Shown: piece by piece, positions 1-64,000 of the stretch
Layout: every line of letters begins with the position of its first letter
Position numbering within the stretch: position 1 is the stretch's first letter
Origin: Rubripirellula sp.
Lineage (GTDB): Bacteria; Planctomycetota; Planctomycetia; Pirellulales; Pirellulaceae
Length of the DNA stretch: 64,000 bases
Assembly (NCBI GenBank): GCA_965216875.1
Contig: OZ244207.1
Coordinates: forward strand, 7,776,001-7,840,000
Direction of reading: 5' to 3'
Made by a program: the position numbers and the translations under genes
Notes under the pieces: generated by a model
What the model saw: only the letters and a program-made list of their open reading frames with translations
Told to the model about the DNA's origin: nothing
Database searches by the model: none

Positions 1-432
1 TCCGACATAGACGCCTCCGTAGCCGAGCGCGATGCCTGAGGTAAACGTCAACTGATCGGTGAACGTCTTTTTTTTGTCGAAGACGCCATCGCTGTCGGTG
101 TCTTCGAGGATTTGGATTCGAGTGACTTTGTCGTCAGTGTGTTCGCGTCGCGTTCGGTAATTGAAGTTCTCGACGACCCACATCCGTCCCCGGTCATCAA
201 AGCAGAACGCAATCGGCTCGCCGATATCAGGTTCCGAGGCAAACACGTTCACCGCAAAGCCGTCTGGGATCGCCATCTTGGCGACCGCTTCGGCTGGTTT
301 TAGAAAGGGCGCTTCGCTGGTGCGATGTTGTTTTTTGGGAAGCTGGTTTCGCGTTTCGTCCGCACGGGTGATGACGGCTAGCGAGACCAAGCAAAGAAAC
401 GAGCAAATTCGGTGTAGGTCAATGCGGTTCAT
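1..432 (-). CDS. PVC-type membrane-bound dehydrogenase (beta-propeller) domain protein, 5' part; runs off the window start
   Basis: Not in the ORF track; translated by hand from ATG at 432: MNRIDLHRICSFLCLVSLAVITRADE...IPDGFAVNVFASEPDIGEPIAFCFDDRGRMWVVE...RIQILEDTDSDGVFDKKKTF. This matches the N-terminal domain of planctomycete PVC-type heme-binding proteins. The start overlaps the upstream stop (ATGA, 429-432). Confidence 0.85.
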   Translation of the reverse strand, partial: MNRIDLHRICSFLCLVSLAVITRADETRNQLPKKQHRTSEAPFLKPAEAVAKMAIPDGFAVNVFASEPDIGEPIAFCFDDRGRMWVVENFNYRTRREHTDDKVTRIQILEDTDSDGVFDKKKTFTDQLTFTSGIALGYGGVYVG

Positions 433-1616
433 TTGGCAGGCTCCACTTGCTCGGTCGTGCGGAGGTATTTGATCAAGTCGAGTACTTGTCGCGGCTTGAG
501 TTGGTCGAGTTGGCCGTCGGGCATCATTGACTTTGCCGAAACCTTGCGACGTTCGATATCTTCTTTGGCGATCGTGACCCTTGGTTGTTCGACGGTTTTC
601 AGGACCACGCGTCGACTGTCTTCTTCGGCGATCACTCCGCTGACCAACCTTCCGTCGACCGTTTGAATCATGACCATCTTGTAGCCGTCAGGGACGTCGT
701 AACTCGGGTCAATGCTGTTGAGCAGGATGTAATCGAGGTTGGCGCGGTTCGAACCGGTCAGGTCGGGCCCAATCTTGGCACCTTCGCCATAAAGCAGATG
801 GCACGAGGCACACGTCTTTTGAAACACGACGCGGCCGCGCGATGCATCGGCTTTATCCATGGCGTCGGGGGTGATCAGTTTTTTGTACTCGGCCATCGCC
901 TTTTGTCGATCGGCTGCGAGTTGGCGAACGTCTCCAAAAGCGGAGGTGAATTCATCACCAAGCAGCAGACTCATCGAACGTGCGACGTGGGGTGGAATCG
1001 CTTGCTTCGGAATCGACTCGTTCTTCAACGCGGCGAGCAGCGGGGCGGCGTAAGGTTTGCGCGTCGCAAGCGTCTCGATCACGGCACGTTGCTGCGATTC
1101 ATCGAGTTTCGGATAGAGACCCAGAAGCAATTCGGGTGCAAACGGATGTTCGATGGCAGCGTAGCCACGAATTGCGTCGAGCCGCATTGCTGGGTCGTCA
1201 AGCAGTTTTTCAAGGAGCGGCCCCACTTCCTCGACCTGTTGATCGAGCAGCGATTGCAAGGCTTTGCGTCGAGCCGCGATGTTGGCACCAGCGTCGCTTG
1301 CTGTTGCAAGTGATCGCATCATAGCTGCGCGGTCACCAAAGAGTTGTGACAGTTGGTCCGACAAATGTCGGACGTTTGCGTCGGAGCTTTTTGCGAGCTT
1401 GGCGCTGATGCGTTTCCAGGTCGGCGGGGCCTGCACGTTGCGTTGTCCGTCAAGACCGCTCAGGATTCCGCGGATCAGACTGGCTTGGATGGCTGAATCG
1501 TCGGTTTGTTCAATCGTGTTGACGATGAGGGCAAGTGTGTCTGGTTCGTCATTTGCCTGGCATGGGTTGGGCCAACAGGACAAGAATGCCGCGATCACAA
1601 TCGGCAGTGCTTTCAT
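429..1616 (-). CDS. HEAT-repeat plus c-type cytochrome protein (Pirellula/Verrucomicrobium-type heme-binding domain)
   Basis: Signal peptide MKALPIVIAAFLSC at 1616 (preferred over the 1793 start), helical repeats, then GRVVFQKTCASCH...GPDLTG...SIDPS...SMMPDG. Confidence 0.88.
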   Translation of the reverse strand: MKALPIVIAAFLSCWPNPCQANDEPDTLALIVNTIEQTDDSAIQASLIRGILSGLDGQRNVQAPPTWKRISAKLAKSSDANVRHLSDQLSQLFGDRAAMMRSLATASDAGANIAARRKALQSLLDQQVEEVGPLLEKLLDDPAMRLDAIRGYAAIEHPFAPELLLGLYPKLDESQQRAVIETLATRKPYAAPLLAALKNESIPKQAIPPHVARSMSLLLGDEFTSAFGDVRQLAADRQKAMAEYKKLITPDAMDKADASRGRVVFQKTCASCHLLYGEGAKIGPDLTGSNRANLDYILLNSIDPSYDVPDGYKMVMIQTVDGRLVSGVIAEEDSRRVVLKTVEQPRVTIAKEDIERRKVSAKSMMPDGQLDQLKPRQVLDLIKYLRTTEQVEPAK

Positions 1617-1728
1617 GTGGTTGCTCGAGAAGGGCAAGGCGGGAAGGAAAAGGCAAAGGCAGGAGAGGGACATATTAACCGCTAGTGACTGGGCGTGTGT
1701 CACTTCTTGTCCTGGGGGCGGGAGATTC

Positions 1729-2346
1729 CTAGCTGACGGGGCCGGAATCGTCGGATGGCTTCTGCATATCTTCAGCCGCTTCCGAACCGCCAATGAGTGG
1801 CTCTGGAGGGATGATCAAGCCCATCAGCAACTCGCCTCTTGGAAGATCGCCTTTGCGGCGTTTGATAGTGATAGGAATCGCTACACACTGGCTGCTCAAC
1901 GCACACTCGAAGGCTTCGCTCATCGTCTCGCAGTAATGAACGTTTTGCTCACACTCGTTGCAGTAGCGGACTTTGGGCTCCGTCGTTGATTGGAGTTTGT
2001 CCCACTGCTTGGGGCATTCAAGTTGAAACTTCACCTGTGAGTGATTGGGGCGGTTTCGAGACGCTTGCTCTTCCGCAATGTCGCACAATTCGATTGGTGG
2101 GCGATCCATCGTCAAGAGCCATCCGAAATCGATTCCCTCGCGCAATGTTGCAAGTTGCTTGCGATTTTTTTCGCGTTTCCGCTTTGAGAGGTTGGGCCCG
2201 GACTGACGCCACGCGATCTCTTCTCGCAGGTAACCTGCTTGTTTGACACTCCCGTTCTCTTCAAGCCAGTCCGCGTAGACAAGGCGGTAAGAGTCGTTGT
2301 CGGGGTTTTTGCGGATTTGTTCGATCAGGTCCTGTTCATCGAGCAT
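1729..2346 (-). CDS. TIGR02996 domain protein with Cys-rich C-terminal module
   Basis: N-terminus IRKNPDNDSYRLVYADWLEENG is the TIGR02996 motif; C-terminus CPKQWDKL...RYCNECEQNVHYC...CVAI. Confidence 0.8.
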   Translation of the reverse strand: MLDEQDLIEQIRKNPDNDSYRLVYADWLEENGSVKQAGYLREEIAWRQSGPNLSKRKREKNRKQLATLREGIDFGWLLTMDRPPIELCDIAEEQASRNRPNHSQVKFQLECPKQWDKLQSTTEPKVRYCNECEQNVHYCETMSEAFECALSSQCVAIPITIKRRKGDLPRGELLMGLIIPPEPLIGGSEAAEDMQKPSDDSGPVS

Positions 2347-2441
2347 GCGAGATCCCCTTTCCTGGCTGTGAAGTATCGAGATGAGTTGGTCGTGTGCCTC
2401 AGTTGTTTCGTTCCTGATCCATCGTGTCTCCATGGGCGAAA

Positions 2442-2924
2442 TTATTGGTCGGCAGGTCCTCCCTCCGCCTCGTCTTTTGGAACGAGGAAGCTGAGGTGAT
2501 GTCCAGCGTGAATCCACATGAATTGACGCCAGTCGTCGACTTTCAAGTTATCGAGCAGGGCGTAGTCATCCATCGATCCGTCAAACGTCTCCGCTCGATT
2601 GCAGGTCTCGATGAACTTGTCGATCATCGCATCGTCGTCCGAGTCGGCTGGCTTTGGTTTGAGTGCTTTGAAGGTTGGGAAGCCCTTTCCTAGTTTTCGT
2701 TTCTTTAGGCAGTAGCTGAAGCTCCATTGGATAACGGTTGCCCGCAAAATCCATGGCAAGCGAAACCCAAAACCATCCATCCCTCCTTTCATTGTGGCGT
2801 TCAAATGTTCGCAACATTGAGTGAGGTTCCAGTTGCCGAGCTTTTGGTAACCGCATTCTCTAAGTTGCTGAACATCCTTGATGACTTGGTCAGCGCAGTG
2901 AAAATCGAGCTCACGGCGTTTCAT
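2442..2924 (-). CDS. DUF1569 (DinB-like) protein
   Basis: GNWNLTQCCEHL and WIHAGHHLSFL motifs; 160 aa. Confidence 0.8.
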   Translation of the reverse strand: MKRRELDFHCADQVIKDVQQLRECGYQKLGNWNLTQCCEHLNATMKGGMDGFGFRLPWILRATVIQWSFSYCLKKRKLGKGFPTFKALKPKPADSDDDAMIDKFIETCNRAETFDGSMDDYALLDNLKVDDWRQFMWIHAGHHLSFLVPKDEAEGGPADQ

Positions 2925-3183
2925 GGCGCACCCTGTGTGATTGGAAAAGCAGCTTTCGAACAGAGCCTTGTTCGATTTGAAAAGTGATGCCCAACCCGCC
3001 CGATGGGACCACTTCTGATTCTACTGCTTGTCCATCGAAGCTCGAATCCGAATGGCTGCTGAAACGATGCGGCAAGTCATCGCAGCCAATGTGCTTCACC
3101 TCACCAACGCATGTTCGCCGTCGAGGCTTTCGTGCATTGTGAAGCCGACACACACGACGCGGTTTGCGGCACGCGGGTTCGCG

Positions 3184-4335
3184 TTACGCAGGAATCGGCA
3201 GTCGCCGCTTGGCAATCGATGTGCCTGCGATTTGCGCGGTCGGCTTGCTCGTTTTGGAGGCTGGCTGATGGAAAGTGACGAAGCCGTAAAGTCGGGCCAG
3301 GCAAAACGTGCAAACGACACCGGCTAAGAACAGGATCAGCACAAAGGAATTTCCCGGTTCACCAGCAACCATCATTGCGGTGAAAACGCTGGCCATGAAA
3401 CAGGTCACCACCGCTGCGCGCGACGACCACTGGGTCACCAAGCAGACGAAGATGACGCCGGCCAGTGGGATGGTTACCCAAAACAGGGGTAGCGACTTGA
3501 GCCCAAAAGCAAGGAACAGAGCCGATGCTCCAGTGGCTTGCAGCAATTCCACAATTCCGAATCGAAGCGACGCTTGCCGCCACCGAGAGGTCTTGCGCGG
3601 CTGCCCGTGCCTGTGGTTGTGGATTTGATTGTTTCGACAGATCCGTTGTCCGGTCGATCGCGCTAGCAAGCCAAGACCGATTGGAACGGCAAGGATGGGC
3701 AGCAGGCAGGCGCTGTAGGTGAGTGCCCACAGGTGCGAACGCGCGTCCGAATAGATCGGGAGGAAGTAGAAAAGGCAAACCAACGCACCTGCTGGCAACG
3801 CGATGAGCCTCGTCGTGTCTGTCGAATCGGTATCGGCAATGGTCGTCGTCATCAACAAGGCGATCAACACGATCGTGTCGGCAAACACGCGAGCAACAGA
3901 GCGACAACGAGCACCTTCGCGAGCAAGCAGCAAAGCCCAGATCGCGGCTGTGAACGCGGTTGCCACGCGCAGAGCAAGAACGGCGGTGATCGATGTGGGC
4001 CGGTTTCTCACTTGCCCCGGCCCGGAAACTGGTCGCGTCGCGATTGCTAAGGTCGCTGTGGGCCTGAAGATGTCTGTGCCCGAATCCCAATTGCCAGCGC
4101 CGAAGTTGCCGGAGCCAGGCCCAAGGTTCGCCGCATCAGGTGCCAAGTTTGCTGACGTTGGCATCGCCACGCGGTGCGTGCGATCTTCGCCCGATTTGGG
4201 AGGGTGCGCATGGTCCGAAGGCGCCCAACTCACACACCATTGGCCGCACCAAACGATCGGTACGCTCAATAGGAGTAGAAGAGTTTGTGCCCGCGATGGA
4301 AGAAACGAAGTCCAGGTGCTTTCAATTTGACGCAC
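3184..4335 (-). CDS. Hypothetical multi-pass membrane protein
   Basis: 383-aa ORF with many hydrophobic segments and an RFGIVELL motif; start uncertain. Confidence 0.55.
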   Translation of the reverse strand: MRQIESTWTSFLPSRAQTLLLLLSVPIVWCGQWCVSWAPSDHAHPPKSGEDRTHRVAMPTSANLAPDAANLGPGSGNFGAGNWDSGTDIFRPTATLAIATRPVSGPGQVRNRPTSITAVLALRVATAFTAAIWALLLAREGARCRSVARVFADTIVLIALLMTTTIADTDSTDTTRLIALPAGALVCLFYFLPIYSDARSHLWALTYSACLLPILAVPIGLGLLARSTGQRICRNNQIHNHRHGQPRKTSRWRQASLRFGIVELLQATGASALFLAFGLKSLPLFWVTIPLAGVIFVCLVTQWSSRAAVVTCFMASVFTAMMVAGEPGNSFVLILFLAGVVCTFCLARLYGFVTFHQPASKTSKPTAQIAGTSIAKRRLPIPA

Positions 4336-4649
4336 GAGGTGGTGCCCACGACTGCGATGATTTGCCCATGGCCCGAATTGAGGGTTCGAGCCGAGCCCAT
4401 AAGATACAGCTTTAAGTTTCTTTGTGCGAACTTAATGAAGAAAATAGGTGAATTCACGTCACATTGCGGAGCTCAGCAAAGTGGTGCGATGACAGTTGCG
4501 ATCTTCAACAGAACGCGGGAAGCAATGGAGTGACCGCTCGCCGCCGCCCAACGCTCGGGCGACCGTTGCTACGTTGAATGCAAGGCCCACAGTTGGCGGT
4601 GGCACGCTACGCTAAACCAAACAATTGGTGTTCATTGGGAGGCGAATCG

Positions 4650-6035
4650 ATGGTCCGGCTCGGCAGTTTTCTTGTTTGTGTTTTGCTGTTTGGCTCGCAT
4701 GCAATGGCGCAGCGACCTGCGACGATTCAAGCGGTGTCCCAACGTTCGTTCGTCACCGGTGTGACGCCTGTGATCGGTCCTGGTGGTCGGGTTGGTGGTG
4801 TTCGGGTCGATGTTGATGGCTTTGTGCGGCGAGCGACCGAAGCGGTCGATGTTCGGCCACTTCCGGCTGGGATCGAGGTAAACCCACTCGCAAAACCGTC
4901 GCCGTTGCGGGTCGTGTCATTGGCGCGACTTGATGCAGCGATTGCCCAGCGCCTGCGTGCTGGAGAATCGATTACCGAAGCGATGTTCTTTCTGGCAGGA
5001 TTGAAGCGGGTCGAATACGTTTTTGCTCTGCCAGATTCCAACGACCTCGTCATCGCCGGACCGGCCGAAGGTTGGCGCATGTTCGATGATGGGATTGTCG
5101 TGGGAATCGACTCAGGTGACGCAATCCTGCGACTGGACGATTTGCTTGATGCACTACGGCATGCTCAGCAAGTGGAGCGGCGCAGGATTTCGTGTTCGAT
5201 TGAACCGACGGCCGCCGGATTGAAAGAGTACGCGAGAACAGTGAATCGGCGAGGCATTCGATTTAGCAAGCCAGTCGTGGAATCGCTCAAGCAGGCAATG
5301 GGCGACCAGCAAGTTCTCCTTGAAGGCTTGCCAGAGGACGGTCATTACTCTGCCGTCATGGTTGCGGCAGACTACATGATGAAACGGCTTGCGCTAGGGC
5401 TCGAGACTCGTCCCCCGGCCGACTTGCCCAACTACATGCAACTATTGCAGCGCTCTAAGGCACCTGCCCAAGTAGGCTCTCCGCGTTGGTGGGTGACGGC
5501 AGACTACGAACCAATCAACCATTCGCCCGATCGTCTTGCTTGGCGGGTCCGCGGCAAAGGGATTCGAACGTTGACAGAGGACAGTTTTTTGTCGGCCGAC
5601 GGTGAGCGGAAAGCCTCCAAGAGAGTGAACCCAGCTGCGACGAAATGGGCGACCATGATGACGGATCGATACGGTGACTTGGCGAAACGGTATCCCGTAT
5701 TCGGCCAGCTTCGCGGGTGCGTTGATCTTTCCGTCGTGGCGACATTGATCGCCCAACGCGATTTAATCAACGCAGCGGGGTGTGAGCTTCCAACACTGCT
5801 CGATGCGTCCGCTCTACGTGGGCCAACGTTTCATGTGCCGACCCGAGTGCCATCGGAAGCTTCGATGGTAAGGGGAAGGTCGGGGTGGATCGTGAGTATC
5901 TCAGGCGGCGTCGACATCGATCCCTGGGCGGTGGTCGCTTCGACTGAGTTGGATCCTAAGTTGGCCATCACTCAAAGGCAGGTTGCTGCACCCGACGATG
6001 CGACGTGGTGGTGGAGCGTTGATGTTGGCCATTGA
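4650..6035 (+). CDS. DUF1598 domain protein
   Basis: GGAGG upstream of ATG 4650; signal peptide; FFLAGL..VEYVF, LVIAGPAEGW, ISCSIEPT, MVAADYMMKRL, ISGGV motifs. Confidence 0.85.
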   Translation: MVRLGSFLVCVLLFGSHAMAQRPATIQAVSQRSFVTGVTPVIGPGGRVGGVRVDVDGFVRRATEAVDVRPLPAGIEVNPLAKPSPLRVVSLARLDAAIAQRLRAGESITEAMFFLAGLKRVEYVFALPDSNDLVIAGPAEGWRMFDDGIVVGIDSGDAILRLDDLLDALRHAQQVERRRISCSIEPTAAGLKEYARTVNRRGIRFSKPVVESLKQAMGDQQVLLEGLPEDGHYSAVMVAADYMMKRLALGLETRPPADLPNYMQLLQRSKAPAQVGSPRWWVTADYEPINHSPDRLAWRVRGKGIRTLTEDSFLSADGERKASKRVNPAATKWATMMTDRYGDLAKRYPVFGQLRGCVDLSVVATLIAQRDLINAAGCELPTLLDASALRGPTFHVPTRVPSEASMVRGRSGWIVSISGGVDIDPWAVVASTELDPKLAITQRQVAAPDDATWWWSVDVGH

Positions 6036-6043
6036 GTTGGCCG

Positions 6044-6856
6044 TTATCTCGTTGCGACATGTTCGGCAAAGAGGTGCTGCCACTCCGCCGGGATCTTGGC
6101 AAGCTGTTTGGGCGAAATCCGAACGGCCGGTTGCTCGCCAAAGTTCCACGATTCGTGAAACCAGGGACGCCGATACACCATGTACAAAATCGTTCGGTGC
6201 CGATCGCTTTGATTGGCCATGCCAGCATGTAACAGGCGGTAGTCCATCAAATAGGCGTCGCCTGCTTGGGCCATTGGCAACGACGCGCCCTCAAGTGATG
6301 GTTCTTCGACAAGCCTTTCGAGTAGATCACGCGTTCCAGCTTGGCGATGGGAACCCTCCCAGATTGCCGTCGTGCCCGTTCGTTCGTCGAGATCGCGAAG
6401 TGGTACCACCACCGTGACGGCGTGTGGCGGCAGCGAACCGCAGAGTTCTTCCGATTCGAAGAGTGGTGGGTAGTCGAAATGCGCCGGTTGGGCGTCGGCA
6501 CGTGCAAAGGCGACAACCGCACCAAAACTCGAGAGCGTGCAGTTCGCTCCGAGCAGGTTTTGGATGATCGGGAACCAACGTTGATTGGCATACAGCGATG
6601 CATCTCGAAACGGGCGTTTGAGTTTCAAGGAAATCATGAAACGTCGGTCGCCAACCAGCGCGAAGCGTTTTCGCAGTGTCGAGGTTGCGAGCGAGGCGTA
6701 TTGGTGATCGAACGCATCGGCCAGCTGTCCAACGAACTGGCGGTCGATCACATTGCGCAGCCAAAGTGCTCCATGTTCGCGAAACAGCGACGTTGCCGTG
6801 TCGCGTTCTTGTTCGGAGACTAAACGATTGGAATCAAGTGTCAGCGCGCTCTTCAT
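6044..6856 (-). CDS. Phytanoyl-CoA dioxygenase (PhyH) family 2OG-Fe(II) oxygenase
   Basis: QPAHFD (HxD), GTTAIWEGSH, AGDAYLMDYRLLHAGMAN...R motifs. Confidence 0.85.
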   Translation of the reverse strand: MKSALTLDSNRLVSEQERDTATSLFREHGALWLRNVIDRQFVGQLADAFDHQYASLATSTLRKRFALVGDRRFMISLKLKRPFRDASLYANQRWFPIIQNLLGANCTLSSFGAVVAFARADAQPAHFDYPPLFESEELCGSLPPHAVTVVVPLRDLDERTGTTAIWEGSHRQAGTRDLLERLVEEPSLEGASLPMAQAGDAYLMDYRLLHAGMANQSDRHRTILYMVYRRPWFHESWNFGEQPAVRISPKQLAKIPAEWQHLFAEHVATR

Positions 6857-7305
6857 GATTCTGAGTCGCCCGGATCGGCGGGTTCATCCCATGCTGCCTG
6901 TTCATCCCAAGCTGGTTGTTCGGCGGTCACGTCAAACGTTTTTTCCGCGATGGTTTTGCCATCCATCTCGAGGAACATTCGCCACGGACCAAGCTTGTCG
7001 TCGATCGGTTCCCAGATGGTGTCACCAAGGTAGAAATTCCAATCATTGGTTTTGACGTACACGTCACCGGTAAACGGTTTGCGGCGTGCGCCGCTTGCAT
7101 CGCGGATCCCTGGGTGATCGATGCAGTAGTGAATCAGTTGATTCTTGGCGTTCTTGACGTTCACGACGAACCCAAACTCAATGTCGATTTGCGCCGGAAC
7201 AGACGTGGTGACCTCAACGATTTGGGGTAAATCCTTCGCTTCGGAGTCCCACTTCGAATAGATTCCGAACGTTCGCATCGCGACTTCGGCTTTCCGTTTT
7301 GCCAT
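6853..7305 (-). CDS. DUF3859 domain protein
   Basis: MAKRK start, FGIYSKWD, IDIEFGFVVNV, YLGDTIWEP, AEKTF; 4-bp overlap with the PhyH gene. Confidence 0.8.
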   Translation of the reverse strand: MAKRKAEVAMRTFGIYSKWDSEAKDLPQIVEVTTSVPAQIDIEFGFVVNVKNAKNQLIHYCIDHPGIRDASGARRKPFTGDVYVKTNDWNFYLGDTIWEPIDDKLGPWRMFLEMDGKTIAEKTFDVTAEQPAWDEQAAWDEPADPGDSES

Positions 7306-7549
7306 GCAGCGTCGACTATACTTGGGTTGGGTTGTGAAATGAGGGCGTCGAGTCCGACATCATCTTTGGTCCTCATTAACTTGAATAGTCCCCCGCAACT
7401 TCGGTGTCGCCGTAACTTCGGAGTTCCAGCGGGGTTGTACGATTGCGAAAGTGTAAGCAGTGCGAAAGGCTGAGTTTCGCACGGGGATTACCCAAAAGTA
7501 GTGTGCGAGGATACCTTCATCGAGAGATAGGGCCCAAACGAGAGACGTC

Positions 7550-8362
7550 GTGATTCGATCCTTTATGTTCCTTTGGCTGATGGCCTCCTGTTGTTCGATC
7601 GCCGCAGCCCAGCAGGCGGTGCGCGACGCCAATCAGCTGACACTCCAGTTGCACGATGTGCGACTTGAGGACGTTCGCGATGCTGCGGCACTGGCTCAGG
7701 AGATCGTTGGTGCCGATCGTGTCGCATTGATTACGCCCACGCGACAAATTGCTGTCTTCGCCACGTTTGCGGACCAACGGCGTGTGACCGAGCAGCTCAA
7801 GGCTGCTGAAAAGACCGGCGTTCTGTATCAGGTTTTCAACTTGGCCGATGTGAATCGCGACAAGTTGGAGCAAGCGATTCGACGTTGGGTAATCAAAAAG
7901 AAACCGACGACACGGCCGTCCTTACCGTCGCCGGATGACGGCAAGGAAGCTTCGGAGACAAAGGATGCGGAAGCAACGACGGGGCTCGAAAAGGAAGCTC
8001 GCGATCCCATCGTGCTGCAGTATCAAGTCGATCCGCTCACCAATCGGATGCGTGTTTGGGGAAGCGACGATCAATTGAAGGTGGTCGGCCGCATCATCGA
8101 TTCCCTTGTTCGAGCGGATCGTCCCAATGGCGTTGAGACGACTGCCGAGACATCGCGTTTGGACCCAGCGGCGACAGGTGATGGGATTGAGGTGATGCCA
8201 CCTCCCAAGAACCCACCACGTGATGAGAGGCAAACCAATGAGTCGGCGATCCGCATGTTGCCCATGCCACGAGGACCGGTGTCCGTGACCTCAATCGATG
8301 AGCTCGACTTGTTGCTCATTCGTGGATCCGGTCCTGCCGACGCACCCGGTTCGGACCGGTGA
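7550..8362 (+). CDS. Secreted protein with secretin N-terminal (NolW-like) repeats and no secretin barrel
   Basis: Signal peptide; VDPLTNRMRVWGSDDQLKVVGRIIDSL repeat; ends just after GPVSVTSIDELDLLLIRG. Confidence 0.6.
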   Translation: MIRSFMFLWLMASCCSIAAAQQAVRDANQLTLQLHDVRLEDVRDAAALAQEIVGADRVALITPTRQIAVFATFADQRRVTEQLKAAEKTGVLYQVFNLADVNRDKLEQAIRRWVIKKKPTTRPSLPSPDDGKEASETKDAEATTGLEKEARDPIVLQYQVDPLTNRMRVWGSDDQLKVVGRIIDSLVRADRPNGVETTAETSRLDPAATGDGIEVMPPPKNPPRDERQTNESAIRMLPMPRGPVSVTSIDELDLLLIRGSGPADAPGSDR

Positions 8363-8436
8363 CCAGCGGCTCGCTGCCCTAGCCGATGGTCTGCATCGAA
8401 GCGTCAAGCTCTTGAGTTTGCCAAAACAGATCAAAG

Positions 8437-8530
8437 CGGAAGCGGATGGGAATCGAACCCACCAGGCATCGTTTCGGACGCCTCACTGGTTTTGAAGACC
8501 AGGGCGCTCACCAGAGTCACAAACGCTTCC
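8437..8530 (-). tRNA. selC: tRNA-Sec (anticodon UCA), CCA not encoded
   Basis: Reverse complement folds as GGAAGCGT-TT-[GTGACTC TGGT GAGCGC]-[CCTGGT CTTCAAA ACCAGT]-long variable arm AGGCGTC/GATGCCT-[GTGGG TTCGATT CCCAT]-CCGCTTCC-G. It has an 8/5 acceptor/T arrangement, 4-nt D loop, G discriminator and anticodon at 8493-8495. Confidence 0.93.
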
Positions 8531-8551
8531 GGGGTTTTTCAAGTTTGCGCA

Positions 8552-8590
8552 CATAAAAAGTACATAAAACTCTTAGGCCGCGATACTGCC
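8552..8590. repeat. 39-bp direct repeat, copy A, just upstream of selC
   Basis: CATAAAAAGTACATAAAACTCTTAGGCCGCGATACTGCC; 32/39 identical to 9548-9586 by manual alignment. Confidence 0.8.
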
Positions 8591-8766
8591 AGCCCTGAGC
8601 TTTTCTCCAACTGCCATCCGCAAAGTCACGAAGCGCTTTGGCGAGAAGTCTTTGCGATGTGGTGCGAGTGTTGGCCGAACCACGAACCTGGAACCACACT
8701 CTTTTTCATGCGATCGGCCGCGGAATGAAAAGCGAGACCACGCGAGCGGACGATGTGTTGTTTTGG

Positions 8767-9444
8767 CTACCGCAATTTCGCGCGTCTCCCTCCCCTCGAG
8801 ACAAGCAATCCCTCAATGCGCGTGCGGGCGTCACTTTGGACTTTGTGTATGTCAAGAACATCTAGCGGAGTAAAACCGTGGAAGTCACCGGCGTTCACGT
8901 CGCATCCGCTTTCAATCAACACCCTCGTAACGTCATAGTCTAATCCGTGGACTGCAATACCTAACGGTGTGAGCCCCGCTTCCAAGCCCTCCCCGTTTCT
9001 TGTCTCGTCGGTAGACTCAGTTGTTAAACACTGAAGTAGCCGGGCACCACCGGCGTCTAAGGGCTTCCCAACCTGTTGCTTAACGAAGTCCAAAATCGGC
9101 GTCCCACCCTCATCGTCCCTGTCGTCCAGATTAGCTCCGACTCCGATAAGAAAGAAACAAGCAGCGTACGCGTCGCAGGAAATAGCCATGGACACGGCCC
9201 CTACGTCGAACTTTGACTTTGAATTCCAATCAACTCCGCACTTTGAAAGGACAGCGAGCGAGTGCATTGCTCTGAGCTCATCGTCATCGTCGAGTGCACG
9301 CTCGAGTGCACGCCCAATCAACTGAAAGTCCAGTGACTCGCCTGACAGCATGTGCCCGGTACCCAACGCGATATCATGGGCGCGCAGCTGCTCTGACAAC
9401 TGTTTGCTGCAATCCAGACAGAAGCTATCTACGTCAATACTCAT
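8767..9444 (-). CDS. Ankyrin repeat protein
   Basis: GANLDDRDDEGGTPI and GLTPLGIAV...VLIESGCDVNAGDFHGFTPLD; ATG 9444 preferred. Confidence 0.8.
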   Translation of the reverse strand: MSIDVDSFCLDCSKQLSEQLRAHDIALGTGHMLSGESLDFQLIGRALERALDDDDELRAMHSLAVLSKCGVDWNSKSKFDVGAVSMAISCDAYAACFFLIGVGANLDDRDDEGGTPILDFVKQQVGKPLDAGGARLLQCLTTESTDETRNGEGLEAGLTPLGIAVHGLDYDVTRVLIESGCDVNAGDFHGFTPLDVLDIHKVQSDARTRIEGLLVSRGGRRAKLR

Positions 9445-9547
9445 CGACTCAAGTCGTTTGCACGGCAGTAACGGTTTATTTGAGCACCCTGGCACACTGC
9501 CCCGCGTTTAAGTGACTCTTCGTAATACGCCCGATCACGTACGCACC

Positions 9548-9586
9548 CACAAAAAGTACATAAAGCTCTCAGGGAGCGAAACTGTC
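9548..9586. repeat. 39-bp direct repeat, copy B
   Basis: CACAAAAAGTACATAAAGCTCTCAGGGAGCGAAACTGTC; 996 bp from copy A. Confidence 0.8.
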
Positions 9587-9733
9587 TTCGCCCAGTGTTT
9601 CGAATGCCGATCCTGACCGCACCTTGGAACGGTGCGATGGATCTGTACAGAACTTGAAGTCTGGTGAGGATGGGCCAAAATGCGCTTTCGGTAAGTGAGT
9701 TCGGTACGGCCACTTTTCGCGGGGGCATCGGGC

Positions 9734-10807
9734 ATGCAGAGCAAGGTGTATTTGGGGCATTTGTCCGATCTGCACATCGGCGGGAATGCGTATAAGAATC
9801 GGATCCACACGAGCAATTGGTGGGTCGTCAAACATTTGCAGAGCGACAATCCACACGACGACGACCTCGCCAGTGCACTGAGCGACGTTTGGTCAGGCCC
9901 TCGGAGCATTCGGAATCGTTTCAAGATCCCCCGAGAGGTAGCCATACCAGTTGCGATCAGCGGCGATCTGACACGCCGAGGATCCAACAGCGATTTTGAA
10001 CTTGCCAAACAATATGTCGAAGCGGCATGGCTCACTCCCCAAGGCCAGATTCGTGGATCGGGCTTGCGATTGGGACGCATTGAGTCGGGCAACTACATCG
10101 CGATACCAGGTAACCATGACCAATGGGACGGTCGGCCTTATTGGTTCGCCCCCGTCGCATTCCACCCCTTTCCTTTTCGTAGGTGGTTTCCGCAAGACAA
10201 CGCGCGGCCAATGGTGATGCAATCGCCGGATAGAACTCTGGTTGTAGAAGTTTATTCTGTCGATTCAAACTCGGGCCACATCGGCAAGGTGTTCCGTCCA
10301 GTTCAAGGCGGCAGTATCTCTCGACACGAATTCGCAAGGCTACGTCGCAGTTTCGATCGGTCCTCAACGAGGAAGGAGCAAAAACGAGTGAGGGTCATTT
10401 TGTGCCATCACGGATTTGATAGTTTGCAGAAGACCCCAGGACCACTCGACGCTAGCTCTCGCGAAACGTTAATTGAACTGGCGGCTGAAAAAGAGGTGGC
10501 CGTCATTCTCACCGGGCACACTCATTATGCAGATTGGAAAAAGTACGCATCCAAAGACGGAACAGACGTGTGGGAGATTCGCGCGTCAACGCCGCTGCAA
10601 GCACCAAAGAAACCACCGCCCAAAAGTGTCCCGTCAGCACCAAGGCCTCAACAAGTTGGTGCGGTGACGCGATCACACAGCTTTTGGGTGCATGAAATCG
10701 CCAAGCTTGATCACGATAGTGCCGTGTGGCGAGCTCACATGTTTCAGTGGGGAGTAACCGGTCCCGCATTCGACAACTTTCCGCCTATCCGAATCAGAAC
10801 GCTTTGA
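9734..10807 (+). CDS. Calcineurin-like metallophosphoesterase
   Basis: All five motifs present: SDLH, SGDLT, PGNHD, CHH, GHTH. Confidence 0.88.
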   Translation: MQSKVYLGHLSDLHIGGNAYKNRIHTSNWWVVKHLQSDNPHDDDLASALSDVWSGPRSIRNRFKIPREVAIPVAISGDLTRRGSNSDFELAKQYVEAAWLTPQGQIRGSGLRLGRIESGNYIAIPGNHDQWDGRPYWFAPVAFHPFPFRRWFPQDNARPMVMQSPDRTLVVEVYSVDSNSGHIGKVFRPVQGGSISRHEFARLRRSFDRSSTRKEQKRVRVILCHHGFDSLQKTPGPLDASSRETLIELAAEKEVAVILTGHTHYADWKKYASKDGTDVWEIRASTPLQAPKKPPPKSVPSAPRPQQVGAVTRSHSFWVHEIAKLDHDSAVWRAHMFQWGVTGPAFDNFPPIRIRTL

Positions 10808-10821
10808 ACTCCCACGTACGC

Positions 10822-11838
10822 TCAAGCAAAAACCTTGGCTGGCAGTTTTATCGGATTCGAAACTGGCTCAGGTGCAGCGCCGACAAGCGTTAGAAAAACA
10901 CGCACTTCGGTTTCGTCGCGGTTGGTCATCGACCGTATCAAGTCGACGAGCCGTTCCGTTCCATGGACTGTCGACTTGTCTTTCCTTGTCATGAGGGCAA
11001 TTTCGTCTGAGTTGATTGCATAGCAAATCGCATTGTCCAACGCGTCAGCGAGTTTCGGGTAGTCTCTCCAAAGCACAAGCTCGGGCTCGATTGGAAGGGT
11101 TCTTACCCTTTCGAGTTCTTCGCTCGAGGGTTTGGTCGGGATTCTTAGCGGAGCAGGTACGTGTAACTTCCATGTCAACACTGTCATGTGTTCATTCGAC
11201 GTGTCGGCATCAAACTGCAAAGGTGGGATGGCGAGTCTGCCAGCGCGTAGGTCGTCCGCCAAAAACTGAGCAACTTCGTTTGCATTGTGTTCGTTCAAAT
11301 CTCCGACAAACGAAGCGACGGCCGCCGCGATCGGAATAAATGCGTAATCGCTCTCATCCCCGGCACTCCATGAGATTCGACCAGGTTGATTTGAATGACC
11401 GTCGTTCCAGGAGATTCGAAGCCGTCCTTCTCCAGACGCTTCGACTTCAGGTGACGCCGTATTGATTAAGTTGCTCGCCATTCCGGCAAGCAACCGTTCA
11501 AGGAATTCGAGTTCGGATTCCTCACTTCCGAACTTTACGGAGACATTGCTTTGACTTAATCGCTTCGACAGTGCGCGCACGTTCGCCTCAAGACGTTCCT
11601 GAGTCGAGGCGGTTTTGTTTGCCCAAGCGAGTTGAGTGAGAAGCGTTTCTTTTCGTTCCTGATCGAGCTCACCTTTGTCTATAGCTTGGTTCCAGAGGCG
11701 CAACACAATCTCTTTTTGGGAAAACGTTTCGAATCCTTCGGAAGCGACAGATGCGATCGCATCCATCGCATTTGAGAGTTCCGAAGCGTGTTGACTCAAC
11801 ACTTCGAATGCATCGGGTTGCGTGACCGAACTTGACAT
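10822..11838 (-). CDS. Hypothetical soluble protein coupled to an ECF sigma factor (possible anti-sigma or partner)
   Basis: 338 aa, acidic, no transmembrane or signal segment; TAATG overlap with the sigma gene stop at 11838. Confidence 0.7.
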   Translation of the reverse strand: MSSSVTQPDAFEVLSQHASELSNAMDAIASVASEGFETFSQKEIVLRLWNQAIDKGELDQERKETLLTQLAWANKTASTQERLEANVRALSKRLSQSNVSVKFGSEESELEFLERLLAGMASNLINTASPEVEASGEGRLRISWNDGHSNQPGRISWSAGDESDYAFIPIAAAVASFVGDLNEHNANEVAQFLADDLRAGRLAIPPLQFDADTSNEHMTVLTWKLHVPAPLRIPTKPSSEELERVRTLPIEPELVLWRDYPKLADALDNAICYAINSDEIALMTRKDKSTVHGTERLVDLIRSMTNRDETEVRVFLTLVGAAPEPVSNPIKLPAKVFA

Positions 11839-12374
11839 TATCTTTCACCCTCTTCCAACAGTTGCTCGATCCTTCGAATGAGCCTTAGTTTTCGTACTCG
11901 CACCGCACCAGCCGACTTGCCCAGCAACTCGGCTGCGTCTTTTGCCCAATGATCAGAGCCCTCTTTCTCTGCGAAGACGCGCAGGATAAGTCGGTCTTCT
12001 TCGGAGAGGCTCTGCAAATAATTGTTCACGATCTCGGTCTGCTCATCCGTTAACCGAACTCCCGCTAGGGGAGCTTCAGCCGGCGGGTTCGCATTGTTCG
12101 TTCGCCGCTCGCGAATGAGGTCAATCGCGACGTTTCGAACGATGATGTAAAACCAAGTTGAAAGTGCCGAGAGCTCAGGGTTGAATCGATGGCGGTTCAG
12201 CCAGAGTCGCTCCAATCCAATCGAGATCGCATCTTCGATGTCCTCGTTGCTCAGGCTTGAACCGAATCGCTGCTTCAGTTTGCTTTGGGTTTGTGGACCC
12301 AAGCTGCTTCGGATCATTGCGAGGCATTGTTGGTCTCCATCTACTAACCGCTGAGCTAATTCGTTCTTTTCCAT
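11838..12374 (-). CDS. ECF-type sigma-70 RNA polymerase sigma factor
   Basis: Region 2 DIEDAI...LW...F...LSTWFYIIVRNVAIDLIR and region 4 LSEEDRLIL...AAELLGKSAGAVRVRKLR; ATG 12374. Confidence 0.88.
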   Translation of the reverse strand: MEKNELAQRLVDGDQQCLAMIRSSLGPQTQSKLKQRFGSSLSNEDIEDAISIGLERLWLNRHRFNPELSALSTWFYIIVRNVAIDLIRERRTNNANPPAEAPLAGVRLTDEQTEIVNNYLQSLSEEDRLILRVFAEKEGSDHWAKDAAELLGKSAGAVRVRKLRLIRRIEQLLEEGER

Positions 12375-12668
12375 GAAGCCACCAAACATGCTGAGCATGC
12401 TCTCTACCCCGTTATACGAGTCGCCGTTACAACTCTCGGACAACGGCATGGGGGTTGGTGTAAGTTGTTTTGCAGCAACAGGTTACGCCCTGGTTGCCTG
12501 GCGTGTTTTTAAGATGTCTCGATTGCATCCCCACAGTTTATCAGCCAGCGATGGTGCGTTTGCGTTGCAAACAACTCCGTCGGGTTCGCTGCTGCGAAGC
12601 ATCGCTTGGGCACTCTAGACTAAAACAGTGACCATTCCATCCCGCCCCAATTTCTGTTGAATTTCACG

Positions 12669-13112
12669 ATGAACACGCTGCGTCCGCTCGGTCTGTCCCT
12701 TTTCGCTACGTTGTCTTTGGTAGCTGGTAGCACAGTGCACGCCGACGACCTCGAACTGTTTCAGGGGAAATGGGAGATGCGGGGGACCAGTGGCGACAGA
12801 CCTGTACGTGTGCTGAAAACCATCGAGGGCAAGAAAGAAACGGTTGAGCTCTACGTCGACGGCAAGCTTCAGCAGCGGCATCACGTCGACATCGAACTGA
12901 AGTCCTTCGGTCCGGCCAAAGTTTTCCAGTGGAAGAATGGACGCATCACAGCAGGGCCTCGCGCTGGCCAAAAACTGGGTGACGGACGCTTCCTCTACAA
13001 AATCGATGGCAAGAAATTGATCGGCATTCATGGAATGCTCGACGGTGACAAGCAAGATGTGCTCCGAGAAGTCTACATTCGCATCAGCGATCCGCCCCGC
13101 AATGCAACGTAG
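12669..13112 (+). CDS. Secreted hypothetical protein (TIGR03067-like start)
   Basis: Signal peptide ending VHA, then DDLELFQGKWE; beta-rich. Confidence 0.7.
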   Translation: MNTLRPLGLSLFATLSLVAGSTVHADDLELFQGKWEMRGTSGDRPVRVLKTIEGKKETVELYVDGKLQQRHHVDIELKSFGPAKVFQWKNGRITAGPRAGQKLGDGRFLYKIDGKKLIGIHGMLDGDKQDVLREVYIRISDPPRNAT

Positions 13113-13172
13113 TGAACTCAATGCAAGGTTCCTCGTTTTCTATCATGATTGACCACTTGGTGTCGTAGTCGA

Positions 13173-13577
13173 ATGACCGAGAAAAAAGAAAACTCGACGA
13201 TCGAGTTGCTTGCGATCACGTTGTGTCTGACCGTTTGCTTGGTCGGTTTTTCCGTTCGCTGGTCAAGAGTCACGTGGGTGGATGGTTCCCCTTGGGTTTT
13301 TGTTCCGCTGCTGCTTGCGACGTTTTACGCGGCGTCACGTTGGAGTGGCTTCGATATCTTGCCGCTGCTTGAAAAGCGGTTTGGCAAAACAAAGTTGCGA
13401 TTGTTCGTTCTTGCCGCAATGTGTGTTGTTCTTCTCGCAGTAATGGAACCATTAGCACTGTTTGTCATTCCTCTTTTTGCATTGATCGCCTGGTGGTTCT
13501 ACCGACAATTCGCGCGGGCCGAAGAGATTACCGAAGCCCAGCGAGTGGAGCGGCGCAAGAGTCGCGAAGGCAAATAG
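13173..13577 (+). CDS. Hypothetical membrane protein (about 4 TM)
   Basis: Four hydrophobic stretches and a charged tail. Confidence 0.65.
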   Translation: MTEKKENSTIELLAITLCLTVCLVGFSVRWSRVTWVDGSPWVFVPLLLATFYAASRWSGFDILPLLEKRFGKTKLRLFVLAAMCVVLLAVMEPLALFVIPLFALIAWWFYRQFARAEEITEAQRVERRKSREGK

Positions 13578-13588
13578 CGGTCGGAACG

Positions 13589-13813
13589 ATGTACTACGGA
13601 ACAAACGAATCCGATTTGGTTCAGCCGACCGCAGAAGAGCGAGAGATGATCTCTGCTGCAAAGTCACGGCTCGAGAAGCAACGGGCTTCGCATGTGAGCC
13701 AAGCTCCCGCGGAGACGACGTTTTCTCTGGTGGGTCTGTTGATGGCTGTGGGCGTGTTCGCAGCGATTGCGGTCCCTTTTGCAATCCTGGTCTGGTTCGT
13801 ACTGGCGATATAG
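13589..13813 (+). CDS. Small hypothetical protein with C-terminal membrane anchor
   Basis: MYYGTNESDL...FSLVGLLMAVGVFAAIAVPFAILVWFVLAI; starts 11 bp after the previous stop. Confidence 0.55.
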   Translation: MYYGTNESDLVQPTAEEREMISAAKSRLEKQRASHVSQAPAETTFSLVGLLMAVGVFAAIAVPFAILVWFVLAI

Positions 13814-13892
13814 TGCTTTTTAACTTGAGCCTGCAGACGTAGTGTCTTAGGATGGGGTTTTCGGTTTCCGGCTCCATTTCGAAGTCACCAAG

Positions 13893-14738
13893 ATGATGGA
13901 CGGCACGAAGATGATGGGCACGATGATGACGGGCACGACGATGCACGGCGCGAGCGTGCGCTTTGTTGGTGTTTTGCTCACGCAGTTTGTCTTCTTTCCT
14001 GCGGTCCATTCGGTGATCGCTCAGGAGTCGGACAACACGGATCGGATGTCGATCATGCGCGACGCGATCGAGAAGATCGAAGTTGAATCGGCGAGCGCCA
14101 CGGTCGCAAAAACGTTTCGTGGGGAGCCGATTCTTCGCTTCGGCGATGCGACCCGCAAGACGTCCGACGGCGCGATCTGGAAACTGGGCAAGCACCGTCC
14201 AGACGCGATCGTTGCGATGGAGTTCACTAGCCATGACGGCCGACCACAGATCAACTACGAATTCCTTCGGCTGAGCGATGAGCCGTTTGTGATGCGTGTG
14301 CGACCCGGTTGGGTTTGGCAGCCCTTGGATCGAGCTGCCGAATTCAAACGATTGCCAAGTGCACCGACACCGGCAACCTCGATCGTGCTACGTACTCGGC
14401 AAATCAAGCAGCTCGCCAAAAAGTTTGCGGCAACCGAACTTCTTGACGGCGAGGACTTTCATTTGCGACTGATGCCGAAACCGATTGATCAGTACTACTT
14501 GGACGAATCAAAAACAGAATTGGGCGCTGTCTTTGCTTTCGCAAACGGCACCAACCCTGAAGTGTTGCTTATGCTCGAGTCGTCAGGTGACGGTTGGGTC
14601 TATGCGCTGGCACGAATGTGCGGTGCGTCCCCATCGGTGACCTATGACGGTTCGCTGGTTTGGCAATTGCCATCGATGAGCGAGATCAATGTGACGTGGC
14701 AACTCGGATACACCGGCGAAGCTCACCCGATCGATTGA
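13893..14738 (+). CDS. Planctomycete secreted hypothetical protein
   Basis: Signal-like region, DGAIWKLG..RP.A, LRLMPKPI..Y, FAFANGTNPEVLLMLE; start ambiguous because of tandem ATG repeats. Confidence 0.75.
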   Translation: MMDGTKMMGTMMTGTTMHGASVRFVGVLLTQFVFFPAVHSVIAQESDNTDRMSIMRDAIEKIEVESASATVAKTFRGEPILRFGDATRKTSDGAIWKLGKHRPDAIVAMEFTSHDGRPQINYEFLRLSDEPFVMRVRPGWVWQPLDRAAEFKRLPSAPTPATSIVLRTRQIKQLAKKFAATELLDGEDFHLRLMPKPIDQYYLDESKTELGAVFAFANGTNPEVLLMLESSGDGWVYALARMCGASPSVTYDGSLVWQLPSMSEINVTWQLGYTGEAHPID

Positions 14739-14754
14739 TTCGAATCGTGTCGCA

Positions 14755-17700
14755 TCATCCCGCATTCGGCGGATCGCCTTGGTTGGATTCGAAGGCCGAC
14801 TCAACTTTCTGATAGCTCTCCAACATGGCATCGAGCTGTGTCTTGAGTCCGTTGAGATCGCGGCCGTTCTCGAGCGACTCGTCGAGGATCGGGCGGAGCC
14901 ATTCCTGCATGAGATGGAATTGTCCCTTGACCAAATCCGCAAGCACACGAGGCACTTTGTGTTGGACAAAGACTTTTTGGTCTGGCGGCGCGAGTGCTTG
15001 TTGCTCGGAGATTTTTTCGAGTTGTCGCGATGTCGCTTGCAGGGTTTCGGCGAGTTGCGATCCAGAGGCCGAAAGTGTGTGGCGGAGCGAATCAATGCGC
15101 TCGTCCATGCGCGTCTCCGCACCATCGCCACTTGAGGCGATCGCCCGCGAGATCACAGCTCGGATCGATTCCAGTCCATCCCGCATCGAGGCGAGTTGTC
15201 GCATCAATTGGCCGGCTTGGTCTTCGCTGTCCATTCCGGACATGCGGACGCTTTCGACATAGGCGTACTTGATCGAGTCCCAGCGTTCTTTTTCGTCGCT
15301 CGACAAGATGCCCATGATCTCTTTGAACTTAAGCACGTTGGCTTCGTTGTCCGTGGTCAACGTTTGCGCGTCTTGTTCGTAGCTGCTGACGATCAGTGAT
15401 TGCAGCTCCTGTTCGTTCATCACGCCGGCAACGCGTTCGGCGATGCGGTTCATGTTCCGGTAGCTACCTTGGAGCTTGAATGGCGGTTCGGTTCGGTAGG
15501 CATCCGCCTGAGCCGCACTGCGAATGTAGGCTCGGTTGACTCTTAGCACGACATCACGCACTCGCAAGAGTTTGCGTGTGACTTCGAACATGTCGCGAAC
15601 CTGATCCATCGAAATGTTGCTTTGCATTTCGATGCCTTCCAGCGAATCGCGTTCGGCAGCGCGAATGATCGCGCGAGCGTCTTCGGGTGGAGCGGTTGAG
15701 AGTGGCGCGAGCACTCGGTTGCTGGTCAAACAGTTTTCCAGATAGCTCATTTCGAATGCGTCTGCCGAGTCACCGATGATTTCGCCCAAGTTGTAGACGT
15801 CGGCTCGGTTGGACAACATGTCAGGGATTTGAAAACGTTCGCCACTTTCAGTGTAGGGGTTCCCTGCCATCACGACGGCGACCCGCCGGCCACGCAGGTC
15901 GTATGTTCGCGTGCGGCCATTGCGAACCCCTTCGATCTTTCGCGTCGCATCGCAAAGCGAAATGAATTTCTGCAGAAGCTCGGGGTTGGTGTGCTGGATG
16001 TCGTCTAGGTAAAGCATCACGTTGTCGCCCATCTCGAGCGCCAAGTTCAAACGCTCGATCTCTTCGCGTGCTGCTGCATTGGGAGCTTCGGCCGGATCGA
16101 GCGATGTGACACCATGTCCAATCGCAGGCCCGTTGATTTTCATGAAGACGATGCCCAACCGGTTGGCGACGTATTCCATCAACGTCGTTTTGCCGTAACC
16201 CGGCGGCGAAATCAGTAGCAACAAACCCATGCGGTCCGTTCGCTTGTCTTCGCCCGCCGAGCCCATCTGCTTTGCAAGGTTGTCGCCAATCAGCGGCAAG
16301 TAGACTTCGTCGAGCAATCGGTTGCGAACAAAGCTGGTCAAGACACGTGGCTTGAACTCGTCGAGCCGCATGTCCTCGCGTCCTTCATCGACGATGCGAG
16401 TTTTCGTTTCATGCAGGCTGCGGAAACGCGGGACAACGTCTTCGCGATAACGACGAACGCGGCGCAGTAGTTGGTGATAGTGGACAAGCATCGAACCACT
16501 TTGGATCACACCGTGGCTTCCGGCCAAGCCTTCGATGGACTGGGCAACCTCGGCATCCAACACGTTCATCGTGCTCGGACCGCCCGTCATGACCAACCAA
16601 GCCAATTCGTCCAGATGTTCTTGTGGATTGACGCCAGTCGGCGCGTCGGCGTCGGTCCCCTTGGTGTGGGTCGCAAGAAACGCGTCGGCCCAGTTGCGCG
16701 CAAGGATGAATGCTCGCACGGGATCCGACTCGGTCGTTTTGATGGCGGAGCTGAGGAGCTTTTCACGATCCACTTTGGGAATCGAGTCGCTGAATTCACT
16801 GTGCAGTGCCGCTGCTTTTCCGCTGACGACCGGCTTTTTCGGCGCGTGGGTGAGTTCATCAAACAGATAGGCTGCCATCCGCTGTGGTTTGGTGTCGGCA
16901 GCGAAGAGTGGTCCCCAGCGTTGTTGGTCCGCTTCGGCAAGCTCGGTCAATCGAGCGCGGAATTCTTCGGCGGGCCGCGCCGACGGGTAAGCTTTGGCGA
17001 GCTTGGCGAATCCGCCGATCCAATCGGTCATCGCTTTGCGGTTCTTTGCATCAAGCAGCTTGTAGAACCACAGCAGCGACGCTGTTCGGGTGGTGGGATT
17101 GTGACGCAGCAATCCGATGGAACGATCGATTTCGAGCAGCTTGGTGAGGATCGCGAACGCATCTCGGTCATGGACACCTTTGGCGTATCCTTCGTCAAAG
17201 CGACCGCCCATTGCTTCCTGTACCCAAGCAAGGTCAGGCATGTCGCTGCGATGTTCGGCGTGAAGGCGTTCAAACAGGTCGACCGCCAGGAATTCACCGC
17301 GATAGACGTCGCTATTTTCGCTGACCAATTCTTGGTTCCACAGATCGCGTGCTGCGATCAATTCGTCGTTGACAAGTGGTTCAAAGAACTGAGTGCCGGT
17401 CAGGTGTAAGCAGAGTTCGCCGCCGCGAAGAACGGTCGTGAGGTCAAGGGGTTGAGTGTTGACGGCGAAACGCTGACTGCCCAATCGAATGACGTCGCCG
17501 CCATCTTCGTAAAGGTCTTGGCGATCCTTGAGCTGTCGCGTTGCATCCTCGCGAATCGTCTTCATCCGACTCTGCAGGTCTTCGACACGAACGGCATCGT
17601 CAAGTTCGACGAGCGATTCGATGATGTCGCGAACCTTTTCGACCATCAGGTCGCCAGCAAAATAGGCTGCGATTTCGTCGGTCGATTCCATTTTGCGAAC

Positions 17701-20016
17701 GCGCGAGTCGATTCCTTTCAGGATTCGGTCGGCGGCCGACGCCAGCGATTCGGCGCGGCGGTTGCGTTTTTCGACCAGCTGGACTTTGCGAGATTCGAAG
17801 GCGGCGTACACATCGTCGCGGCGCTGGGCAAGTTCGACGACAAACTCATCAAACTCGGCAAACCTGCCTTCAAGTTCTTCGAGTTGGACCATCACCTTCG
17901 TCAGGTATTCGTCACACTTTTCGGGCGAATCGCAAACGTCAAGGTAGCCGGCCGTTGTCTGTTCAAGCAGTTTCAGTTGCGACGCAAACTCGGCCTTTCC
18001 TTCGACACTGACAAGTTCGCCAACACGCGCCTTTAGCGAACTACGGACTCGGTTCAGTGACGCGTAGACATCGCCGATCGCGTCGATGATTTCGGTTCGT
18101 TTGGTCGCGTCGTCGATTCGAAGGTTGCTGACCGTTTCGGTCAACAGTTCAAGTTGGTCGGCGCCCTCGTCGATTTCTTCTTCGAGTTTCTTCGCGTCGG
18201 CGACGGTCGCCACGTCGGTCACCTGTTGGCCCGCCGCTTCAACACGCTGGACATAGGGATCAAGCGAGCCGGGCGTCAGCAGGAAATCGACGCACCGACG
18301 GCTGACGCGTTCGCTTCGCTCGGAGGTGGCTTTTTCGAGTTCTTCGACGACCGTTTCGTCGACGTAGCGGAGTTCACGTAGACCAATGGCATGTCCACGT
18401 TGCTCGCGAAGTTGGGCAAGCGACGAAACGAAATCGTCGATCGATTCAAAGCGGCTCCGTTCGATCGATTTGATCAATGCGTCGATTGCCGTTTTGACTT
18501 CGCCCGTTCTCGCCTGAGTGTCACGGCGAACGCGGACGACTTTGTCGAACTCTTCGACGGCCGCAGTCGCCGCTTCGCGAATCTTTTGGACCGGCTCGGC
18601 AAGTTTGAGCGTCTCTTTTTTATCGATCCAAAAGTAGCTGTCCAAGATGTCGGACGCTTTCTTGACCAGATCGAGATAGAGTCCTTCGTAGCTATCGTCC
18701 TTGTCGATCAGCTGCAGGATCTCGCTACATTCGGCCATCCCACGCACGATCTCTTTGTTCCCAATCTTGAACAATAGCGAGTCGGTTTGGTTGTCGGGAA
18801 CATAGTTGCCGCTGGTGAATGGTGTCTGCCAAATCTGAATCGCGTGATGTTTCTGCGGATCATCTTGCGCTTTGAAGCAGACCATTTCGCCTTTGTCAAA
18901 AAGCGTTTGGCCATGGCAAACGAGCGGCGTTTCGACCGTTTGCTTGATCAGGTTGTACAGAAGCTGAATGTACGTACCTGATTCGTTGTTGTAGAAGATG
19001 TAGAGGTAATCTTCGCCGTTGGGTGACGCGACCGTGCGTTGGTAACGCATGTCGCTAAGGCCATGATCGAATCGCTTGAATTCGCCCGTTTGCAAGTAGT
19101 AGCCACCTGGGAAAATCAGCCCATGGTCACCAGGCAACATGACGCAGGAGTGTTCAATTTCGTCCAGACGCATCGCCTGTTCGATCTTGCCGTTGAACAC
19201 AAGGTAGCGTGTTGTGTCTTCTTGGTAGGGCTTGATCCTTAGCAGGACAAGATTGCCTACGACCGCGTAGTGAATCTCGGCATCGTCGAGCGTTTGGTCC
19301 GGGTGGTCGACTGGCTCGGCGTAGATGCCTTCGCCCGATTCGGTGTTGTTTTCGACCTTGACGGTCAAGTCGCCGCCGACCGTTTCGACAAAGACTTTGT
19401 CTTCGATCGAGATGTGCGGGTGCTTGCCATAGTGATGTTGATCGCGTGTTGTTCGCGTCCAGCGGAATTCATGTTGCGCCGGGTCGCGGACTTCGTGTTC
19501 ACTGCGGTTGTCGAGGTACTCGATGTGATCAGGCGTGACTCGCCATTTGAAACTCTTAATGTCACGCGAAGTCTTTCCGACTTGAAAGACCATGTGCAAC
19601 ATTGGGCCGCTGCGAAAGAAACGCGAGAATCGCGTGTCTTTGTAAAAACGGTAGAGTTCGTGAAAGTCGCTGTCAAAACGCTCGTCGCCGATCAGCGACA
19701 GGTCGGCTGCATGGAATTGGTGGTCGACAAACCGATAAGCTGAAAAGACGTCCGCGAGTGAGATGTCTGTCTTGAGTCCGAATTGGACGTTGTAACCAAA
19801 GAGAAACTGATCGCCGACAGAGACCAGATCTCGCGGGACACAGTTGTGCTCGGTCGTGACGCGTTCAGTCGATATGAGCGACGTTTCGATGTTGCCGAAA
19901 ACATCGGCCCGTGCATCGTTGAGCTTCGCCAGACGCTCTCGCAAATCCGATGACGCATCGCGCAATCGGTTGCGGAGCACTTCGTAGGTTCCGGCTGCGA
20001 GTTGTGCTTCGGACAT
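14755..20016 (-). CDS. Large AAA+ ATPase (DUF3686 / 'DNA repair ATPase' annotation family)
   Basis: 1753 aa: beta-rich N-terminus, long coiled coil, Walker A LISPPGYGKTT, Walker B MLYLDD, sensor MAGNPY, LSNRAD. Confidence 0.9.
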   Translation of the reverse strand: MSEAQLAAGTYEVLRNRLRDASSDLRERLAKLNDARADVFGNIETSLISTERVTTEHNCVPRDLVSVGDQFLFGYNVQFGLKTDISLADVFSAYRFVDHQFHAADLSLIGDERFDSDFHELYRFYKDTRFSRFFRSGPMLHMVFQVGKTSRDIKSFKWRVTPDHIEYLDNRSEHEVRDPAQHEFRWTRTTRDQHHYGKHPHISIEDKVFVETVGGDLTVKVENNTESGEGIYAEPVDHPDQTLDDAEIHYAVVGNLVLLRIKPYQEDTTRYLVFNGKIEQAMRLDEIEHSCVMLPGDHGLIFPGGYYLQTGEFKRFDHGLSDMRYQRTVASPNGEDYLYIFYNNESGTYIQLLYNLIKQTVETPLVCHGQTLFDKGEMVCFKAQDDPQKHHAIQIWQTPFTSGNYVPDNQTDSLLFKIGNKEIVRGMAECSEILQLIDKDDSYEGLYLDLVKKASDILDSYFWIDKKETLKLAEPVQKIREAATAAVEEFDKVVRVRRDTQARTGEVKTAIDALIKSIERSRFESIDDFVSSLAQLREQRGHAIGLRELRYVDETVVEELEKATSERSERVSRRCVDFLLTPGSLDPYVQRVEAAGQQVTDVATVADAKKLEEEIDEGADQLELLTETVSNLRIDDATKRTEIIDAIGDVYASLNRVRSSLKARVGELVSVEGKAEFASQLKLLEQTTAGYLDVCDSPEKCDEYLTKVMVQLEELEGRFAEFDEFVVELAQRRDDVYAAFESRKVQLVEKRNRRAESLASAADRILKGIDSRVRKMESTDEIAAYFAGDLMVEKVRDIIESLVELDDAVRVEDLQSRMKTIREDATRQLKDRQDLYEDGGDVIRLGSQRFAVNTQPLDLTTVLRGGELCLHLTGTQFFEPLVNDELIAARDLWNQELVSENSDVYRGEFLAVDLFERLHAEHRSDMPDLAWVQEAMGGRFDEGYAKGVHDRDAFAILTKLLEIDRSIGLLRHNPTTRTASLLWFYKLLDAKNRKAMTDWIGGFAKLAKAYPSARPAEEFRARLTELAEADQQRWGPLFAADTKPQRMAAYLFDELTHAPKKPVVSGKAAALHSEFSDSIPKVDREKLLSSAIKTTESDPVRAFILARNWADAFLATHTKGTDADAPTGVNPQEHLDELAWLVMTGGPSTMNVLDAEVAQSIEGLAGSHGVIQSGSMLVHYHQLLRRVRRYREDVVPRFRSLHETKTRIVDEGREDMRLDEFKPRVLTSFVRNRLLDEVYLPLIGDNLAKQMGSAGEDKRTDRMGLLLLISPPGYGKTTLMEYVANRLGIVFMKINGPAIGHGVTSLDPAEAPNAAAREEIERLNLALEMGDNVMLYLDDIQHTNPELLQKFISLCDATRKIEGVRNGRTRTYDLRGRRVAVVMAGNPYTESGERFQIPDMLSNRADVYNLGEIIGDSADAFEMSYLENCLTSNRVLAPLSTAPPEDARAIIRAAERDSLEGIEMQSNISMDQVRDMFEVTRKLLRVRDVVLRVNRAYIRSAAQADAYRTEPPFKLQGSYRNMNRIAERVAGVMNEQELQSLIVSSYEQDAQTLTTDNEANVLKFKEIMGILSSDEKERWDSIKYAYVESVRMSGMDSEDQAGQLMRQLASMRDGLESIRAVISRAIASSGDGAETRMDERIDSLRHTLSASGSQLAETLQATSRQLEKISEQQALAPPDQKVFVQHKVPRVLADLVKGQFHLMQEWLRPILDESLENGRDLNGLKTQLDAMLESYQKVESAFESNQGDPPNAG

Positions 20017-20168
20017 GACGGGTGACGTGGGAAAGGCGGGTGAGCCGCGAGGCTATCCCCGGGCGGGGACAGCGTCGCACGCATTGGCGGCATTGGAAAC
20101 GCATCAGTGACGCATTGCTTTGCCCGCCCCGATGGTTCCTCGAGGCGGGCGAGCGAGATCGTCGGTCA

Positions 20169-22304
20169 CTAGGCCTGCTTGCCGTTGGAGACGGCCGGTG
20201 CAGGAGCGGCAAGCAATCGGCTGGCCTTTTGATCGGTCACGTTCGCGGTGCTCGCGACCGAAAGCAGGCTGGTCAATTGGCTTCGCACGTCATCGGTCTT
20301 TGCCAGTCCCATCATTTTTGCGATCAGGGCGGCGATCGACAGGTCTTTGACGCCATCGGTGTCGAGATTGAACTGCTTCATCAAGCCTTGAAGCTGCTCG
20401 CGGAAGTACTCCGCATTCCCGTCAAAGAAAGTGTCTTTGATGTCGGTTGCCACTTTACTGTTGTAGACGAATCGGTCGATCGCCTTGCCGCCCTTGACGG
20501 CTGAGGTGATCTGATCGAAGAACTCGCCGTCGCCACCGACGATGTCGATTCGAGCGGCACGCAGTGCGTCGCCCACCACACCGGCTTGGCTTTCGGCAAT
20601 TCCCTTCTGAGCATCGATCGCTGCGATCTCGACATCCTTTTCTTTCTGCAGGCTGAGCTTGAACTCTTCGTGCTCTTTGCCGACGCTGTCGAGTTGCTTC
20701 ATCGCTTCGGCTTTCTCGGTGATACCGTTCGCTTCGCTCGTGTACTTCTCGCGAGTGACGTTGGCTTCGGCCAATCCCTGCTTTTCGATCGCTTCGGCTT
20801 TGGCTTCGATGCCCTTGGCTTCGGCGGTCATCTGCTTTTGCAGCACGGTCGCTTCGGCAGCCCCTTCCTTCTCCAACGAGACGGCTTTGGCTTCCTGGAC
20901 CTTGGCTTCGGCCAAGCCAGGTGCAGCCTTTTCGGCGGTTTCGGCTTCGGCCAACATCTTCTTGGCGGTCGTTTCTTTTTCGGCGGCGTCTTTCTTCGCT
21001 TCGGCTTCGATGCGAATCTTTTCGGCCAACAGTTCGCTCGCTTCCTTTTCGGCTTGAGCAAGCTTGGTTTGACGAATCAATTCTTCTTGGGCTTTCATCT
21101 CGGCCGCAGTCACTTGGACTTTCTTGGTTCGTTCGGCCAAGGCGATTTCGTGAGTGTCCTTGATGCGTTCTTCTTCTTCGACGACCGCTCGTTCGACGGC
21201 GACACGTTCGCGGATCACTTCTTGAATGTTGCGTTTTTCGACTTCGATCGCTTTTTCTTTCTCGACGTCGGCGACACCTACCACGCGTTGGCGTTCGGTG
21301 CGTTCGAGTTCACGATCACGTTCAACGCGTTCGATTTCGACCGCATCGGTCTTCTCTTTGTTGCGTTGGGCAACCAGGACCTGGCGGGCTTTGTTTTCTT
21401 CGGCGATGCCGATTTCTTCTTCGGTCGAAATGCGAGCACGTTCCGACTCGAGTCGTTGCTCTTCTTCGACTTTCTTGGCAGCAGCTTGTTCGCGAGCACT
21501 CACTTCGGCAATCTCGCGTTTTTGCTTTTCGACTGCTTCGACCCGTTGGCGTTCGAGCGCGAGAATGGTTTCCTGAGCCTCGACGTCTTGCTTCTTGAGC
21601 GTCTTTTCTTTGTCGCGAGTGAACTGGTTCTCTTTGACACGTTCGTTGGCCGTCAGTTCGGTGATCTTTTTGATCCCCTCGGCGTCAAGAATGTTCGAGG
21701 GGCTAAGCAGATCCAGCGGCGTTTGCTCGAGGTAGTCGATCGCGGCGTCATCAAGTTTGTAGCCGTTGAGATCGGTGCCGATCACTTTCAGGATTTCGGC
21801 TTTGAACTTGTCCCGTTGGTCGTAAAGATCAACGAAGTCGAATTGCTTACCAACCGTCTTGAGCGCTTCGGAAAACTTTGCGTCAAACAGCTCGCGTAGC
21901 GTATCGATCTCGCTACAACGACGCGCGCCGATCGATTGGGCAACTTCCTTCATTTCTTTTTCGGAAGCGTCGACGCGGACGAAGAACGCGACTTTGATGT
22001 CGGCGCGAATGTTGTCGCGACAAATCAATCCGGCACTGCCCTGACGGCTGATTTCAAAGCTCTTCAGCGTCAAGTCCATGTACTCGATCCGATGCAACAT
22101 CGGAACGATTAGCATGCCGCAACGTGATTTCACGATGAACCCACCAACACCCGTTTTCACGATCGCTTTGTCAGGTCCAACGACGATGTAGAACTTTTTG
22201 AATGCGGCAAGCACTAGCACAGGCACCGCAAGCACCAAAGCGATTGCGACAATCACTCCGGGGCTCGTTAGGTCAATAAAGGAGAGAGGCATTGCAAGTG
22301 TCAC
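20169..22304 (-). CDS. Flotillin/SPFH family protein (YqiK-like)
   Basis: N-terminal TM, SPFH region (GLICRDNIRADIKVAFFVRV, AKFSEALKTVGK, LDAEGIKKIT), long EA-rich coiled coil, IDIVGGDGEFFD. Confidence 0.9.
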   Translation of the reverse strand: MTLAMPLSFIDLTSPGVIVAIALVLAVPVLVLAAFKKFYIVVGPDKAIVKTGVGGFIVKSRCGMLIVPMLHRIEYMDLTLKSFEISRQGSAGLICRDNIRADIKVAFFVRVDASEKEMKEVAQSIGARRCSEIDTLRELFDAKFSEALKTVGKQFDFVDLYDQRDKFKAEILKVIGTDLNGYKLDDAAIDYLEQTPLDLLSPSNILDAEGIKKITELTANERVKENQFTRDKEKTLKKQDVEAQETILALERQRVEAVEKQKREIAEVSAREQAAAKKVEEEQRLESERARISTEEEIGIAEENKARQVLVAQRNKEKTDAVEIERVERDRELERTERQRVVGVADVEKEKAIEVEKRNIQEVIRERVAVERAVVEEEERIKDTHEIALAERTKKVQVTAAEMKAQEELIRQTKLAQAEKEASELLAEKIRIEAEAKKDAAEKETTAKKMLAEAETAEKAAPGLAEAKVQEAKAVSLEKEGAAEATVLQKQMTAEAKGIEAKAEAIEKQGLAEANVTREKYTSEANGITEKAEAMKQLDSVGKEHEEFKLSLQKEKDVEIAAIDAQKGIAESQAGVVGDALRAARIDIVGGDGEFFDQITSAVKGGKAIDRFVYNSKVATDIKDTFFDGNAEYFREQLQGLMKQFNLDTDGVKDLSIAALIAKMMGLAKTDDVRSQLTSLLSVASTANVTDQKASRLLAAPAPAVSNGKQA

Positions 22305-23044
22305 GACGGAGTCTCCGGTTGAAGCTGGGTGACTTTGTAAACCCGTTTGTCTTTGTCGTAGCCAATGATGCGAACTTCCGTTCCTTTCGGAATGTTCGCA
22401 CCATCAGTCTGTACGTTCAGAAGTAATGGCGAGGCATCAGTGCGAAACTTCGCTTGCCCGAATTCAGGTGTCGCTTCGTGCGTGCAAATCTCGCACGTTG
22501 CGCCCAAGATGATTCGGTTGGTGTAACTGGGCGGATCGATGAACTGGCCAAGGATCGGTTGCGTGATACCTTTGGTAATGGCAACTGCAATGACCAGATT
22601 GCGAACCGACAACAGCGTGCTGGACAGCCAGCTTGGGCCGTACTGATTGCTGTCGAAGTTATGCCAGAGGTAGTACGACACCATCCAAAAAGCGACGGTG
22701 AAGATCCCCCCCCAAATCACAACTGGCACGCGACCAAAATTGGTTGCGCGAATCGTTAGGCCGGCAATGCCTCCGAACAGATCGCTGCCAACTTCCACCC
22801 CGTCGGCGTGGGCATCGACGCCCATGTCAACGTCGGCGTTGACGCCAGGGTCCATGTCGATGCCAGGATCGAAATCAATACCGGGATCAACGTCGATGTC
22901 GATATCGGGTGCATCGAATCCGAAGTCGGCCAGTCCCATGACGGCGACCAGCGTGTAAACGACCATCAAGCATGCGAGAATCGACGCCGGCCACACGGGA
23001 CCAACGAACATTCGCTCGGCTACTTCTATTACCGTTTGGGACAC
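22301..23044 (-). CDS. YqiJ-like (DUF1449/NfeD-type OB-fold) membrane protein
   Basis: TM, acidic DIDVDPG repeats, NFGRVPVVIW, two TMs, C-terminal FGQA...LLNV...KG..V.I OB-like region; 4-bp overlap with the flotillin gene. Confidence 0.8.
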   Translation of the reverse strand: MSQTVIEVAERMFVGPVWPASILACLMVVYTLVAVMGLADFGFDAPDIDIDVDPGIDFDPGIDMDPGVNADVDMGVDAHADGVEVGSDLFGGIAGLTIRATNFGRVPVVIWGGIFTVAFWMVSYYLWHNFDSNQYGPSWLSSTLLSVRNLVIAVAITKGITQPILGQFIDPPSYTNRIILGATCEICTHEATPEFGQAKFRTDASPLLLNVQTDGANIPKGTEVRIIGYDKDKRVYKVTQLQPETPS

Positions 23045-23254
23045 CGATCCAATGGCTCAACAAGAGGGCGGGGATGGTTTGGGAAAAGCACAACGTATAA
23101 GCATGGCGAATTTTTCGCCTGATACGGGGCGCTTCCCCACGCCACAAATCCGTTTTTTCTAGAAACCACAACGTGGCCTACCAGAACGTAGCTCACGAAT
23201 GTGTGGTGGGGCGGATTACCCCGAGAGAATTTTGTGTTGCCTGGCTAAAGCGGA

Positions 23255-24427
23255 CTAACTGAGCGCATCGAAGCGGTCGTCCGGATTGCTCGGTTCAGGC
23301 AAATCGGAGGGCAGGTTTCCCCGCTGAATCATCGAATTCAGGTCAAGCACACCCGCAAATTTGCCCTCGCCGTCAACCACGGCAACCTGCCGGCCGCGAT
23401 GGCCCACACGCAACACAACGCTGTCGAGCGCTTCGTCGATATGTACGGGTGTATCCGATTCATTGTGGTTGATCAGTTGGCCTGCGGGCGTCATCGGATC
23501 GATGTTCATCGCGGTCGCTTTCGAAACTTCTTCAAGACGCAACATGCCGATCACTGAGCCTGTGATCGAAAGCACGGGAAGTGCTGTCGCCTTGCTTGTT
23601 TGCCAGCGTCTTGCGACTTCCGAGAGGGGCATGTCCATCGGCAACGCTTCCAATGATCGAATCATTGCCTGCCGCACGGTCAGCCCACGGACCGACTCGG
23701 TCACTTCAACTTGACGAGCTTCGGCCATGCCCGCGAACGCGATGAAAACGGCGATCAAGATGGGGATCGGGTTTGGATTGCCGGTGAAGACGACGAGTGC
23801 GATCATCGAAACGGCACACAGAATTCCGACGCGCGACGCGATCACGGTTGCTTTGCGATAATCGGTGATCATCGCCAAGACGCTTCGAAAGACTCGACCG
23901 CCGTCCATCGGAAAGGCTGGGATCATGTTGAAGATCACCAGCGTGATGTTGACCATCAGCATGTAAAACGCGTACTTCGAAAACGATGGACTAAACATCG
24001 TGTCCGTTTCGACCGCGATTTCAGCTTGCTGCGACACGCCCATAAACAAGTTGATGCCGCCCACGACAACAAAGCCAATGCCAAGCAGCGTGGCGATCAC
24101 AACATTGACCGCTGGTCCAGCAATGGCGACAACAAGTTCTTGCCAAGGAATGCGCGGCATGCGTTGCAGTCGAGCGACACCGCCAATGGGCAGCAGCGTG
24201 ATGTCGATTGTCGGGATGCCAAATTTGCGAGCGGCGAGGGCGTGGCCATACTCGTGCAGCGTGACGCAGAAAAACACGCCAAGCACCATCGTGATCGCAA
24301 AGGCCATCCCGGCAATCCCTTCGTCACTCGCTTGGTAGGCAAAGAAGCCGATCAAGAGTGCAAAGGTCCAATGAACGTAGAGACCGATTCCGAGGAAGGT
24401 GCCGAGTTTGAGTCGTCGATCTAACAT
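23255..24427 (-). CDS. Site-2 protease (M50) with C-terminal CBS domains
   Basis: LHEYGH, LLPIGGVA, IAGPAVN, FNMIPAFPMDGGR, CBS-like tail. Confidence 0.92.
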   Translation of the reverse strand: MLDRRLKLGTFLGIGLYVHWTFALLIGFFAYQASDEGIAGMAFAITMVLGVFFCVTLHEYGHALAARKFGIPTIDITLLPIGGVARLQRMPRIPWQELVVAIAGPAVNVVIATLLGIGFVVVGGINLFMGVSQQAEIAVETDTMFSPSFSKYAFYMLMVNITLVIFNMIPAFPMDGGRVFRSVLAMITDYRKATVIASRVGILCAVSMIALVVFTGNPNPIPILIAVFIAFAGMAEARQVEVTESVRGLTVRQAMIRSLEALPMDMPLSEVARRWQTSKATALPVLSITGSVIGMLRLEEVSKATAMNIDPMTPAGQLINHNESDTPVHIDEALDSVVLRVGHRGRQVAVVDGEGKFAGVLDLNSMIQRGNLPSDLPEPSNPDDRFDALS

Positions 24428-24755
24428 GAGTTCCTGAGGATAGGATCAAACGTGGCGACGCGGCGCTCTGCCGAATCACAATCTGCGTGCATTGCTCGTT
24501 GCCGAGAGACTTTGGGCAATCGGCAAGGGGATCAGGCTACGGGAATCCACGGGGATGATTTGCCCGATGCCACCTTCGACTGGTCCAGCCGAGATGCAAC
24601 AATATGCCTCTCGGTCACCGGCGGACAAACGGCGAACGCAACGCTTCCAATCCAATTGACGCTGTGTTTCGCTGCCCGCATCGAGTGTGCCCACCCCTAA
24701 ACTGTATCGAAAAGGTCTCGATCGCACCGCGCCCCTTGTTTTGAGATAGCGTTTT

Positions 24756-25202
24756 ATGCTTCGCCACAAACTGATTCACCCCCAAATCAGTGCCGTTTTG
24801 GCCGCTGCCGGACACCACAGCACCGTTCTGATTGCCGATGGCAACTACCCAGCGGCGAGCAAAAGAGGGCCACGGGCCGATTTGATCAGCCTGAATCTGA
24901 TGCCTGGCGTTCCAACCTGTAATCAGGTGCTCGAAGCTCTGCTGTCGGCCGTTCCCGTCGAAGCGGTCCAAACCATGGAAACCGAGACGAGCGGACCGTA
25001 TGCACTCGATGGCGATCCGCCAGTCTGGGACGACTACCGTCAAACGATCAAAGAGGCCGGACTCGAACTGGAGCTACAGCCAATCGATAAGTGGAAGTTC
25101 TATGAAGCGGTCAGCACGGACGATCACGTGCTAACGATCCAAACCGCCGACCAACAACGCTACGCCAACATCCTGCTGACCGTCGGCGTTCGTATGGACT
25201 AA
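24756..25202 (+). CDS. RbsD/FucU family mutarotase/pyranase
   Basis: AGHHSTVLIADGNYP, FYEA, YANILLTVGV. Confidence 0.9.
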   Translation: MLRHKLIHPQISAVLAAAGHHSTVLIADGNYPAASKRGPRADLISLNLMPGVPTCNQVLEALLSAVPVEAVQTMETETSGPYALDGDPPVWDDYRQTIKEAGLELELQPIDKWKFYEAVSTDDHVLTIQTADQQRYANILLTVGVRMD

Positions 25203-25420
25203 CCCGGTCATCGGCGAGCGTCTGACACTCTTTTTACGTTTCCGTGAGGATTGCAAATAACTTTGCGCACTCTCGGGCGTGTATCATCGATCCACGATGT
25301 GCGGTTGAGTCGCGGATGGCGGTGAGCTGGATAGACTTGTCTTCCCGCATCAACCCGATCTTCTCTGGCTGGTGATCATTGCGGTCGGCCAAACGTCTCG
25401 ATTACACAAGGAACGATTCA

Positions 25421-25957
25421 ATGCGTCGATTCACGACCTCAATGCTGATCCTTACAACTGTGATCTTCACGGCTTACGCGATTTCCAATGCGCAAGAGGC
25501 GCATTCGCATCATGCCAAAGAGACATCCACGAGCGCGGCAAAGAAATTTAAGATCGTTCCGCTTGTCACTGTGAAGCCAGGAGAGACGAAAGAGCTTCTT
25601 ATGTCGACGTGGTGTACCGTCGGGGCGACACGTGGCGGTGGATTCACTTTGGCACAGATGGTTGACGGCAAACCCCAATTCAACGGTTCGAAACTTGCGG
25701 GCAATCGATCGTACAGCGGCGGCGGTGTCACGATGACCGTTCCTGGCTGGGGTGAAGCCACTAAGTTTGCCAACTCCGCAGAGTTTTCATCGCTCAAGGA
25801 ACGTCACCTTCAAGCGTTCACGGTCTCCATCACTGCTTCGAGTGACGCAAAGCCAGGACTGATGGAAATGCACCTTCTCGACGCCACCTGCAGCGGCGAG
25901 TGCAGCACCGATTTCCGAGTGCTTGTGGTCGGTGAGAAAGGAAAGTCGACGCGATAA
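25421..25957 (+). CDS. Secreted hypothetical protein
   Basis: Signal peptide MRRFTTSMLILTTVIF...SNA; WCTVG and TCSGEC motifs. Confidence 0.7.
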   Translation: MRRFTTSMLILTTVIFTAYAISNAQEAHSHHAKETSTSAAKKFKIVPLVTVKPGETKELLMSTWCTVGATRGGGFTLAQMVDGKPQFNGSKLAGNRSYSGGGVTMTVPGWGEATKFANSAEFSSLKERHLQAFTVSITASSDAKPGLMEMHLLDATCSGECSTDFRVLVVGEKGKSTR

Positions 25958-25973
25958 CCTGGGGCACGGCGCT

Positions 25974-26845
25974 TAGGCCGGAGGCCGACACATTTCTTGC
26001 CGGTGACGTGAGTCACCGGAGTACGAGCGACCCCGGCAATTCTTGATCCGCCCTTAGGCCGGAGGCCGACATATTTGTTGCCGGTGGCGTGAGCCACCGG
26101 AACACGAGCGAAGTAAATTTCAGCCCGAAGGGCGATACATCGGAATTGTGTCGCCCTCCGGGCTTGGACAGTCTTCGTTTTCATGTCCGGGGTCTTACGA
26201 CCCCGGCAGTTCTTGTTCCGCCCTCCGGGCTAGTAGGCCGGAGGCCGACATATTTCTTGCCGGTGGCGTGAGCCATCGGAGTACGAGCGACCCTGGCAAT
26301 TCTTGATCCGCCCTTAGGCCGGAGGCCGACATATTTGTTGCCGGTGACGTGAGTCACCGGAATCCGAGCGAAGCAAAATTTCAGCCCGAAGGGCGATACA
26401 TCGGAATTGTGTCGCCCTCTGGGCTTGGACAGTTTTCGTTTTCGTGTCCGGGGTCTTACGACCCCGGCAGTTCTTGTTCCGCCCTCCGGGCTAGTAGGCC
26501 GGAGGCCGACATATTCTCTTGCCGGTGGCGTGAGCCACCGGAGTACGAGCGACCCCGGCAATTCTTGATCCGCCCTTAGGCCGGAGGCCGACATATTTGT
26601 TGCCGGTGGCGTGAGCCACCGGAATCCGAGCGAAGCAAATTTCAGCCCGAAGGGCGATACATCGGAATTGTGTCGCCCTCCGGGCTCGGCCACTATTCGT
26701 TTTCATGTCCGAGGTCTTACGACCCCGGCAATTCTTGTCGCGCCCTCCGGGCTAGTAGGCCGGAGGCCGACATATTTCTTGCCGGTGGCGTGAGCCAACG
26801 GAGTACGAGCGACCCAGGCAGTTCTTGTTCCGCCCTCCGGGCTAG
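25974..26845. repeat. REP/BIME-like palindromic array: alternating ~81-bp and ~180-bp units (S-L-S-L-S-L-S)
   Basis: TAGGCCGGAGGCCGACA recurs at 25974, 26055, 26234, 26315, 26495, 26577, 26756. Internal hairpins are CCGGTGRCGTGAGYCACCGG and AGCCCGAAGGGCGA..TCGCCCTCCGGGCT. It lies between convergent genes. Confidence 0.93.
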
Positions 26846-26852
26846 AGGAGGC

Positions 26853-28163
26853 TCACTCCTTTAGCGAGGCACGCAACAGTTTGTTGTCGTTGCGAATGAA
26901 GATGTGTCCGTTGGCAATCGCGGGGTGCGCCCAACTGACTCCGTTTCTTCTTGCGAGTTGTACCTTGGTCGGATCAAGAAGCTTGGTGCGGGAGAGTTCC
27001 TTGTAGCTTTCTGGATTGAGCTGGGCGTAAATCAAGAATCCCTGATCGTTGAGCATGATTTCTCGATCACCATATTGAATCGTGTGAATCGTCGCCCAGC
27101 GATTGCGTGGGACAGCCGTGCGGTCTTCCCAGATCCGGTCTCCCGTCTTGAGGTCAAGGCAACGCAGTTCGCCATAACTGTCGACGCCGTAGATATGGTC
27201 GCCCTTGATCAGCGGTGTGCTGATCATGCAGTGCAAAGCGTCGGTGTTCCGTTCATCGACGCCAACACGTCGCCAAAGTTGACGTGCTTGCGGGCGATCT
27301 GGGTCAAACTCGACCAACATCGAGCCATCGTAGAAAGACGACACGAAGATCAGATTGTTTTTGACCACGGGCGTCGCGACGCCAATCGGCATGTTCTTGG
27401 AATTCATCGGAATGCGCCAAAGGACATCGCCCGATTCAGGATGAAGTCCGGAGACGCTTTCGCCCGTCCAGCAAACCACGACATCTTGATCACCCTGGCG
27501 AATCATCACTGGCGCAGCGTAGCCGGCCAGCTCATTAAGGGATCGCCATCGGTGCAGGCCGGTTTTGCGGTCCATGGCAACGACGCAAGCACCATTGCGC
27601 CCGCCTGTGATTTGAATCACGAGGTCCTTGTAGACCAGTGGCGAAGCGGTGATGCCCCAAACCGGCATCTTGATGTCGTACTTGGTTGCAAGATCATGAC
27701 TCCACAGGACGTCACCTGATTTTGCGTCGTAGCAATGGAAATGCCCCATCGCGCCAACAGCATAGGCGCGACCATCATGAATAGTGACGGACGCTCGTGG
27801 CCCAGCTCGGTAGCCGATGGTGTACTGCGAATCGTAAGCGTGTTTCCAAACCTCTTGTCCCGTTTCGGCATCGAAGCAAAGGACGCGTTCGATTTGTGAC
27901 TCATCACCACGTGGGCCGCGGTCCATGACATAGACCAATCCGTTGGCGACGGTGGGTCCGGTATAGCCCGAACCGATCGGAACGGTCCAAGTGCGAGGTA
28001 GTTCCCCTTCGGGCAACGAATCCATCAACCCTGTTTCGTTCAAAACAGCATCACGGTTCTTGCCACGCCACTGCGGCCAATCTTCCGCCTGTGCGTGCGA
28101 GGGCGCGACGATGGCCGAGCAGAGTAAAAATGTCAGGCAGAGTAATGACGTTCGAACGATCAT
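26853..28163 (-). CDS. PQQ-binding-like beta-propeller (BamB-like) protein
   Basis: Signal peptide, EDWPQWRG, repeated CxDxxTG..W blades, WAHPAIANG..FIR. Confidence 0.9.
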   Translation of the reverse strand: MIVRTSLLCLTFLLCSAIVAPSHAQAEDWPQWRGKNRDAVLNETGLMDSLPEGELPRTWTVPIGSGYTGPTVANGLVYVMDRGPRGDESQIERVLCFDAETGQEVWKHAYDSQYTIGYRAGPRASVTIHDGRAYAVGAMGHFHCYDAKSGDVLWSHDLATKYDIKMPVWGITASPLVYKDLVIQITGGRNGACVVAMDRKTGLHRWRSLNELAGYAAPVMIRQGDQDVVVCWTGESVSGLHPESGDVLWRIPMNSKNMPIGVATPVVKNNLIFVSSFYDGSMLVEFDPDRPQARQLWRRVGVDERNTDALHCMISTPLIKGDHIYGVDSYGELRCLDLKTGDRIWEDRTAVPRNRWATIHTIQYGDREIMLNDQGFLIYAQLNPESYKELSRTKLLDPTKVQLARRNGVSWAHPAIANGHIFIRNDNKLLRASLKE

Positions 28164-28169
28164 CTTCGA

Positions 28170-29525
28170 TCAGGCCTCGGAAGGATGGGTGTAGGGTTTT
28201 CGATAGGGACGTTTCAGCGCGGCAGTCGCCTCGGCGTCACCCACCACGGTGTGAGTCTTTGGGTCAAATTGAAGCGTGCGGCCGAGTTCGACTGCATTGT
28301 TGGCAAGAATGCAGGAGGCACTACTGATGTGGCCTTGTTCGATGTCGGCAATCGGTTTGGAGCGTTTGTCGATCGCGTCGAGGAAGTCGCGCATGTGTCC
28401 CCGAATGGCCGAGGCGACGTGCAGTTCCATGTTCCAGTCTTTCTTGTCACTTTCGTCGGTTGGGAACTTGTCGAGTTCGATGACCGCTTCGCCACTGATT
28501 TTGTTGCCTCCACCTCGTGGGATGAATTCAAAGCGATTCACACTTAGTTTCAGTGTTCCCTTCGTACCGTAAATAAACGCCGCCCAAGGGTATTGTGGAT
28601 CGGGCGCTGATCCCCAACTGCGATGCGTCCATACCACGTTCAGGTCATCAAATTCAAAGGTCGCCGTTTGAGTGTCGCTTGTCGTCGCTTTGGATTCATG
28701 ATCGACCAGGATGCCACCGCTGCTGCTTACGCGGTTGGGCCAGCCCAGATCGAGTTGCCAACGCACCAAGTCCAGCATGTGAACGCACATGTCGCCAACG
28801 ATTCCATTGCTGTATTCCATGAACGCCCGCCAAGATCGGGGGTGAACCAATTCGTTGTACGGCCGCATCGGGGCCGGGCCGGTCCAGGCGTCATAGTCAA
28901 GGTGAGCCGGCGCGGCGGTGTCTGGTGGATTCTTGCGAGAACGCATGTGGTAGTAACAACAGACTTCGGCGTGTGCGATATCACCAAGTAGTCCGGCATC
29001 GACCACCTTTTTCTTAGCGTCGATCAGGTGAGGCGTGCTGCGCCGCTGTGTGCCAACTTGAACGACCGCTTTGTTGCGACGAGCCGCATCGAGCATCGCT
29101 TTGCTTTCGAGCACGTCGACGCCGGTTGGTTTCTGGACGTAGACGTCGGCGCCCGCTTCCACAGCTGCGATCATGGGCAACGCATGCCAATGGTCAGGTG
29201 TATCGACCAAGACGATGTCGAGGTCTTTGTCGGCAAGCATCGCTTTGTAGTCGGCGTAGGTTCGTGGACGCGTTTTCGACTTCTGGCGGCTTGCGAACAG
29301 GTCGGCCGCTTCATTGACCATTTTTGAGTCGACATCGCACAGAGAAACCACTTCAACCGGTTCGATGTTCAATAATTGCAACAAGTCACATTTGCCATAC
29401 CAGCCGCAACCAATCAAGCCAACGCGTCGTGGCTTGTCGACCGGCGAGGCGTGAACGGTTTGGGGAAGGGTTGCAGCAAGCGTGGTCGCGGCAGCAGTGC
29501 CACCCAAAAAACTTCGACGATCCAT
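28170..29525 (-). CDS. Gfo/Idh/MocA oxidoreductase, Tat-exported
   Basis: MDRRSFL, GLIGCGWYG, TPDHWH, VYVQKP, QVGTQRRS. Confidence 0.92.
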   Translation of the reverse strand: MDRRSFLGGTAAATTLAATLPQTVHASPVDKPRRVGLIGCGWYGKCDLLQLLNIEPVEVVSLCDVDSKMVNEAADLFASRQKSKTRPRTYADYKAMLADKDLDIVLVDTPDHWHALPMIAAVEAGADVYVQKPTGVDVLESKAMLDAARRNKAVVQVGTQRRSTPHLIDAKKKVVDAGLLGDIAHAEVCCYYHMRSRKNPPDTAAPAHLDYDAWTGPAPMRPYNELVHPRSWRAFMEYSNGIVGDMCVHMLDLVRWQLDLGWPNRVSSSGGILVDHESKATTSDTQTATFEFDDLNVVWTHRSWGSAPDPQYPWAAFIYGTKGTLKLSVNRFEFIPRGGGNKISGEAVIELDKFPTDESDKKDWNMELHVASAIRGHMRDFLDAIDKRSKPIADIEQGHISSASCILANNAVELGRTLQFDPKTHTVVGDAEATAALKRPYRKPYTHPSEA

Positions 29526-29673
29526 AGGTCAGACTCGTGATGCGGATAACAGAGAAGGTTAGAAAGCGATTGTCGATGCCCGGCTTCAGCCTAACCTAAT
29601 TGGACGCGTCAAACATCCGTCGGAAAATGGGGCGGAGTTGGCCTTTTCGTCGCACCTTCGTTCACCCGCATTC

Positions 29674-30327
29674 ATGAACACGCCCACCCACATTCTGTTG
29701 TCGGTCGCCGCGCTGTCCCGAGCAAAACTGTCCCGAGCAAAATCGAGCGACGATCAAACCGACGCCGGCGAAGACAACTCGGACGGTCAGCCAAGCGTGA
29801 AGCAGCGAACCTATGTTTGGCCGGCCGTGGCAGGAGCGGTTGTTCCAGACGCCCCGATGTTTCTGTTCTATTTCGTCGAACGGGCGGTGCTTGGCAGCAG
29901 CGAACGCGAGATCTGGTCGACTCGCTATTTCTTGCCAGCGTGGCAGGATTTTTTCGATCTCTTCAATAGCCTGCCCATCGCAGGAGTGGCCTGTTGGGTG
30001 AGCTACCGATTGGGGAAAACGGGTTGGGGCATCTTCTTTGCCTCAATGATGTTGCACATCGTCTGTGACTTGCCGGTCCATCACGATGACGCGCATCGAC
30101 ATCTTTGGCCGCTTACAGACTGGCGCTTCGAAAGCCCGGTGTCGTATTGGGATCCTAACCACTTCGGCATCTACGCTGGTGTCGGCGAGCTCGCGCTCTT
30201 CGTCGTCTGCTATTTCTGGGCGATGCGAAAACACCGCGAGACGTCGACGAGGATCGGACTGACGTTCCTGGCGGTGACCCATCTCGCATTGACATCGATG
30301 TTGGTGATGTATTGGTCGAGTGTGTGA
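29674..30327 (+). CDS. Membrane protein of metal-dependent hydrolase-like family
   Basis: MNTPTH, GAVVPD, LHIVCDLPVHHDDAHRHLWP, SPVSYWD. Confidence 0.78.
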   Translation: MNTPTHILLSVAALSRAKLSRAKSSDDQTDAGEDNSDGQPSVKQRTYVWPAVAGAVVPDAPMFLFYFVERAVLGSSEREIWSTRYFLPAWQDFFDLFNSLPIAGVACWVSYRLGKTGWGIFFASMMLHIVCDLPVHHDDAHRHLWPLTDWRFESPVSYWDPNHFGIYAGVGELALFVVCYFWAMRKHRETSTRIGLTFLAVTHLALTSMLVMYWSSV

Positions 30328-30340
30328 GGTGCCCGGAAAC

Positions 30341-30706
30341 TCAGGTCTCTTTTGTGATCGAGATTTGCACTGGACCATCGATCCAATCGTACAAGCGTTT
30401 GGCGTTGTCTTCGGCAAGGTGAATGTTTCCCGAAGTCGGGCCGTCGTTGTCGTCGAGATTGTCTGGGCCACAGTGGATGAACAGGCCATGTTCCCAGCCC
30501 AGCAGAATCGCTTGCGAGATGTTGGCGTCGAGTTCGTTGCTGTAAAGTTCCGGGAACTTTTCCTCGCCCTCCGAGCCGCCGTTGGTGACCGACGATGGGT
30601 ACAAGGTCTCGGGGCTTCCAAGGCAGGGCACTTCGCCCGTCCCTTCACACGACAGCGTTCCCGATCCATCTTTTCGAAAGATGATGTTGATTTGACGCGC
30701 TGTCAT
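30341..30706 (-). CDS. Small acidic L,D-transpeptidase (YkuD)-like protein, catalytic Cys apparently replaced
   Basis: GLFIH-x13-SGNIHL...AKRLYDWI resembles the IH...SxGCI.L...A..LY motif; GAGG upstream of ATG. Confidence 0.62.
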   Translation of the reverse strand: MTARQINIIFRKDGSGTLSCEGTGEVPCLGSPETLYPSSVTNGGSEGEEKFPELYSNELDANISQAILLGWEHGLFIHCGPDNLDDNDGPTSGNIHLAEDNAKRLYDWIDGPVQISITKET

Positions 30707-30989
30707 AAAAGGGGCCTCGAGGATCGAAGGTGTAGACGACTTGGATGGGGAGTCTGAGAAGACGTCGGCAAAGCGGGCAAGCCGGCGAGGAGGGACGGGA
30801 TGCTCAGAATGATAGCGGCATCGAGCCTTCGGCAGTACCGACCAAGCCCGAGAGCCTCATCCGATTTTGGTCGTTTTTCGTGTGAAGATTCCTTAAACTG
30901 GTACTTGCGCTAGCCCCCTACCCTAAGTCAGTTTGAATGCACGCACCATTGTCGCGTGCATTCATCGAAGTTCACGGCGAGGTGATGAA

Positions 30990-32246
30990 ATGCGAGCCCC
31001 CAAAGCCTCCGCGATTCTTGCACTTTCCATGTTGGTTGCTTTGAACCACGCAAATGGGGAGGAGGGGAACGATCCGACGCCGGCTCAGAAAAGTGAATCC
31101 CGAACGGATCAACGTGCACTGGATAACCAACTTGCGCCGCCGGAGCGCATTCTTGCCGATGGCGAACCGATTGATGTTCCTGGCTTTGCAGCGCCATGGA
31201 TGACCGATGTCGATGGTGACGGACGCGCCGATTTGCTTGTTGGACAAATGGACCACGGAAGATTGAGGATCTATTCCAACACCGGCACGCCCGATCAACC
31301 CACCTTTGACAACTACCGCTTCTTTCGCGCTGGTGGCGTGATTGCGGGTGTGCCAAGCGGGTGCTTGGTTGGCTTCACTCCATGCGTCGTTGACTTCAAT
31401 CGCGACGGCAGAGACGACATTCTTACTGGGTCGTTCTACGGCGCGGCCGTGTTTCGCTTTGATCAAAAACAAGATGGTTCCTACGACGAGGGCCTGGTGT
31501 TGGTCGGCGGCGATGGTGAGGTGAACCTGTCCCCGCGCAAATACAATTCGACCGTCTTTCCATGGGATTGGGATCGCGACGGCGACTATGATTTGTTGGT
31601 CGGTCGCACAGCGGTTCATTTGGTGATCAATGATGGAACCGATGCAGAGCCGGTCTATCGCGAAGCGACCAAGTTACAAGTCAACGGCAATGCCCTTCCG
31701 TCCGGACGTATTGGACCGGTGGTGGCCGATTGGGATGGCGACGGCATCGAGGACTTGTTGATTGGGGTTGGCAAAGATTTGGTTTGGTATCGAAACACAA
31801 CCAAAGTGGGTGAACCCGTTTTCGAAGACAAGCGAGTCCTGATCTCGGGTGAGACGTTTGTTGAACCGCAGATGGATGGATCGGATCGCGACCGTGTCTC
31901 TCCCACTCGAATGATTGCGGGTTACTGTGTTTGTGACTACGACAATGATGGCGATCAAGATCTATTGGTTGGCGACCATTGCCATGTGCGTCGCAAACTC
32001 GATGACGCTCAGGTGGCGATCTATCGCGAGGCGTCTGCGGCGCGATCAGAATTCCTGAGCGGTTATCGCCGGTTGCTTAAGGATGTTCCCGATCAATCGC
32101 GAGTGGACGTCGTCGCCGGCTTCCGAGCTGCACTGCAAGATTGGAACAAACTCGGGGAATTGCATTTCACCGGTCCCTACGCGGCCAGCCCGTCTTTCGA
32201 GCGATATGGTGGCGTCTGGTTGTATCGTCGCCAAACCGTCGAGTGA
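30990..32246 (+). CDS. Secreted FG-GAP/VCBS repeat protein
   Basis: Signal peptide; five DxDxDG..DLLVG-type repeats. Confidence 0.88.
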   Translation: MRAPKASAILALSMLVALNHANGEEGNDPTPAQKSESRTDQRALDNQLAPPERILADGEPIDVPGFAAPWMTDVDGDGRADLLVGQMDHGRLRIYSNTGTPDQPTFDNYRFFRAGGVIAGVPSGCLVGFTPCVVDFNRDGRDDILTGSFYGAAVFRFDQKQDGSYDEGLVLVGGDGEVNLSPRKYNSTVFPWDWDRDGDYDLLVGRTAVHLVINDGTDAEPVYREATKLQVNGNALPSGRIGPVVADWDGDGIEDLLIGVGKDLVWYRNTTKVGEPVFEDKRVLISGETFVEPQMDGSDRDRVSPTRMIAGYCVCDYDNDGDQDLLVGDHCHVRRKLDDAQVAIYREASAARSEFLSGYRRLLKDVPDQSRVDVVAGFRAALQDWNKLGELHFTGPYAASPSFERYGGVWLYRRQTVE

Positions 32247-32312
32247 TGCCGCGGTTTCAACTTGAATGCGTCGACTTGGATAGGGACGGTTTCGTCTACG
32301 AGAGATTTCAAC

Positions 32313-34001
32313 ATGACTTTCCTGACGCGGTCGGCGAACTGGGCCGTCGCTATGTTGTTTGTGATTTCGGTCGCACCCTCGGCCGCATCCCCGCCGGTTA
32401 CTGACGCGCCGGTTACTGACGCGCCCGTTACTGACGCGCCCGTTACTGACGCGATCGTTACTGACGCGATCGTGCCCGAAGATCGGCGGCTTCCCAACGT
32501 CGTGTTGTTTTTGCTGGATGATCTCGGTTGGCGTGACCTGGGTTGTTATGGCAGTCGCTTCTACGAAACGCCGAACATCGATCGATTTGCGGCTGCGAGC
32601 GTTCGTTTCACACAAGCATACGCTGCCTGTCACGTTTGTTCGCCGACACGGGCGAGCATCATGACCGGCAAGTATCCAGCGCGTTTGGGGATGACCGATT
32701 GGTTGACTGGACGGCGAGAGTTCCCCTTTCAGCGATTGAAAAACGCAGAGATTCGCCAGCACTTACCGCTCGAAGAGGTCACGATCGCCGAGTCGCTCAA
32801 GGCGAACGGGTACGCGACAGCTCACATCGGCAAGTGGCATTTGGGCGAAGAGCCATTCGGTCCGATCGCTCAGGGATTTGATGTTCAGATTCCGCGTTGG
32901 AACAAGGGTTGGCCCAAAGCGGGTTACCACGCGCCATTCCAAATGGACGGTCTGCGCGACGAACCGAACGACTATCTCACCGATCGATTGACGGACGAAG
33001 CGATTGAGTTCATTCAGGAGCATTCGGACCAGCCCTTCTTCCTGTACCTATCGCATTTCGCAGTCCATGATCCAATTCAAGGCCGCGCTGATCTCGTCAA
33101 AAAGTACCAGCGCAAACTTGAGTCGTTGCAGTTGGACGACGAGCCTGAGTTCCTACTTGAGGGCAACCCGGACGACGCGTCACCCCCATCGAAAAAGGAG
33201 CTTGCACACCGCATCGAGCGTCCAGGCTGGGCAGCCTACAAGGTGCTGCCGCAGCGCACGGTCAAGATCAAACAACGCCAGGACAACGTCCAGTTCGCTG
33301 CCATGGTTGAGTCGGTTGACGAGAGTTTTGGCCGCATCCGTCAAACACTCGCGGCGCTCGACTTGGCAGACAACACGATCGTCATTCTCTTTTCAGACAA
33401 CGGCGGCATGTCGGCGGCGAATTTCGGAAACCCCAAACGCGTGGTTCACCCCAAGCAACTCGATCGTGCCTTTTCGACCTCGAACCTGCCGCTGCGTGGT
33501 GCCAAGGGGTGGCTTTATGAAGGAGGCATCCGCGAGCCATTGATCATTCATTGGCCACAGGCTGGTGCCCGTGGCGCTGAATGCGACACACCTGTGATCA
33601 GCACGGATCTCTATCCAACGATCTTGGAAATGGTCGGATTGTCGGCGCAGCCAAACCAGCACTGCGACGGTGTCAGTCTTGCACCCTTGGTCAACGCGAG
33701 TGGTGACGGTGCGTTGGATCGCGATGCCATCTTTTGGCACTTTCCCCATTACAGCAACCATGGGATGCAGAGTCCTGGAGGTGCGGTGCGTGCTGGAGAT
33801 TACAAACTGCTCGAGTATTTCGAAAACGGTACCGTGCAATTGTTTAACCTGCGGCAGGACATTGGCGAACAGAATGACCTCGCTCGGCAAGAACCGGATA
33901 TCACTCGCCGCCTTCTCGAACAGCTGCGGGTTTGGCGACGCGAGGTGGGGGCCAACATGATGCCAGAGAATCCGGACTTTGATCCTTTATCGCAATTCTG
34001 A
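32313..34001 (+). CDS. Sulfatase (Cys-type, S1)
   Basis: PNVVLFLLDDLG, CSPTRASIMTG, GKWHLG, SDNGG, EGGIREP. Confidence 0.95.
   Translation: MTFLTRSANWAVAMLFVISVAPSAASPPVTDAPVTDAPVTDAPVTDAIVTDAIVPEDRRLPNVVLFLLDDLGWRDLGCYGSRFYETPNIDRFAAASVRFTQAYAACHVCSPTRASIMTGKYPARLGMTDWLTGRREFPFQRLKNAEIRQHLPLEEVTIAESLKANGYATAHIGKWHLGEEPFGPIAQGFDVQIPRWNKGWPKAGYHAPFQMDGLRDEPNDYLTDRLTDEAIEFIQEHSDQPFFLYLSHFAVHDPIQGRADLVKKYQRKLESLQLDDEPEFLLEGNPDDASPPSKKELAHRIERPGWAAYKVLPQRTVKIKQRQDNVQFAAMVESVDESFGRIRQTLAALDLADNTIVILFSDNGGMSAANFGNPKRVVHPKQLDRAFSTSNLPLRGAKGWLYEGGIREPLIIHWPQAGARGAECDTPVISTDLYPTILEMVGLSAQPNQHCDGVSLAPLVNASGDGALDRDAIFWHFPHYSNHGMQSPGGAVRAGDYKLLEYFENGTVQLFNLRQDIGEQNDLARQEPDITRRLLEQLRVWRREVGANMMPENPDFDPLSQF
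32394..32468 (+). repeat. 15-bp in-frame tandem repeat x5 (PVTDA/IVTDA)
   Basis: nnnGTTACTGACGCG five times, after the sulfatase signal peptide. Confidence 0.95.
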
Positions 34002-34089
34002 AGTTGCCGTGGATTGACGAGCGGCAGCTGGCGGCAGAACCTGTACGCGATTTTGTTCTGCCCGTTGCCGCCTCCGTTTGGCGAAGAAT

Positions 34090-35757
34090 ATGAGTTCAGG
34101 CTCCGCATCGTCCGCCGAGAATGTTCCTGCTTACCGTTTGTTGATGGATCAGCTAGAGACCGCATTTCCAAAGCCGGTTTCGGATCGAATGCATGATGCC
34201 TACTTTGCATTTTCTTTTCTACGGACGCTTGACCAAGTCGATGCCCTCAAGTCAGCACGACCCTTGTTGGGAGAACCAGCGACGGTCGATATCGAGGCGG
34301 CGAGCACGAGTCGGATCGCCGAACAACCGATGTTGTTGGAATCGGTGACTGGGCAATTGGTGGATGCGATGCGGGGCATGTTCGTGATCGGACACCCGCA
34401 AACGCAAATCAACGTCGGACCATCGCCGACGATCCCGAGCATCATCGGAGGCTTGTTGCCGTCGATCTACAACCCGAACCTGGTCAGCGAAGAATCGTCG
34501 CGACGCGTTGCGATGGCCGAGGTCGAGGCGGTTTCAATGACGGCTGACTTGCTTGGCTATGACCTCGAATCCTCGGGAGGTGTGTTCACCTTTGGCGGTA
34601 CGGGAACTTTGATGTACGCGGCCAAGATCGGACTCGAAAAGGCTTGCCCGGGAACACGCGAAACAGGGATTTCGCAGCCAGCGGTGATCGTCTGTTCGGA
34701 TCGAGCACACTATGCCTGTTTGACTGTTGCCAATTGGCTGGGGCTCGGGCAACAAAGCGTCGTCAAAGTGCCGACCCTGGAAGACAACGAAGTTTGCACC
34801 GAGCAGTATGAGCAAACGGTGCGTCGTCTGATCGGCGAAGGAAAACGGATTGCATGTCTGGTCGCAACCACGGGAACCACCGATGCATTCGGTTTGGATG
34901 ACTTGGAGTCGATTCGCAAAATTCGCGATCGAGTGGTCGTTGAATGTGGTCTCGACTACACCCCGCACCTACACGCTGACGCCGTGATCGGATGGGCGTG
35001 GAGTGTGTTTCGTGATTACGACTTTGAAACCAATCCTCTGGGCTTTCGGCATCGCACGGTGAGGGCACTTGCGGGCACCGACCGACGTATTCGTCATCTC
35101 GCTTTGGCCGATTCCGTCGGCGTCGATTATCACAAGACAGGATTCGCTCCCTATGTTTCCAGTGCGATCATCTTGAAAGATCGGGCAGCCATGGCGTACA
35201 TCGCGCGTGATGAAGAATCGATGCCCTACTTGTTTCAATCGGGAAGTTACCATCCAGGCAAGTTCACTTTGGAAACTTCACGCAGTGGAACTGGCCCGAT
35301 GGCGGCGCTGGCGAACCTGAGGCTGTTCGGCAAGGACGGATTGCGAAGTCTACTCGGGCATTTGGTGTCGATGGCCGAGACGCTTCGTGAACACTTAGAA
35401 GGACACGCGTCGACCACCGTATTGAATGGCAAGAATTTTGGGCCGGTCACGCTGTTTCGCGTTTATCCCGATGGTGTCGATACCTTCACCATGCCCGAGT
35501 ACGAGCGGACTCGGGAAGAGTATCGCGAGCAACTTGTCGCGCACAACGAATACAACCGCAAGGTCTTTGAACTTGTCCAACGCGACGCGCTCGCCGGCGA
35601 AGGCGTCCTGTTGTCGCTGACCGACTGCTACCGAGAAACCGAATACGGCGAACCAATCGTGGCACTCAAGTCGTACATCATGAGCCCGTTTTCGCGTGAG
35701 GAGCACTCCCAGTGGGTCCTGAGGTCGATCTGGAAGGCACGTGCCGAGTTGCAGTAA
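34090..35757 (+). CDS. Group II PLP-dependent amino-acid decarboxylase
   Basis: FTFGGTG, AHY, GTTDAFGLD, LHADAVIG, DYHK (PLP lysine), TLETSR. Confidence 0.88.
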   Translation: MSSGSASSAENVPAYRLLMDQLETAFPKPVSDRMHDAYFAFSFLRTLDQVDALKSARPLLGEPATVDIEAASTSRIAEQPMLLESVTGQLVDAMRGMFVIGHPQTQINVGPSPTIPSIIGGLLPSIYNPNLVSEESSRRVAMAEVEAVSMTADLLGYDLESSGGVFTFGGTGTLMYAAKIGLEKACPGTRETGISQPAVIVCSDRAHYACLTVANWLGLGQQSVVKVPTLEDNEVCTEQYEQTVRRLIGEGKRIACLVATTGTTDAFGLDDLESIRKIRDRVVVECGLDYTPHLHADAVIGWAWSVFRDYDFETNPLGFRHRTVRALAGTDRRIRHLALADSVGVDYHKTGFAPYVSSAIILKDRAAMAYIARDEESMPYLFQSGSYHPGKFTLETSRSGTGPMAALANLRLFGKDGLRSLLGHLVSMAETLREHLEGHASTTVLNGKNFGPVTLFRVYPDGVDTFTMPEYERTREEYREQLVAHNEYNRKVFELVQRDALAGEGVLLSLTDCYRETEYGEPIVALKSYIMSPFSREEHSQWVLRSIWKARAELQ

Positions 35758-35837
35758 CGATTGGCTGCCCGGTCGGCCAAGATTGACTACGATGGGGCGG
35801 GTGCCGCGCATCCAAGATAACCTGCGTACCAGCAATC

Positions 35838-35896
35838 ACCCTCCCGCTTGCGGGAGGGTCGGACGCAAAGTCCGGGGAGGGCAAACCCTCTCCGGG
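35838..35896. repeat. Cluster of REP-like hairpins
   Basis: ACCCTCCCGC-TT-GCGGGAGGGT (perfect), then CCGGGGAGGG-CAAA-CCCTCTCCGG. Confidence 0.75.
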
Positions 35897-35962
35897 CCTT
35901 AGAGCGCAATTGCAATCTGTAGCACGATCTTCAACAACCCTGCCTCATCATCCCGCCCCAAT

Positions 35963-37810
35963 ATGCTCTCTCGATATTCAACCCATCGCGCCCGTCAGAT
36001 CTTTGGTTTCGGTCTGCTCGTCCTGTTTGTGACGCCCTGCCTTGGCGATGAAAAAGCCAAGCCGGTTTTCAAGGATGGCGAGGCGCAGGTTGTGCCTGAA
36101 TTCGCCGATTCGGACTACTGGATTTGGGAAGACCTTTGGGTTGAGACAGAATTCGATTCCGATGGCGACTCGAAACTTGATCGAATGCACGTCAGCGTGA
36201 CGCGGCCACGACAGACCGAATCCGAAGGTCTGAAGCTTCCGGTCATCTATCTTTCAAGTCCTTACTATGCCGGTGTTGGCGCACAGGGACGTGAGTACTT
36301 TTGGGATCCGAAACAAGAATTAGGTGACGAGCCGCCGAAACGTAAACCCTTTCCGCCCGTCGAGCGTCGCGGCAAGCGGCCGATCATTTCGAAGTCGCAC
36401 ACAAAGACCTGGGTGCCGCGAGGCTTTGTCGTCGTCCACTCCAGTTCGCCGGGAACGGGATTGTCACAGGGGTGCGTGACGATCGGTGGTGACAACGAAT
36501 CACTCGCACCGAAAGCTGTCGTCGATTGGTTGTGCGGCAGAGCAAAGGGCTTCACCGAGGTCGATGGAAACGAAGAGGTCAAAGCGAGCTGGTCGACTGG
36601 GAAAGTAGGCATGATCGGCACGTCATTTAACGGCACACTCGCGCTTGCTGCGGCAACGACGGGTGTCGACGGGCTCGAAGCGATCATTCCCGTCGCACCC
36701 AACACGTCGTACTACCACTACTATCGATCCAACGGTCTGGTGCGACATCCGGGCGGGTATTTGGGGGAAGACATCGACTACTTGTACGACTATGTCCACA
36801 GTGGTGCCGAAGCGATGCGCGAACACTGCGATTGCGAAGTTCGCGATAAAGAGATGCTCGAGAAATTCGATCGAGCCAATGGCGACTACAACGATTTTTG
36901 GGCTGGCCGCGATTACATCCACGACCTCAAGCCGCTCAAGGCTGCCGTGTTGATGGCTCACGCATTCAACGATTGGAACGTCGTTCCCGAGCACAGCGTA
37001 CGCATCGTCCAAGAGTTGAAGAAGAAGGACATTCCGTTGCAGGTCTACTTCCATCAAGGTGGTCACGGTGGTGAACCGCCGATGAAGATGACCAACCGCT
37101 GGTTCACTCGCTACTTACACGGTGTCGAGAATGGCGTTGAAGAGGACGCTCGAGCCTGGATCGTTCGCGAGAAAGCTGATCGCCAAAAGCCGACCGCCTA
37201 TGACGCTTGGCCAAACCCGAAGTCCGAAGCCGTCCAGTTCTTCCCTCAGGGCAACGCGCCTGGTCGCGGCACGTTGTCTTTCGCTCCGCAAACCGACGGC
37301 AAAAAACGCGAGACGATCATCGACAACTTCTCGTTTGACGGGGCATCACTGGCCCAGGCGGATTCGACAGACCATCGCTTGCTGTTCGTCACTCACGAGT
37401 TGTCAAAGCCGGTTCACATTTCCGGAACGCCCAAAGTCACGATTCGCCTCGCGTGTGATCGTCCGGCAGCAAACCTGTCCGTTTGGCTCGTTTCACTACC
37501 GTGGAACAAAGATCGCAACGCAAAGATCACCGACAACATCATCACTCGAGGTTGGGCGGATCCGCAGAATCACAAGTCGATCCGAAAAGGCGAACCCCTT
37601 GAGCCGGGTAAGTTCTATGATGTTTCGTTTGATCTTCAGCCCGATGACCAGGTGATCGAAAAGGGCCAACAGATCGGCTTGATGATCTTTTCAAGTGACC
37701 GCGACTTTACCCTGCACCCCGAACCGGGAACCAAGTTGACGATCGATCTGCCCGGCACATCGCTGGAATTGCCAGTGGTCGGCGGCAAGCAAGCCTTTGA
37801 GCACGAGTAG
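35963..37810 (+). CDS. pepX: Xaa-Pro dipeptidyl-peptidase (S15)
   Basis: SSPYY, GTGLSQGC, GTSFNG (catalytic Ser), DWNV, HQGGH, ITRGWADPQN. Confidence 0.9.
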   Translation: MLSRYSTHRARQIFGFGLLVLFVTPCLGDEKAKPVFKDGEAQVVPEFADSDYWIWEDLWVETEFDSDGDSKLDRMHVSVTRPRQTESEGLKLPVIYLSSPYYAGVGAQGREYFWDPKQELGDEPPKRKPFPPVERRGKRPIISKSHTKTWVPRGFVVVHSSSPGTGLSQGCVTIGGDNESLAPKAVVDWLCGRAKGFTEVDGNEEVKASWSTGKVGMIGTSFNGTLALAAATTGVDGLEAIIPVAPNTSYYHYYRSNGLVRHPGGYLGEDIDYLYDYVHSGAEAMREHCDCEVRDKEMLEKFDRANGDYNDFWAGRDYIHDLKPLKAAVLMAHAFNDWNVVPEHSVRIVQELKKKDIPLQVYFHQGGHGGEPPMKMTNRWFTRYLHGVENGVEEDARAWIVREKADRQKPTAYDAWPNPKSEAVQFFPQGNAPGRGTLSFAPQTDGKKRETIIDNFSFDGASLAQADSTDHRLLFVTHELSKPVHISGTPKVTIRLACDRPAANLSVWLVSLPWNKDRNAKITDNIITRGWADPQNHKSIRKGEPLEPGKFYDVSFDLQPDDQVIEKGQQIGLMIFSSDRDFTLHPEPGTKLTIDLPGTSLELPVVGGKQAFEHE

Positions 37811-37896
37811 GCCGGATCAAGGAGCGCCAGCGACGCAGATCCGGCACAGACGGAGAGCTTGGGAGTGTAGCGCCCGACGCCAGCGCGTTCGGCTCA
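37807..37896. repeat. GTAG-type REP hairpin plus half of a second repeat family
   Basis: GTAG-GCCGGATC...GATCCGGC (37807-37845); 37873-37896 is the reverse complement (23/24) of 48400-48423. Confidence 0.78.
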
Positions 37897-38052
37897 TTCG
37901 ATTCGCTTCTGTTCGTTGTCCCACTCTTTTGATGGAACAGACAAGCGATTTCGGCGAAAGCCCGGTCCGACAAACTGTCTGTTTCACCGGCTCGAGCCTT
38001 TGCGACTAGAATTGATTAACCCGCCTTAGCTACCCCGCCCAAAACTCAACGA

Positions 38053-40476
38053 ATGAGCCTCATCATCTCGATTCGCCCCCTCGCGGCTTGTTCCTTCGCG
38101 TTGACCCTCTTGGTCTCATTGCTTCATGCAGATACGCCGAAAGGTTTTTCCGATAAGGCTGGGCATGAACTGCAGTTCGTCTCCGGAGGACGTTACGTCC
38201 AGGGGACGACCGGAGGTGAGACTCGCTTGAGTCGAGCGTTTCCGTTGTCGACTACAGGGCAATTCTTCGGCAACGCCGAATCTCCTGCCCATCTCGTTTG
38301 GATCACCAAGCCGTTCTACATCGCAAAGCACGAAGTGACCGTTGGCCAATTCCAACGTTTCGTTGCCGCGACCGGATACAAGACGTCGGCAGAATCGGGA
38401 AAGACGGAAATGGTGGGTTGGGACCCGACGCCCGAAGACAAACCTCTCTATCAGTCACACGATTTCCGGCGTGATTCGAAGTTCGATTGGAAGCAACCGG
38501 GGTTCAAGCAAGAACCGAATCACCCGGTTGTCGGTGTCAGTTGGGCGGACGCCAAAGCGTATTGTGATTGGCTTAGTCAACAAGAAGGCGTTACCTATCG
38601 CTTGCCGACCGAGGCCGAATGGGAACTTGCTTGTCGTGCAGGCACGTCGACTTGGTTTTCCTTTGGGGATGTGGCACAGGGGGTTGCGCACAAACACGGG
38701 AATCTCGGCAACGTCGAACTTGAAAAGCACCGGAAGCATTCGGCAGAACGCCAGTGGTTGATGGATTGGGACAACGCGCCTCACGACGGCTATGTCTTTA
38801 CTGCACCGGTTGGTCACTACCACGCCAACCCTTGGGGGCTCCATGACATGCACGGGAACGTCTGGGAATGGTGCGAGGACCTTTGGTTGGACACCTTTTT
38901 CAACCAGTACAAGAAGCCGCGCTACGATCAGCCTTGTGAAACGGGCGTGGATCCATTCAACGGAGATCAACCTCAGACCACGACCAACGACTTCCATGCT
39001 ATCCGCGGTGGCAGTTGGTACAACGGCGACATCGTTTGTCGAAGTGCCAATCGCACTTACTGGGACCGCGACGACGCAGCTTGTTATGTCGGCTTCCGCG
39101 TGGTTCGCGAAGCATCACCTGAAGCACCGCGTCCTTTCCAACAATCGCTTGAACGCGAACGTGAAGTCTACGCGAAAATCGAAGCTGCGGGTGGTCGGGT
39201 TTATTCGTCCGATGGCCTCGACGTCGATGTCCGATTTTCCGGCGACCACTTTGATGAATCGATCTTTGAATCGCTCAAGCACCTGCCAGAGCTTCGTCGT
39301 TTGACGATCGGTTGGCAGACACGTGATGCCTACTTGAGCGAGGATGCGATTTCGTCCATTTCGAAGCTGTCGTCACTTGAAGAGCTCGAGTTTCATCGTT
39401 GCCTGGACCCCACACAACTCAACCTCGCGCCCTTGACTCGATTGAAGCGATTGAAGTCCCTTTCGTTTCCACGAGTTGCGCCGATTCAAGATCGGCATTT
39501 GAAGTCGTTGGCCGGCTTCGAATCGTTGACGGAGTTCTCTTGCTACGGGACGAACGGGTTACTGACCGACGCGGGTATCGAGCAGCTAAGTGGAAACGCG
39601 GGACTGTCCGCATTGCGGGTTTGGGAGTGCGACGCAACGGGGGCGTTTCTTGAAGCTTTTTCAGAGTGCCCTCTTCGTGAGCTTGCCGTCACTCGTCGTT
39701 ACAACGGAAAGGGGACGCTTCAGCAAGAACCTCTCAATGCGATTGGTCAGTTTGGTGAACTCACGACATTGGAACTAACCGGACAATCGCAACTCGATTC
39801 GCTTGAGTTCTTGGTCGAGCTACCGATGCTCGAACGACTCGTGCTGGATGGTTGCTCGGGACTGACCGATGCCGAGCTCTCGCGCGTGGGACATTTGACG
39901 CGTTTGCGCGAGTTGAGGTTGCGCGACACGCAAGCGGGCGAGTTGACTGGTGCGGCGATCGGCGAAATACCTCGGATACGCTCGCTCGAGATTCGATCCG
40001 ACAACCTCAGCAATGACGCCATCAAGTCGATTGCCCAAGCGTTTTCGCTGCAATACTTGAATATTGCTTCCATCCAAATGGACGACGACGCGCTGCGTCA
40101 CTTGGGCCGGATCAATCGACTGGATCGGTTGGTGGTTCAGTCGCCACGGATCACGGGGCAAGGACTTGGGCCAGTGGCCGAGTTGCCTGATCTCAAAGAC
40201 GTCTCACTGCTCACGCCTGGTTTGACTGACTTGGTCTTTGAGCATTTTTCACAATCGAAATCGATCTTGAAGTTGCGACTGGCGCACCGCGGCTCGAAAC
40301 CACCGGCGGCACTCACTGACGATGGCATGGTCAAAATGCAGAAAGCCAAACAGCTCAAGGAATTGTGGCTGCCGCGAAATGGGACGGCCATGACTGAAGC
40401 GAAAATGAACGAACTCAACCAACAGATGCCGCAAACAGGCGTCATCCCCTACACGGTTGCGTGGGAGGAAGAGTGA
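38053..40476 (+). CDS. FGE-sulfatase (SUMF1-like) domain plus leucine-rich repeat protein
   Basis: Signal peptide; EVTVGQF, HPVVGVSW, RLPTEAEWE, GNVWEW, RGGSW, GFR; then many LxxLxxL repeats. Confidence 0.9.
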   Translation: MSLIISIRPLAACSFALTLLVSLLHADTPKGFSDKAGHELQFVSGGRYVQGTTGGETRLSRAFPLSTTGQFFGNAESPAHLVWITKPFYIAKHEVTVGQFQRFVAATGYKTSAESGKTEMVGWDPTPEDKPLYQSHDFRRDSKFDWKQPGFKQEPNHPVVGVSWADAKAYCDWLSQQEGVTYRLPTEAEWELACRAGTSTWFSFGDVAQGVAHKHGNLGNVELEKHRKHSAERQWLMDWDNAPHDGYVFTAPVGHYHANPWGLHDMHGNVWEWCEDLWLDTFFNQYKKPRYDQPCETGVDPFNGDQPQTTTNDFHAIRGGSWYNGDIVCRSANRTYWDRDDAACYVGFRVVREASPEAPRPFQQSLEREREVYAKIEAAGGRVYSSDGLDVDVRFSGDHFDESIFESLKHLPELRRLTIGWQTRDAYLSEDAISSISKLSSLEELEFHRCLDPTQLNLAPLTRLKRLKSLSFPRVAPIQDRHLKSLAGFESLTEFSCYGTNGLLTDAGIEQLSGNAGLSALRVWECDATGAFLEAFSECPLRELAVTRRYNGKGTLQQEPLNAIGQFGELTTLELTGQSQLDSLEFLVELPMLERLVLDGCSGLTDAELSRVGHLTRLRELRLRDTQAGELTGAAIGEIPRIRSLEIRSDNLSNDAIKSIAQAFSLQYLNIASIQMDDDALRHLGRINRLDRLVVQSPRITGQGLGPVAELPDLKDVSLLTPGLTDLVFEHFSQSKSILKLRLAHRGSKPPAALTDDGMVKMQKAKQLKELWLPRNGTAMTEAKMNELNQQMPQTGVIPYTVAWEEE

Positions 40477-43055
40477 CCGTGCAGATGGACAATCGTTTCT
40501 TAGCGAAACATCGGGCGGGGATTCGCGGTTCGATCGTTTTCGGGATTACCGTGGTTCTGGGGGTGATCTCTTCGAAGGGCATTGGCGCCGAGCCGCTCGA
40601 CGCCGAAGGCTTTCGGTCGTCTGTGAGGCCGTTCGTTCAACGCTACTGTGTTCAATGCCATGGGCCCGAGTCACAGGAGGCGGACCTGCGGCTGGACGAT
40701 CTCGCCGCCGACTTTTCAGATTCATCGGTGGCGGGCAAGTGGATCGAAGTGATGGACAATCTCAACCTCGGGGAAATGCCACCCGAGGATGAGCCGCAAC
40801 CGCCCGACGAGCTTCGAGCTCGAGTGACGAATTGGATATCAGTGGAACTGAAGCACGCCCAGTTACTCGCCAATGGCACCGGCGGAAGGGTTCTGATGCG
40901 GCGACTTTCCCGCACCGAGTACGCCAATGCGGTGCGAGATCTGCTTGACGTCGAATTCTTGCCAGGGGAAGGGCCCCAGGATTTGTTGCCTCCCGATGGA
41001 ACCCTCAACGGATTCGACAAGGTTGGTAAAGCGTTGTTGCTCGACCCGTCGTTGATGGAAAACTACTTTGCCGTTGCGCAGCGCGTTGCTGAGAAGGCGA
41101 TTGTCACTGGCGCGCCGCCCGTACCCACTCGAATCAATCGGATGGAATACGAAGAAATCAGCGGTGGCATTGAATACATCAAGAAGTCGCGGTCAACCAT
41201 TGTCACGCCCGACGGGATCCTTTCGATGGCCCAGGGGATGCGTTCGGACGAAATGTTGCGTCACCCTTGGAACGACCAACTCATTCCCATTCGGGGCAAC
41301 TACAAACTACGTCTGCGAGTGGGGGCCGATCCCAAAGACCGCGAGGGACTTTACATTCGGGTGAGCCGCGGGGGTGATGGCGATCTGTATGTTGGCAAGG
41401 TGACCGGGACACTTGCTGAACCTGAATTGATTGAAGTTGAGCGCGCGTTCGATGTTCCCGGCAGCAGCGAGATTGGGATTCAATTTGAAAACTCGCCAGA
41501 CTTCGGACGAGTGAACTACCTTTACTCGAAGCTGCGTGAGCAATCCGAAAAAGCGATCGCCAGCAAAGACGCACGACTTGCCGGGCGTCTCCGAGCCCAA
41601 ATGGGCGCTCAAGGTTTTCCCAATCAGGGGCGTCTCAATCCGGAGACGCGAACAACCGATCATCTGCCGCGGATCTTTTTTGATTGGATTGAGCTGGAGG
41701 GCCCGATTTACGATCAATGGCCACCCCGTAGCACGCAGCGCATCTTTTTTCGAGGTTTGCCGGACGCGGATGCAAGTCGCGAGGACCAACTGCTCTACGC
41801 GCATGAAATCTTCGCAAGGCTCCTGCCGCGAGCGTTCCGGCGTCCCGTGCGTCCTGAGGAGATCGCTTCGATTGTTGGCGTCGTGGGAAGCGAATTGGAA
41901 CATGGTGAAACGATGGCATCGGCGACGCAATCTGGTTTGATTGCGATGTTGTGTAGTCCTAGTTTTCTCTTGACCTACGAACCGAATTCACAAAGCGATG
42001 GGGCACCGCGGGGGATCAATGACTTTGAACTCGCAACACGGTTAAGTCTGTTTCTTTGGAGTTCGATACCTGATGATCCGTTGTATCGTCAGGCCATGGC
42101 AAAAGAGTTAAGGGACCAAGAGAATTTGCTGACGCAAGTTCGACGAATGCTCGACGATCCTCGCTCTGACGCTTTGGTTGACGGGTTTGCACGCCAATGG
42201 TTCAAGGCGGACGAGTTTGATCGTTTCGCCATTGATCGAAATCTCTATCGGGACTTTTATCGAACTGAGAACGTTGGCCTTAACGAAGCCATCAACGCCG
42301 AGCCTTTGGAGTTCTTTCGACACATCCTCAATGAAGAGGGGAGCGTGCTCGATTTTCTCGATGCCGATTGGACGATGGCCAACGGAGTGCTGGCGAACTA
42401 CTACGGCATTCCGGACGTCCAGGGCGAACGATTCGTACGCGTTTCCCTTCCGCCCCAGCTTCATCGAGGCGGATTGACAACGATGGCCGCGATTCACAAA
42501 TGGGGCAGTGATGGAAACCGGACGAAACCAGTGGAACGCGGCAAGTACATTTTGGATGTCCTGTTTAACGATCCGCCCAAGCCACCGCCGCCGAACGTCG
42601 GTGAAGTCGAACCCAACGTCAAAGGCGAAGATCTGACAGTGCGACAGCGGTTGGATCAACATCGTACAATCGCCGCGTGTGCGAATTGCCACCGCACGAT
42701 TGATCCGTACGGGCTGGCGCTGGAAAACTTTAATGTGGTAGGAAAGTGGCGGACGAAGCAAGATGGAGAACGCGGGTGGTGGCCAGACGAGGCGGTCATT
42801 GACTCCTCGGGAACGTTACCCAACGGCGTTCATTTTGAAAACGTTGAAGAGTTTCGAGCGGCGTTGCGTCAGCAAGACGATCGCTTTTTGCGTGGATTGT
42901 GCGAGAAGATGTTCACCTACGCCTTGGGGCGGACGGTGGAACCTACCGATCGTGCGACGATTGACCATCTGGTCGACCACGTCAAAAAGAACGGTCACAC
43001 GCTACGAAGTTTGATAGAAGGTATTGTGCTAACGCAGTCGTTTCTGAGCAAATAG
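40473..43055 (+). CDS. DUF1592/DUF1588/DUF1585 planctomycete cytochrome c protein
   Basis: CVQCH, RRLSRTEY, RAFRRP, ELATRLSLFLW, CANCH, YALGR; GTG start overlaps the upstream TGA. Confidence 0.92.
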   Translation: MTVQMDNRFLAKHRAGIRGSIVFGITVVLGVISSKGIGAEPLDAEGFRSSVRPFVQRYCVQCHGPESQEADLRLDDLAADFSDSSVAGKWIEVMDNLNLGEMPPEDEPQPPDELRARVTNWISVELKHAQLLANGTGGRVLMRRLSRTEYANAVRDLLDVEFLPGEGPQDLLPPDGTLNGFDKVGKALLLDPSLMENYFAVAQRVAEKAIVTGAPPVPTRINRMEYEEISGGIEYIKKSRSTIVTPDGILSMAQGMRSDEMLRHPWNDQLIPIRGNYKLRLRVGADPKDREGLYIRVSRGGDGDLYVGKVTGTLAEPELIEVERAFDVPGSSEIGIQFENSPDFGRVNYLYSKLREQSEKAIASKDARLAGRLRAQMGAQGFPNQGRLNPETRTTDHLPRIFFDWIELEGPIYDQWPPRSTQRIFFRGLPDADASREDQLLYAHEIFARLLPRAFRRPVRPEEIASIVGVVGSELEHGETMASATQSGLIAMLCSPSFLLTYEPNSQSDGAPRGINDFELATRLSLFLWSSIPDDPLYRQAMAKELRDQENLLTQVRRMLDDPRSDALVDGFARQWFKADEFDRFAIDRNLYRDFYRTENVGLNEAINAEPLEFFRHILNEEGSVLDFLDADWTMANGVLANYYGIPDVQGERFVRVSLPPQLHRGGLTTMAAIHKWGSDGNRTKPVERGKYILDVLFNDPPKPPPPNVGEVEPNVKGEDLTVRQRLDQHRTIAACANCHRTIDPYGLALENFNVVGKWRTKQDGERGWWPDEAVIDSSGTLPNGVHFENVEEFRAALRQQDDRFLRGLCEKMFTYALGRTVEPTDRATIDHLVDHVKKNGHTLRSLIEGIVLTQSFLSK

Positions 43056-43097
43056 AGACGAAACAACCAGCAGTTCCCTCAATGGGGTCGACGATCA

Positions 43098-44435
43098 ATG
43101 AGTAAACCAAGTTCCCTGTCTCTGTCGCGACGCACCGTTCTCCGAGGTGCTGGGGCAACGATGGCGCTGCCCATGTTGGAAATCATGATGCCATCGTCGC
43201 GGGCCCTTGCGCAATCGGACGAAGCCATTCCAAAGCGGATTGGGCTTTTCTATTTTGGCACGGGCATGAACATGCGCGAGCTCGAGCCGCACGACGAGGG
43301 CAAGGCCTACACGCTCTCGCCAACGCTCAAGGTGCTTGCGGACCACAAAGACGACTTCACCGTTTTTTCAGGCACTTACCTTGAACATGGTGGTGGCCAC
43401 AACGGCGACTACACGTTTTCGACGGGAGTCAAAGCTCGAGATGGCGGCACGATTAAGAATTCCATTTCGATGGATCAAGTCGCCGCGGAACAGATTGGCC
43501 GGCAAACGCGATTCCCTTCGCTGCAAATGTGCATCGAGCGAGGGACGGGGTTTGGAGCCAATTTGAGAACCCTTTCGTGGAACCGAAACGGTGTGCCGCT
43601 CGCCTCGGAAAACGACCCGCATGTTCTTTTCAATCGGCTCTTCAAAGTGGATGGCCCTGAAGAACAACAACTACGCAAACGAGGTTTTCGACAACGCCGC
43701 AGTATTCTCGATGTGGTCAAGGACGACGCGAAGCGGTTGGAACGCCGAGTTGGCAAGCAGGATCAAGCCAAGTTGAACGAATACTATTCCAGCGTTCGAG
43801 AAGTTGAAAAACAGTTGGAGCGGGATGTTGACTGGAGTATCAAACCGAAGCCTGAAATCGACACGACAGGCATGAGTGACTTCTCGCGAAGTTATCACAA
43901 CCACATGCCGGCTGGACAATTTGTTTACGAAAACTATGCCAAGATGATGTACGACCTCATCGCCCTGGCTTTCGAAACGGATTCCACTCGAGTTGCCAGC
44001 TATGTGGTTCGCCAAGAGAGTTCAGGCGGGACGTTTCCTGAGTTTGGCGTTTCAAAAGGTTTTCATGAGTTGACTCACCACGGCAACGACCCCAAGAACT
44101 TGGCCGAACTCGCCAAGGTCGACCGCATCTATTTTTCGCACTGGGACTATTTCATTCGACGGCTCAAGTCGATGAAGCAAGCGGATGGGAACTCGCTGCT
44201 CGATCATTGCCTGCTTGGGTTTTCCAGCGGGATGGGGATTGGGCATTCCAAAGATCGCCTGCCAACGTGCCTGTTCGGTGGCTCGGCGGCTGGCGTTCAT
44301 CATCAGGGGCATCTGCGTCTACCAGAAAAGACGCCGCTTTCCCGAGTGTGGCACACGATGCTCGATCGGGCGGGTGTGAGTGTTCCCGAAACCTTCCAAG
44401 ATTCCAGCGGCGTGATCTCGGAACTGGTTGGCTAA
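43098..44435 (+). CDS. DUF1552 domain protein
   Basis: SRRTVLRGAGATMALPMLE, SMDQVAA, SILD, LAFETDSTRV, LLDH; usual partner of DUF1592. Confidence 0.92.
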   Translation: MSKPSSLSLSRRTVLRGAGATMALPMLEIMMPSSRALAQSDEAIPKRIGLFYFGTGMNMRELEPHDEGKAYTLSPTLKVLADHKDDFTVFSGTYLEHGGGHNGDYTFSTGVKARDGGTIKNSISMDQVAAEQIGRQTRFPSLQMCIERGTGFGANLRTLSWNRNGVPLASENDPHVLFNRLFKVDGPEEQQLRKRGFRQRRSILDVVKDDAKRLERRVGKQDQAKLNEYYSSVREVEKQLERDVDWSIKPKPEIDTTGMSDFSRSYHNHMPAGQFVYENYAKMMYDLIALAFETDSTRVASYVVRQESSGGTFPEFGVSKGFHELTHHGNDPKNLAELAKVDRIYFSHWDYFIRRLKSMKQADGNSLLDHCLLGFSSGMGIGHSKDRLPTCLFGGSAAGVHHQGHLRLPEKTPLSRVWHTMLDRAGVSVPETFQDSSGVISELVG

Positions 44436-44565
44436 GAGTGGTTAGAGGCAACGCACCACTAATCGACTCTTACCGAACACTGATCAAGGTGGCTTGGGCG
44501 ATCGAAATGGCGATATCCAATTGCTTCACGCAGGTCACGTTGACAGGGCAGGCCTGAGTCGAGCT

Positions 44566-45051
44566 CTATTCGATCGCATCTTGACTGCTCGGCCGTGGGA
44601 CGGGCCGGAGGCCGATCGCGGATCGATGGTCGAGAATTTTATGCATTAGGCATTCGCGAGAATCAAAGGGGCATGTGAATTCCTTGGACAGACGTCCTTC
44701 AACGAAACAGCGGCGGGCATCGACGTGCCGTGAACAACCGATGTGGAACGTTCGCAATTGCGTGTCGTACACGATCATCAGTTCTGGATGGTCGAGGAGA
44801 TGTTGGAAATAGTCTTCGCCCCAATCGTCGATTCCAAATGCATTGTCATGAGGAATGAACTTTCCACCGGTGACCTTGGGGCTATCGTCGCCTGAGAACG
44901 TTTCGAAAAGAAACGCTTCACGCCGCGAGTCGCACAGGGACGCCACTTCGCTGCGGTTCGACTCGTCGAGTGATTCCCACCACTGCACTGCATCGTCGAG
45001 CAGGTCTTCCGGCAGACTGTCGATCAGGATGGTCGGTAGTGTCGAAGTCAT
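44566..45051 (-). CDS. Hypothetical protein with C-terminal Cys/His cluster
   Basis: 161-aa acidic ORF filling the gap; FHIGCSRH..ARRC...FTCPF...CLM. Confidence 0.7.
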   Translation of the reverse strand: MTSTLPTILIDSLPEDLLDDAVQWWESLDESNRSEVASLCDSRREAFLFETFSGDDSPKVTGGKFIPHDNAFGIDDWGEDYFQHLLDHPELMIVYDTQLRTFHIGCSRHVDARRCFVEGRLSKEFTCPFDSRECLMHKILDHRSAIGLRPVPRPSSQDAIE

Positions 45052-45225
45052 GAATGTGGTGCCCCGTTAGATTTTGTGCTCGCCATCCCAGTTGATTCTC
45101 TGCGGGAGAGCTTGGCAGAAACTTTTTCATACCAAAGATCGAACGTATCGTGAATCATCTTCCGCATATCTTCGCGTCGATCTGCGGTGGAATCTCAACC
45201 TCGGAAAATACGGATCCCTCACGTT

Positions 45226-46629
45226 TTAGAGCTGAGGTAATTCGAATCCCACACGCCGTGGCCGCGACAGGAATTGATTGTCCGCGGGGTCTTTGAACGA
45301 TTCCGCTGCGGGGTCCCAATGCAGTGGGTGCTCAATTTGCCTTGCGATGTTGGCCAGGTGGCATGCCGTGATGCTGCGATGGCCAACTTCGGGCGGCGCA
45401 TTGGGAGTGCTGCGCGCCCGCATTGCTTGTTCCCAGTTTTCGATATGGGGACGCGCGACGTGGCCATCGCCGGCCCACCGTTCTTTTTCGTCTTTCGGGG
45501 GCGCGGGCAACAACGAACCGGGTGACGTCTTGTAGTCGTTGCGGGACATTTCCATGGTCCCCTTTTCGCCATGAAAGATCGTTCTGCGAATGCCCGGTTT
45601 GAAATGAATGACTGTGCCGTCGCCGTAAGTCATTTTGATCGGACAAAAACGCGCACGGTCGATTGCCTTGTCTTTGAGTGTCCCGAGAGGCGGTGTTTTC
45701 TCGTGCCATTGATCGTCGACATAGCCGCCAAGGTCGTCAACCAATCGTTCGACACGAGTTGGTCCCGTATCGTCCTTGCCAAGTGCGTATTGCACCATGT
45801 CAACGCTGTGCGCTCCCCAATTGGTCATCAAATGGCCCGAGTAGTCGCGAAATAAATCCCAGCCGCGCCAAACGAGGTAGCCGAAGCGATAAGCATCCTT
45901 GACCCACAAATCCTTGTTGTAGGGGCGAAGAGGCGTGGGCCCGCAGAACATGTCCCAGTTCATCGTGCTGGGGAGTGACTGTTGCGGAAACTCCTTCGCA
46001 ATGACCGGCATCGGTCCAGGCAAGTTGCGTTCTTCCACGAGGTGGATTTTGCCGAGTCCACCGTCGCGAATGAACTCACATGCGCGTTGGTTGATCGACA
46101 TCGTGCGCTGTTGGCTTCCAACCTGAACCACGCGTTTGAGTCGCTGAGCTGCATCGGCGATCGCGCGGCTTTCTTCGATCGTGACGGCCAGCGGTTTTTC
46201 GACGTAGACGTCGGCGCCCGACCGCATGGCGAGTATGGCGGCACCGGCATGATGATGGTCGGGGGCAGCGATGATGATCGCATCAAACTTCTGAGTGCCA
46301 AGCATCTTGCGATAGTCTTGATAGACCTTGCACGTCTTGGCGTCACCCTTGGCGAAACGTTCGAGGATCTTTGTGAATCGCCCCGTAGGATGGGTTGCGG
46401 TCTTGATTTGATCGAGAGAACAATCGCAAAGTGCCGTCACACGAAACGATTCGGGGAGGTTCGCGAGCAGGAACTTCCCCCGCATGCCAATACCGATGAC
46501 TCCAATTTCGATCTTGTCGGAGACAAGAGACGCGGCGGCTCGTGGCATGGTCGACGACATGACCCACGGGACAGCGAGAGCGCCGACGCTCTTGATCGCA
46601 TTACGGCGTGAAGGCTTGGCGGTGGGCAT
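45226..46629 (-). CDS. Gfo/Idh/MocA oxidoreductase, Tat-exported
   Basis: SRRNAIK, GVIGIGMRG, APDHHH, YVEKP, QVGSQQR; start 46629 avoids overlap with the upstream gene. Confidence 0.9.
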   Translation of the reverse strand: MPTAKPSRRNAIKSVGALAVPWVMSSTMPRAAASLVSDKIEIGVIGIGMRGKFLLANLPESFRVTALCDCSLDQIKTATHPTGRFTKILERFAKGDAKTCKVYQDYRKMLGTQKFDAIIIAAPDHHHAGAAILAMRSGADVYVEKPLAVTIEESRAIADAAQRLKRVVQVGSQQRTMSINQRACEFIRDGGLGKIHLVEERNLPGPMPVIAKEFPQQSLPSTMNWDMFCGPTPLRPYNKDLWVKDAYRFGYLVWRGWDLFRDYSGHLMTNWGAHSVDMVQYALGKDDTGPTRVERLVDDLGGYVDDQWHEKTPPLGTLKDKAIDRARFCPIKMTYGDGTVIHFKPGIRRTIFHGEKGTMEMSRNDYKTSPGSLLPAPPKDEKERWAGDGHVARPHIENWEQAMRARSTPNAPPEVGHRSITACHLANIARQIEHPLHWDPAAESFKDPADNQFLSRPRRVGFELPQL

Positions 46630-46681
46630 TGGCAGGTCGGCGGTTGTGGTGGTGGGAACTGTGGGTTGCGCAGTCGGTTGG

Positions 46682-47746
46682 TCAAAGTCCCAATGCCGCG
46701 ATCGCATAATCGAGACTCTGTCGAACGTTGGATTGTTCGAGTTCGACTTGCTGTTGTGGATCCATTTTCGATGGGTATTGCAACGATTCGGCTTGGTTGT
46801 CGCGAACGGTTCGCAGCGTGCGCGCGAGGTCCTCGGCCGGTAGGTCTGGAAAAGTGCGCCAGTACTTTTCTTCGAGACACGGCACGTGCAACGGATCGCG
46901 GGTGAGAAGTTCGAGCGTGAAGTGGATCTTTGGCTTGGCATTTCGGAGGATCGTGACGATCTGTTTCAGGTCGATAAAACCTTGTCCGAGCGGGATGTCG
47001 CCAAACAGAAAACCATCTTTGGTCAGCTGCAATGCTTGGTCCTTGATGTGGACTGCGTGCGCCCAGGGAGCAAGTTCGCGGGCTGTCATCACCGGATCTT
47101 CGAGCAACGCAAAGTTGTTACCCGTGTCGACGCAGGCTCCGACATACGGGCTATCGATCCGCTCGAGTGCAGCGACGCGTTCGGCGATGCGATGGTCTTT
47201 GTGGTTTTCGGGTGCGAAGGCGACTTTGTGCTTTTCGGCGACCGGCGCGACAAGCTCGAGAGTCCGGCGAGCCTGTTTGTCGTGTTCGCGATATTGTTCA
47301 AGCGACTCGAAGTACTCGTACCTGCGACCCGTAAAGATCGTCGAACGTACCGCAGGGGCGCCGACAGCTGCAGCCGTTTTCATCTGGGCGTCAAAGTGTT
47401 CGACATCGGATGGTTTTTTCGGGCGTCCTACGATCCCTTCGATATACAGACCCAGCGTGTCCGCTTTTTGCCTGAGTGCCTCGGCGCGGGCTTGGTCCAT
47501 CACGCCAAGCGACAATTGAATGCCCCCGGCGCCGACGGCGGCAGCATGGTCAAGGAACTTCTCGGCAGTGAAATGGTCTTTTCCCGTCTGCTTCTTTTTC
47601 AGTCGTTGTTCGATGCGAACGCAATATTGGCACAGACCCATGAGCGATTGCTTGGCTGCAAAACGGGCAGCAGCAGGTTTGGCTAGCGCCGCAGTGGCTG
47701 TGGTCGCAAGGAGAGATTGAAGGGCGGCGCGACGAGTGACTTGCAT
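46682..47746 (-). CDS. Sugar phosphate isomerase/epimerase (xylose isomerase-like TIM barrel), Tat-exported
   Basis: TRRAAL, ENHKD, DTGN, HIKD, LGQGFID, LE motifs. Confidence 0.9.
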   Translation of the reverse strand: MQVTRRAALQSLLATTATAALAKPAAARFAAKQSLMGLCQYCVRIEQRLKKKQTGKDHFTAEKFLDHAAAVGAGGIQLSLGVMDQARAEALRQKADTLGLYIEGIVGRPKKPSDVEHFDAQMKTAAAVGAPAVRSTIFTGRRYEYFESLEQYREHDKQARRTLELVAPVAEKHKVAFAPENHKDHRIAERVAALERIDSPYVGACVDTGNNFALLEDPVMTARELAPWAHAVHIKDQALQLTKDGFLFGDIPLGQGFIDLKQIVTILRNAKPKIHFTLELLTRDPLHVPCLEEKYWRTFPDLPAEDLARTLRTVRDNQAESLQYPSKMDPQQQVELEQSNVRQSLDYAIAALGL

Positions 47747-47897
47747 GGCGAGGGAGAGGTTGGAGACTCGCTTGATTCGGGCGTCGTTCTTGACGAAGTG
47801 GCCCGGGAATAGACAACATCTTAACTAAACACCGACGGTCATATCGGGGCTCGCCACGTGGACGCCCAGCGGCCGGAAACCGAGTGGGAGCAACGAT

Positions 47898-48416
47898 TTG
47901 GCTCGAAACATTGAAATCAAGGCGCGATTGTCCGCCCCGGAGCGACAACTTCAGTTGGCCGAAGCGATCGCTGACCAGCCTCCCCGAGTGATCGTGCAGG
48001 AAGACACGTTTTTCAATTGCACCACCGGGCGATTGAAGCTGCGAGTCTTTGAAGATGGCACGGGAGAGCTGATTCAATACCAACGCGACGATCAGGCGGG
48101 ACCGAAGACGTCGAGCTATGTGTTGTCGCCGACGTCAGATCCCAATTCCCTCAAGACGGCCCTCGATCGAGCGTATGGGGTGCGCGCCGTGGTGCGTAAA
48201 ACCCGCAAGCTATTGATGGTGGGCAGGACACGCATTCACCTTGACAGCGTCGAAGGGCTCGGTGATTTCTTAGAGCTCGAAGTCGTCCTCGAACATGGCG
48301 AGAACGAAGCCGAGGGTCGCCGTGAAGCGGATCAGTTGATGGAGCGACTTGAGGTCACGTCTTCGATGCTGATTGAGTCGGCTTATGTTAATTTGTTAGT
48401 GAGCCGAACGCGCTAG
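47898..48416 (+). CDS. cyaB: Class IV adenylate cyclase / CYTH family protein
   Basis: RNIEIKAR, QEDTFF, RLKLR, RIHLD.VEGLGDFLELE; TTG start. Confidence 0.88.
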   Translation: MARNIEIKARLSAPERQLQLAEAIADQPPRVIVQEDTFFNCTTGRLKLRVFEDGTGELIQYQRDDQAGPKTSSYVLSPTSDPNSLKTALDRAYGVRAVVRKTRKLLMVGRTRIHLDSVEGLGDFLELEVVLEHGENEAEGRREADQLMERLEVTSSMLIESAYVNLLVSRTR

Positions 48417-48571
48417 CGTCGGGTCTTTCAGGTGTGTGTTGAAATACTGGCGGCGAGCGCCTTACCGCTCACCAGCGAGACGAACGTAGCCTGTGATTCT
48501 TTGATTGTCGCCTTTTGCTCCGCAAAAGTTGCGTTTGTTGACGCTACTTTCGCGGAGCGAAAGGCGACGAT
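48399..48571. repeat. Two palindromic interspersed repeats between convergent genes
   Basis: GTGAGC...GCTCAC element (48399-48472) and a 28-bp inverted repeat 48507-48534/48541-48568 (25/28). Confidence 0.85.
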
Positions 48572-48601
48572 TGCACTGTGCCGAAGCCAAAGACGTCTGA
48601 T

Positions 48602-49483
48602 TTAGTCGTCGAGCCATCGTTTGCTTAAGCCTTGGTAATCGTCGATTCGACGATCTCGCAGGAATGGCCAATGCGTGCGAACGAGGTCGATGTCATCGAG
48701 CTGGCAATCGGTGGTGAGGATGCCTGGTGTTGTGTGATCGGCTTCGGCGACGACTTCACCTCGTGGGTTGACGATCAAAGAGGCCCCCCAAAATTCAAGG
48801 CGTTGTTCCACACCTACGCGGTTCGGGGCGCCGAGCCAAAGGCCGTTGCTGATTGCGTGGGCCCGGAGCGCTGTACGCCAAGCATCGTGTTGGCCGGCAC
48901 CGTACTCATCCTTTTCTTCGTCGATCCAACCGATTGCCGTCGGGTAAAGAAGGATCTCGGCGCCAGCCAATGCGAACAAGCGCGCTGCTTCGGGGAACCA
49001 TTGGTCCCAGCAAATCCCGATGCCCAGTTTGGCGTACTTGGTTTCGATGGGTGTGAAGCCCAGATCGCCCGGAGCGAAGTAGAACTTCTCGTAGAAGAGT
49101 GGGTCATCAGGAATGTGCATCTTTCGATACGTTCCGGCGACCGAGCCGTCGGCGTCGAGGACAACGGCCGTGTTGTGGTACAGTCCCGGTCCTCGCTTTT
49201 CAAAAATGGGTACGACGATGACAACGCCGTGTTTGGCCGCAAGCTGTGACATTGCCGAAACGGCGGGTCCATCAATCGGCTGAGCAAAATCAAACTGGCA
49301 ATGATCCTCGGCCTGACAGGGATAGTGACAGTGGAAAAGCTCTTGCAGGCAGATCACTTGCGCTCCATCGGCCGCGGCCTGTTCAATCCAATCGGTCGCG
49401 GTCGCGAGGATCTTCGTACCATCACCGGGATCGCCGTCGACGGCTCGCATTTGAACGAGGCTTAAGCGTACATTGCGTGTCAC
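48602..49483 (-). CDS. aguB: Carbon-nitrogen hydrolase, N-carbamoylputrescine amidase-like
   Basis: LQELF, YRKMHIPDDP.FYEKFYF.PGDLG, ICWDQWFPE, YPTAIGW, WPFLRDRR. Confidence 0.88.
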   Translation of the reverse strand: MTRNVRLSLVQMRAVDGDPGDGTKILATATDWIEQAAADGAQVICLQELFHCHYPCQAEDHCQFDFAQPIDGPAVSAMSQLAAKHGVVIVVPIFEKRGPGLYHNTAVVLDADGSVAGTYRKMHIPDDPLFYEKFYFAPGDLGFTPIETKYAKLGIGICWDQWFPEAARLFALAGAEILLYPTAIGWIDEEKDEYGAGQHDAWRTALRAHAISNGLWLGAPNRVGVEQRLEFWGASLIVNPRGEVVAEADHTTPGILTTDCQLDDIDLVRTHWPFLRDRRIDDYQGLSKRWLDD

Positions 49484-49529
49484 GGATTCGATCCAGTTGG
49501 TTGATGGTGCTCAGTTCGGAGAATAGCTA

Positions 49530-50213
49530 GTGACACATGGTAAGCGGCGAACCTTGTTTTTTGCAGGGACCGACACCGACGTTGGCAAAACCTATGTCGC
49601 AGCCACGGTGGCTCGCACTTTGGTGGCAGCTGGCCGTCGTGTAGGCGTTTACAAGCCGGTTGCGAGTGGTTGTCGTGTCGAAGATGACTTTCGCGTTGCC
49701 GATGATGCGTTGGCACTTTGGAATGCCGCGGGGCACCCACAAACTCTTGATGAAGTTTGCCCACAGCGTTTTCTCGCGCCGCTCGCGCCGCCGGTGGCCG
49801 CTGCCGCCGAAGGAAGTGTGGTTGATACCGATCGACTCGTCGATGACGCCGGTGCGTGGGATTCCGACTACGATCCCTTGATCGTCGAAGGGGCTGGTGG
49901 CCTGATGAGTCCAATTGCCGAGGGAATGTTGAACATCGACCTCGTGGCAAAGTTTGAGCCTTGTCGGTTGGTCATCGTCGCAGCGGATCGATTGGGCGTG
50001 ATTCATCAAACGATTGCTACGTGCGAAGCGGCAAAGCACCGAGGCGTCACGCCTCATGGGATCGTGCTGAGCCAGCCTGCTCAGGAGTCGGATGAGTCGA
50101 CCAACAGCAACCTCGAACAATTACGCCGCTACTGTGATGTACCGGTCATCGGCCATGTCGCGTTCGGTCAAACCCGAGTCGACGAGTCGATGATTCAGAA
50201 GTTGCTGAACTGA
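49530..50213 (+). CDS. bioD: Dethiobiotin synthase
   Basis: GTDTDVGKT, YKPVASG, VEGAGGLMSP, LGVIH. Confidence 0.95.
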   Translation: MTHGKRRTLFFAGTDTDVGKTYVAATVARTLVAAGRRVGVYKPVASGCRVEDDFRVADDALALWNAAGHPQTLDEVCPQRFLAPLAPPVAAAAEGSVVDTDRLVDDAGAWDSDYDPLIVEGAGGLMSPIAEGMLNIDLVAKFEPCRLVIVAADRLGVIHQTIATCEAAKHRGVTPHGIVLSQPAQESDESTNSNLEQLRRYCDVPVIGHVAFGQTRVDESMIQKLLN

Positions 50214-52378
50214 CGCAACAAACTGTGTCCCGCGAGACGATCCTGGACCCATGCGGTGCCAGAATCGAGCAGTGTTTGTCCCACTGTTTTTTGATTGTCA
50301 TCGGCTGATACACGAACAGATTGTTGATCGTGTAGGTGCGCGGACAATGTCGTCTTCGGTGCGAGGCGAACTTCGTACCGTGGTCGGAGCAATCGCATGG
50401 TATCGCTCTGTTTGCCAGCGCCGGTGGGGTCGACGGTGCGGACGGCGAGTGGGCCCCCGTACTGGGCGCTCAGTGAGTCGGCTGGCAGTCGGTCAGTTGG
50501 CGTGGGAGCAACCTCGGTCACTTCGCCAGTGTGTTGCAGACTTGTGCGGTCGAGCGTTGTTAGCCGCACAGAGTCTCCGATGCGGTCTTGCCATTGGTTT
50601 CGGTCCGTCTGGTCAACCGTGAACACCACCTCGATTTCATCGGGACGAACGATGCGCATCAGCGTTGTGCCTTCGCGGACGTATTGGTCCAGCCAATCCG
50701 AGAGATCATGCTCAGAGGCGATGACACCGTCGCTGGTTGCGACAATGTCCATTTTGTCGAGTTGGTTACGACGAATCTGGATCTGTTGTTTCAAACTATT
50801 GATTTGTGAGCGTTGTGCATCGATGCTGGCCGTCGCCGACTGAGCGACGAGGCGTCGGAAATTCAGGTTGGCCTTCGCAAGTTGGACGACCAAGTCGTTG
50901 TAGTCTTGCTCGAGTTCTCGGTTCTCGATCATTGCAAGTCTTTGGCCCGCTTCGACGTGCTCGCCTGTGCTGACGAAGACTTCGCGAACGAAACCATCGC
51001 TCGCGCATCGCACCGTTTCAGGCTCGTGAAATTGAATGACCCCAGTCTCAACCCCCGAGCCAGGCATTGGAATCGACGCGATCACAAACAAGATCGCTGC
51101 CGTTGTCAACAGTCCCAAAGTTGCACGGATCGGACGAAGTGTTCGAATCGTTTTTGGCAGCCCCACAATGGCTTTCGTCATCAAGGTAACGATGGCTGCA
51201 ACGGCAAGAAGTGAGCCTGCACCTTGGAACAAGTACTCTGCGGCCAGCAGGAGTCCAACAAGCACGACGACGCGCCATGCCAGGATGGCGACTCCGTAGA
51301 TTCGAAAGAATACCCCGCGTAGACCCCGCGGCGGATGACAGCCTTCGCTCGAGGTGCCGAGCACGATGCGCGAGGCCAGGCGACTCCAGTACGACGACGC
51401 GTCGGAATAGAGGTTGGGCAATCTGACCAAGTCAACAAGGATGTGATAGCCATCAAAACGCATTAAAACGTTTGCGTTGAAGATCAACGTGACCGCTGAC
51501 GCCGTGACTGCGATGGTCGCTGCGATGTGCCTGATTTCAGGTGAATGAGACAACCCAAAGACCACAACCGCCATTGCTGCGACGGCAAGTTCGGCCAGCA
51601 TTCCGGCTGCGGCGATCGCGATTCGGTCTCGGCGGCGGTTGAGTTGCCACGATCGGCTAACGTCAACAAACGGAAGCGGAAGCAATAGGATCCAGAGTAT
51701 GCCGAATTCATCGATATCGACGCCCATGCGTCGTGCGACGACCGCGTGAGCAGCTTCATGGATCACCCTGAGCACGATTGCCGCGAGACCAATTTGCCAC
51801 CACAGACCATTGTGAACGATTGGAGCAAACGCAGCATTCCACCCCGAAAGGTCACCAATCACTTGCGTGATTGCGTAGACGATCAAGGTGAGGGTCGCGA
51901 CCAGTGCGTATCGATTCGTCCAGGGCGCCGTGTAGCGGGTGAGTGTGTCGATTAGACGCGTGGGCGTTTTGAGCGAAGTCTTGACGCAAAGCGGCGAGAT
52001 GCGGACTCGTCCTTTCGTTCCTGCGTGTTTTCCGATTCGACGCACGTCGCGACTGACGTCCGCCTGCGTGGCCAGACCAGTCTTTTCAAGCCAGGCGGCG
52101 ACCGCTTCGGCTTCGCTTTGATCGAGCGCGATCTCGGGTCGCCCCGTGCGCTTAGCCAGTGCTTGCGTTGCTTCCGACGCGGTTTGGAGGTCCGTGTTTC
52201 CGTCCAGCATGGAGGCGAACGCGTATTCGGCGAACCCGATTTCGTAGTGCATGCCCGTTGCGGGATTGGTGACCGAATAGCTCGGTCCGCCAGCGAATTG
52301 GTGTGGAGTCCAAACCAAATCGGGACGCATTTGAAGGCAGGTTTCAGCTGCTGTGTCGTGCTTGGCCAATTGCGACAT
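50195..52378 (-). CDS. M50 metallopeptidase fused to N-terminal winged-helix (PqqD/RRE-like) region and C-terminal HlyD-type adaptor
   Basis: IHEAAH, AAAGMLAE, FNANVLMRFDGY; N-terminal YSVTNPATGMHYEIG..EY.F...LDG; C-terminal DGFVREVFVSTGEHVEAGQ plus coiled coil. Confidence 0.85.
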   Translation of the reverse strand: MSQLAKHDTAAETCLQMRPDLVWTPHQFAGGPSYSVTNPATGMHYEIGFAEYAFASMLDGNTDLQTASEATQALAKRTGRPEIALDQSEAEAVAAWLEKTGLATQADVSRDVRRIGKHAGTKGRVRISPLCVKTSLKTPTRLIDTLTRYTAPWTNRYALVATLTLIVYAITQVIGDLSGWNAAFAPIVHNGLWWQIGLAAIVLRVIHEAAHAVVARRMGVDIDEFGILWILLLPLPFVDVSRSWQLNRRRDRIAIAAAGMLAELAVAAMAVVVFGLSHSPEIRHIAATIAVTASAVTLIFNANVLMRFDGYHILVDLVRLPNLYSDASSYWSRLASRIVLGTSSEGCHPPRGLRGVFFRIYGVAILAWRVVVLVGLLLAAEYLFQGAGSLLAVAAIVTLMTKAIVGLPKTIRTLRPIRATLGLLTTAAILFVIASIPMPGSGVETGVIQFHEPETVRCASDGFVREVFVSTGEHVEAGQRLAMIENRELEQDYNDLVVQLAKANLNFRRLVAQSATASIDAQRSQINSLKQQIQIRRNQLDKMDIVATSDGVIASEHDLSDWLDQYVREGTTLMRIVRPDEIEVVFTVDQTDRNQWQDRIGDSVRLTTLDRTSLQHTGEVTEVAPTPTDRLPADSLSAQYGGPLAVRTVDPTGAGKQSDTMRLLRPRYEVRLAPKTTLSAHLHDQQSVRVSADDNQKTVGQTLLDSGTAWVQDRLAGHSLLRQFSNF

Positions 52379-52380
52379 CC

Positions 52381-54195
52381 CTACATCCAAAACTTTGAAG
52401 CTTGCTGCAGGCAACGTTTGAGGACGACATTCCAAAGTGGACGTTTTTCGCCAATCACTTTGGCGACACCACTAGCGCCTGGGCGGAGGATTCCGCCTTC
52501 GTTGTCGATCGAAGCGCGAGCGATGAACACGTTTTGCCCACCACGGATCTTGGCGCTCGATTGAATCGAATCGATGGTTGCGGTCATTGATTCGCTACCG
52601 AAGGCGTCAAAGGCAACTTGCACGGTCATGCCTTCGGCGATTTCAGCGAGTTCGTCTTCCGGAATCGCTATTTCGAGCCAGAGCTTGTCGAGGTTGGCAA
52701 CTTCGGCGATCAATTGGCCCGTTGTGACCGGTGCGCCTTGAACCCCATCGAGTTCGCCGGCAATGATCACACCCTCGATGGGCGAAGTGACGGCAAGGTT
52801 GTTTTGGCGATGTTGCACCAACTCGATTTCCTGGTCGATGCGAGCCAGTTCCAATTCAGCTAGTTGTTGATCGGCGACTTGGTCACGGGCGCGATGGACA
52901 TCACGCTGTTTGAGAGCCCGGTCTTGGTCGGCTCGAAGCGCAGCCAGCTGGATTTGCAACTCCCGATCGTCCATCGTCGCGATCAAACTGTCGTAACGAA
53001 CCAGGTCGCCGATGCGGGCATGCGTGTTGCTGAGCGTGCCAGCGTGAGGTGCAACGATGAAACCGCGGTTTTGGGGAATGAGTGTCGCTGACGCAGGGAC
53101 CCGATAGTGGACCGGAAGGAATCCGATCGCAATCAGAACGGCGGAGGCGAGCGCAAAGGTTCGGTGAGCGTTGAGAAGTGATCCAAGGTTGCCCCAGAAC
53201 TTGCTAAATCCGGATTGGTGGTTTGCACGCCAAAGCGAAAGGCTCTTGCCGACAAGATCGCCAATCTGTGAGAGCTGTTCGCGCTGGAACATCTCGCGAT
53301 CCGAACCGACGCAAGAGATCACCGCCTGCAATACGCCATGGTCGTCAAACACAGGAATGCTGCCGACGACGCAATCGGATTGACGCGGCCGATCACTGAT
53401 CTGCTCGGCAAGTCCGCGGTGGGCAAGGGTAGCGGCCTTGTTTTCGTCCAGGTCGGGCCAACGGGTGACTTCGCGGCGCAGGAGCGTTTCGGCGAAAACG
53501 TTTTGCCACTTGGATTCGGCGATAGGATCGCCCGAACCGCCGATTGCCGCTACCGAGATTCGCTGGTCGGTCTCGGAACGCACAAAGCCAATTGCGGTTT
53601 GGTAGGCACCGGTATGAATGGCAATCAGATCGACGACGTGTTCGGCAAGTTGTCGTTGGTTGTCACTCGCAAAGATCAAATGTTGTAGTTCGGCGAGCCA
53701 CAAATGATCAGCTGCCCTGTTTGTTCGGGAGCCTGATTCGCGTTGAGTTTGCCACAGCCTTCCGTACGAAGCCGCAAGTTGCAGTGAAAGTACAAACGGT
53801 TCGACCGCGGCTTGACCGAGTTGCAACGCAATGGTCACGACCGCCGTCTCCCCTTCGATCACGCCGATCGGTGTCGCGATCAACGTGGGCAATTCAAGAC
53901 GCGATAGCTCGGTACGTTGGTTCGCCAAAGCCGCAAGGGCAAGCTGAGTGACACGCGCCGCACCAGCCGCGTCAAAGTGCTCCTTTGACCCATTGACCAA
54001 CGTCGCTGTGACCTGGTTGTGGTCGCTAAATCGTTGCACAACGCAACAATCGGCGTTGGTCATTTGCGCGGCGAGTTGTCCCAGTTGCCCCAGAAAGTCG
54101 TTTGCATCGAGGGTCGGATCGTTGTTCGATGCAAGTGATTCAAGATGCTTGGGAAGGGACGCCAAGTCGAGGGTCACTGCGGAAGGTTCCTTCAT
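52381..54195 (-). CDS. HlyD-family periplasmic adaptor with N-terminal GAF-like region
   Basis: About 340-aa soluble N-terminus, one TM, then IVAPHAGTL, coiled coil, SPIEGVII, LRPGASGVAK. Confidence 0.82.
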   Translation of the reverse strand: MKEPSAVTLDLASLPKHLESLASNNDPTLDANDFLGQLGQLAAQMTNADCCVVQRFSDHNQVTATLVNGSKEHFDAAGAARVTQLALAALANQRTELSRLELPTLIATPIGVIEGETAVVTIALQLGQAAVEPFVLSLQLAASYGRLWQTQRESGSRTNRAADHLWLAELQHLIFASDNQRQLAEHVVDLIAIHTGAYQTAIGFVRSETDQRISVAAIGGSGDPIAESKWQNVFAETLLRREVTRWPDLDENKAATLAHRGLAEQISDRPRQSDCVVGSIPVFDDHGVLQAVISCVGSDREMFQREQLSQIGDLVGKSLSLWRANHQSGFSKFWGNLGSLLNAHRTFALASAVLIAIGFLPVHYRVPASATLIPQNRGFIVAPHAGTLSNTHARIGDLVRYDSLIATMDDRELQIQLAALRADQDRALKQRDVHRARDQVADQQLAELELARIDQEIELVQHRQNNLAVTSPIEGVIIAGELDGVQGAPVTTGQLIAEVANLDKLWLEIAIPEDELAEIAEGMTVQVAFDAFGSESMTATIDSIQSSAKIRGGQNVFIARASIDNEGGILRPGASGVAKVIGEKRPLWNVVLKRCLQQASKFWM

Positions 54196-54503
54196 ACCGA
54201 GCTGCCCTCGCTAGTGCTGGTTGCATCGAACGCGAGTGGGGGCAAACTCGCACGCCCTTGATTGGGTTCGGCTGGCCGTGACCGCAGAAGTTGTCCGAGC
54301 AGGCTGTGCAACCGTTCGGCTGCTGACCAAGGCAGAGCAAGTCGCGTGTGAATAGGCAATTGGTCCGCCGAACCCTCTGATCCAGCGGCCACCACGGCGG
54401 CTCCGCAATCGAGGATCACTTCCTCTTCGCCCGCTGCAGCGATGAACTGGGACGTGTAGAGCAGGTTATGGTTGCTGTAGACGAATTCAACGGGTTGATT
54501 CAT
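54192..54503 (-). CDS. DUF3467-like small protein
   Basis: LYTSQF...EEEVILDC...IHTRLALPWSAAERLHSLL; ATG 54503; 4-bp overlap with the next gene. Confidence 0.72.
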   Translation of the reverse strand: MNQPVEFVYSNHNLLYTSQFIAAAGEEEVILDCGAAVVAAGSEGSADQLPIHTRLALPWSAAERLHSLLGQLLRSRPAEPNQGRASLPPLAFDATSTSEGSSV

Positions 54504-54558
54504 GGCTCGGTCAGTCGTTAGTGCGGATTGCTTCAAAGTCTGGTGTGTTGGAAACGGG

Positions 54559-55464
54559 CTAGCGTGACGGGTTGATTTCGGGCCAATTCCAAGTCGCGAG
54601 CAGTCCGCTACGGAGTTTGGACTCGTGATTATTGATTCGAATGTCGACACGAACGGTTCCCGATTCGCTGTCCGTGATGGGCGAAACGAAATCGATTTTG
54701 CCGTCGACGACACGTTCAAGTTCGCTGAGTTGCAACCTGACTTGTTGCTCTGGTTGCAACTGGAATGCGAGTTTGGTCGGAACGTTCAATCGCAATCGCA
54801 GTTGTTTGAGAATCGCGATCTTTGCAATCACCGGATCCGAAGCCGCCGCGTATTCCCCTTTGCGACGTTTCATTTCGATCACCACACCATCAATCGGTGA
54901 GCGAACGACGTGACTCTCGATTTGGGCTTCGATCCGAGCAACCTCGGCGGCCGCAATATCGATTTTCTCTTGAGCCGCGAGCAATGCGGACTCCGCTTCT
55001 CGCACGACAAGTTCCGCTTGGTCGACCTCGGTTTGGCTGGCGTGCGACTCATCGAACAAAGCGGTCAGGTCCTCATGCCGTTTGGCGGCATGGTTCAGGC
55101 GTGCACGAGCCGATTCGGCTTCACCCATTGCACTTGCACGCTGCTTGGCCACTTCAAGGCTGGCTCGCAGAACAGCATCGTCAAGTCGCGCGATGGCGTC
55201 GCCCGCGGACACTGTCGCACCATCCTTTGCGATGACGTCTGCAAGCCGCCCCGGTTGGGCGACGGCCACTTCGATCGATTCCCACGGTTGCAAGAACCCA
55301 ACCGACGCTCTCGGGGACACCGAATAGGTCGCGGATCTTGCCGCGGTCAGTCTCGGCGTCTTCGCGTCAACGGTTGCGGATCCTGCGATCGCGACCACGG
55401 CGATGAAGGCGTGTCGAACGCAAGAATGCTTGAAGCTCGGTGTGTGTTTGCCCATCCTATTCAT
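54559..55464 (-). CDS. Efflux periplasmic adaptor (membrane fusion protein)
   Basis: Lipoyl halves (QPGRL...GATVSAGDAIARLD; RSPIDGVV), hairpin, FVSPITDSESGTVRV, LRSG. Confidence 0.9.
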   Translation of the reverse strand: MNRMGKHTPSFKHSCVRHAFIAVVAIAGSATVDAKTPRLTAARSATYSVSPRASVGFLQPWESIEVAVAQPGRLADVIAKDGATVSAGDAIARLDDAVLRASLEVAKQRASAMGEAESARARLNHAAKRHEDLTALFDESHASQTEVDQAELVVREAESALLAAQEKIDIAAAEVARIEAQIESHVVRSPIDGVVIEMKRRKGEYAAASDPVIAKIAILKQLRLRLNVPTKLAFQLQPEQQVRLQLSELERVVDGKIDFVSPITDSESGTVRVDIRINNHESKLRSGLLATWNWPEINPSR

Positions 55465-57452
55465 CTCGCTTGACCTGCTGATAAGTCGGGGCGTGTTGAA
55501 ACGTTGGGGCGTGAGAATGCTTTGTGGGGCAAGTCTTCGGCAACATGAACGTCTTCGATCATGCCTTGGAAGTTGGATTGTCCAAAGTAGCCTTGGCCAA
55601 CTTGAGGCGTGCTACTGACGCCCGTGGGTCTGCGTTGGTCTGATGGGCTTGCTGGGCCACTCGATTGGACGGGAGCGGGTACGGGAAGCTGTTCCACTTC
55701 AACCGGATCAAAGTATTGGATCGAGGTCGGCGTCGTGTCCGTTTTGTCCAGAATGGTTGTTGGCAAACAGTTTTCGCATCCGCGACCCACTTCGACGTGT
55801 TCGGCTTCGAGCAGCGTTCCGTCAGCACGTTTCAGGTTGATGAGGGACAAGCCGTAGGTGGTTTCCGCTTCGAGGAATGCAAACTCGGTCGCGGCCAAAC
55901 GTTCTTGAGCGCGAAGGAGGTCTTCCAAGTAGAGATTGACCGAGCGTTCTTCACCGCCCAAACGACGCCAGCGGCCTTCGATGTAATCAACTTCTTCACC
56001 TGCTGCACGCATCGATTGATACTTGGCGAGCATGTCTTGGTAACCGGTCTCGACTTCACGGATCGCGACCTTAACTTCAAGCATCAACGTTTCGACCGTC
56101 GCCTTGAACTGGTTTTGAAGCTGTCGCAGTTCGAGTTGACGACGGCGCAAACGGGCTTTGGCGGCCCGACGGCCGATCGGAACCTCGTAAGTCAATGCGG
56201 CGCTATAGCTTGGTTCACCCACGCTGAATTGATCGACCCAAGCACCACCAATGTCGCTGTTGCCACGAAGGCCTGAGACGTACGCATCGAGCACGACATC
56301 CAGTTGCGGCAACAACTCATTGCGGCTCATGCCAAGTCGGACCGAAGCGGCACGAATCTGACGCAGGGATTGGTTCAATTCTGGACGACGGTCGAGTGCG
56401 GTCGAAAGCGTCGTGACCGGGTCGGTGGCAATGTGGTCGCGCGTTGGCCGATCAACGGGGACGATTTCCAAACCTTCGGTCAACGCGAGTTCCGGATCGT
56501 TGATCAGTGCATTCAAACGATCTTGTGAGTTGCGGATCGCCATTTGTGCTCGCACCAACTCACTGCGACGTTGGAAAACCGCTGCTTCGGTACGAATCAA
56601 CTGACTTTGAACAGTGTCGATCGACGCACGCGCTCGAAGTTCTGATTCGATCTTTTCAGCACGCTCGAGAAGTCGTTGCTTCTGCAAGAGTGAACCGCGT
56701 TCGAGGTAGAGCGCCCAATAAGCGCGAGCGATCTCGAGAAGGTGACTTTGCAGCTGGCGACTGAATTCGTCGTTCGACACAGACGCATCGATATCAGCGA
56801 GGACAATCAGGCTCTTGTTGTAGACTTCGCCAGCGCCACGCAGCAAGGGTTGTGTGTAGTTGACGTTCCAGCGCGAAGTGCCCTGGTTGTTGGGTTGGAA
56901 GAAATTGCTGTTGTTGTTTTGGTGCGCAATCCGCTGGCTCGTTTCGAACGTTCCACCTTTTGTGTTGCGCCGCGAAACACCTGCCGAGCTGCTCCAAAGG
57001 TGGTCGCGATAGCGCGGAGACCCACCGGTGGTCAAAATGTTGCCGACCGGATCGCTGATGTCGTCCCAGCGAGTGTCGAGGAACAGTTTCCAGTCGAAGG
57101 CCGCTTGGGCTTCATCAACCGCTGTCTCACGGATCAGTGGCAAGTCGCCAAACACCTTGACCTGCGCCGAGTGCTGGAGCGCTCGGTAAAGTAGTTCGTC
57201 AAGGGTTGCTTGTATGACCGGTCCACGTTCGACAATCGAGCCTTGCATGTCGTCTTGCCACCATGGTAAGTACGATGCAGGCAGTTTTTGTTGGTGTGGA
57301 GCGGTTGAGTGTTCGAGGTTGTGTGCGGCCAGCGGTATGCGTTGACGGTACTGGTCACGCAACCCGCCTTGGTATTGTTGGGCGTTCGCCTTTCCCAACA
57401 ATAGCAGTGGCCAGATGACCAAGGTCATCAAGGTTGTGGCGCGAATAAACAA
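55461..57452 (-). CDS. TolC-family outer membrane channel
   Basis: Signal peptide, YTQPLLRGAG, AYWALY, RPEL, NELLPQLD, YEVPIGRR. Confidence 0.9.
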   Translation of the reverse strand: MFIRATTLMTLVIWPLLLLGKANAQQYQGGLRDQYRQRIPLAAHNLEHSTAPHQQKLPASYLPWWQDDMQGSIVERGPVIQATLDELLYRALQHSAQVKVFGDLPLIRETAVDEAQAAFDWKLFLDTRWDDISDPVGNILTTGGSPRYRDHLWSSSAGVSRRNTKGGTFETSQRIAHQNNNSNFFQPNNQGTSRWNVNYTQPLLRGAGEVYNKSLIVLADIDASVSNDEFSRQLQSHLLEIARAYWALYLERGSLLQKQRLLERAEKIESELRARASIDTVQSQLIRTEAAVFQRRSELVRAQMAIRNSQDRLNALINDPELALTEGLEIVPVDRPTRDHIATDPVTTLSTALDRRPELNQSLRQIRAASVRLGMSRNELLPQLDVVLDAYVSGLRGNSDIGGAWVDQFSVGEPSYSAALTYEVPIGRRAAKARLRRRQLELRQLQNQFKATVETLMLEVKVAIREVETGYQDMLAKYQSMRAAGEEVDYIEGRWRRLGGEERSVNLYLEDLLRAQERLAATEFAFLEAETTYGLSLINLKRADGTLLEAEHVEVGRGCENCLPTTILDKTDTTPTSIQYFDPVEVEQLPVPAPVQSSGPASPSDQRRPTGVSSTPQVGQGYFGQSNFQGMIEDVHVAEDLPHKAFSRPNVSTRPDLSAGQAR

Positions 57453-58043
57453 GGGACAGTATCCTTCCTAATACCCTTTGCCAAGCACATCGAATCTGCT
57501 CAACGTTTCCGTTTGTGTGGGGATGCGCCAACATCCATCGGCGCTGTTGCACAGAAATCTGCGCAACCCCAATCGATCGGTATCGTTAAGCCTGCATGTG
57601 AAACGGGATTCGAGTCCCCATGCCGGCAAATGTGGGTACAGACCATCCTCCTTGATGGTCTCAAGGTTCGACCCGTCAATGAAGACGTGTGGGGAAGCCG
57701 ATCCTCATCAAAGTTTATCGACACCCCCGAAATTCGATTTTGCGAAGACAACCGCCGTTTGGCAAATGTGCCAGCGGTGGGGTGCGAGGAACGGTAGAAC
57801 TGGAACATCCCAAACCCCCAACTGCTAAAGTTGAGCATGTGGAGTGGTTCGGTCGTGGTGACTGTTCCGGTTAGCGCTCGGCCTATCGCAGTTTTGACGA
57901 GACCAACGAATGTGTCGCCAACTGCCCCGCACCGATCTTCACACCGACCAGGGGGGGCGATTATCGGGTGTTATGGGCAACTTGGTCGTGCCCGCCGACC
58001 CAACCTGGGGCCGAGAAAACCCTGATGAAATTCGGTTGACTTG

Positions 58044-58100
58044 GTAGTGGACGAGGCCACGAGTCCCGTCAGTCTCGTAGTGGACGAGGCCACGAGTCCC
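58044..58100. repeat. GTAG-type REP, two direct copies
   Basis: GTAGTGGACGAGGCCACGAGTCCC at 58044-58067 and 58077-58100; degenerate inverted partners near 58143 and 58170. Confidence 0.85.
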
Positions 58101-58200
58101 TTTCGTTCCGTCCTCACTCCGATGAGAAGCTTTAACGATTAGAGGACGCGTGGCTTGCACGAATGAAAAGGGACTCGATGTCCACAACCGCTATGCCGTT

Positions 58201-59001
58201 CTAGTCGGCCATTTCCCAAATGTAAGCGGCGTGCACGATATCGGAGATTTCGAGCGAGTAATGCGTCCGACGTTCGACGAACTTCGATTCTTTCTTCGTT
58301 TCGGTGTAGCTGCGTTTGCCGCGGACCAGACCGAGCACGAGCGGTAAGCCGTCGGCCGAACGCTCGGTGGCATGGATCACTGGGCCACCACTGTCGCCAC
58401 CCCAGGCAGTGATATCGGCCATGAAGAAGGTGTGCGAATCAATGGGGGCAAGCGGAAAGCTCGCGATGCTGCCACTGCGCACGATCGGAAATCCAGCGTT
58501 GTTTGATTCGAGTCGCTCGGGATAGACCGCGGCGCGAATGCTGTCGCCCACGAAGACTCGTTCGAGATCTTTTTCCCTTGCAAAGCAGGTCACCGGAATC
58601 GGCGAGACATTGATGTCCTTTGGCAGCGGGAAGATCGCGATGTCATGCTTGGGGTGTTTCTTCCAGAGGCGGCGACCGTCGTCATCGCGAATTCGAAGCG
58701 GAACATCGACCCGTTGGTATTGTTTGTCCTCACGCAATTTACGCGTGACAAGGATCATCTTGGTGCCCTTCATATGATCAAGCACGTGATGGGCGGTCAC
58801 GATTGCGATCTTGTCACTTCCGTCTTCGTGTTTGCCGAAGGAGACAGCCAAGCCACCGGCAGTCGATGCATCGTTAAAAAGTTTGTGCGTTGCCAAGACA
58901 AGTCGTTGGGTCGCTTCATCGGCCCGAAGGATTTTAGGCGTCGCGAAGCTGAAACCGAACACAGTGACGATCGCGAGGACGACAGAGTGGACTTTCATCA
59001 T
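58201..59001 (-). CDS. Secreted trypsin-like serine protease
   Basis: Signal peptide, VTAHH, DIAI, GDSGGPV triad. Confidence 0.9.
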   Translation of the reverse strand: MMKVHSVVLAIVTVFGFSFATPKILRADEATQRLVLATHKLFNDASTAGGLAVSFGKHEDGSDKIAIVTAHHVLDHMKGTKMILVTRKLREDKQYQRVDVPLRIRDDDGRRLWKKHPKHDIAIFPLPKDINVSPIPVTCFAREKDLERVFVGDSIRAAVYPERLESNNAGFPIVRSGSIASFPLAPIDSHTFFMADITAWGGDSGGPVIHATERSADGLPLVLGLVRGKRSYTETKKESKFVERRTHYSLEISDIVHAAYIWEMAD

Positions 59002-59040
59002 GCTGAAGAAACTCTTGGGAAGTGAATCGTAGCGGGCTTG

Positions 59041-59397
59041 CTAGGAAGGGTTTGGAATGTACCGGTTCATCAGTTCGGCGTAGTCTTCTCGTACCGGACT
59101 GAAGACATCAAGCACCAACGCGGGACCGCCAATCGCCGTCGCTTTGTGCGGGACGTTTGGCGGAATGATAAACATCGAACGTGGTTGGACGGTCCGAGTT
59201 TCGTCACCGATTGTCAGCTCTAGGCATCCTTCAAGCAACATGCCAGCCTGCTCATGCGGATGATCGTGAAGGGGGATGGTGGCGCCTTCGTCCATCTCGA
59301 GGTAGGAGAGCATGAGGTTTTCGCCATAAGGTGTTCGCAACCGGCACCCTGGAACGACTTCTTGGGGGGCAATGTCTTTGGCGTCGATGAAAGGCAT
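59041..59397 (-). CDS. Cupin domain protein
   Basis: PLHDHPHEQ...G.L and IPPNVPH, DVFSPVREDY. Confidence 0.9.
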   Translation of the reverse strand: MPFIDAKDIAPQEVVPGCRLRTPYGENLMLSYLEMDEGATIPLHDHPHEQAGMLLEGCLELTIGDETRTVQPRSMFIIPPNVPHKATAIGGPALVLDVFSPVREDYAELMNRYIPNPS

Positions 59398-59527
59398 TTC
59401 GATCACATCCCTTGCTGATTCGCGAGCGGTCGTCGCTGTTTTTGGCCCTGTTGGTTTTGGAGCACTTCAAAAACTATCATAGGGACTCGGTTACTCAGGT
59501 CCATGTCTTTGTCGGAATCGCTTTCGA

Positions 59528-59989
59528 ATGGTTGGTCGAATAGGCATCCGTTTGTTGATCGTCGTGCCGACGCTGTTTCTCGGCGGATGTTCGGATGGTC
59601 CCGAAACGTATCCGGTGCGCGGTTTGGTGCAGTTCACCGATGGCAAATTGCTACAGCAAGGCGTTGTCGAATTCTCGACGGGATCCGACTTCGATTCGGT
59701 GACGGCGCGCGGACGTATTGCGCCCGATGGATCCTTTACGCTGGGGACCTACGACGTTGATGATGGCGCCGTTCCAGGCTCGCATCGCGTCGTGGTGATA
59801 TCGGACCATGTGATCGGCAATGGAACGGAACGACCTGGATTGATTGAACAGTCGCGTGTACATCCCAAACACAGGCTGTACCGGACTTCGGAACTCGAGT
59901 TCACCGTCGAGGCGAAGGAGAACGAGTTCATCGTCCAAGTCGAATATGCGCCCCTCGAAGAGGAAGACGAACCAGGAGAGGATGGGTGA
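59528..59989 (+). CDS. Planctomycete lipoprotein, carboxypeptidase-regulatory-like fold
   Basis: Lipobox LGGC, YPVRGLV, DGSFTLGTY...GAVPGSHRVVV, TSELEFTV. Confidence 0.85.
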   Translation: MVGRIGIRLLIVVPTLFLGGCSDGPETYPVRGLVQFTDGKLLQQGVVEFSTGSDFDSVTARGRIAPDGSFTLGTYDVDDGAVPGSHRVVVISDHVIGNGTERPGLIEQSRVHPKHRLYRTSELEFTVEAKENEFIVQVEYAPLEEEDEPGEDG

Positions 59990-60095
59990 CGAGGGTAGCC
60001 ACCCGTTCGTAGTACCGAGCTTTAGCCGGAATCTTCTCGCGTTTCGTCCAAAGACGGGACACCTGCAAACTGTCATGCGGAGCATGACCTACGGT

Positions 60096-62324
60096 CTAGC
60101 CTCGTCGCGAGAGCACGATGATGGGGCAATTGGTGCGGCGGACGAGTTCACGGGTGAACGACCCGAATAACTTTTCTTTGGGTCCGAGTCGTTGAATTCC
60201 AAGGATCAGCAGGCCTGACTCTTGGGCTTGTTCGACGACGGCGTCGACGGCATCGTCGCTTCTCAATAGCAGCCGTTCGCATTGTCCCTTGATGTTGTCG
60301 CGTGCGAGTTTGGCAAGGTCGCGTTTGGCGCGATTGAATTCTTTGCTCGATGTGTTTTCTGGAACCGCACGCATGAAGGTGACGCGCCGCTTTTCTTCCC
60401 GCGAGAGGCTTCCGAGGAGTCGCGTCAAAAGTCGGTCGTGGCCGCCGCGTCCGGCGACCGGGACAAGGATCTTTTTGGCGTCAGAGAGTTTCCATTGTTC
60501 GGGCGCTCGCAGCACAACCACATCGGTGTCGAGCTCGCTCAATAGGCTTTCAAGGGGACTGCTCTGGTTCTCTTCGTCAATCGAACTCATGCCCAGAAGG
60601 ACCGACTCACATCGATGCAATTGGGCGACCCGTGCGATCTCTTGCATCGGTTCGGGGCCAACGGTGGTGAGCGTCTCGACACGCGTGCCCACGCTTGCCG
60701 ATGCATTAAGCAGTTCTCGCAAGACTTCATGTGAGCGTTCGATCGGTTTGGCATCCTCGGCAGGGCTCCAGCCGCTGGGCGCAACGACAACGCTTTGAAT
60801 AAGGACTCGGCCATAGGAGGCCGGAACGAGAACGTCGGCCAAAGCGATCATCGCTTGCGCGTTGTGAGGGTTTGCGATTGGAACCAGCACGAGGGGCGCG
60901 CGGCCTCGCAGAGCCAAGAGTTCAGGATCTGCGGCGACGTCGCGTACGTCGACGAGTCTCGCTTGGCGGGCAAAGAGGGAAAGGAAGAGCAAACCGCCAA
61001 CGCTCAACCAGATCACGGCAATCGTTCCAGCGGTCGGAACGGCAAAGCCTTGAAAGACGGCCAACGCGATGCAACTGAAGCCACCGACGATTGGTACCAA
61101 AGGAAACAGTGGCACGCGAAAGGGAGGCGGTACGCGCGTGCTGCGCAATCGCACAAGGACCGACAACCAATGGGCGATCGCGAACGTCATGAGAAAGATC
61201 AGACTCGACGCGGCACCTGCGGCGGCCACGTCGGGCAAAAGCAACGACAGCACAATCACCAGGATGCCTGTGACGGCGATCGCGCAAGTGGGCGATCGTC
61301 GATTGGCACTTAGTTTGGCAAGGATCGGCGGTAACGTGTTGTCTTCGGCCATCGCGCGTGCGATGTGGGAAGCAGCGAAGAGGTTGGCTTGAAGGGCTGT
61401 GAACATCGAAAGCACAGCGGCAACGATCACGAGCCAGTAGCCCGAAGTGCCCAGAAAGTTTTTGGCCGCGATCGCAACAATCTCTTCTGGATGACGCTGC
61501 GCCGCCGCGAGTACCGATTCTCCTGGAGGAACGCCGACGGTCGTGATCACAAACAGGAGTGGCAAGTAGATTCCGAGTGCGATGGCGAGCGAAAAGATCA
61601 TCGCTCGCGGGATTGTGCGTTTCGCATCTCGAACTTCACCGCCCACCGCGGCGATCAAGTCGAATCCCTGCAACGCAATGAAGCTGTAACCCATCGCCTG
61701 AATCAGCCCCAACGCTCCGCCGGAAAAGAAGGGTCGCAAAGCGACATGAGTCTCGGCGACCGGTTGGCGACTGACGGCCCAAAATCCGCCAATGATCAGG
61801 ATTCCAAAGACGGCAACCTTGGCAACGTTGGCCCACTGACCGCCGCCAGCCGAGGTGAGCATCATCATCAGGGACAAGCCGATGGTCGCGCCCACGGCGA
61901 CGACGGGGATCGCCCAACCTGTTCCCATCCACTCGGGAACCTGCCGGCCAAATGCGAGACAAATCTCGCTCGCCATGACCAATAGGAAGTGTGCGAATCC
62001 GAGCGCATACAAAACGGCGGCGACGACCGAGGCGAACCAGACGACCCAGCCCACGGTGAAAGCAGCCTCGACCGAGAGGACTTTACGGCTGAAGGTATAG
62101 GTCCCGCCCGACTCGGGAAACCGCGACGCCATTTCGGCAAAACTCAAAGCGGTCAGCAGCGCGATAACGCCGTTTAGGGCAAAGGCGAGCATTGCTGACG
62201 GACCGGTCGTCGAGAAGGCAACGCCGGCGAGAGCGAGGATGCCTCCGCCAACGATCGCTCCAACGCCAACTCCGGTCGCGCCGAATAGCCCCAATTTCTT
62301 CGCTGATTGATCACTCGCATCCAT
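60096..62324 (-). CDS. APC amino-acid permease fused to universal stress protein domains
   Basis: GVGAIVGGGI, AEMASRFPESGG.Y, about 12 TM, then VLVPIANP and ILVPVAG...FGS...CP. Confidence 0.92.
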   Translation of the reverse strand: MDASDQSAKKLGLFGATGVGVGAIVGGGILALAGVAFSTTGPSAMLAFALNGVIALLTALSFAEMASRFPESGGTYTFSRKVLSVEAAFTVGWVVWFASVVAAVLYALGFAHFLLVMASEICLAFGRQVPEWMGTGWAIPVVAVGATIGLSLMMMLTSAGGGQWANVAKVAVFGILIIGGFWAVSRQPVAETHVALRPFFSGGALGLIQAMGYSFIALQGFDLIAAVGGEVRDAKRTIPRAMIFSLAIALGIYLPLLFVITTVGVPPGESVLAAAQRHPEEIVAIAAKNFLGTSGYWLVIVAAVLSMFTALQANLFAASHIARAMAEDNTLPPILAKLSANRRSPTCAIAVTGILVIVLSLLLPDVAAAGAASSLIFLMTFAIAHWLSVLVRLRSTRVPPPFRVPLFPLVPIVGGFSCIALAVFQGFAVPTAGTIAVIWLSVGGLLFLSLFARQARLVDVRDVAADPELLALRGRAPLVLVPIANPHNAQAMIALADVLVPASYGRVLIQSVVVAPSGWSPAEDAKPIERSHEVLRELLNASASVGTRVETLTTVGPEPMQEIARVAQLHRCESVLLGMSSIDEENQSSPLESLLSELDTDVVVLRAPEQWKLSDAKKILVPVAGRGGHDRLLTRLLGSLSREEKRRVTFMRAVPENTSSKEFNRAKRDLAKLARDNIKGQCERLLLRSDDAVDAVVEQAQESGLLILGIQRLGPKEKLFGSFTRELVRRTNCPIIVLSRRG

Positions 62325-62367
62325 GACCCACTTTTTTCCATGAATGGGCCCAATCCGTCAATCGCGG

Positions 62368-63669
62368 TTAAACCTCTGGTTGCCAACCGTCCGCATATTC
62401 ACGGGACCAAAATCTTTCCGCTTCGTCGTTTCCGATGACGTGTCCGTCGTCCGGATTGGTCTTCAACACGCTGTTGGTTCGATAAGCGATGTTGCCCAGG
62501 TGACACATCAGCGTGCTTCGATGAGCCTTTTCGATATCGGCGTTGGGCCGGCGTCCTGTGCGAAGTGCGTCGAGAAAGTCGGCGAAGTGGTCTGCATCAC
62601 CGCCGGGGCCTGACTCGACCGCCTTTTCTTTGTTGCGAATGTCGTACAGCGCGTAGCCGCTGCCGTTGATCACGACCGAGCCTTCGGTCCCATGAACGCT
62701 GATGCCGAACCCGGAGTCATGCGGGCCGAGCGGCGACCAACTGAGTCCTTCCCAAGTGATCGTTTTGTTACCAGGAAAGTCGTAGGTGACCATCATGGTG
62801 TCGGGCGTTTCCTGGTCGTCGTCGTGGCGATACTTGCCGCCACCCGCGGTGATACGCGTGGGATAAGTGACGTCCATCGCCCAACGTGCGACATCGAGTC
62901 CGTGGACGCCATTATTGCCAAGTTCGCCGTTGCCCCAGTGCCAATGCCAATGCCAGTTGTAGTGCACGACATTGTCTTTGAACGGAGTCCTCGGTGCCGG
63001 GCCCTGCCAGAGTTCCCAATCGAGCCAGCCGGGGATTTCCGTGTTCTTGCCCTTGCCAATCGACCCACGGCGGTTGTTGTACCAAGTCCTTGCGTAGAGC
63101 GTCTGACCGATTTCGCCGGCATGAATCCGCTCGACCGCTTCGACGATCTTTGGCCAGGTGCGACGTTGCGTTCCCATCTGTACGACGCGGTTGTTTTTGC
63201 GGGCCGCCTGGACAGCCCATTCGCCTTCGGCTGGCGTGTGACTACAAGGTTTCTCGACGTACACATGTTTTCCCGCGGTGCAGGCCAGGATCGTTGCCGG
63301 CGCATGCCAGTGGTTGGGGGCTGCAACGATCAAGGCGTCGACATCCTTGTCATCGAGAATCCGACGGAAATCGACAACGCTCTTGGGACGCTTGCCTTGA
63401 TCTTTTTCCACCGCATCAGTTACTCGACCGAGAGCACGCGAGTCGACGTCACAGACGTAGCCGATCTCGGTTTGTGATGCTCGCGTCATGCCTCGTGCGA
63501 TCGCGGCCCCGCGTCCGTTGACGCCCATCACACCGAGCACCACTTTTTCATTCGGCGATGTAGATGCGTTGGGAGTTTCCTGCGAAGAAACGTGAGGTTG
63601 AAACGCTGCCGTTGCCGCCAATGCGGCACTCCCTTGAAGGAACAATCGTCGGTCGCTGCGAAGATTCAT
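62368..63669 (-). CDS. Gfo/Idh/MocA oxidoreductase, Tat-exported
   Basis: DRRLFL, GVNGRG, APNHWH, YVEKP, QMGTQRR; start 63669. Confidence 0.92.
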   Translation of the reverse strand: MNLRSDRRLFLQGSAALAATAAFQPHVSSQETPNASTSPNEKVVLGVMGVNGRGAAIARGMTRASQTEIGYVCDVDSRALGRVTDAVEKDQGKRPKSVVDFRRILDDKDVDALIVAAPNHWHAPATILACTAGKHVYVEKPCSHTPAEGEWAVQAARKNNRVVQMGTQRRTWPKIVEAVERIHAGEIGQTLYARTWYNNRRGSIGKGKNTEIPGWLDWELWQGPAPRTPFKDNVVHYNWHWHWHWGNGELGNNGVHGLDVARWAMDVTYPTRITAGGGKYRHDDDQETPDTMMVTYDFPGNKTITWEGLSWSPLGPHDSGFGISVHGTEGSVVINGSGYALYDIRNKEKAVESGPGGDADHFADFLDALRTGRRPNADIEKAHRSTLMCHLGNIAYRTNSVLKTNPDDGHVIGNDEAERFWSREYADGWQPEV

Positions 63670-63731
63670 GGTGACGTGCTCGTGCGGAAGGTTGGATGCG
63701 AAAAACAAATCGTCGGAGGAAGGTTCGCGAA

Positions 63732-64000
63732 CTACGTTCGCCGGATGGCAGCATGGATGTGCGGTTTGCTGCTGCCAACGACTTCCAACGGCTGTCTGTC
63801 GCGAAAGTCGTCGGCGGTGTTTTTGGCTCGAGCGTGGTCGTATCCACCTCGGTGAGCGTGCAAAAGGAACCGCCATGTCGTTGGTTCGTCACGCGTCAGC
63901 ATCACCGGCGCATCCCTAGAGACCGAGGCGTTCATCCACCCGTCGTCGCGCACGTGCCACTTGTTGGGAAAAGTGAGATTGCTTGGGTGGTCAAAGTAGG
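63732..64000 (-). CDS. PmoA/DUF6807-like protein, 3' end; gene starts beyond the window
   Basis: Frame is open to the window edge: YFDHPSNLTFPNKWHVRDDGW...WRFLLHAHRG. Confidence 0.75.
   Translation of the reverse strand, partial: YFDHPSNLTFPNKWHVRDDGWMNASVSRDAPVMLTRDEPTTWRFLLHAHRGGYDHARAKNTADDFRDRQPLEVVGSSKPHIHAAIRRT

What the first reader, a model, noticed from the sequence alone, without database searches (positions are those of the whole stretch)
50195..57452. Candidate non-canonical secretion system: TolC, three adaptors and an M50 peptidase, with no ABC or RND pump
Seen: five co-oriented genes with overlaps or tiny gaps (4-bp overlap, 55 bp, 4-bp overlap, 2 bp): TolC, MFP, DUF3467-like, GAF-like MFP, wHTH-M50-MFP. 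None has Walker motifs or an RND/MFS pump, and the only polytopic inner-membrane part is the M50 domain. Established: tripartite exporters need an energised inner-membrane transporter. Inference: the M50 fusion forms the inner-membrane and processing component of a heteromeric adaptor channel, with energy (for example a SecA paralogue) and substrate encoded elsewhere. I know of no experimental description. This is the best candidate for a new system in the window.
Basis: partly seen in the sequence, partly recalled or inferred. Interest (0 to 1): 0.82.

Follow-up and report, generated by a model that had tools for sequence, protein, structure and literature searches.

The report
Pump-less exporter for leader-tagged giant proteins
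Five tightly packed genes encode an outer-membrane channel, three periplasmic adaptors (one fused to a membrane protease with a peptide-reading domain) and a small helper, but no pump; they are a motor-less copy of a gene set described by computer in 2015 and untested in the papers I found, and they likely export large surface proteins that carry a short N-terminal tag.

Summary
In detail: five genes, the four junctions as stated, no Walker motif, no pump. The gene set is not undescribed. Kamneva, Poudel and Ward 2015 (PMC4452313) reported it and proposed the same SecA-motor/M50-pore idea, without experiments. This scan also found it on other DNA at least 33 times.

What I add:
(1) The M50's N-terminus is a PqqD/RRE leader-binding fold and the other fusion carries tandem GAF domains.
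(2) The likely cargo carries an N-terminal LExRxLL tag: 66 such ORFs here against about 1 expected; 16 of 18 tag-positive gammaproteobacterial genomes hold the module.
(3) This copy lacks SecA from the slot where 5 of 5 same-order relatives that include TolC have it. Two short SecAs lie elsewhere in the genome.
(4) The short SecA was not found in 24 of 36 module-bearing gammaproteobacterial genomes, so it may not be the obligatory motor.

Leader binding, cleavage, pore and energy source are inferred.

The parts
55461..57452 (-). TolC-family outer-membrane factor, 663 aa, with a hydrophobic N-terminal signal-like segment and a low-complexity C-terminal tail
   Evidence: Pfam OEP E 1.9e-23; N-terminal hydropathy; 47-58% identity to TolCs of same-order clusters
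55461..55464 (-). TolC/MFP junction (ATGA overlap): the slot that holds a short SecA in relatives; no SecA remnant here
   Evidence: SecA between TolC and MFP in 5 of 5 same-order loci that include TolC; tblastn of 6 such SecAs finds nothing in the window better than E 0.48
54559..55464 (-). Stand-alone membrane fusion protein (adaptor), 301 aa, with a signal-peptide-like N-terminus; inferred to be soluble in the periplasm
   Evidence: HlyD_D23 E 9e-19; TIGR01730 above cut-off; N-terminus
54192..54503 (-). Small DUF3467-like protein, 103 aa, no hydrophobic segment; inferred cytoplasmic chaperone or adaptor
   Evidence: same position in 7 homologous clusters
52381..54195 (-). Tandem GAF - one transmembrane helix - MFP fusion, 604 aa
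53218..54168 (-). Two GAF domains joined by a long helix (cytoplasmic, inferred)
   Evidence: AlphaFold pLDDT 91.6; Foldseek PDE2A 3ibj E 1.8e-10
53104..53160 (-). Single predicted transmembrane helix of the GAF-MFP
   Evidence: hydropathy, residues 346-364
50195..52378 (-). RRE - site-2 protease (M50) - MFP fusion, 727 aa
   Evidence: Peptidase_M50 and HlyD; NCBIfam daptide_HExxH E 2e-36, below cut-off; model pLDDT 90.5
52031..52354 (-). PqqD-like RiPP recognition element (RRE): three strands then winged helices
   Evidence: profile of 93 homologues hits PqqD 3g2b E 7e-6, then weakly PqqCD, TfuB1 and TbiB1; Pfam PqqD above cut-off in 2 of 7 homologous N-termini, weak in 3; Foldseek TbiB1/TfuB1 TM about 0.64, E 0.1-0.2
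51746..51760 (-). HEAAH zinc-binding and catalytic motif (H207, E208, H211)
   Evidence: H 99/99, E 99/99, H 98/99 in homologues
51449..51478 (-). NANVLMRFDG motif carrying the third zinc ligand D309 (V in place of the usual P)
   Evidence: the same variant in 4 of 4 closest orthologues

Best explanation
The five genes encode a TolC channel, three adaptors (one stand-alone, one fused to tandem GAF domains, one fused to an RRE and an intact site-2 zinc-protease motif) and a small DUF3467-like protein, and these likely assemble into a pump-less trans-envelope exporter that would recognise and probably cut the N-terminal LExRxLL leader of large extracellular proteins encoded elsewhere in the genome, with a short SecA motor likely supplied in trans. 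Steps: (1) Shown: domain anatomy, absence of a pump, intact HExxH and D ligands, and kinship with the 2015 SecA_DEAD/M50/HlyD/GAF module (about 0.95). (2) Inferred from gene neighbourhood and co-occurrence: the cargo is the leader-tagged, cysteine-poor large proteins (about 0.75). (3) Inferred by analogy with RRE-S2P leader peptidases such as daptide MpaP: the cytoplasmic RRE binds the LExRxLL motif (about 0.65) and the M50 site removes it (about 0.5). (4) Inferred: the three adaptors form a mixed ring that docks on TolC, anchored by the M50 and GAF fusions, with M50 helices forming or lining the inner-membrane passage (about 0.35). (5) Inferred: the short SecA of the paralogous module at genome position 7470840-7472861, the nearest own-genome relative of the missing gene, pushes the unfolded chain. 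The GAF pair and the DUF3467-like protein would regulate or chaperone; this is a guess.
For: Anatomy. Pump absence: RND 0 of 56 and co-oriented ABC exporter 1 of 56 well-flanked loci. HExxH kept in 98 of 99 homologues although it was not a search pattern. Cargo: 66 of 2584 ORFs of 400 aa or more carry the N-terminal motif against 0.96 expected from its internal rate; 13 of 17 ORFs of 3000 aa or more carry it; cysteine 0.11% against 0.81%; only 5 of 66 have a hydrophobic stretch around the leader. Marinobacter: module in 5 of 101 genomes; the same 5 hold a full LEPR-XLL match 2-4 kb away; 2 partial matches among the other 96. Gammaproteobacteria: module in 45 of 300, tag in 18 of 300, 16 shared (15 of 17 without the centre genome; Fisher p 3e-12, overstated because kin are not independent). 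Tagged ORFs sit near the M50 gene in 24 of 100 homologous loci, many with short flanks. Motor in trans: three SecA_DEAD genes here, two of them short with intact Walker A and DExD motifs; 60 of 61 genomes (this one plus 60 relatives) have two or more SecA_DEAD matches; SecA sits between TolC and MFP in 5 of 5 same-order loci with TolC; the module-D SecA groups with those SecAs (FastTree SH 100); a short second SecA was seen in 12 of 36 module-positive and 0 of 18 module-negative gammaproteobacterial genomes. Precedent: RRE-site-2-protease fusion removing an ELExMEAP leader (bioRxiv 2023.03.08.531785, passages).
Against: No experiment exists in what I found. No tagged gene lies near this copy: the nearest is 77 kb away, which is unremarkable against random placement (P 0.36), so its own cargo cannot be named, and the DUF4347 tree is unresolved. 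A short SecA was not found in 5 of 5 module-bearing Marinobacter genomes or in 24 of 36 module-bearing gammaproteobacterial genomes, so step 5 is not general. TolC lies within 10 kb in only 21 of 56 loci, and a tag or DUF4347 gene in only 16 and 14 of 56. 29 of the 45 module-positive gammaproteobacterial genomes had no NF012209 match; 3 of the 5 lower-scoring loci I opened showed a variant leader (LEARLMFDGA-like), 1 a more distant one, and 1 was cut off. Foldseek matches of the RRE-M50 model did not reach E 0.001 (best 0.004). The window's M50 is on a long branch and its RRE has E where 79 of 99 homologues have R. Nothing here shows that a site-2-protease fold can pass a protein across the membrane.
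Confidence: 0.45

Rival explanations
1. Same machine and cargo, but no dedicated short SecA is needed. The housekeeping SecA, the proton motive force or folding of the cargo outside the cell drives export, and the short SecA is an optional accessory that this copy lost without consequence.
For: Only the housekeeping SecA was found in 5 of 5 module-bearing Marinobacter genomes and, with a short-SecA protein as query, in 5 of 5 genomes tested. 24 of 36 module-positive gammaproteobacterial genomes lack it. Five of five opened lower-scoring loci have OEP, GAF-MFP, M50-MFP and a large neighbouring ORF (4 of 5 also a recognised stand-alone MFP), with no short SecA and intact HExxH, close to the window's inventory. 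SecA lies within 8 kb in only 29 of 56 loci.
Against: Most of these genomes are drafts or MAGs with no completeness given, so absence is not proven. In this lineage SecA is the rule: 5 of 5 same-order loci with TolC, and two or more SecA_DEAD matches in 60 of 61 genomes.
Confidence: 0.22
2. The module handles the same large proteins, but the protease acts on a C-terminal hydrophobic tail to release a tethered cargo, or the cargo crosses the inner membrane by another route and the adaptors plus TolC serve only the outer step.
For: A conserved hydrophobic tail (GYxxWxxRGG...PxW...DP, then acidic residues) ends 4 ORFs of this genome (3 of them tagged), large ORFs beside 5 homologous modules including the one sister to the window's M50, and a short ORF after the giant in Marinobacter. 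It is glycine-rich, as site-2-protease substrates often are (own knowledge).
Against: Only 3 of 66 tagged proteins have the tail. Its hydropathy is marginal (1.3-1.8). It does not explain the RRE. The leaders lack a Sec-type hydrophobic core.
Confidence: 0.15
3. An orphan adaptor/TolC set that works with a conventional ABC or RND pump encoded elsewhere, with the M50 and GAF parts acting in signalling (regulated intramembrane proteolysis).
For: The genome encodes other ABC proteins, and an RND-like pump lies 3.7 kb from paralogous module D on the other strand. One homologous locus has a co-oriented ABC exporter and one an MFS gene. Cyclic-di-GMP enzymes recur beside modules.
Against: No pump gene travels with the module. 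The pump near module D has its own MFP-like neighbour. The co-occurrence is with tagged giant proteins.
Confidence: 0.08
4. This copy is a decaying duplicate that lost its SecA and cargo genes and no longer works.
For: Long branch (1.51). Departures at conserved sites: R for K (98 of 99), V for P (90 of 99). Not found in the two congeneric genomes. SecA is missing from its slot.
Against: All five frames are full-length with tight junctions and all zinc ligands. The R, V and following H are shared by 4 of 4 orthologues at 46-48% identity, so they mark a maintained subfamily. GC3 is within about 1.2 SD of the genome mean.
Confidence: 0.06
5. It processes and exports a small RiPP-type peptide rather than large proteins.
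For: The best NCBIfam match of the N-terminal half is the daptide leader peptidase (E 2e-36). RREs normally bind RiPP precursors.
Against: The score is far below cut-off (126 against 300). No RiPP-modifying enzyme recurs among 106 flanking ORFs scanned. The recurring neighbours are giant tagged proteins.
Confidence: 0.04

Closest known systems
Secondary SecA_DEAD / Peptidase_M50-HlyD / GAF-HlyD / HlyD (+/- OEP) locus of Kamneva, Poudel and Ward 2015 (PMC4452313; main text parts 1-5 of 7 read, 10 of 19 supplementary files searched, figures not seen)
   Same: Same M50-HlyD, GAF-HlyD and HlyD proteins, OEP sometimes adjacent, no ABC transporter. The paper proposes SecA as ATPase and M50 helices as pore, and notes that the parts can lie apart in a genome. 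A complete copy (TolC, SecA, MFP, GAF-MFP, M50-MFP) is in this genome at 7468744-7477532.
   Different: This copy has no SecA and has a DUF3467-like gene. In the parts I read the paper names no cargo, no RRE and no leader, and being anchored on SecA it does not treat modules in genomes without a second SecA.
Type I secretion systems (HlyB-HlyD-TolC; peptidase-containing ABC exporters; giant-adhesin systems of the LapBCE type; recalled, apart from the description in PMC4452313)
   Same: TolC plus HlyD-type adaptors; inferred one-step export of large cysteine-poor proteins without a Sec signal; a membrane-linked peptidase removing an N-terminal leader recalls the peptidase-containing ABC exporters.
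   Different: No ABC domain; three different adaptors; a zinc site-2 protease with an RRE instead of a C39 cysteine peptidase; an N-terminal tag on giant proteins rather than a C-terminal RTX-type signal (GGxGxD repeats are plentiful in only 3 of 22 tagged proteins of 1800 aa or more).
RRE-site-2-protease leader peptidases of RiPP pathways (daptide MpaP; bioRxiv 2023.03.08.531785, passages read)
   Same: N-terminal RRE fused to an intramembrane M50 protease; the recognised leader (ELExMEAP) resembles LExLExRxLLA.
   Different: Here the protease carries a periplasmic MFP domain and the neighbours are TolC, adaptors and giant proteins, not short precursors and modifying enzymes; the score is below the family cut-off.
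Planctomycete export motif RRLxxExLExRxLLA (Pfam PF07595; Studholme 2004, not seen, cited through PMC8567305, section 19 read) and NCBIfam NF012209 LEPR-XLL
   Same: Same N-terminal motif on large surface-type proteins, proposed as an export signal; 8 of the 10 longest Tuwongella proteins carry it according to PMC8567305.
   Different: The section read names no export machine, and SecA, M50 and HlyD do not occur in that paper's main text. The link to this module is my inference.

Membership tests
Kamneva 2015 SecA_DEAD/M50/HlyD/GAF locus | Peptidase_M50-HlyD fusion with transmembrane helices | tested here: met
Kamneva 2015 SecA_DEAD/M50/HlyD/GAF locus | GAF-HlyD fusion | tested here: met
Kamneva 2015 SecA_DEAD/M50/HlyD/GAF locus | Stand-alone HlyD/biotin-lipoyl protein | tested here: met
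Kamneva 2015 SecA_DEAD/M50/HlyD/GAF locus | No ABC transporter in the locus | tested here: met
Kamneva 2015 SecA_DEAD/M50/HlyD/GAF locus | Short secondary SecA_DEAD gene within the locus | tested here: not met
   None in the window
Kamneva 2015 SecA_DEAD/M50/HlyD/GAF locus | Short secondary SecA_DEAD gene somewhere in the genome (split arrangement noted in the paper) | tested here: met
   Two, of 673 and 761 aa, with no SecA_SW Pfam match
Type I secretion system | TolC-family outer-membrane factor and HlyD-family adaptor | tested here: met
   below the type-I-specific NCBIfam cut-offs
Type I secretion system | ABC exporter as the energised inner-membrane component | tested here: not met
Type I secretion system | One-step export without a periplasmic intermediate | not testable with these tools
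   needs experiment
RND/MFS tripartite efflux pump | RND or MFS pump gene in the operon | tested here: not met
   None in the window; RND 0 of 56 loci by BLAST against one own-genome AcrB-like reference (labelled by its appearance, not by Pfam); MFS near 1 locus
M50 site-2 protease | HExxH plus the downstream NxxPxxxxDG-type aspartate in a polytopic membrane domain | tested here: met
   HEAAH and NANVLMRFDG; best structural matches MjS2P and SpoIVFB, E 0.004-0.009
M50 site-2 protease | Proteolytic activity | not testable with these tools
   needs assay
RiPP recognition element (PqqD-like) | Three-stranded sheet plus winged-helix fold homologous to PqqD | tested here: met
RiPP recognition element (PqqD-like) | Binds a leader peptide | not tested
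Daptide MpaP peptidase (NF041824) | Score above the curated cut-off, beside precursor peptides | tested here: not met
   125.8 bits against 300
DUF3467 (PF11950) | Pfam match above cut-off | tested here: inconclusive
   No direct match; indirect support

The most novel reading that the evidence does not exclude
This is a distinct class of protein secretion system whose invariant core is three adaptors, not a pump: an RRE of the kind used in peptide biosynthesis reads an N-terminal LExRxLL tag, a site-2 protease is both signal peptidase and inner-membrane gate, and the short SecA is optional. It is the missing export route for the planctomycete signal peptide and for some of the largest bacterial proteins, with paralogous modules sorting different cargo classes.
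Probability: 0.3. Interest if true: 0.88.

Novelty: new variant of a known kind. Interest (0 to 1): 0.58.

Why it matters
Tripartite exporters are defined by an energised pump. A family of about 7,000 clusters at 50% identity (RRE-M50 profile, E at most 1e-30) that keeps TolC-type adaptors but no pump, and often no dedicated ATPase that I could find, would need a different mechanism. It also makes an old question testable: planctomycetes put an unexplained N-terminal tag on dozens of their largest surface proteins (66 ORFs here), and no export route for it is named in the papers I found. The compact Marinobacter operon (three adaptors plus cargo) offers a direct transfer experiment. This window's copy is one of six paralogues and is a poorer test case than the complete module, but it shows that the motor gene can be lost cleanly from the operon.

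Tried and rejected

Assigning a specific cargo to this copy by a DUF4347 tree: unresolved, no branch with support of 95 or more. Distance to the nearest tagged gene is not informative.

Promoter and terminator scan: at or below shuffled expectation.

Sequencing runs: no RNA holder listed; laying three runs' contigs gave fragments only. No statement on expression follows.

Plasmid search with the RRE-M50 half: 2 records of 72,556, not followed.

SecA remnant in the window: none. Window TolC as query in 5 SecA-less genomes: no match in the 4 Marinobacter genomes, weak matches in G286; this does not show that they lack a TolC.

The first maximum-likelihood tree did not finish; FastTree was used instead, so branch positions, above all of the long window branch, are uncertain.

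Look-up of earlier findings by place returned nothing.

Literature searches found no experimental study and no paper linking the tag to this module. The library lacks most subscription papers, and 9 of 19 supplementary files and all figures of PMC4452313 were not seen, so a mention of cargo there cannot be excluded.

Rejected: 'undescribed system' (published 2015); 'normally has an ABC/RND gene'; horizontal-transfer signal from GC3.
Full report
Observation. The five ORFs are present on the minus strand at the stated place, with junctions of 4-bp overlap, 55 bp, 4-bp overlap and 2 bp once the small ORF is started at ATG 54503 and the last ORF at ATG 52378. Pfam gives OEP for the first, HlyD domains for three, and Peptidase_M50 for the last. 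None has a Walker A motif and only the M50 fusion is polytopic. The flanking genes are unrelated: a bioD-like gene converging on the 3' end and a trypsin-like gene upstream. Planctomycete-specific domains in the window and the labels of the nearest homologues suggest a Pirellulaceae-like planctomycete; this is an inference.

Anatomy. The N-terminal 100 residues of the M50 fusion are an RRE. A profile of 93 homologues finds PqqD first (E 7e-6), then weakly PqqCD, TfuB1 and TbiB1. Two of seven homologous N-termini pass the Pfam PqqD cut-off and three more hit it weakly. The AlphaFold model of RRE plus membrane domain (pLDDT 90.5) matches site-2 proteases first and leader-bound RREs next, though no match reaches E 0.001. 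The zinc motif HEAAH and the aspartate of NANVLMRFDG are intact. Across 99 homologues the first His and the Glu are invariant and the second His is in 98; the aspartate was part of the search pattern, so its conservation is partly built in. The 604-aa protein has two GAF domains, one transmembrane helix and an MFP. The stand-alone MFP and TolC have signal-like N-termini. The small protein is probably a divergent DUF3467, on indirect evidence.

Prior description. Kamneva, Poudel and Ward 2015 (PMC4452313; parts 1-5 of 7 of the main text read) describe a conserved locus of a short secondary SecA_DEAD protein with M50-HlyD, GAF-HlyD and HlyD proteins, sometimes an OEP protein, and no ABC transporter. 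They propose SecA as the ATPase and the M50 helices as the pore, state that the biological role is unknown, and note that the parts can lie apart. Eight literature searches found no experimental follow-up; the library is incomplete and I saw neither the figures nor 9 of 19 supplementary files. Earlier notes of this scan report the same system on other DNA at least 33 times, with the RRE and LEPR-XLL ideas. I had written down both ideas before looking and treat those notes as leads only.

The genome. It holds six M50-MFP paralogues, all with HExxH. One module is complete (TolC, SecA, MFP, GAF-MFP, M50-MFP at 7468744-7477532). One faces a 4729-aa tagged protein 323 bp away. The window's copy has neither SecA nor cargo. 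There are three SecA_DEAD genes: the housekeeping one and two short ones with Walker A and DExD motifs. Sixty-six of 2584 ORFs of 400 aa or more carry an N-terminal LExRxLL motif, against about 1 expected from its internal frequency; they include 13 of the 17 ORFs of 3000 aa or more and are very poor in cysteine. Only 5 of 66 have a hydrophobic stretch near the motif. The motif is the proposed planctomycete export signal (PMC8567305, section 19 read). Four of the five tagged N-termini of the DUF4347 or non-planctomycete kind that passed did so in NCBIfam LEPR-XLL: 4 of 9 tested in all.

Neighbourhood survey. I annotated 80 GTDB loci (the best 80 of 548 found in 4 of 64 parts of the collection) and 20 loci from relatives chosen as the top matches. 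In the 56 with at least 7 kb upstream and 5 kb downstream: RND 0, ABC within 10 kb 6, SecA within 8 kb 29, TolC within 10 kb 21, tagged gene 16, DUF4347 gene 14. Of the six ABC cases one is a co-oriented membrane exporter, one an ABC-F protein, one a lone ATPase, and three are distant or on the other strand; one locus has an MFS gene nearby. The RND count rests on one reference protein.

Cargo link, with controls. In 101 Marinobacter genomes the module is in 5; those 5 have a full LEPR-XLL match 2-4 kb away, and the other 96 give two partial matches. In 300 gammaproteobacterial genomes the module is in 45 and the tag in 18, with 16 shared; only the top five candidates per genome were scored, one genome was not scored, and two unpublished genomes (G279, G434) are in the tally of 45. 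The Fisher p of 3e-12 overstates the case because kin are not independent. Most module-positive genomes without a tag match belong to a lower-scoring subclass; of five such loci opened, three showed a variant leader such as LEARLMFDGA, one a more distant one, and one was cut off.

The motor. The closest same-order clusters were found through the small protein (10 of 350 family genomes). All 5 that include TolC have a short SecA between TolC and the MFP. The window joins TolC to the MFP by a 4-bp overlap with no SecA remnant. The simplest reading is clean loss of the gene, with the module-D SecA, its nearest own-genome relative, acting in trans; 60 of 61 genomes in the kin sample have two or more SecA_DEAD matches. 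Against a general need for this motor: no short SecA was found in the 5 module-bearing Marinobacter genomes or in 24 of 36 module-bearing gammaproteobacterial genomes, while 0 of 18 module-negative ones had it (36 of the 44 positives other than the centre were searched). Five such loci have nearly the window's inventory with intact HExxH. Many of these genomes are drafts. The short SecA thus appears only with the module, but the module does not always come with it.

Is this copy decaying? It sits on a long branch and departs from consensus at several sites, but four orthologues at 46-48% identity share the R, V and H departures around the active site, all frames are whole, and the junctions are tight. 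A maintained subfamily is more likely than decay.

Mechanism. Most likely the cytoplasmic RRE captures the LExRxLL leader, the M50 site cuts it, and the unfolded chain passes through a mixed adaptor ring and TolC, pushed by a short SecA encoded elsewhere (0.45 for the whole chain). The precedent for the first two steps is the daptide RRE-site-2-protease MpaP (bioRxiv 2023.03.08.531785, passages). The main rivals are the same machine without a dedicated motor (0.22) and a protease that releases a C-terminally tethered cargo (0.15), suggested by a conserved hydrophobic tail on a minority of cargo proteins.

Verdict. A real, intact, SecA-less variant of a gene set described computationally in 2015 and untested in the literature I could search. 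It works like a type I system with a leader peptidase but is not one, since it has no ABC pump. Interest 0.58: the system is unusual and the cargo and motor questions are directly testable, but the core idea is published and this copy lacks both motor and cargo genes.

Noticed in passing
G000:C1 ORFs 3418348-3421236, 3567946-3577065, 7924795-7938984, 5821742-5824873; L025, L037, L058, L093, L106, L131: A conserved hydrophobic C-terminal tail (GYxxWxxRGG...PxW...DP followed by acidic residues) on a subset of the large cargo-type proteins; possible membrane anchor or second protease target.
   Followed up: partly
L131-L135 (Marinobacter genus, G061, G103, G114, G128, G138): Compact operon GAF-MFP, RRE-M50-MFP, MFP with a weak SPOR match, then a LEPR-XLL/DUF4347 giant; no TolC or short SecA in the locus. 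In G128 the M50 gene and the giant are in pieces.
   Followed up: yes
L025:4912-7395, L064:13230-16460, L073:15512-17248, L137:5023-8145: GGDEF, EAL or HD-domain genes recur beside the modules, which hints at cyclic-di-GMP control.
   Followed up: no
L043:7662-8477, L066:15025-15750: SapC-family genes beside two proteobacterial modules.
   Followed up: no
L010:2011-4296 (G000:C1:7640010-7642295): Orphan short SecA. It groups with SecAs of modules related to own module C, and similar SecAs lie within about 7 kb of an M50 match in many relatives, so motor and module can separate in a genome.
   Followed up: partly
G000:C1:6049457-6049714 and 2460162-2460680; L163, L165: A true DUF3467 gene follows module C; a tandem DUF3467 lies elsewhere; in two relatives the small protein's homologue sits beside a large kinase/WD40-like ORF with no module.
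   Followed up: no
G000:C1:7458832-7465069: An RND-like pump with its own MFP-like neighbour lies 3.7 kb from module D on the opposite strand, followed by a tagged 637-aa ORF.
   Followed up: no
window 58044-58100: Two direct copies of a 24-bp unit upstream of the cluster; a similar translated stretch appears near genome position 7924700, suggesting an interspersed repeat.
   Followed up: no
window 50195-50213: The M50-MFP 3' end overlaps the convergent bioD-like gene by 19 bp.
   Followed up: no
window 14755-23044: A 1753-aa DUF3686/AAA ATPase gene followed upstream by a 711-aa ORF without Pfam match in a strongly AT-skewed stretch.
   Followed up: no
window 23255-24427: A second, ordinary M50-CBS peptidase, unrelated to the cluster.
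   Followed up: no
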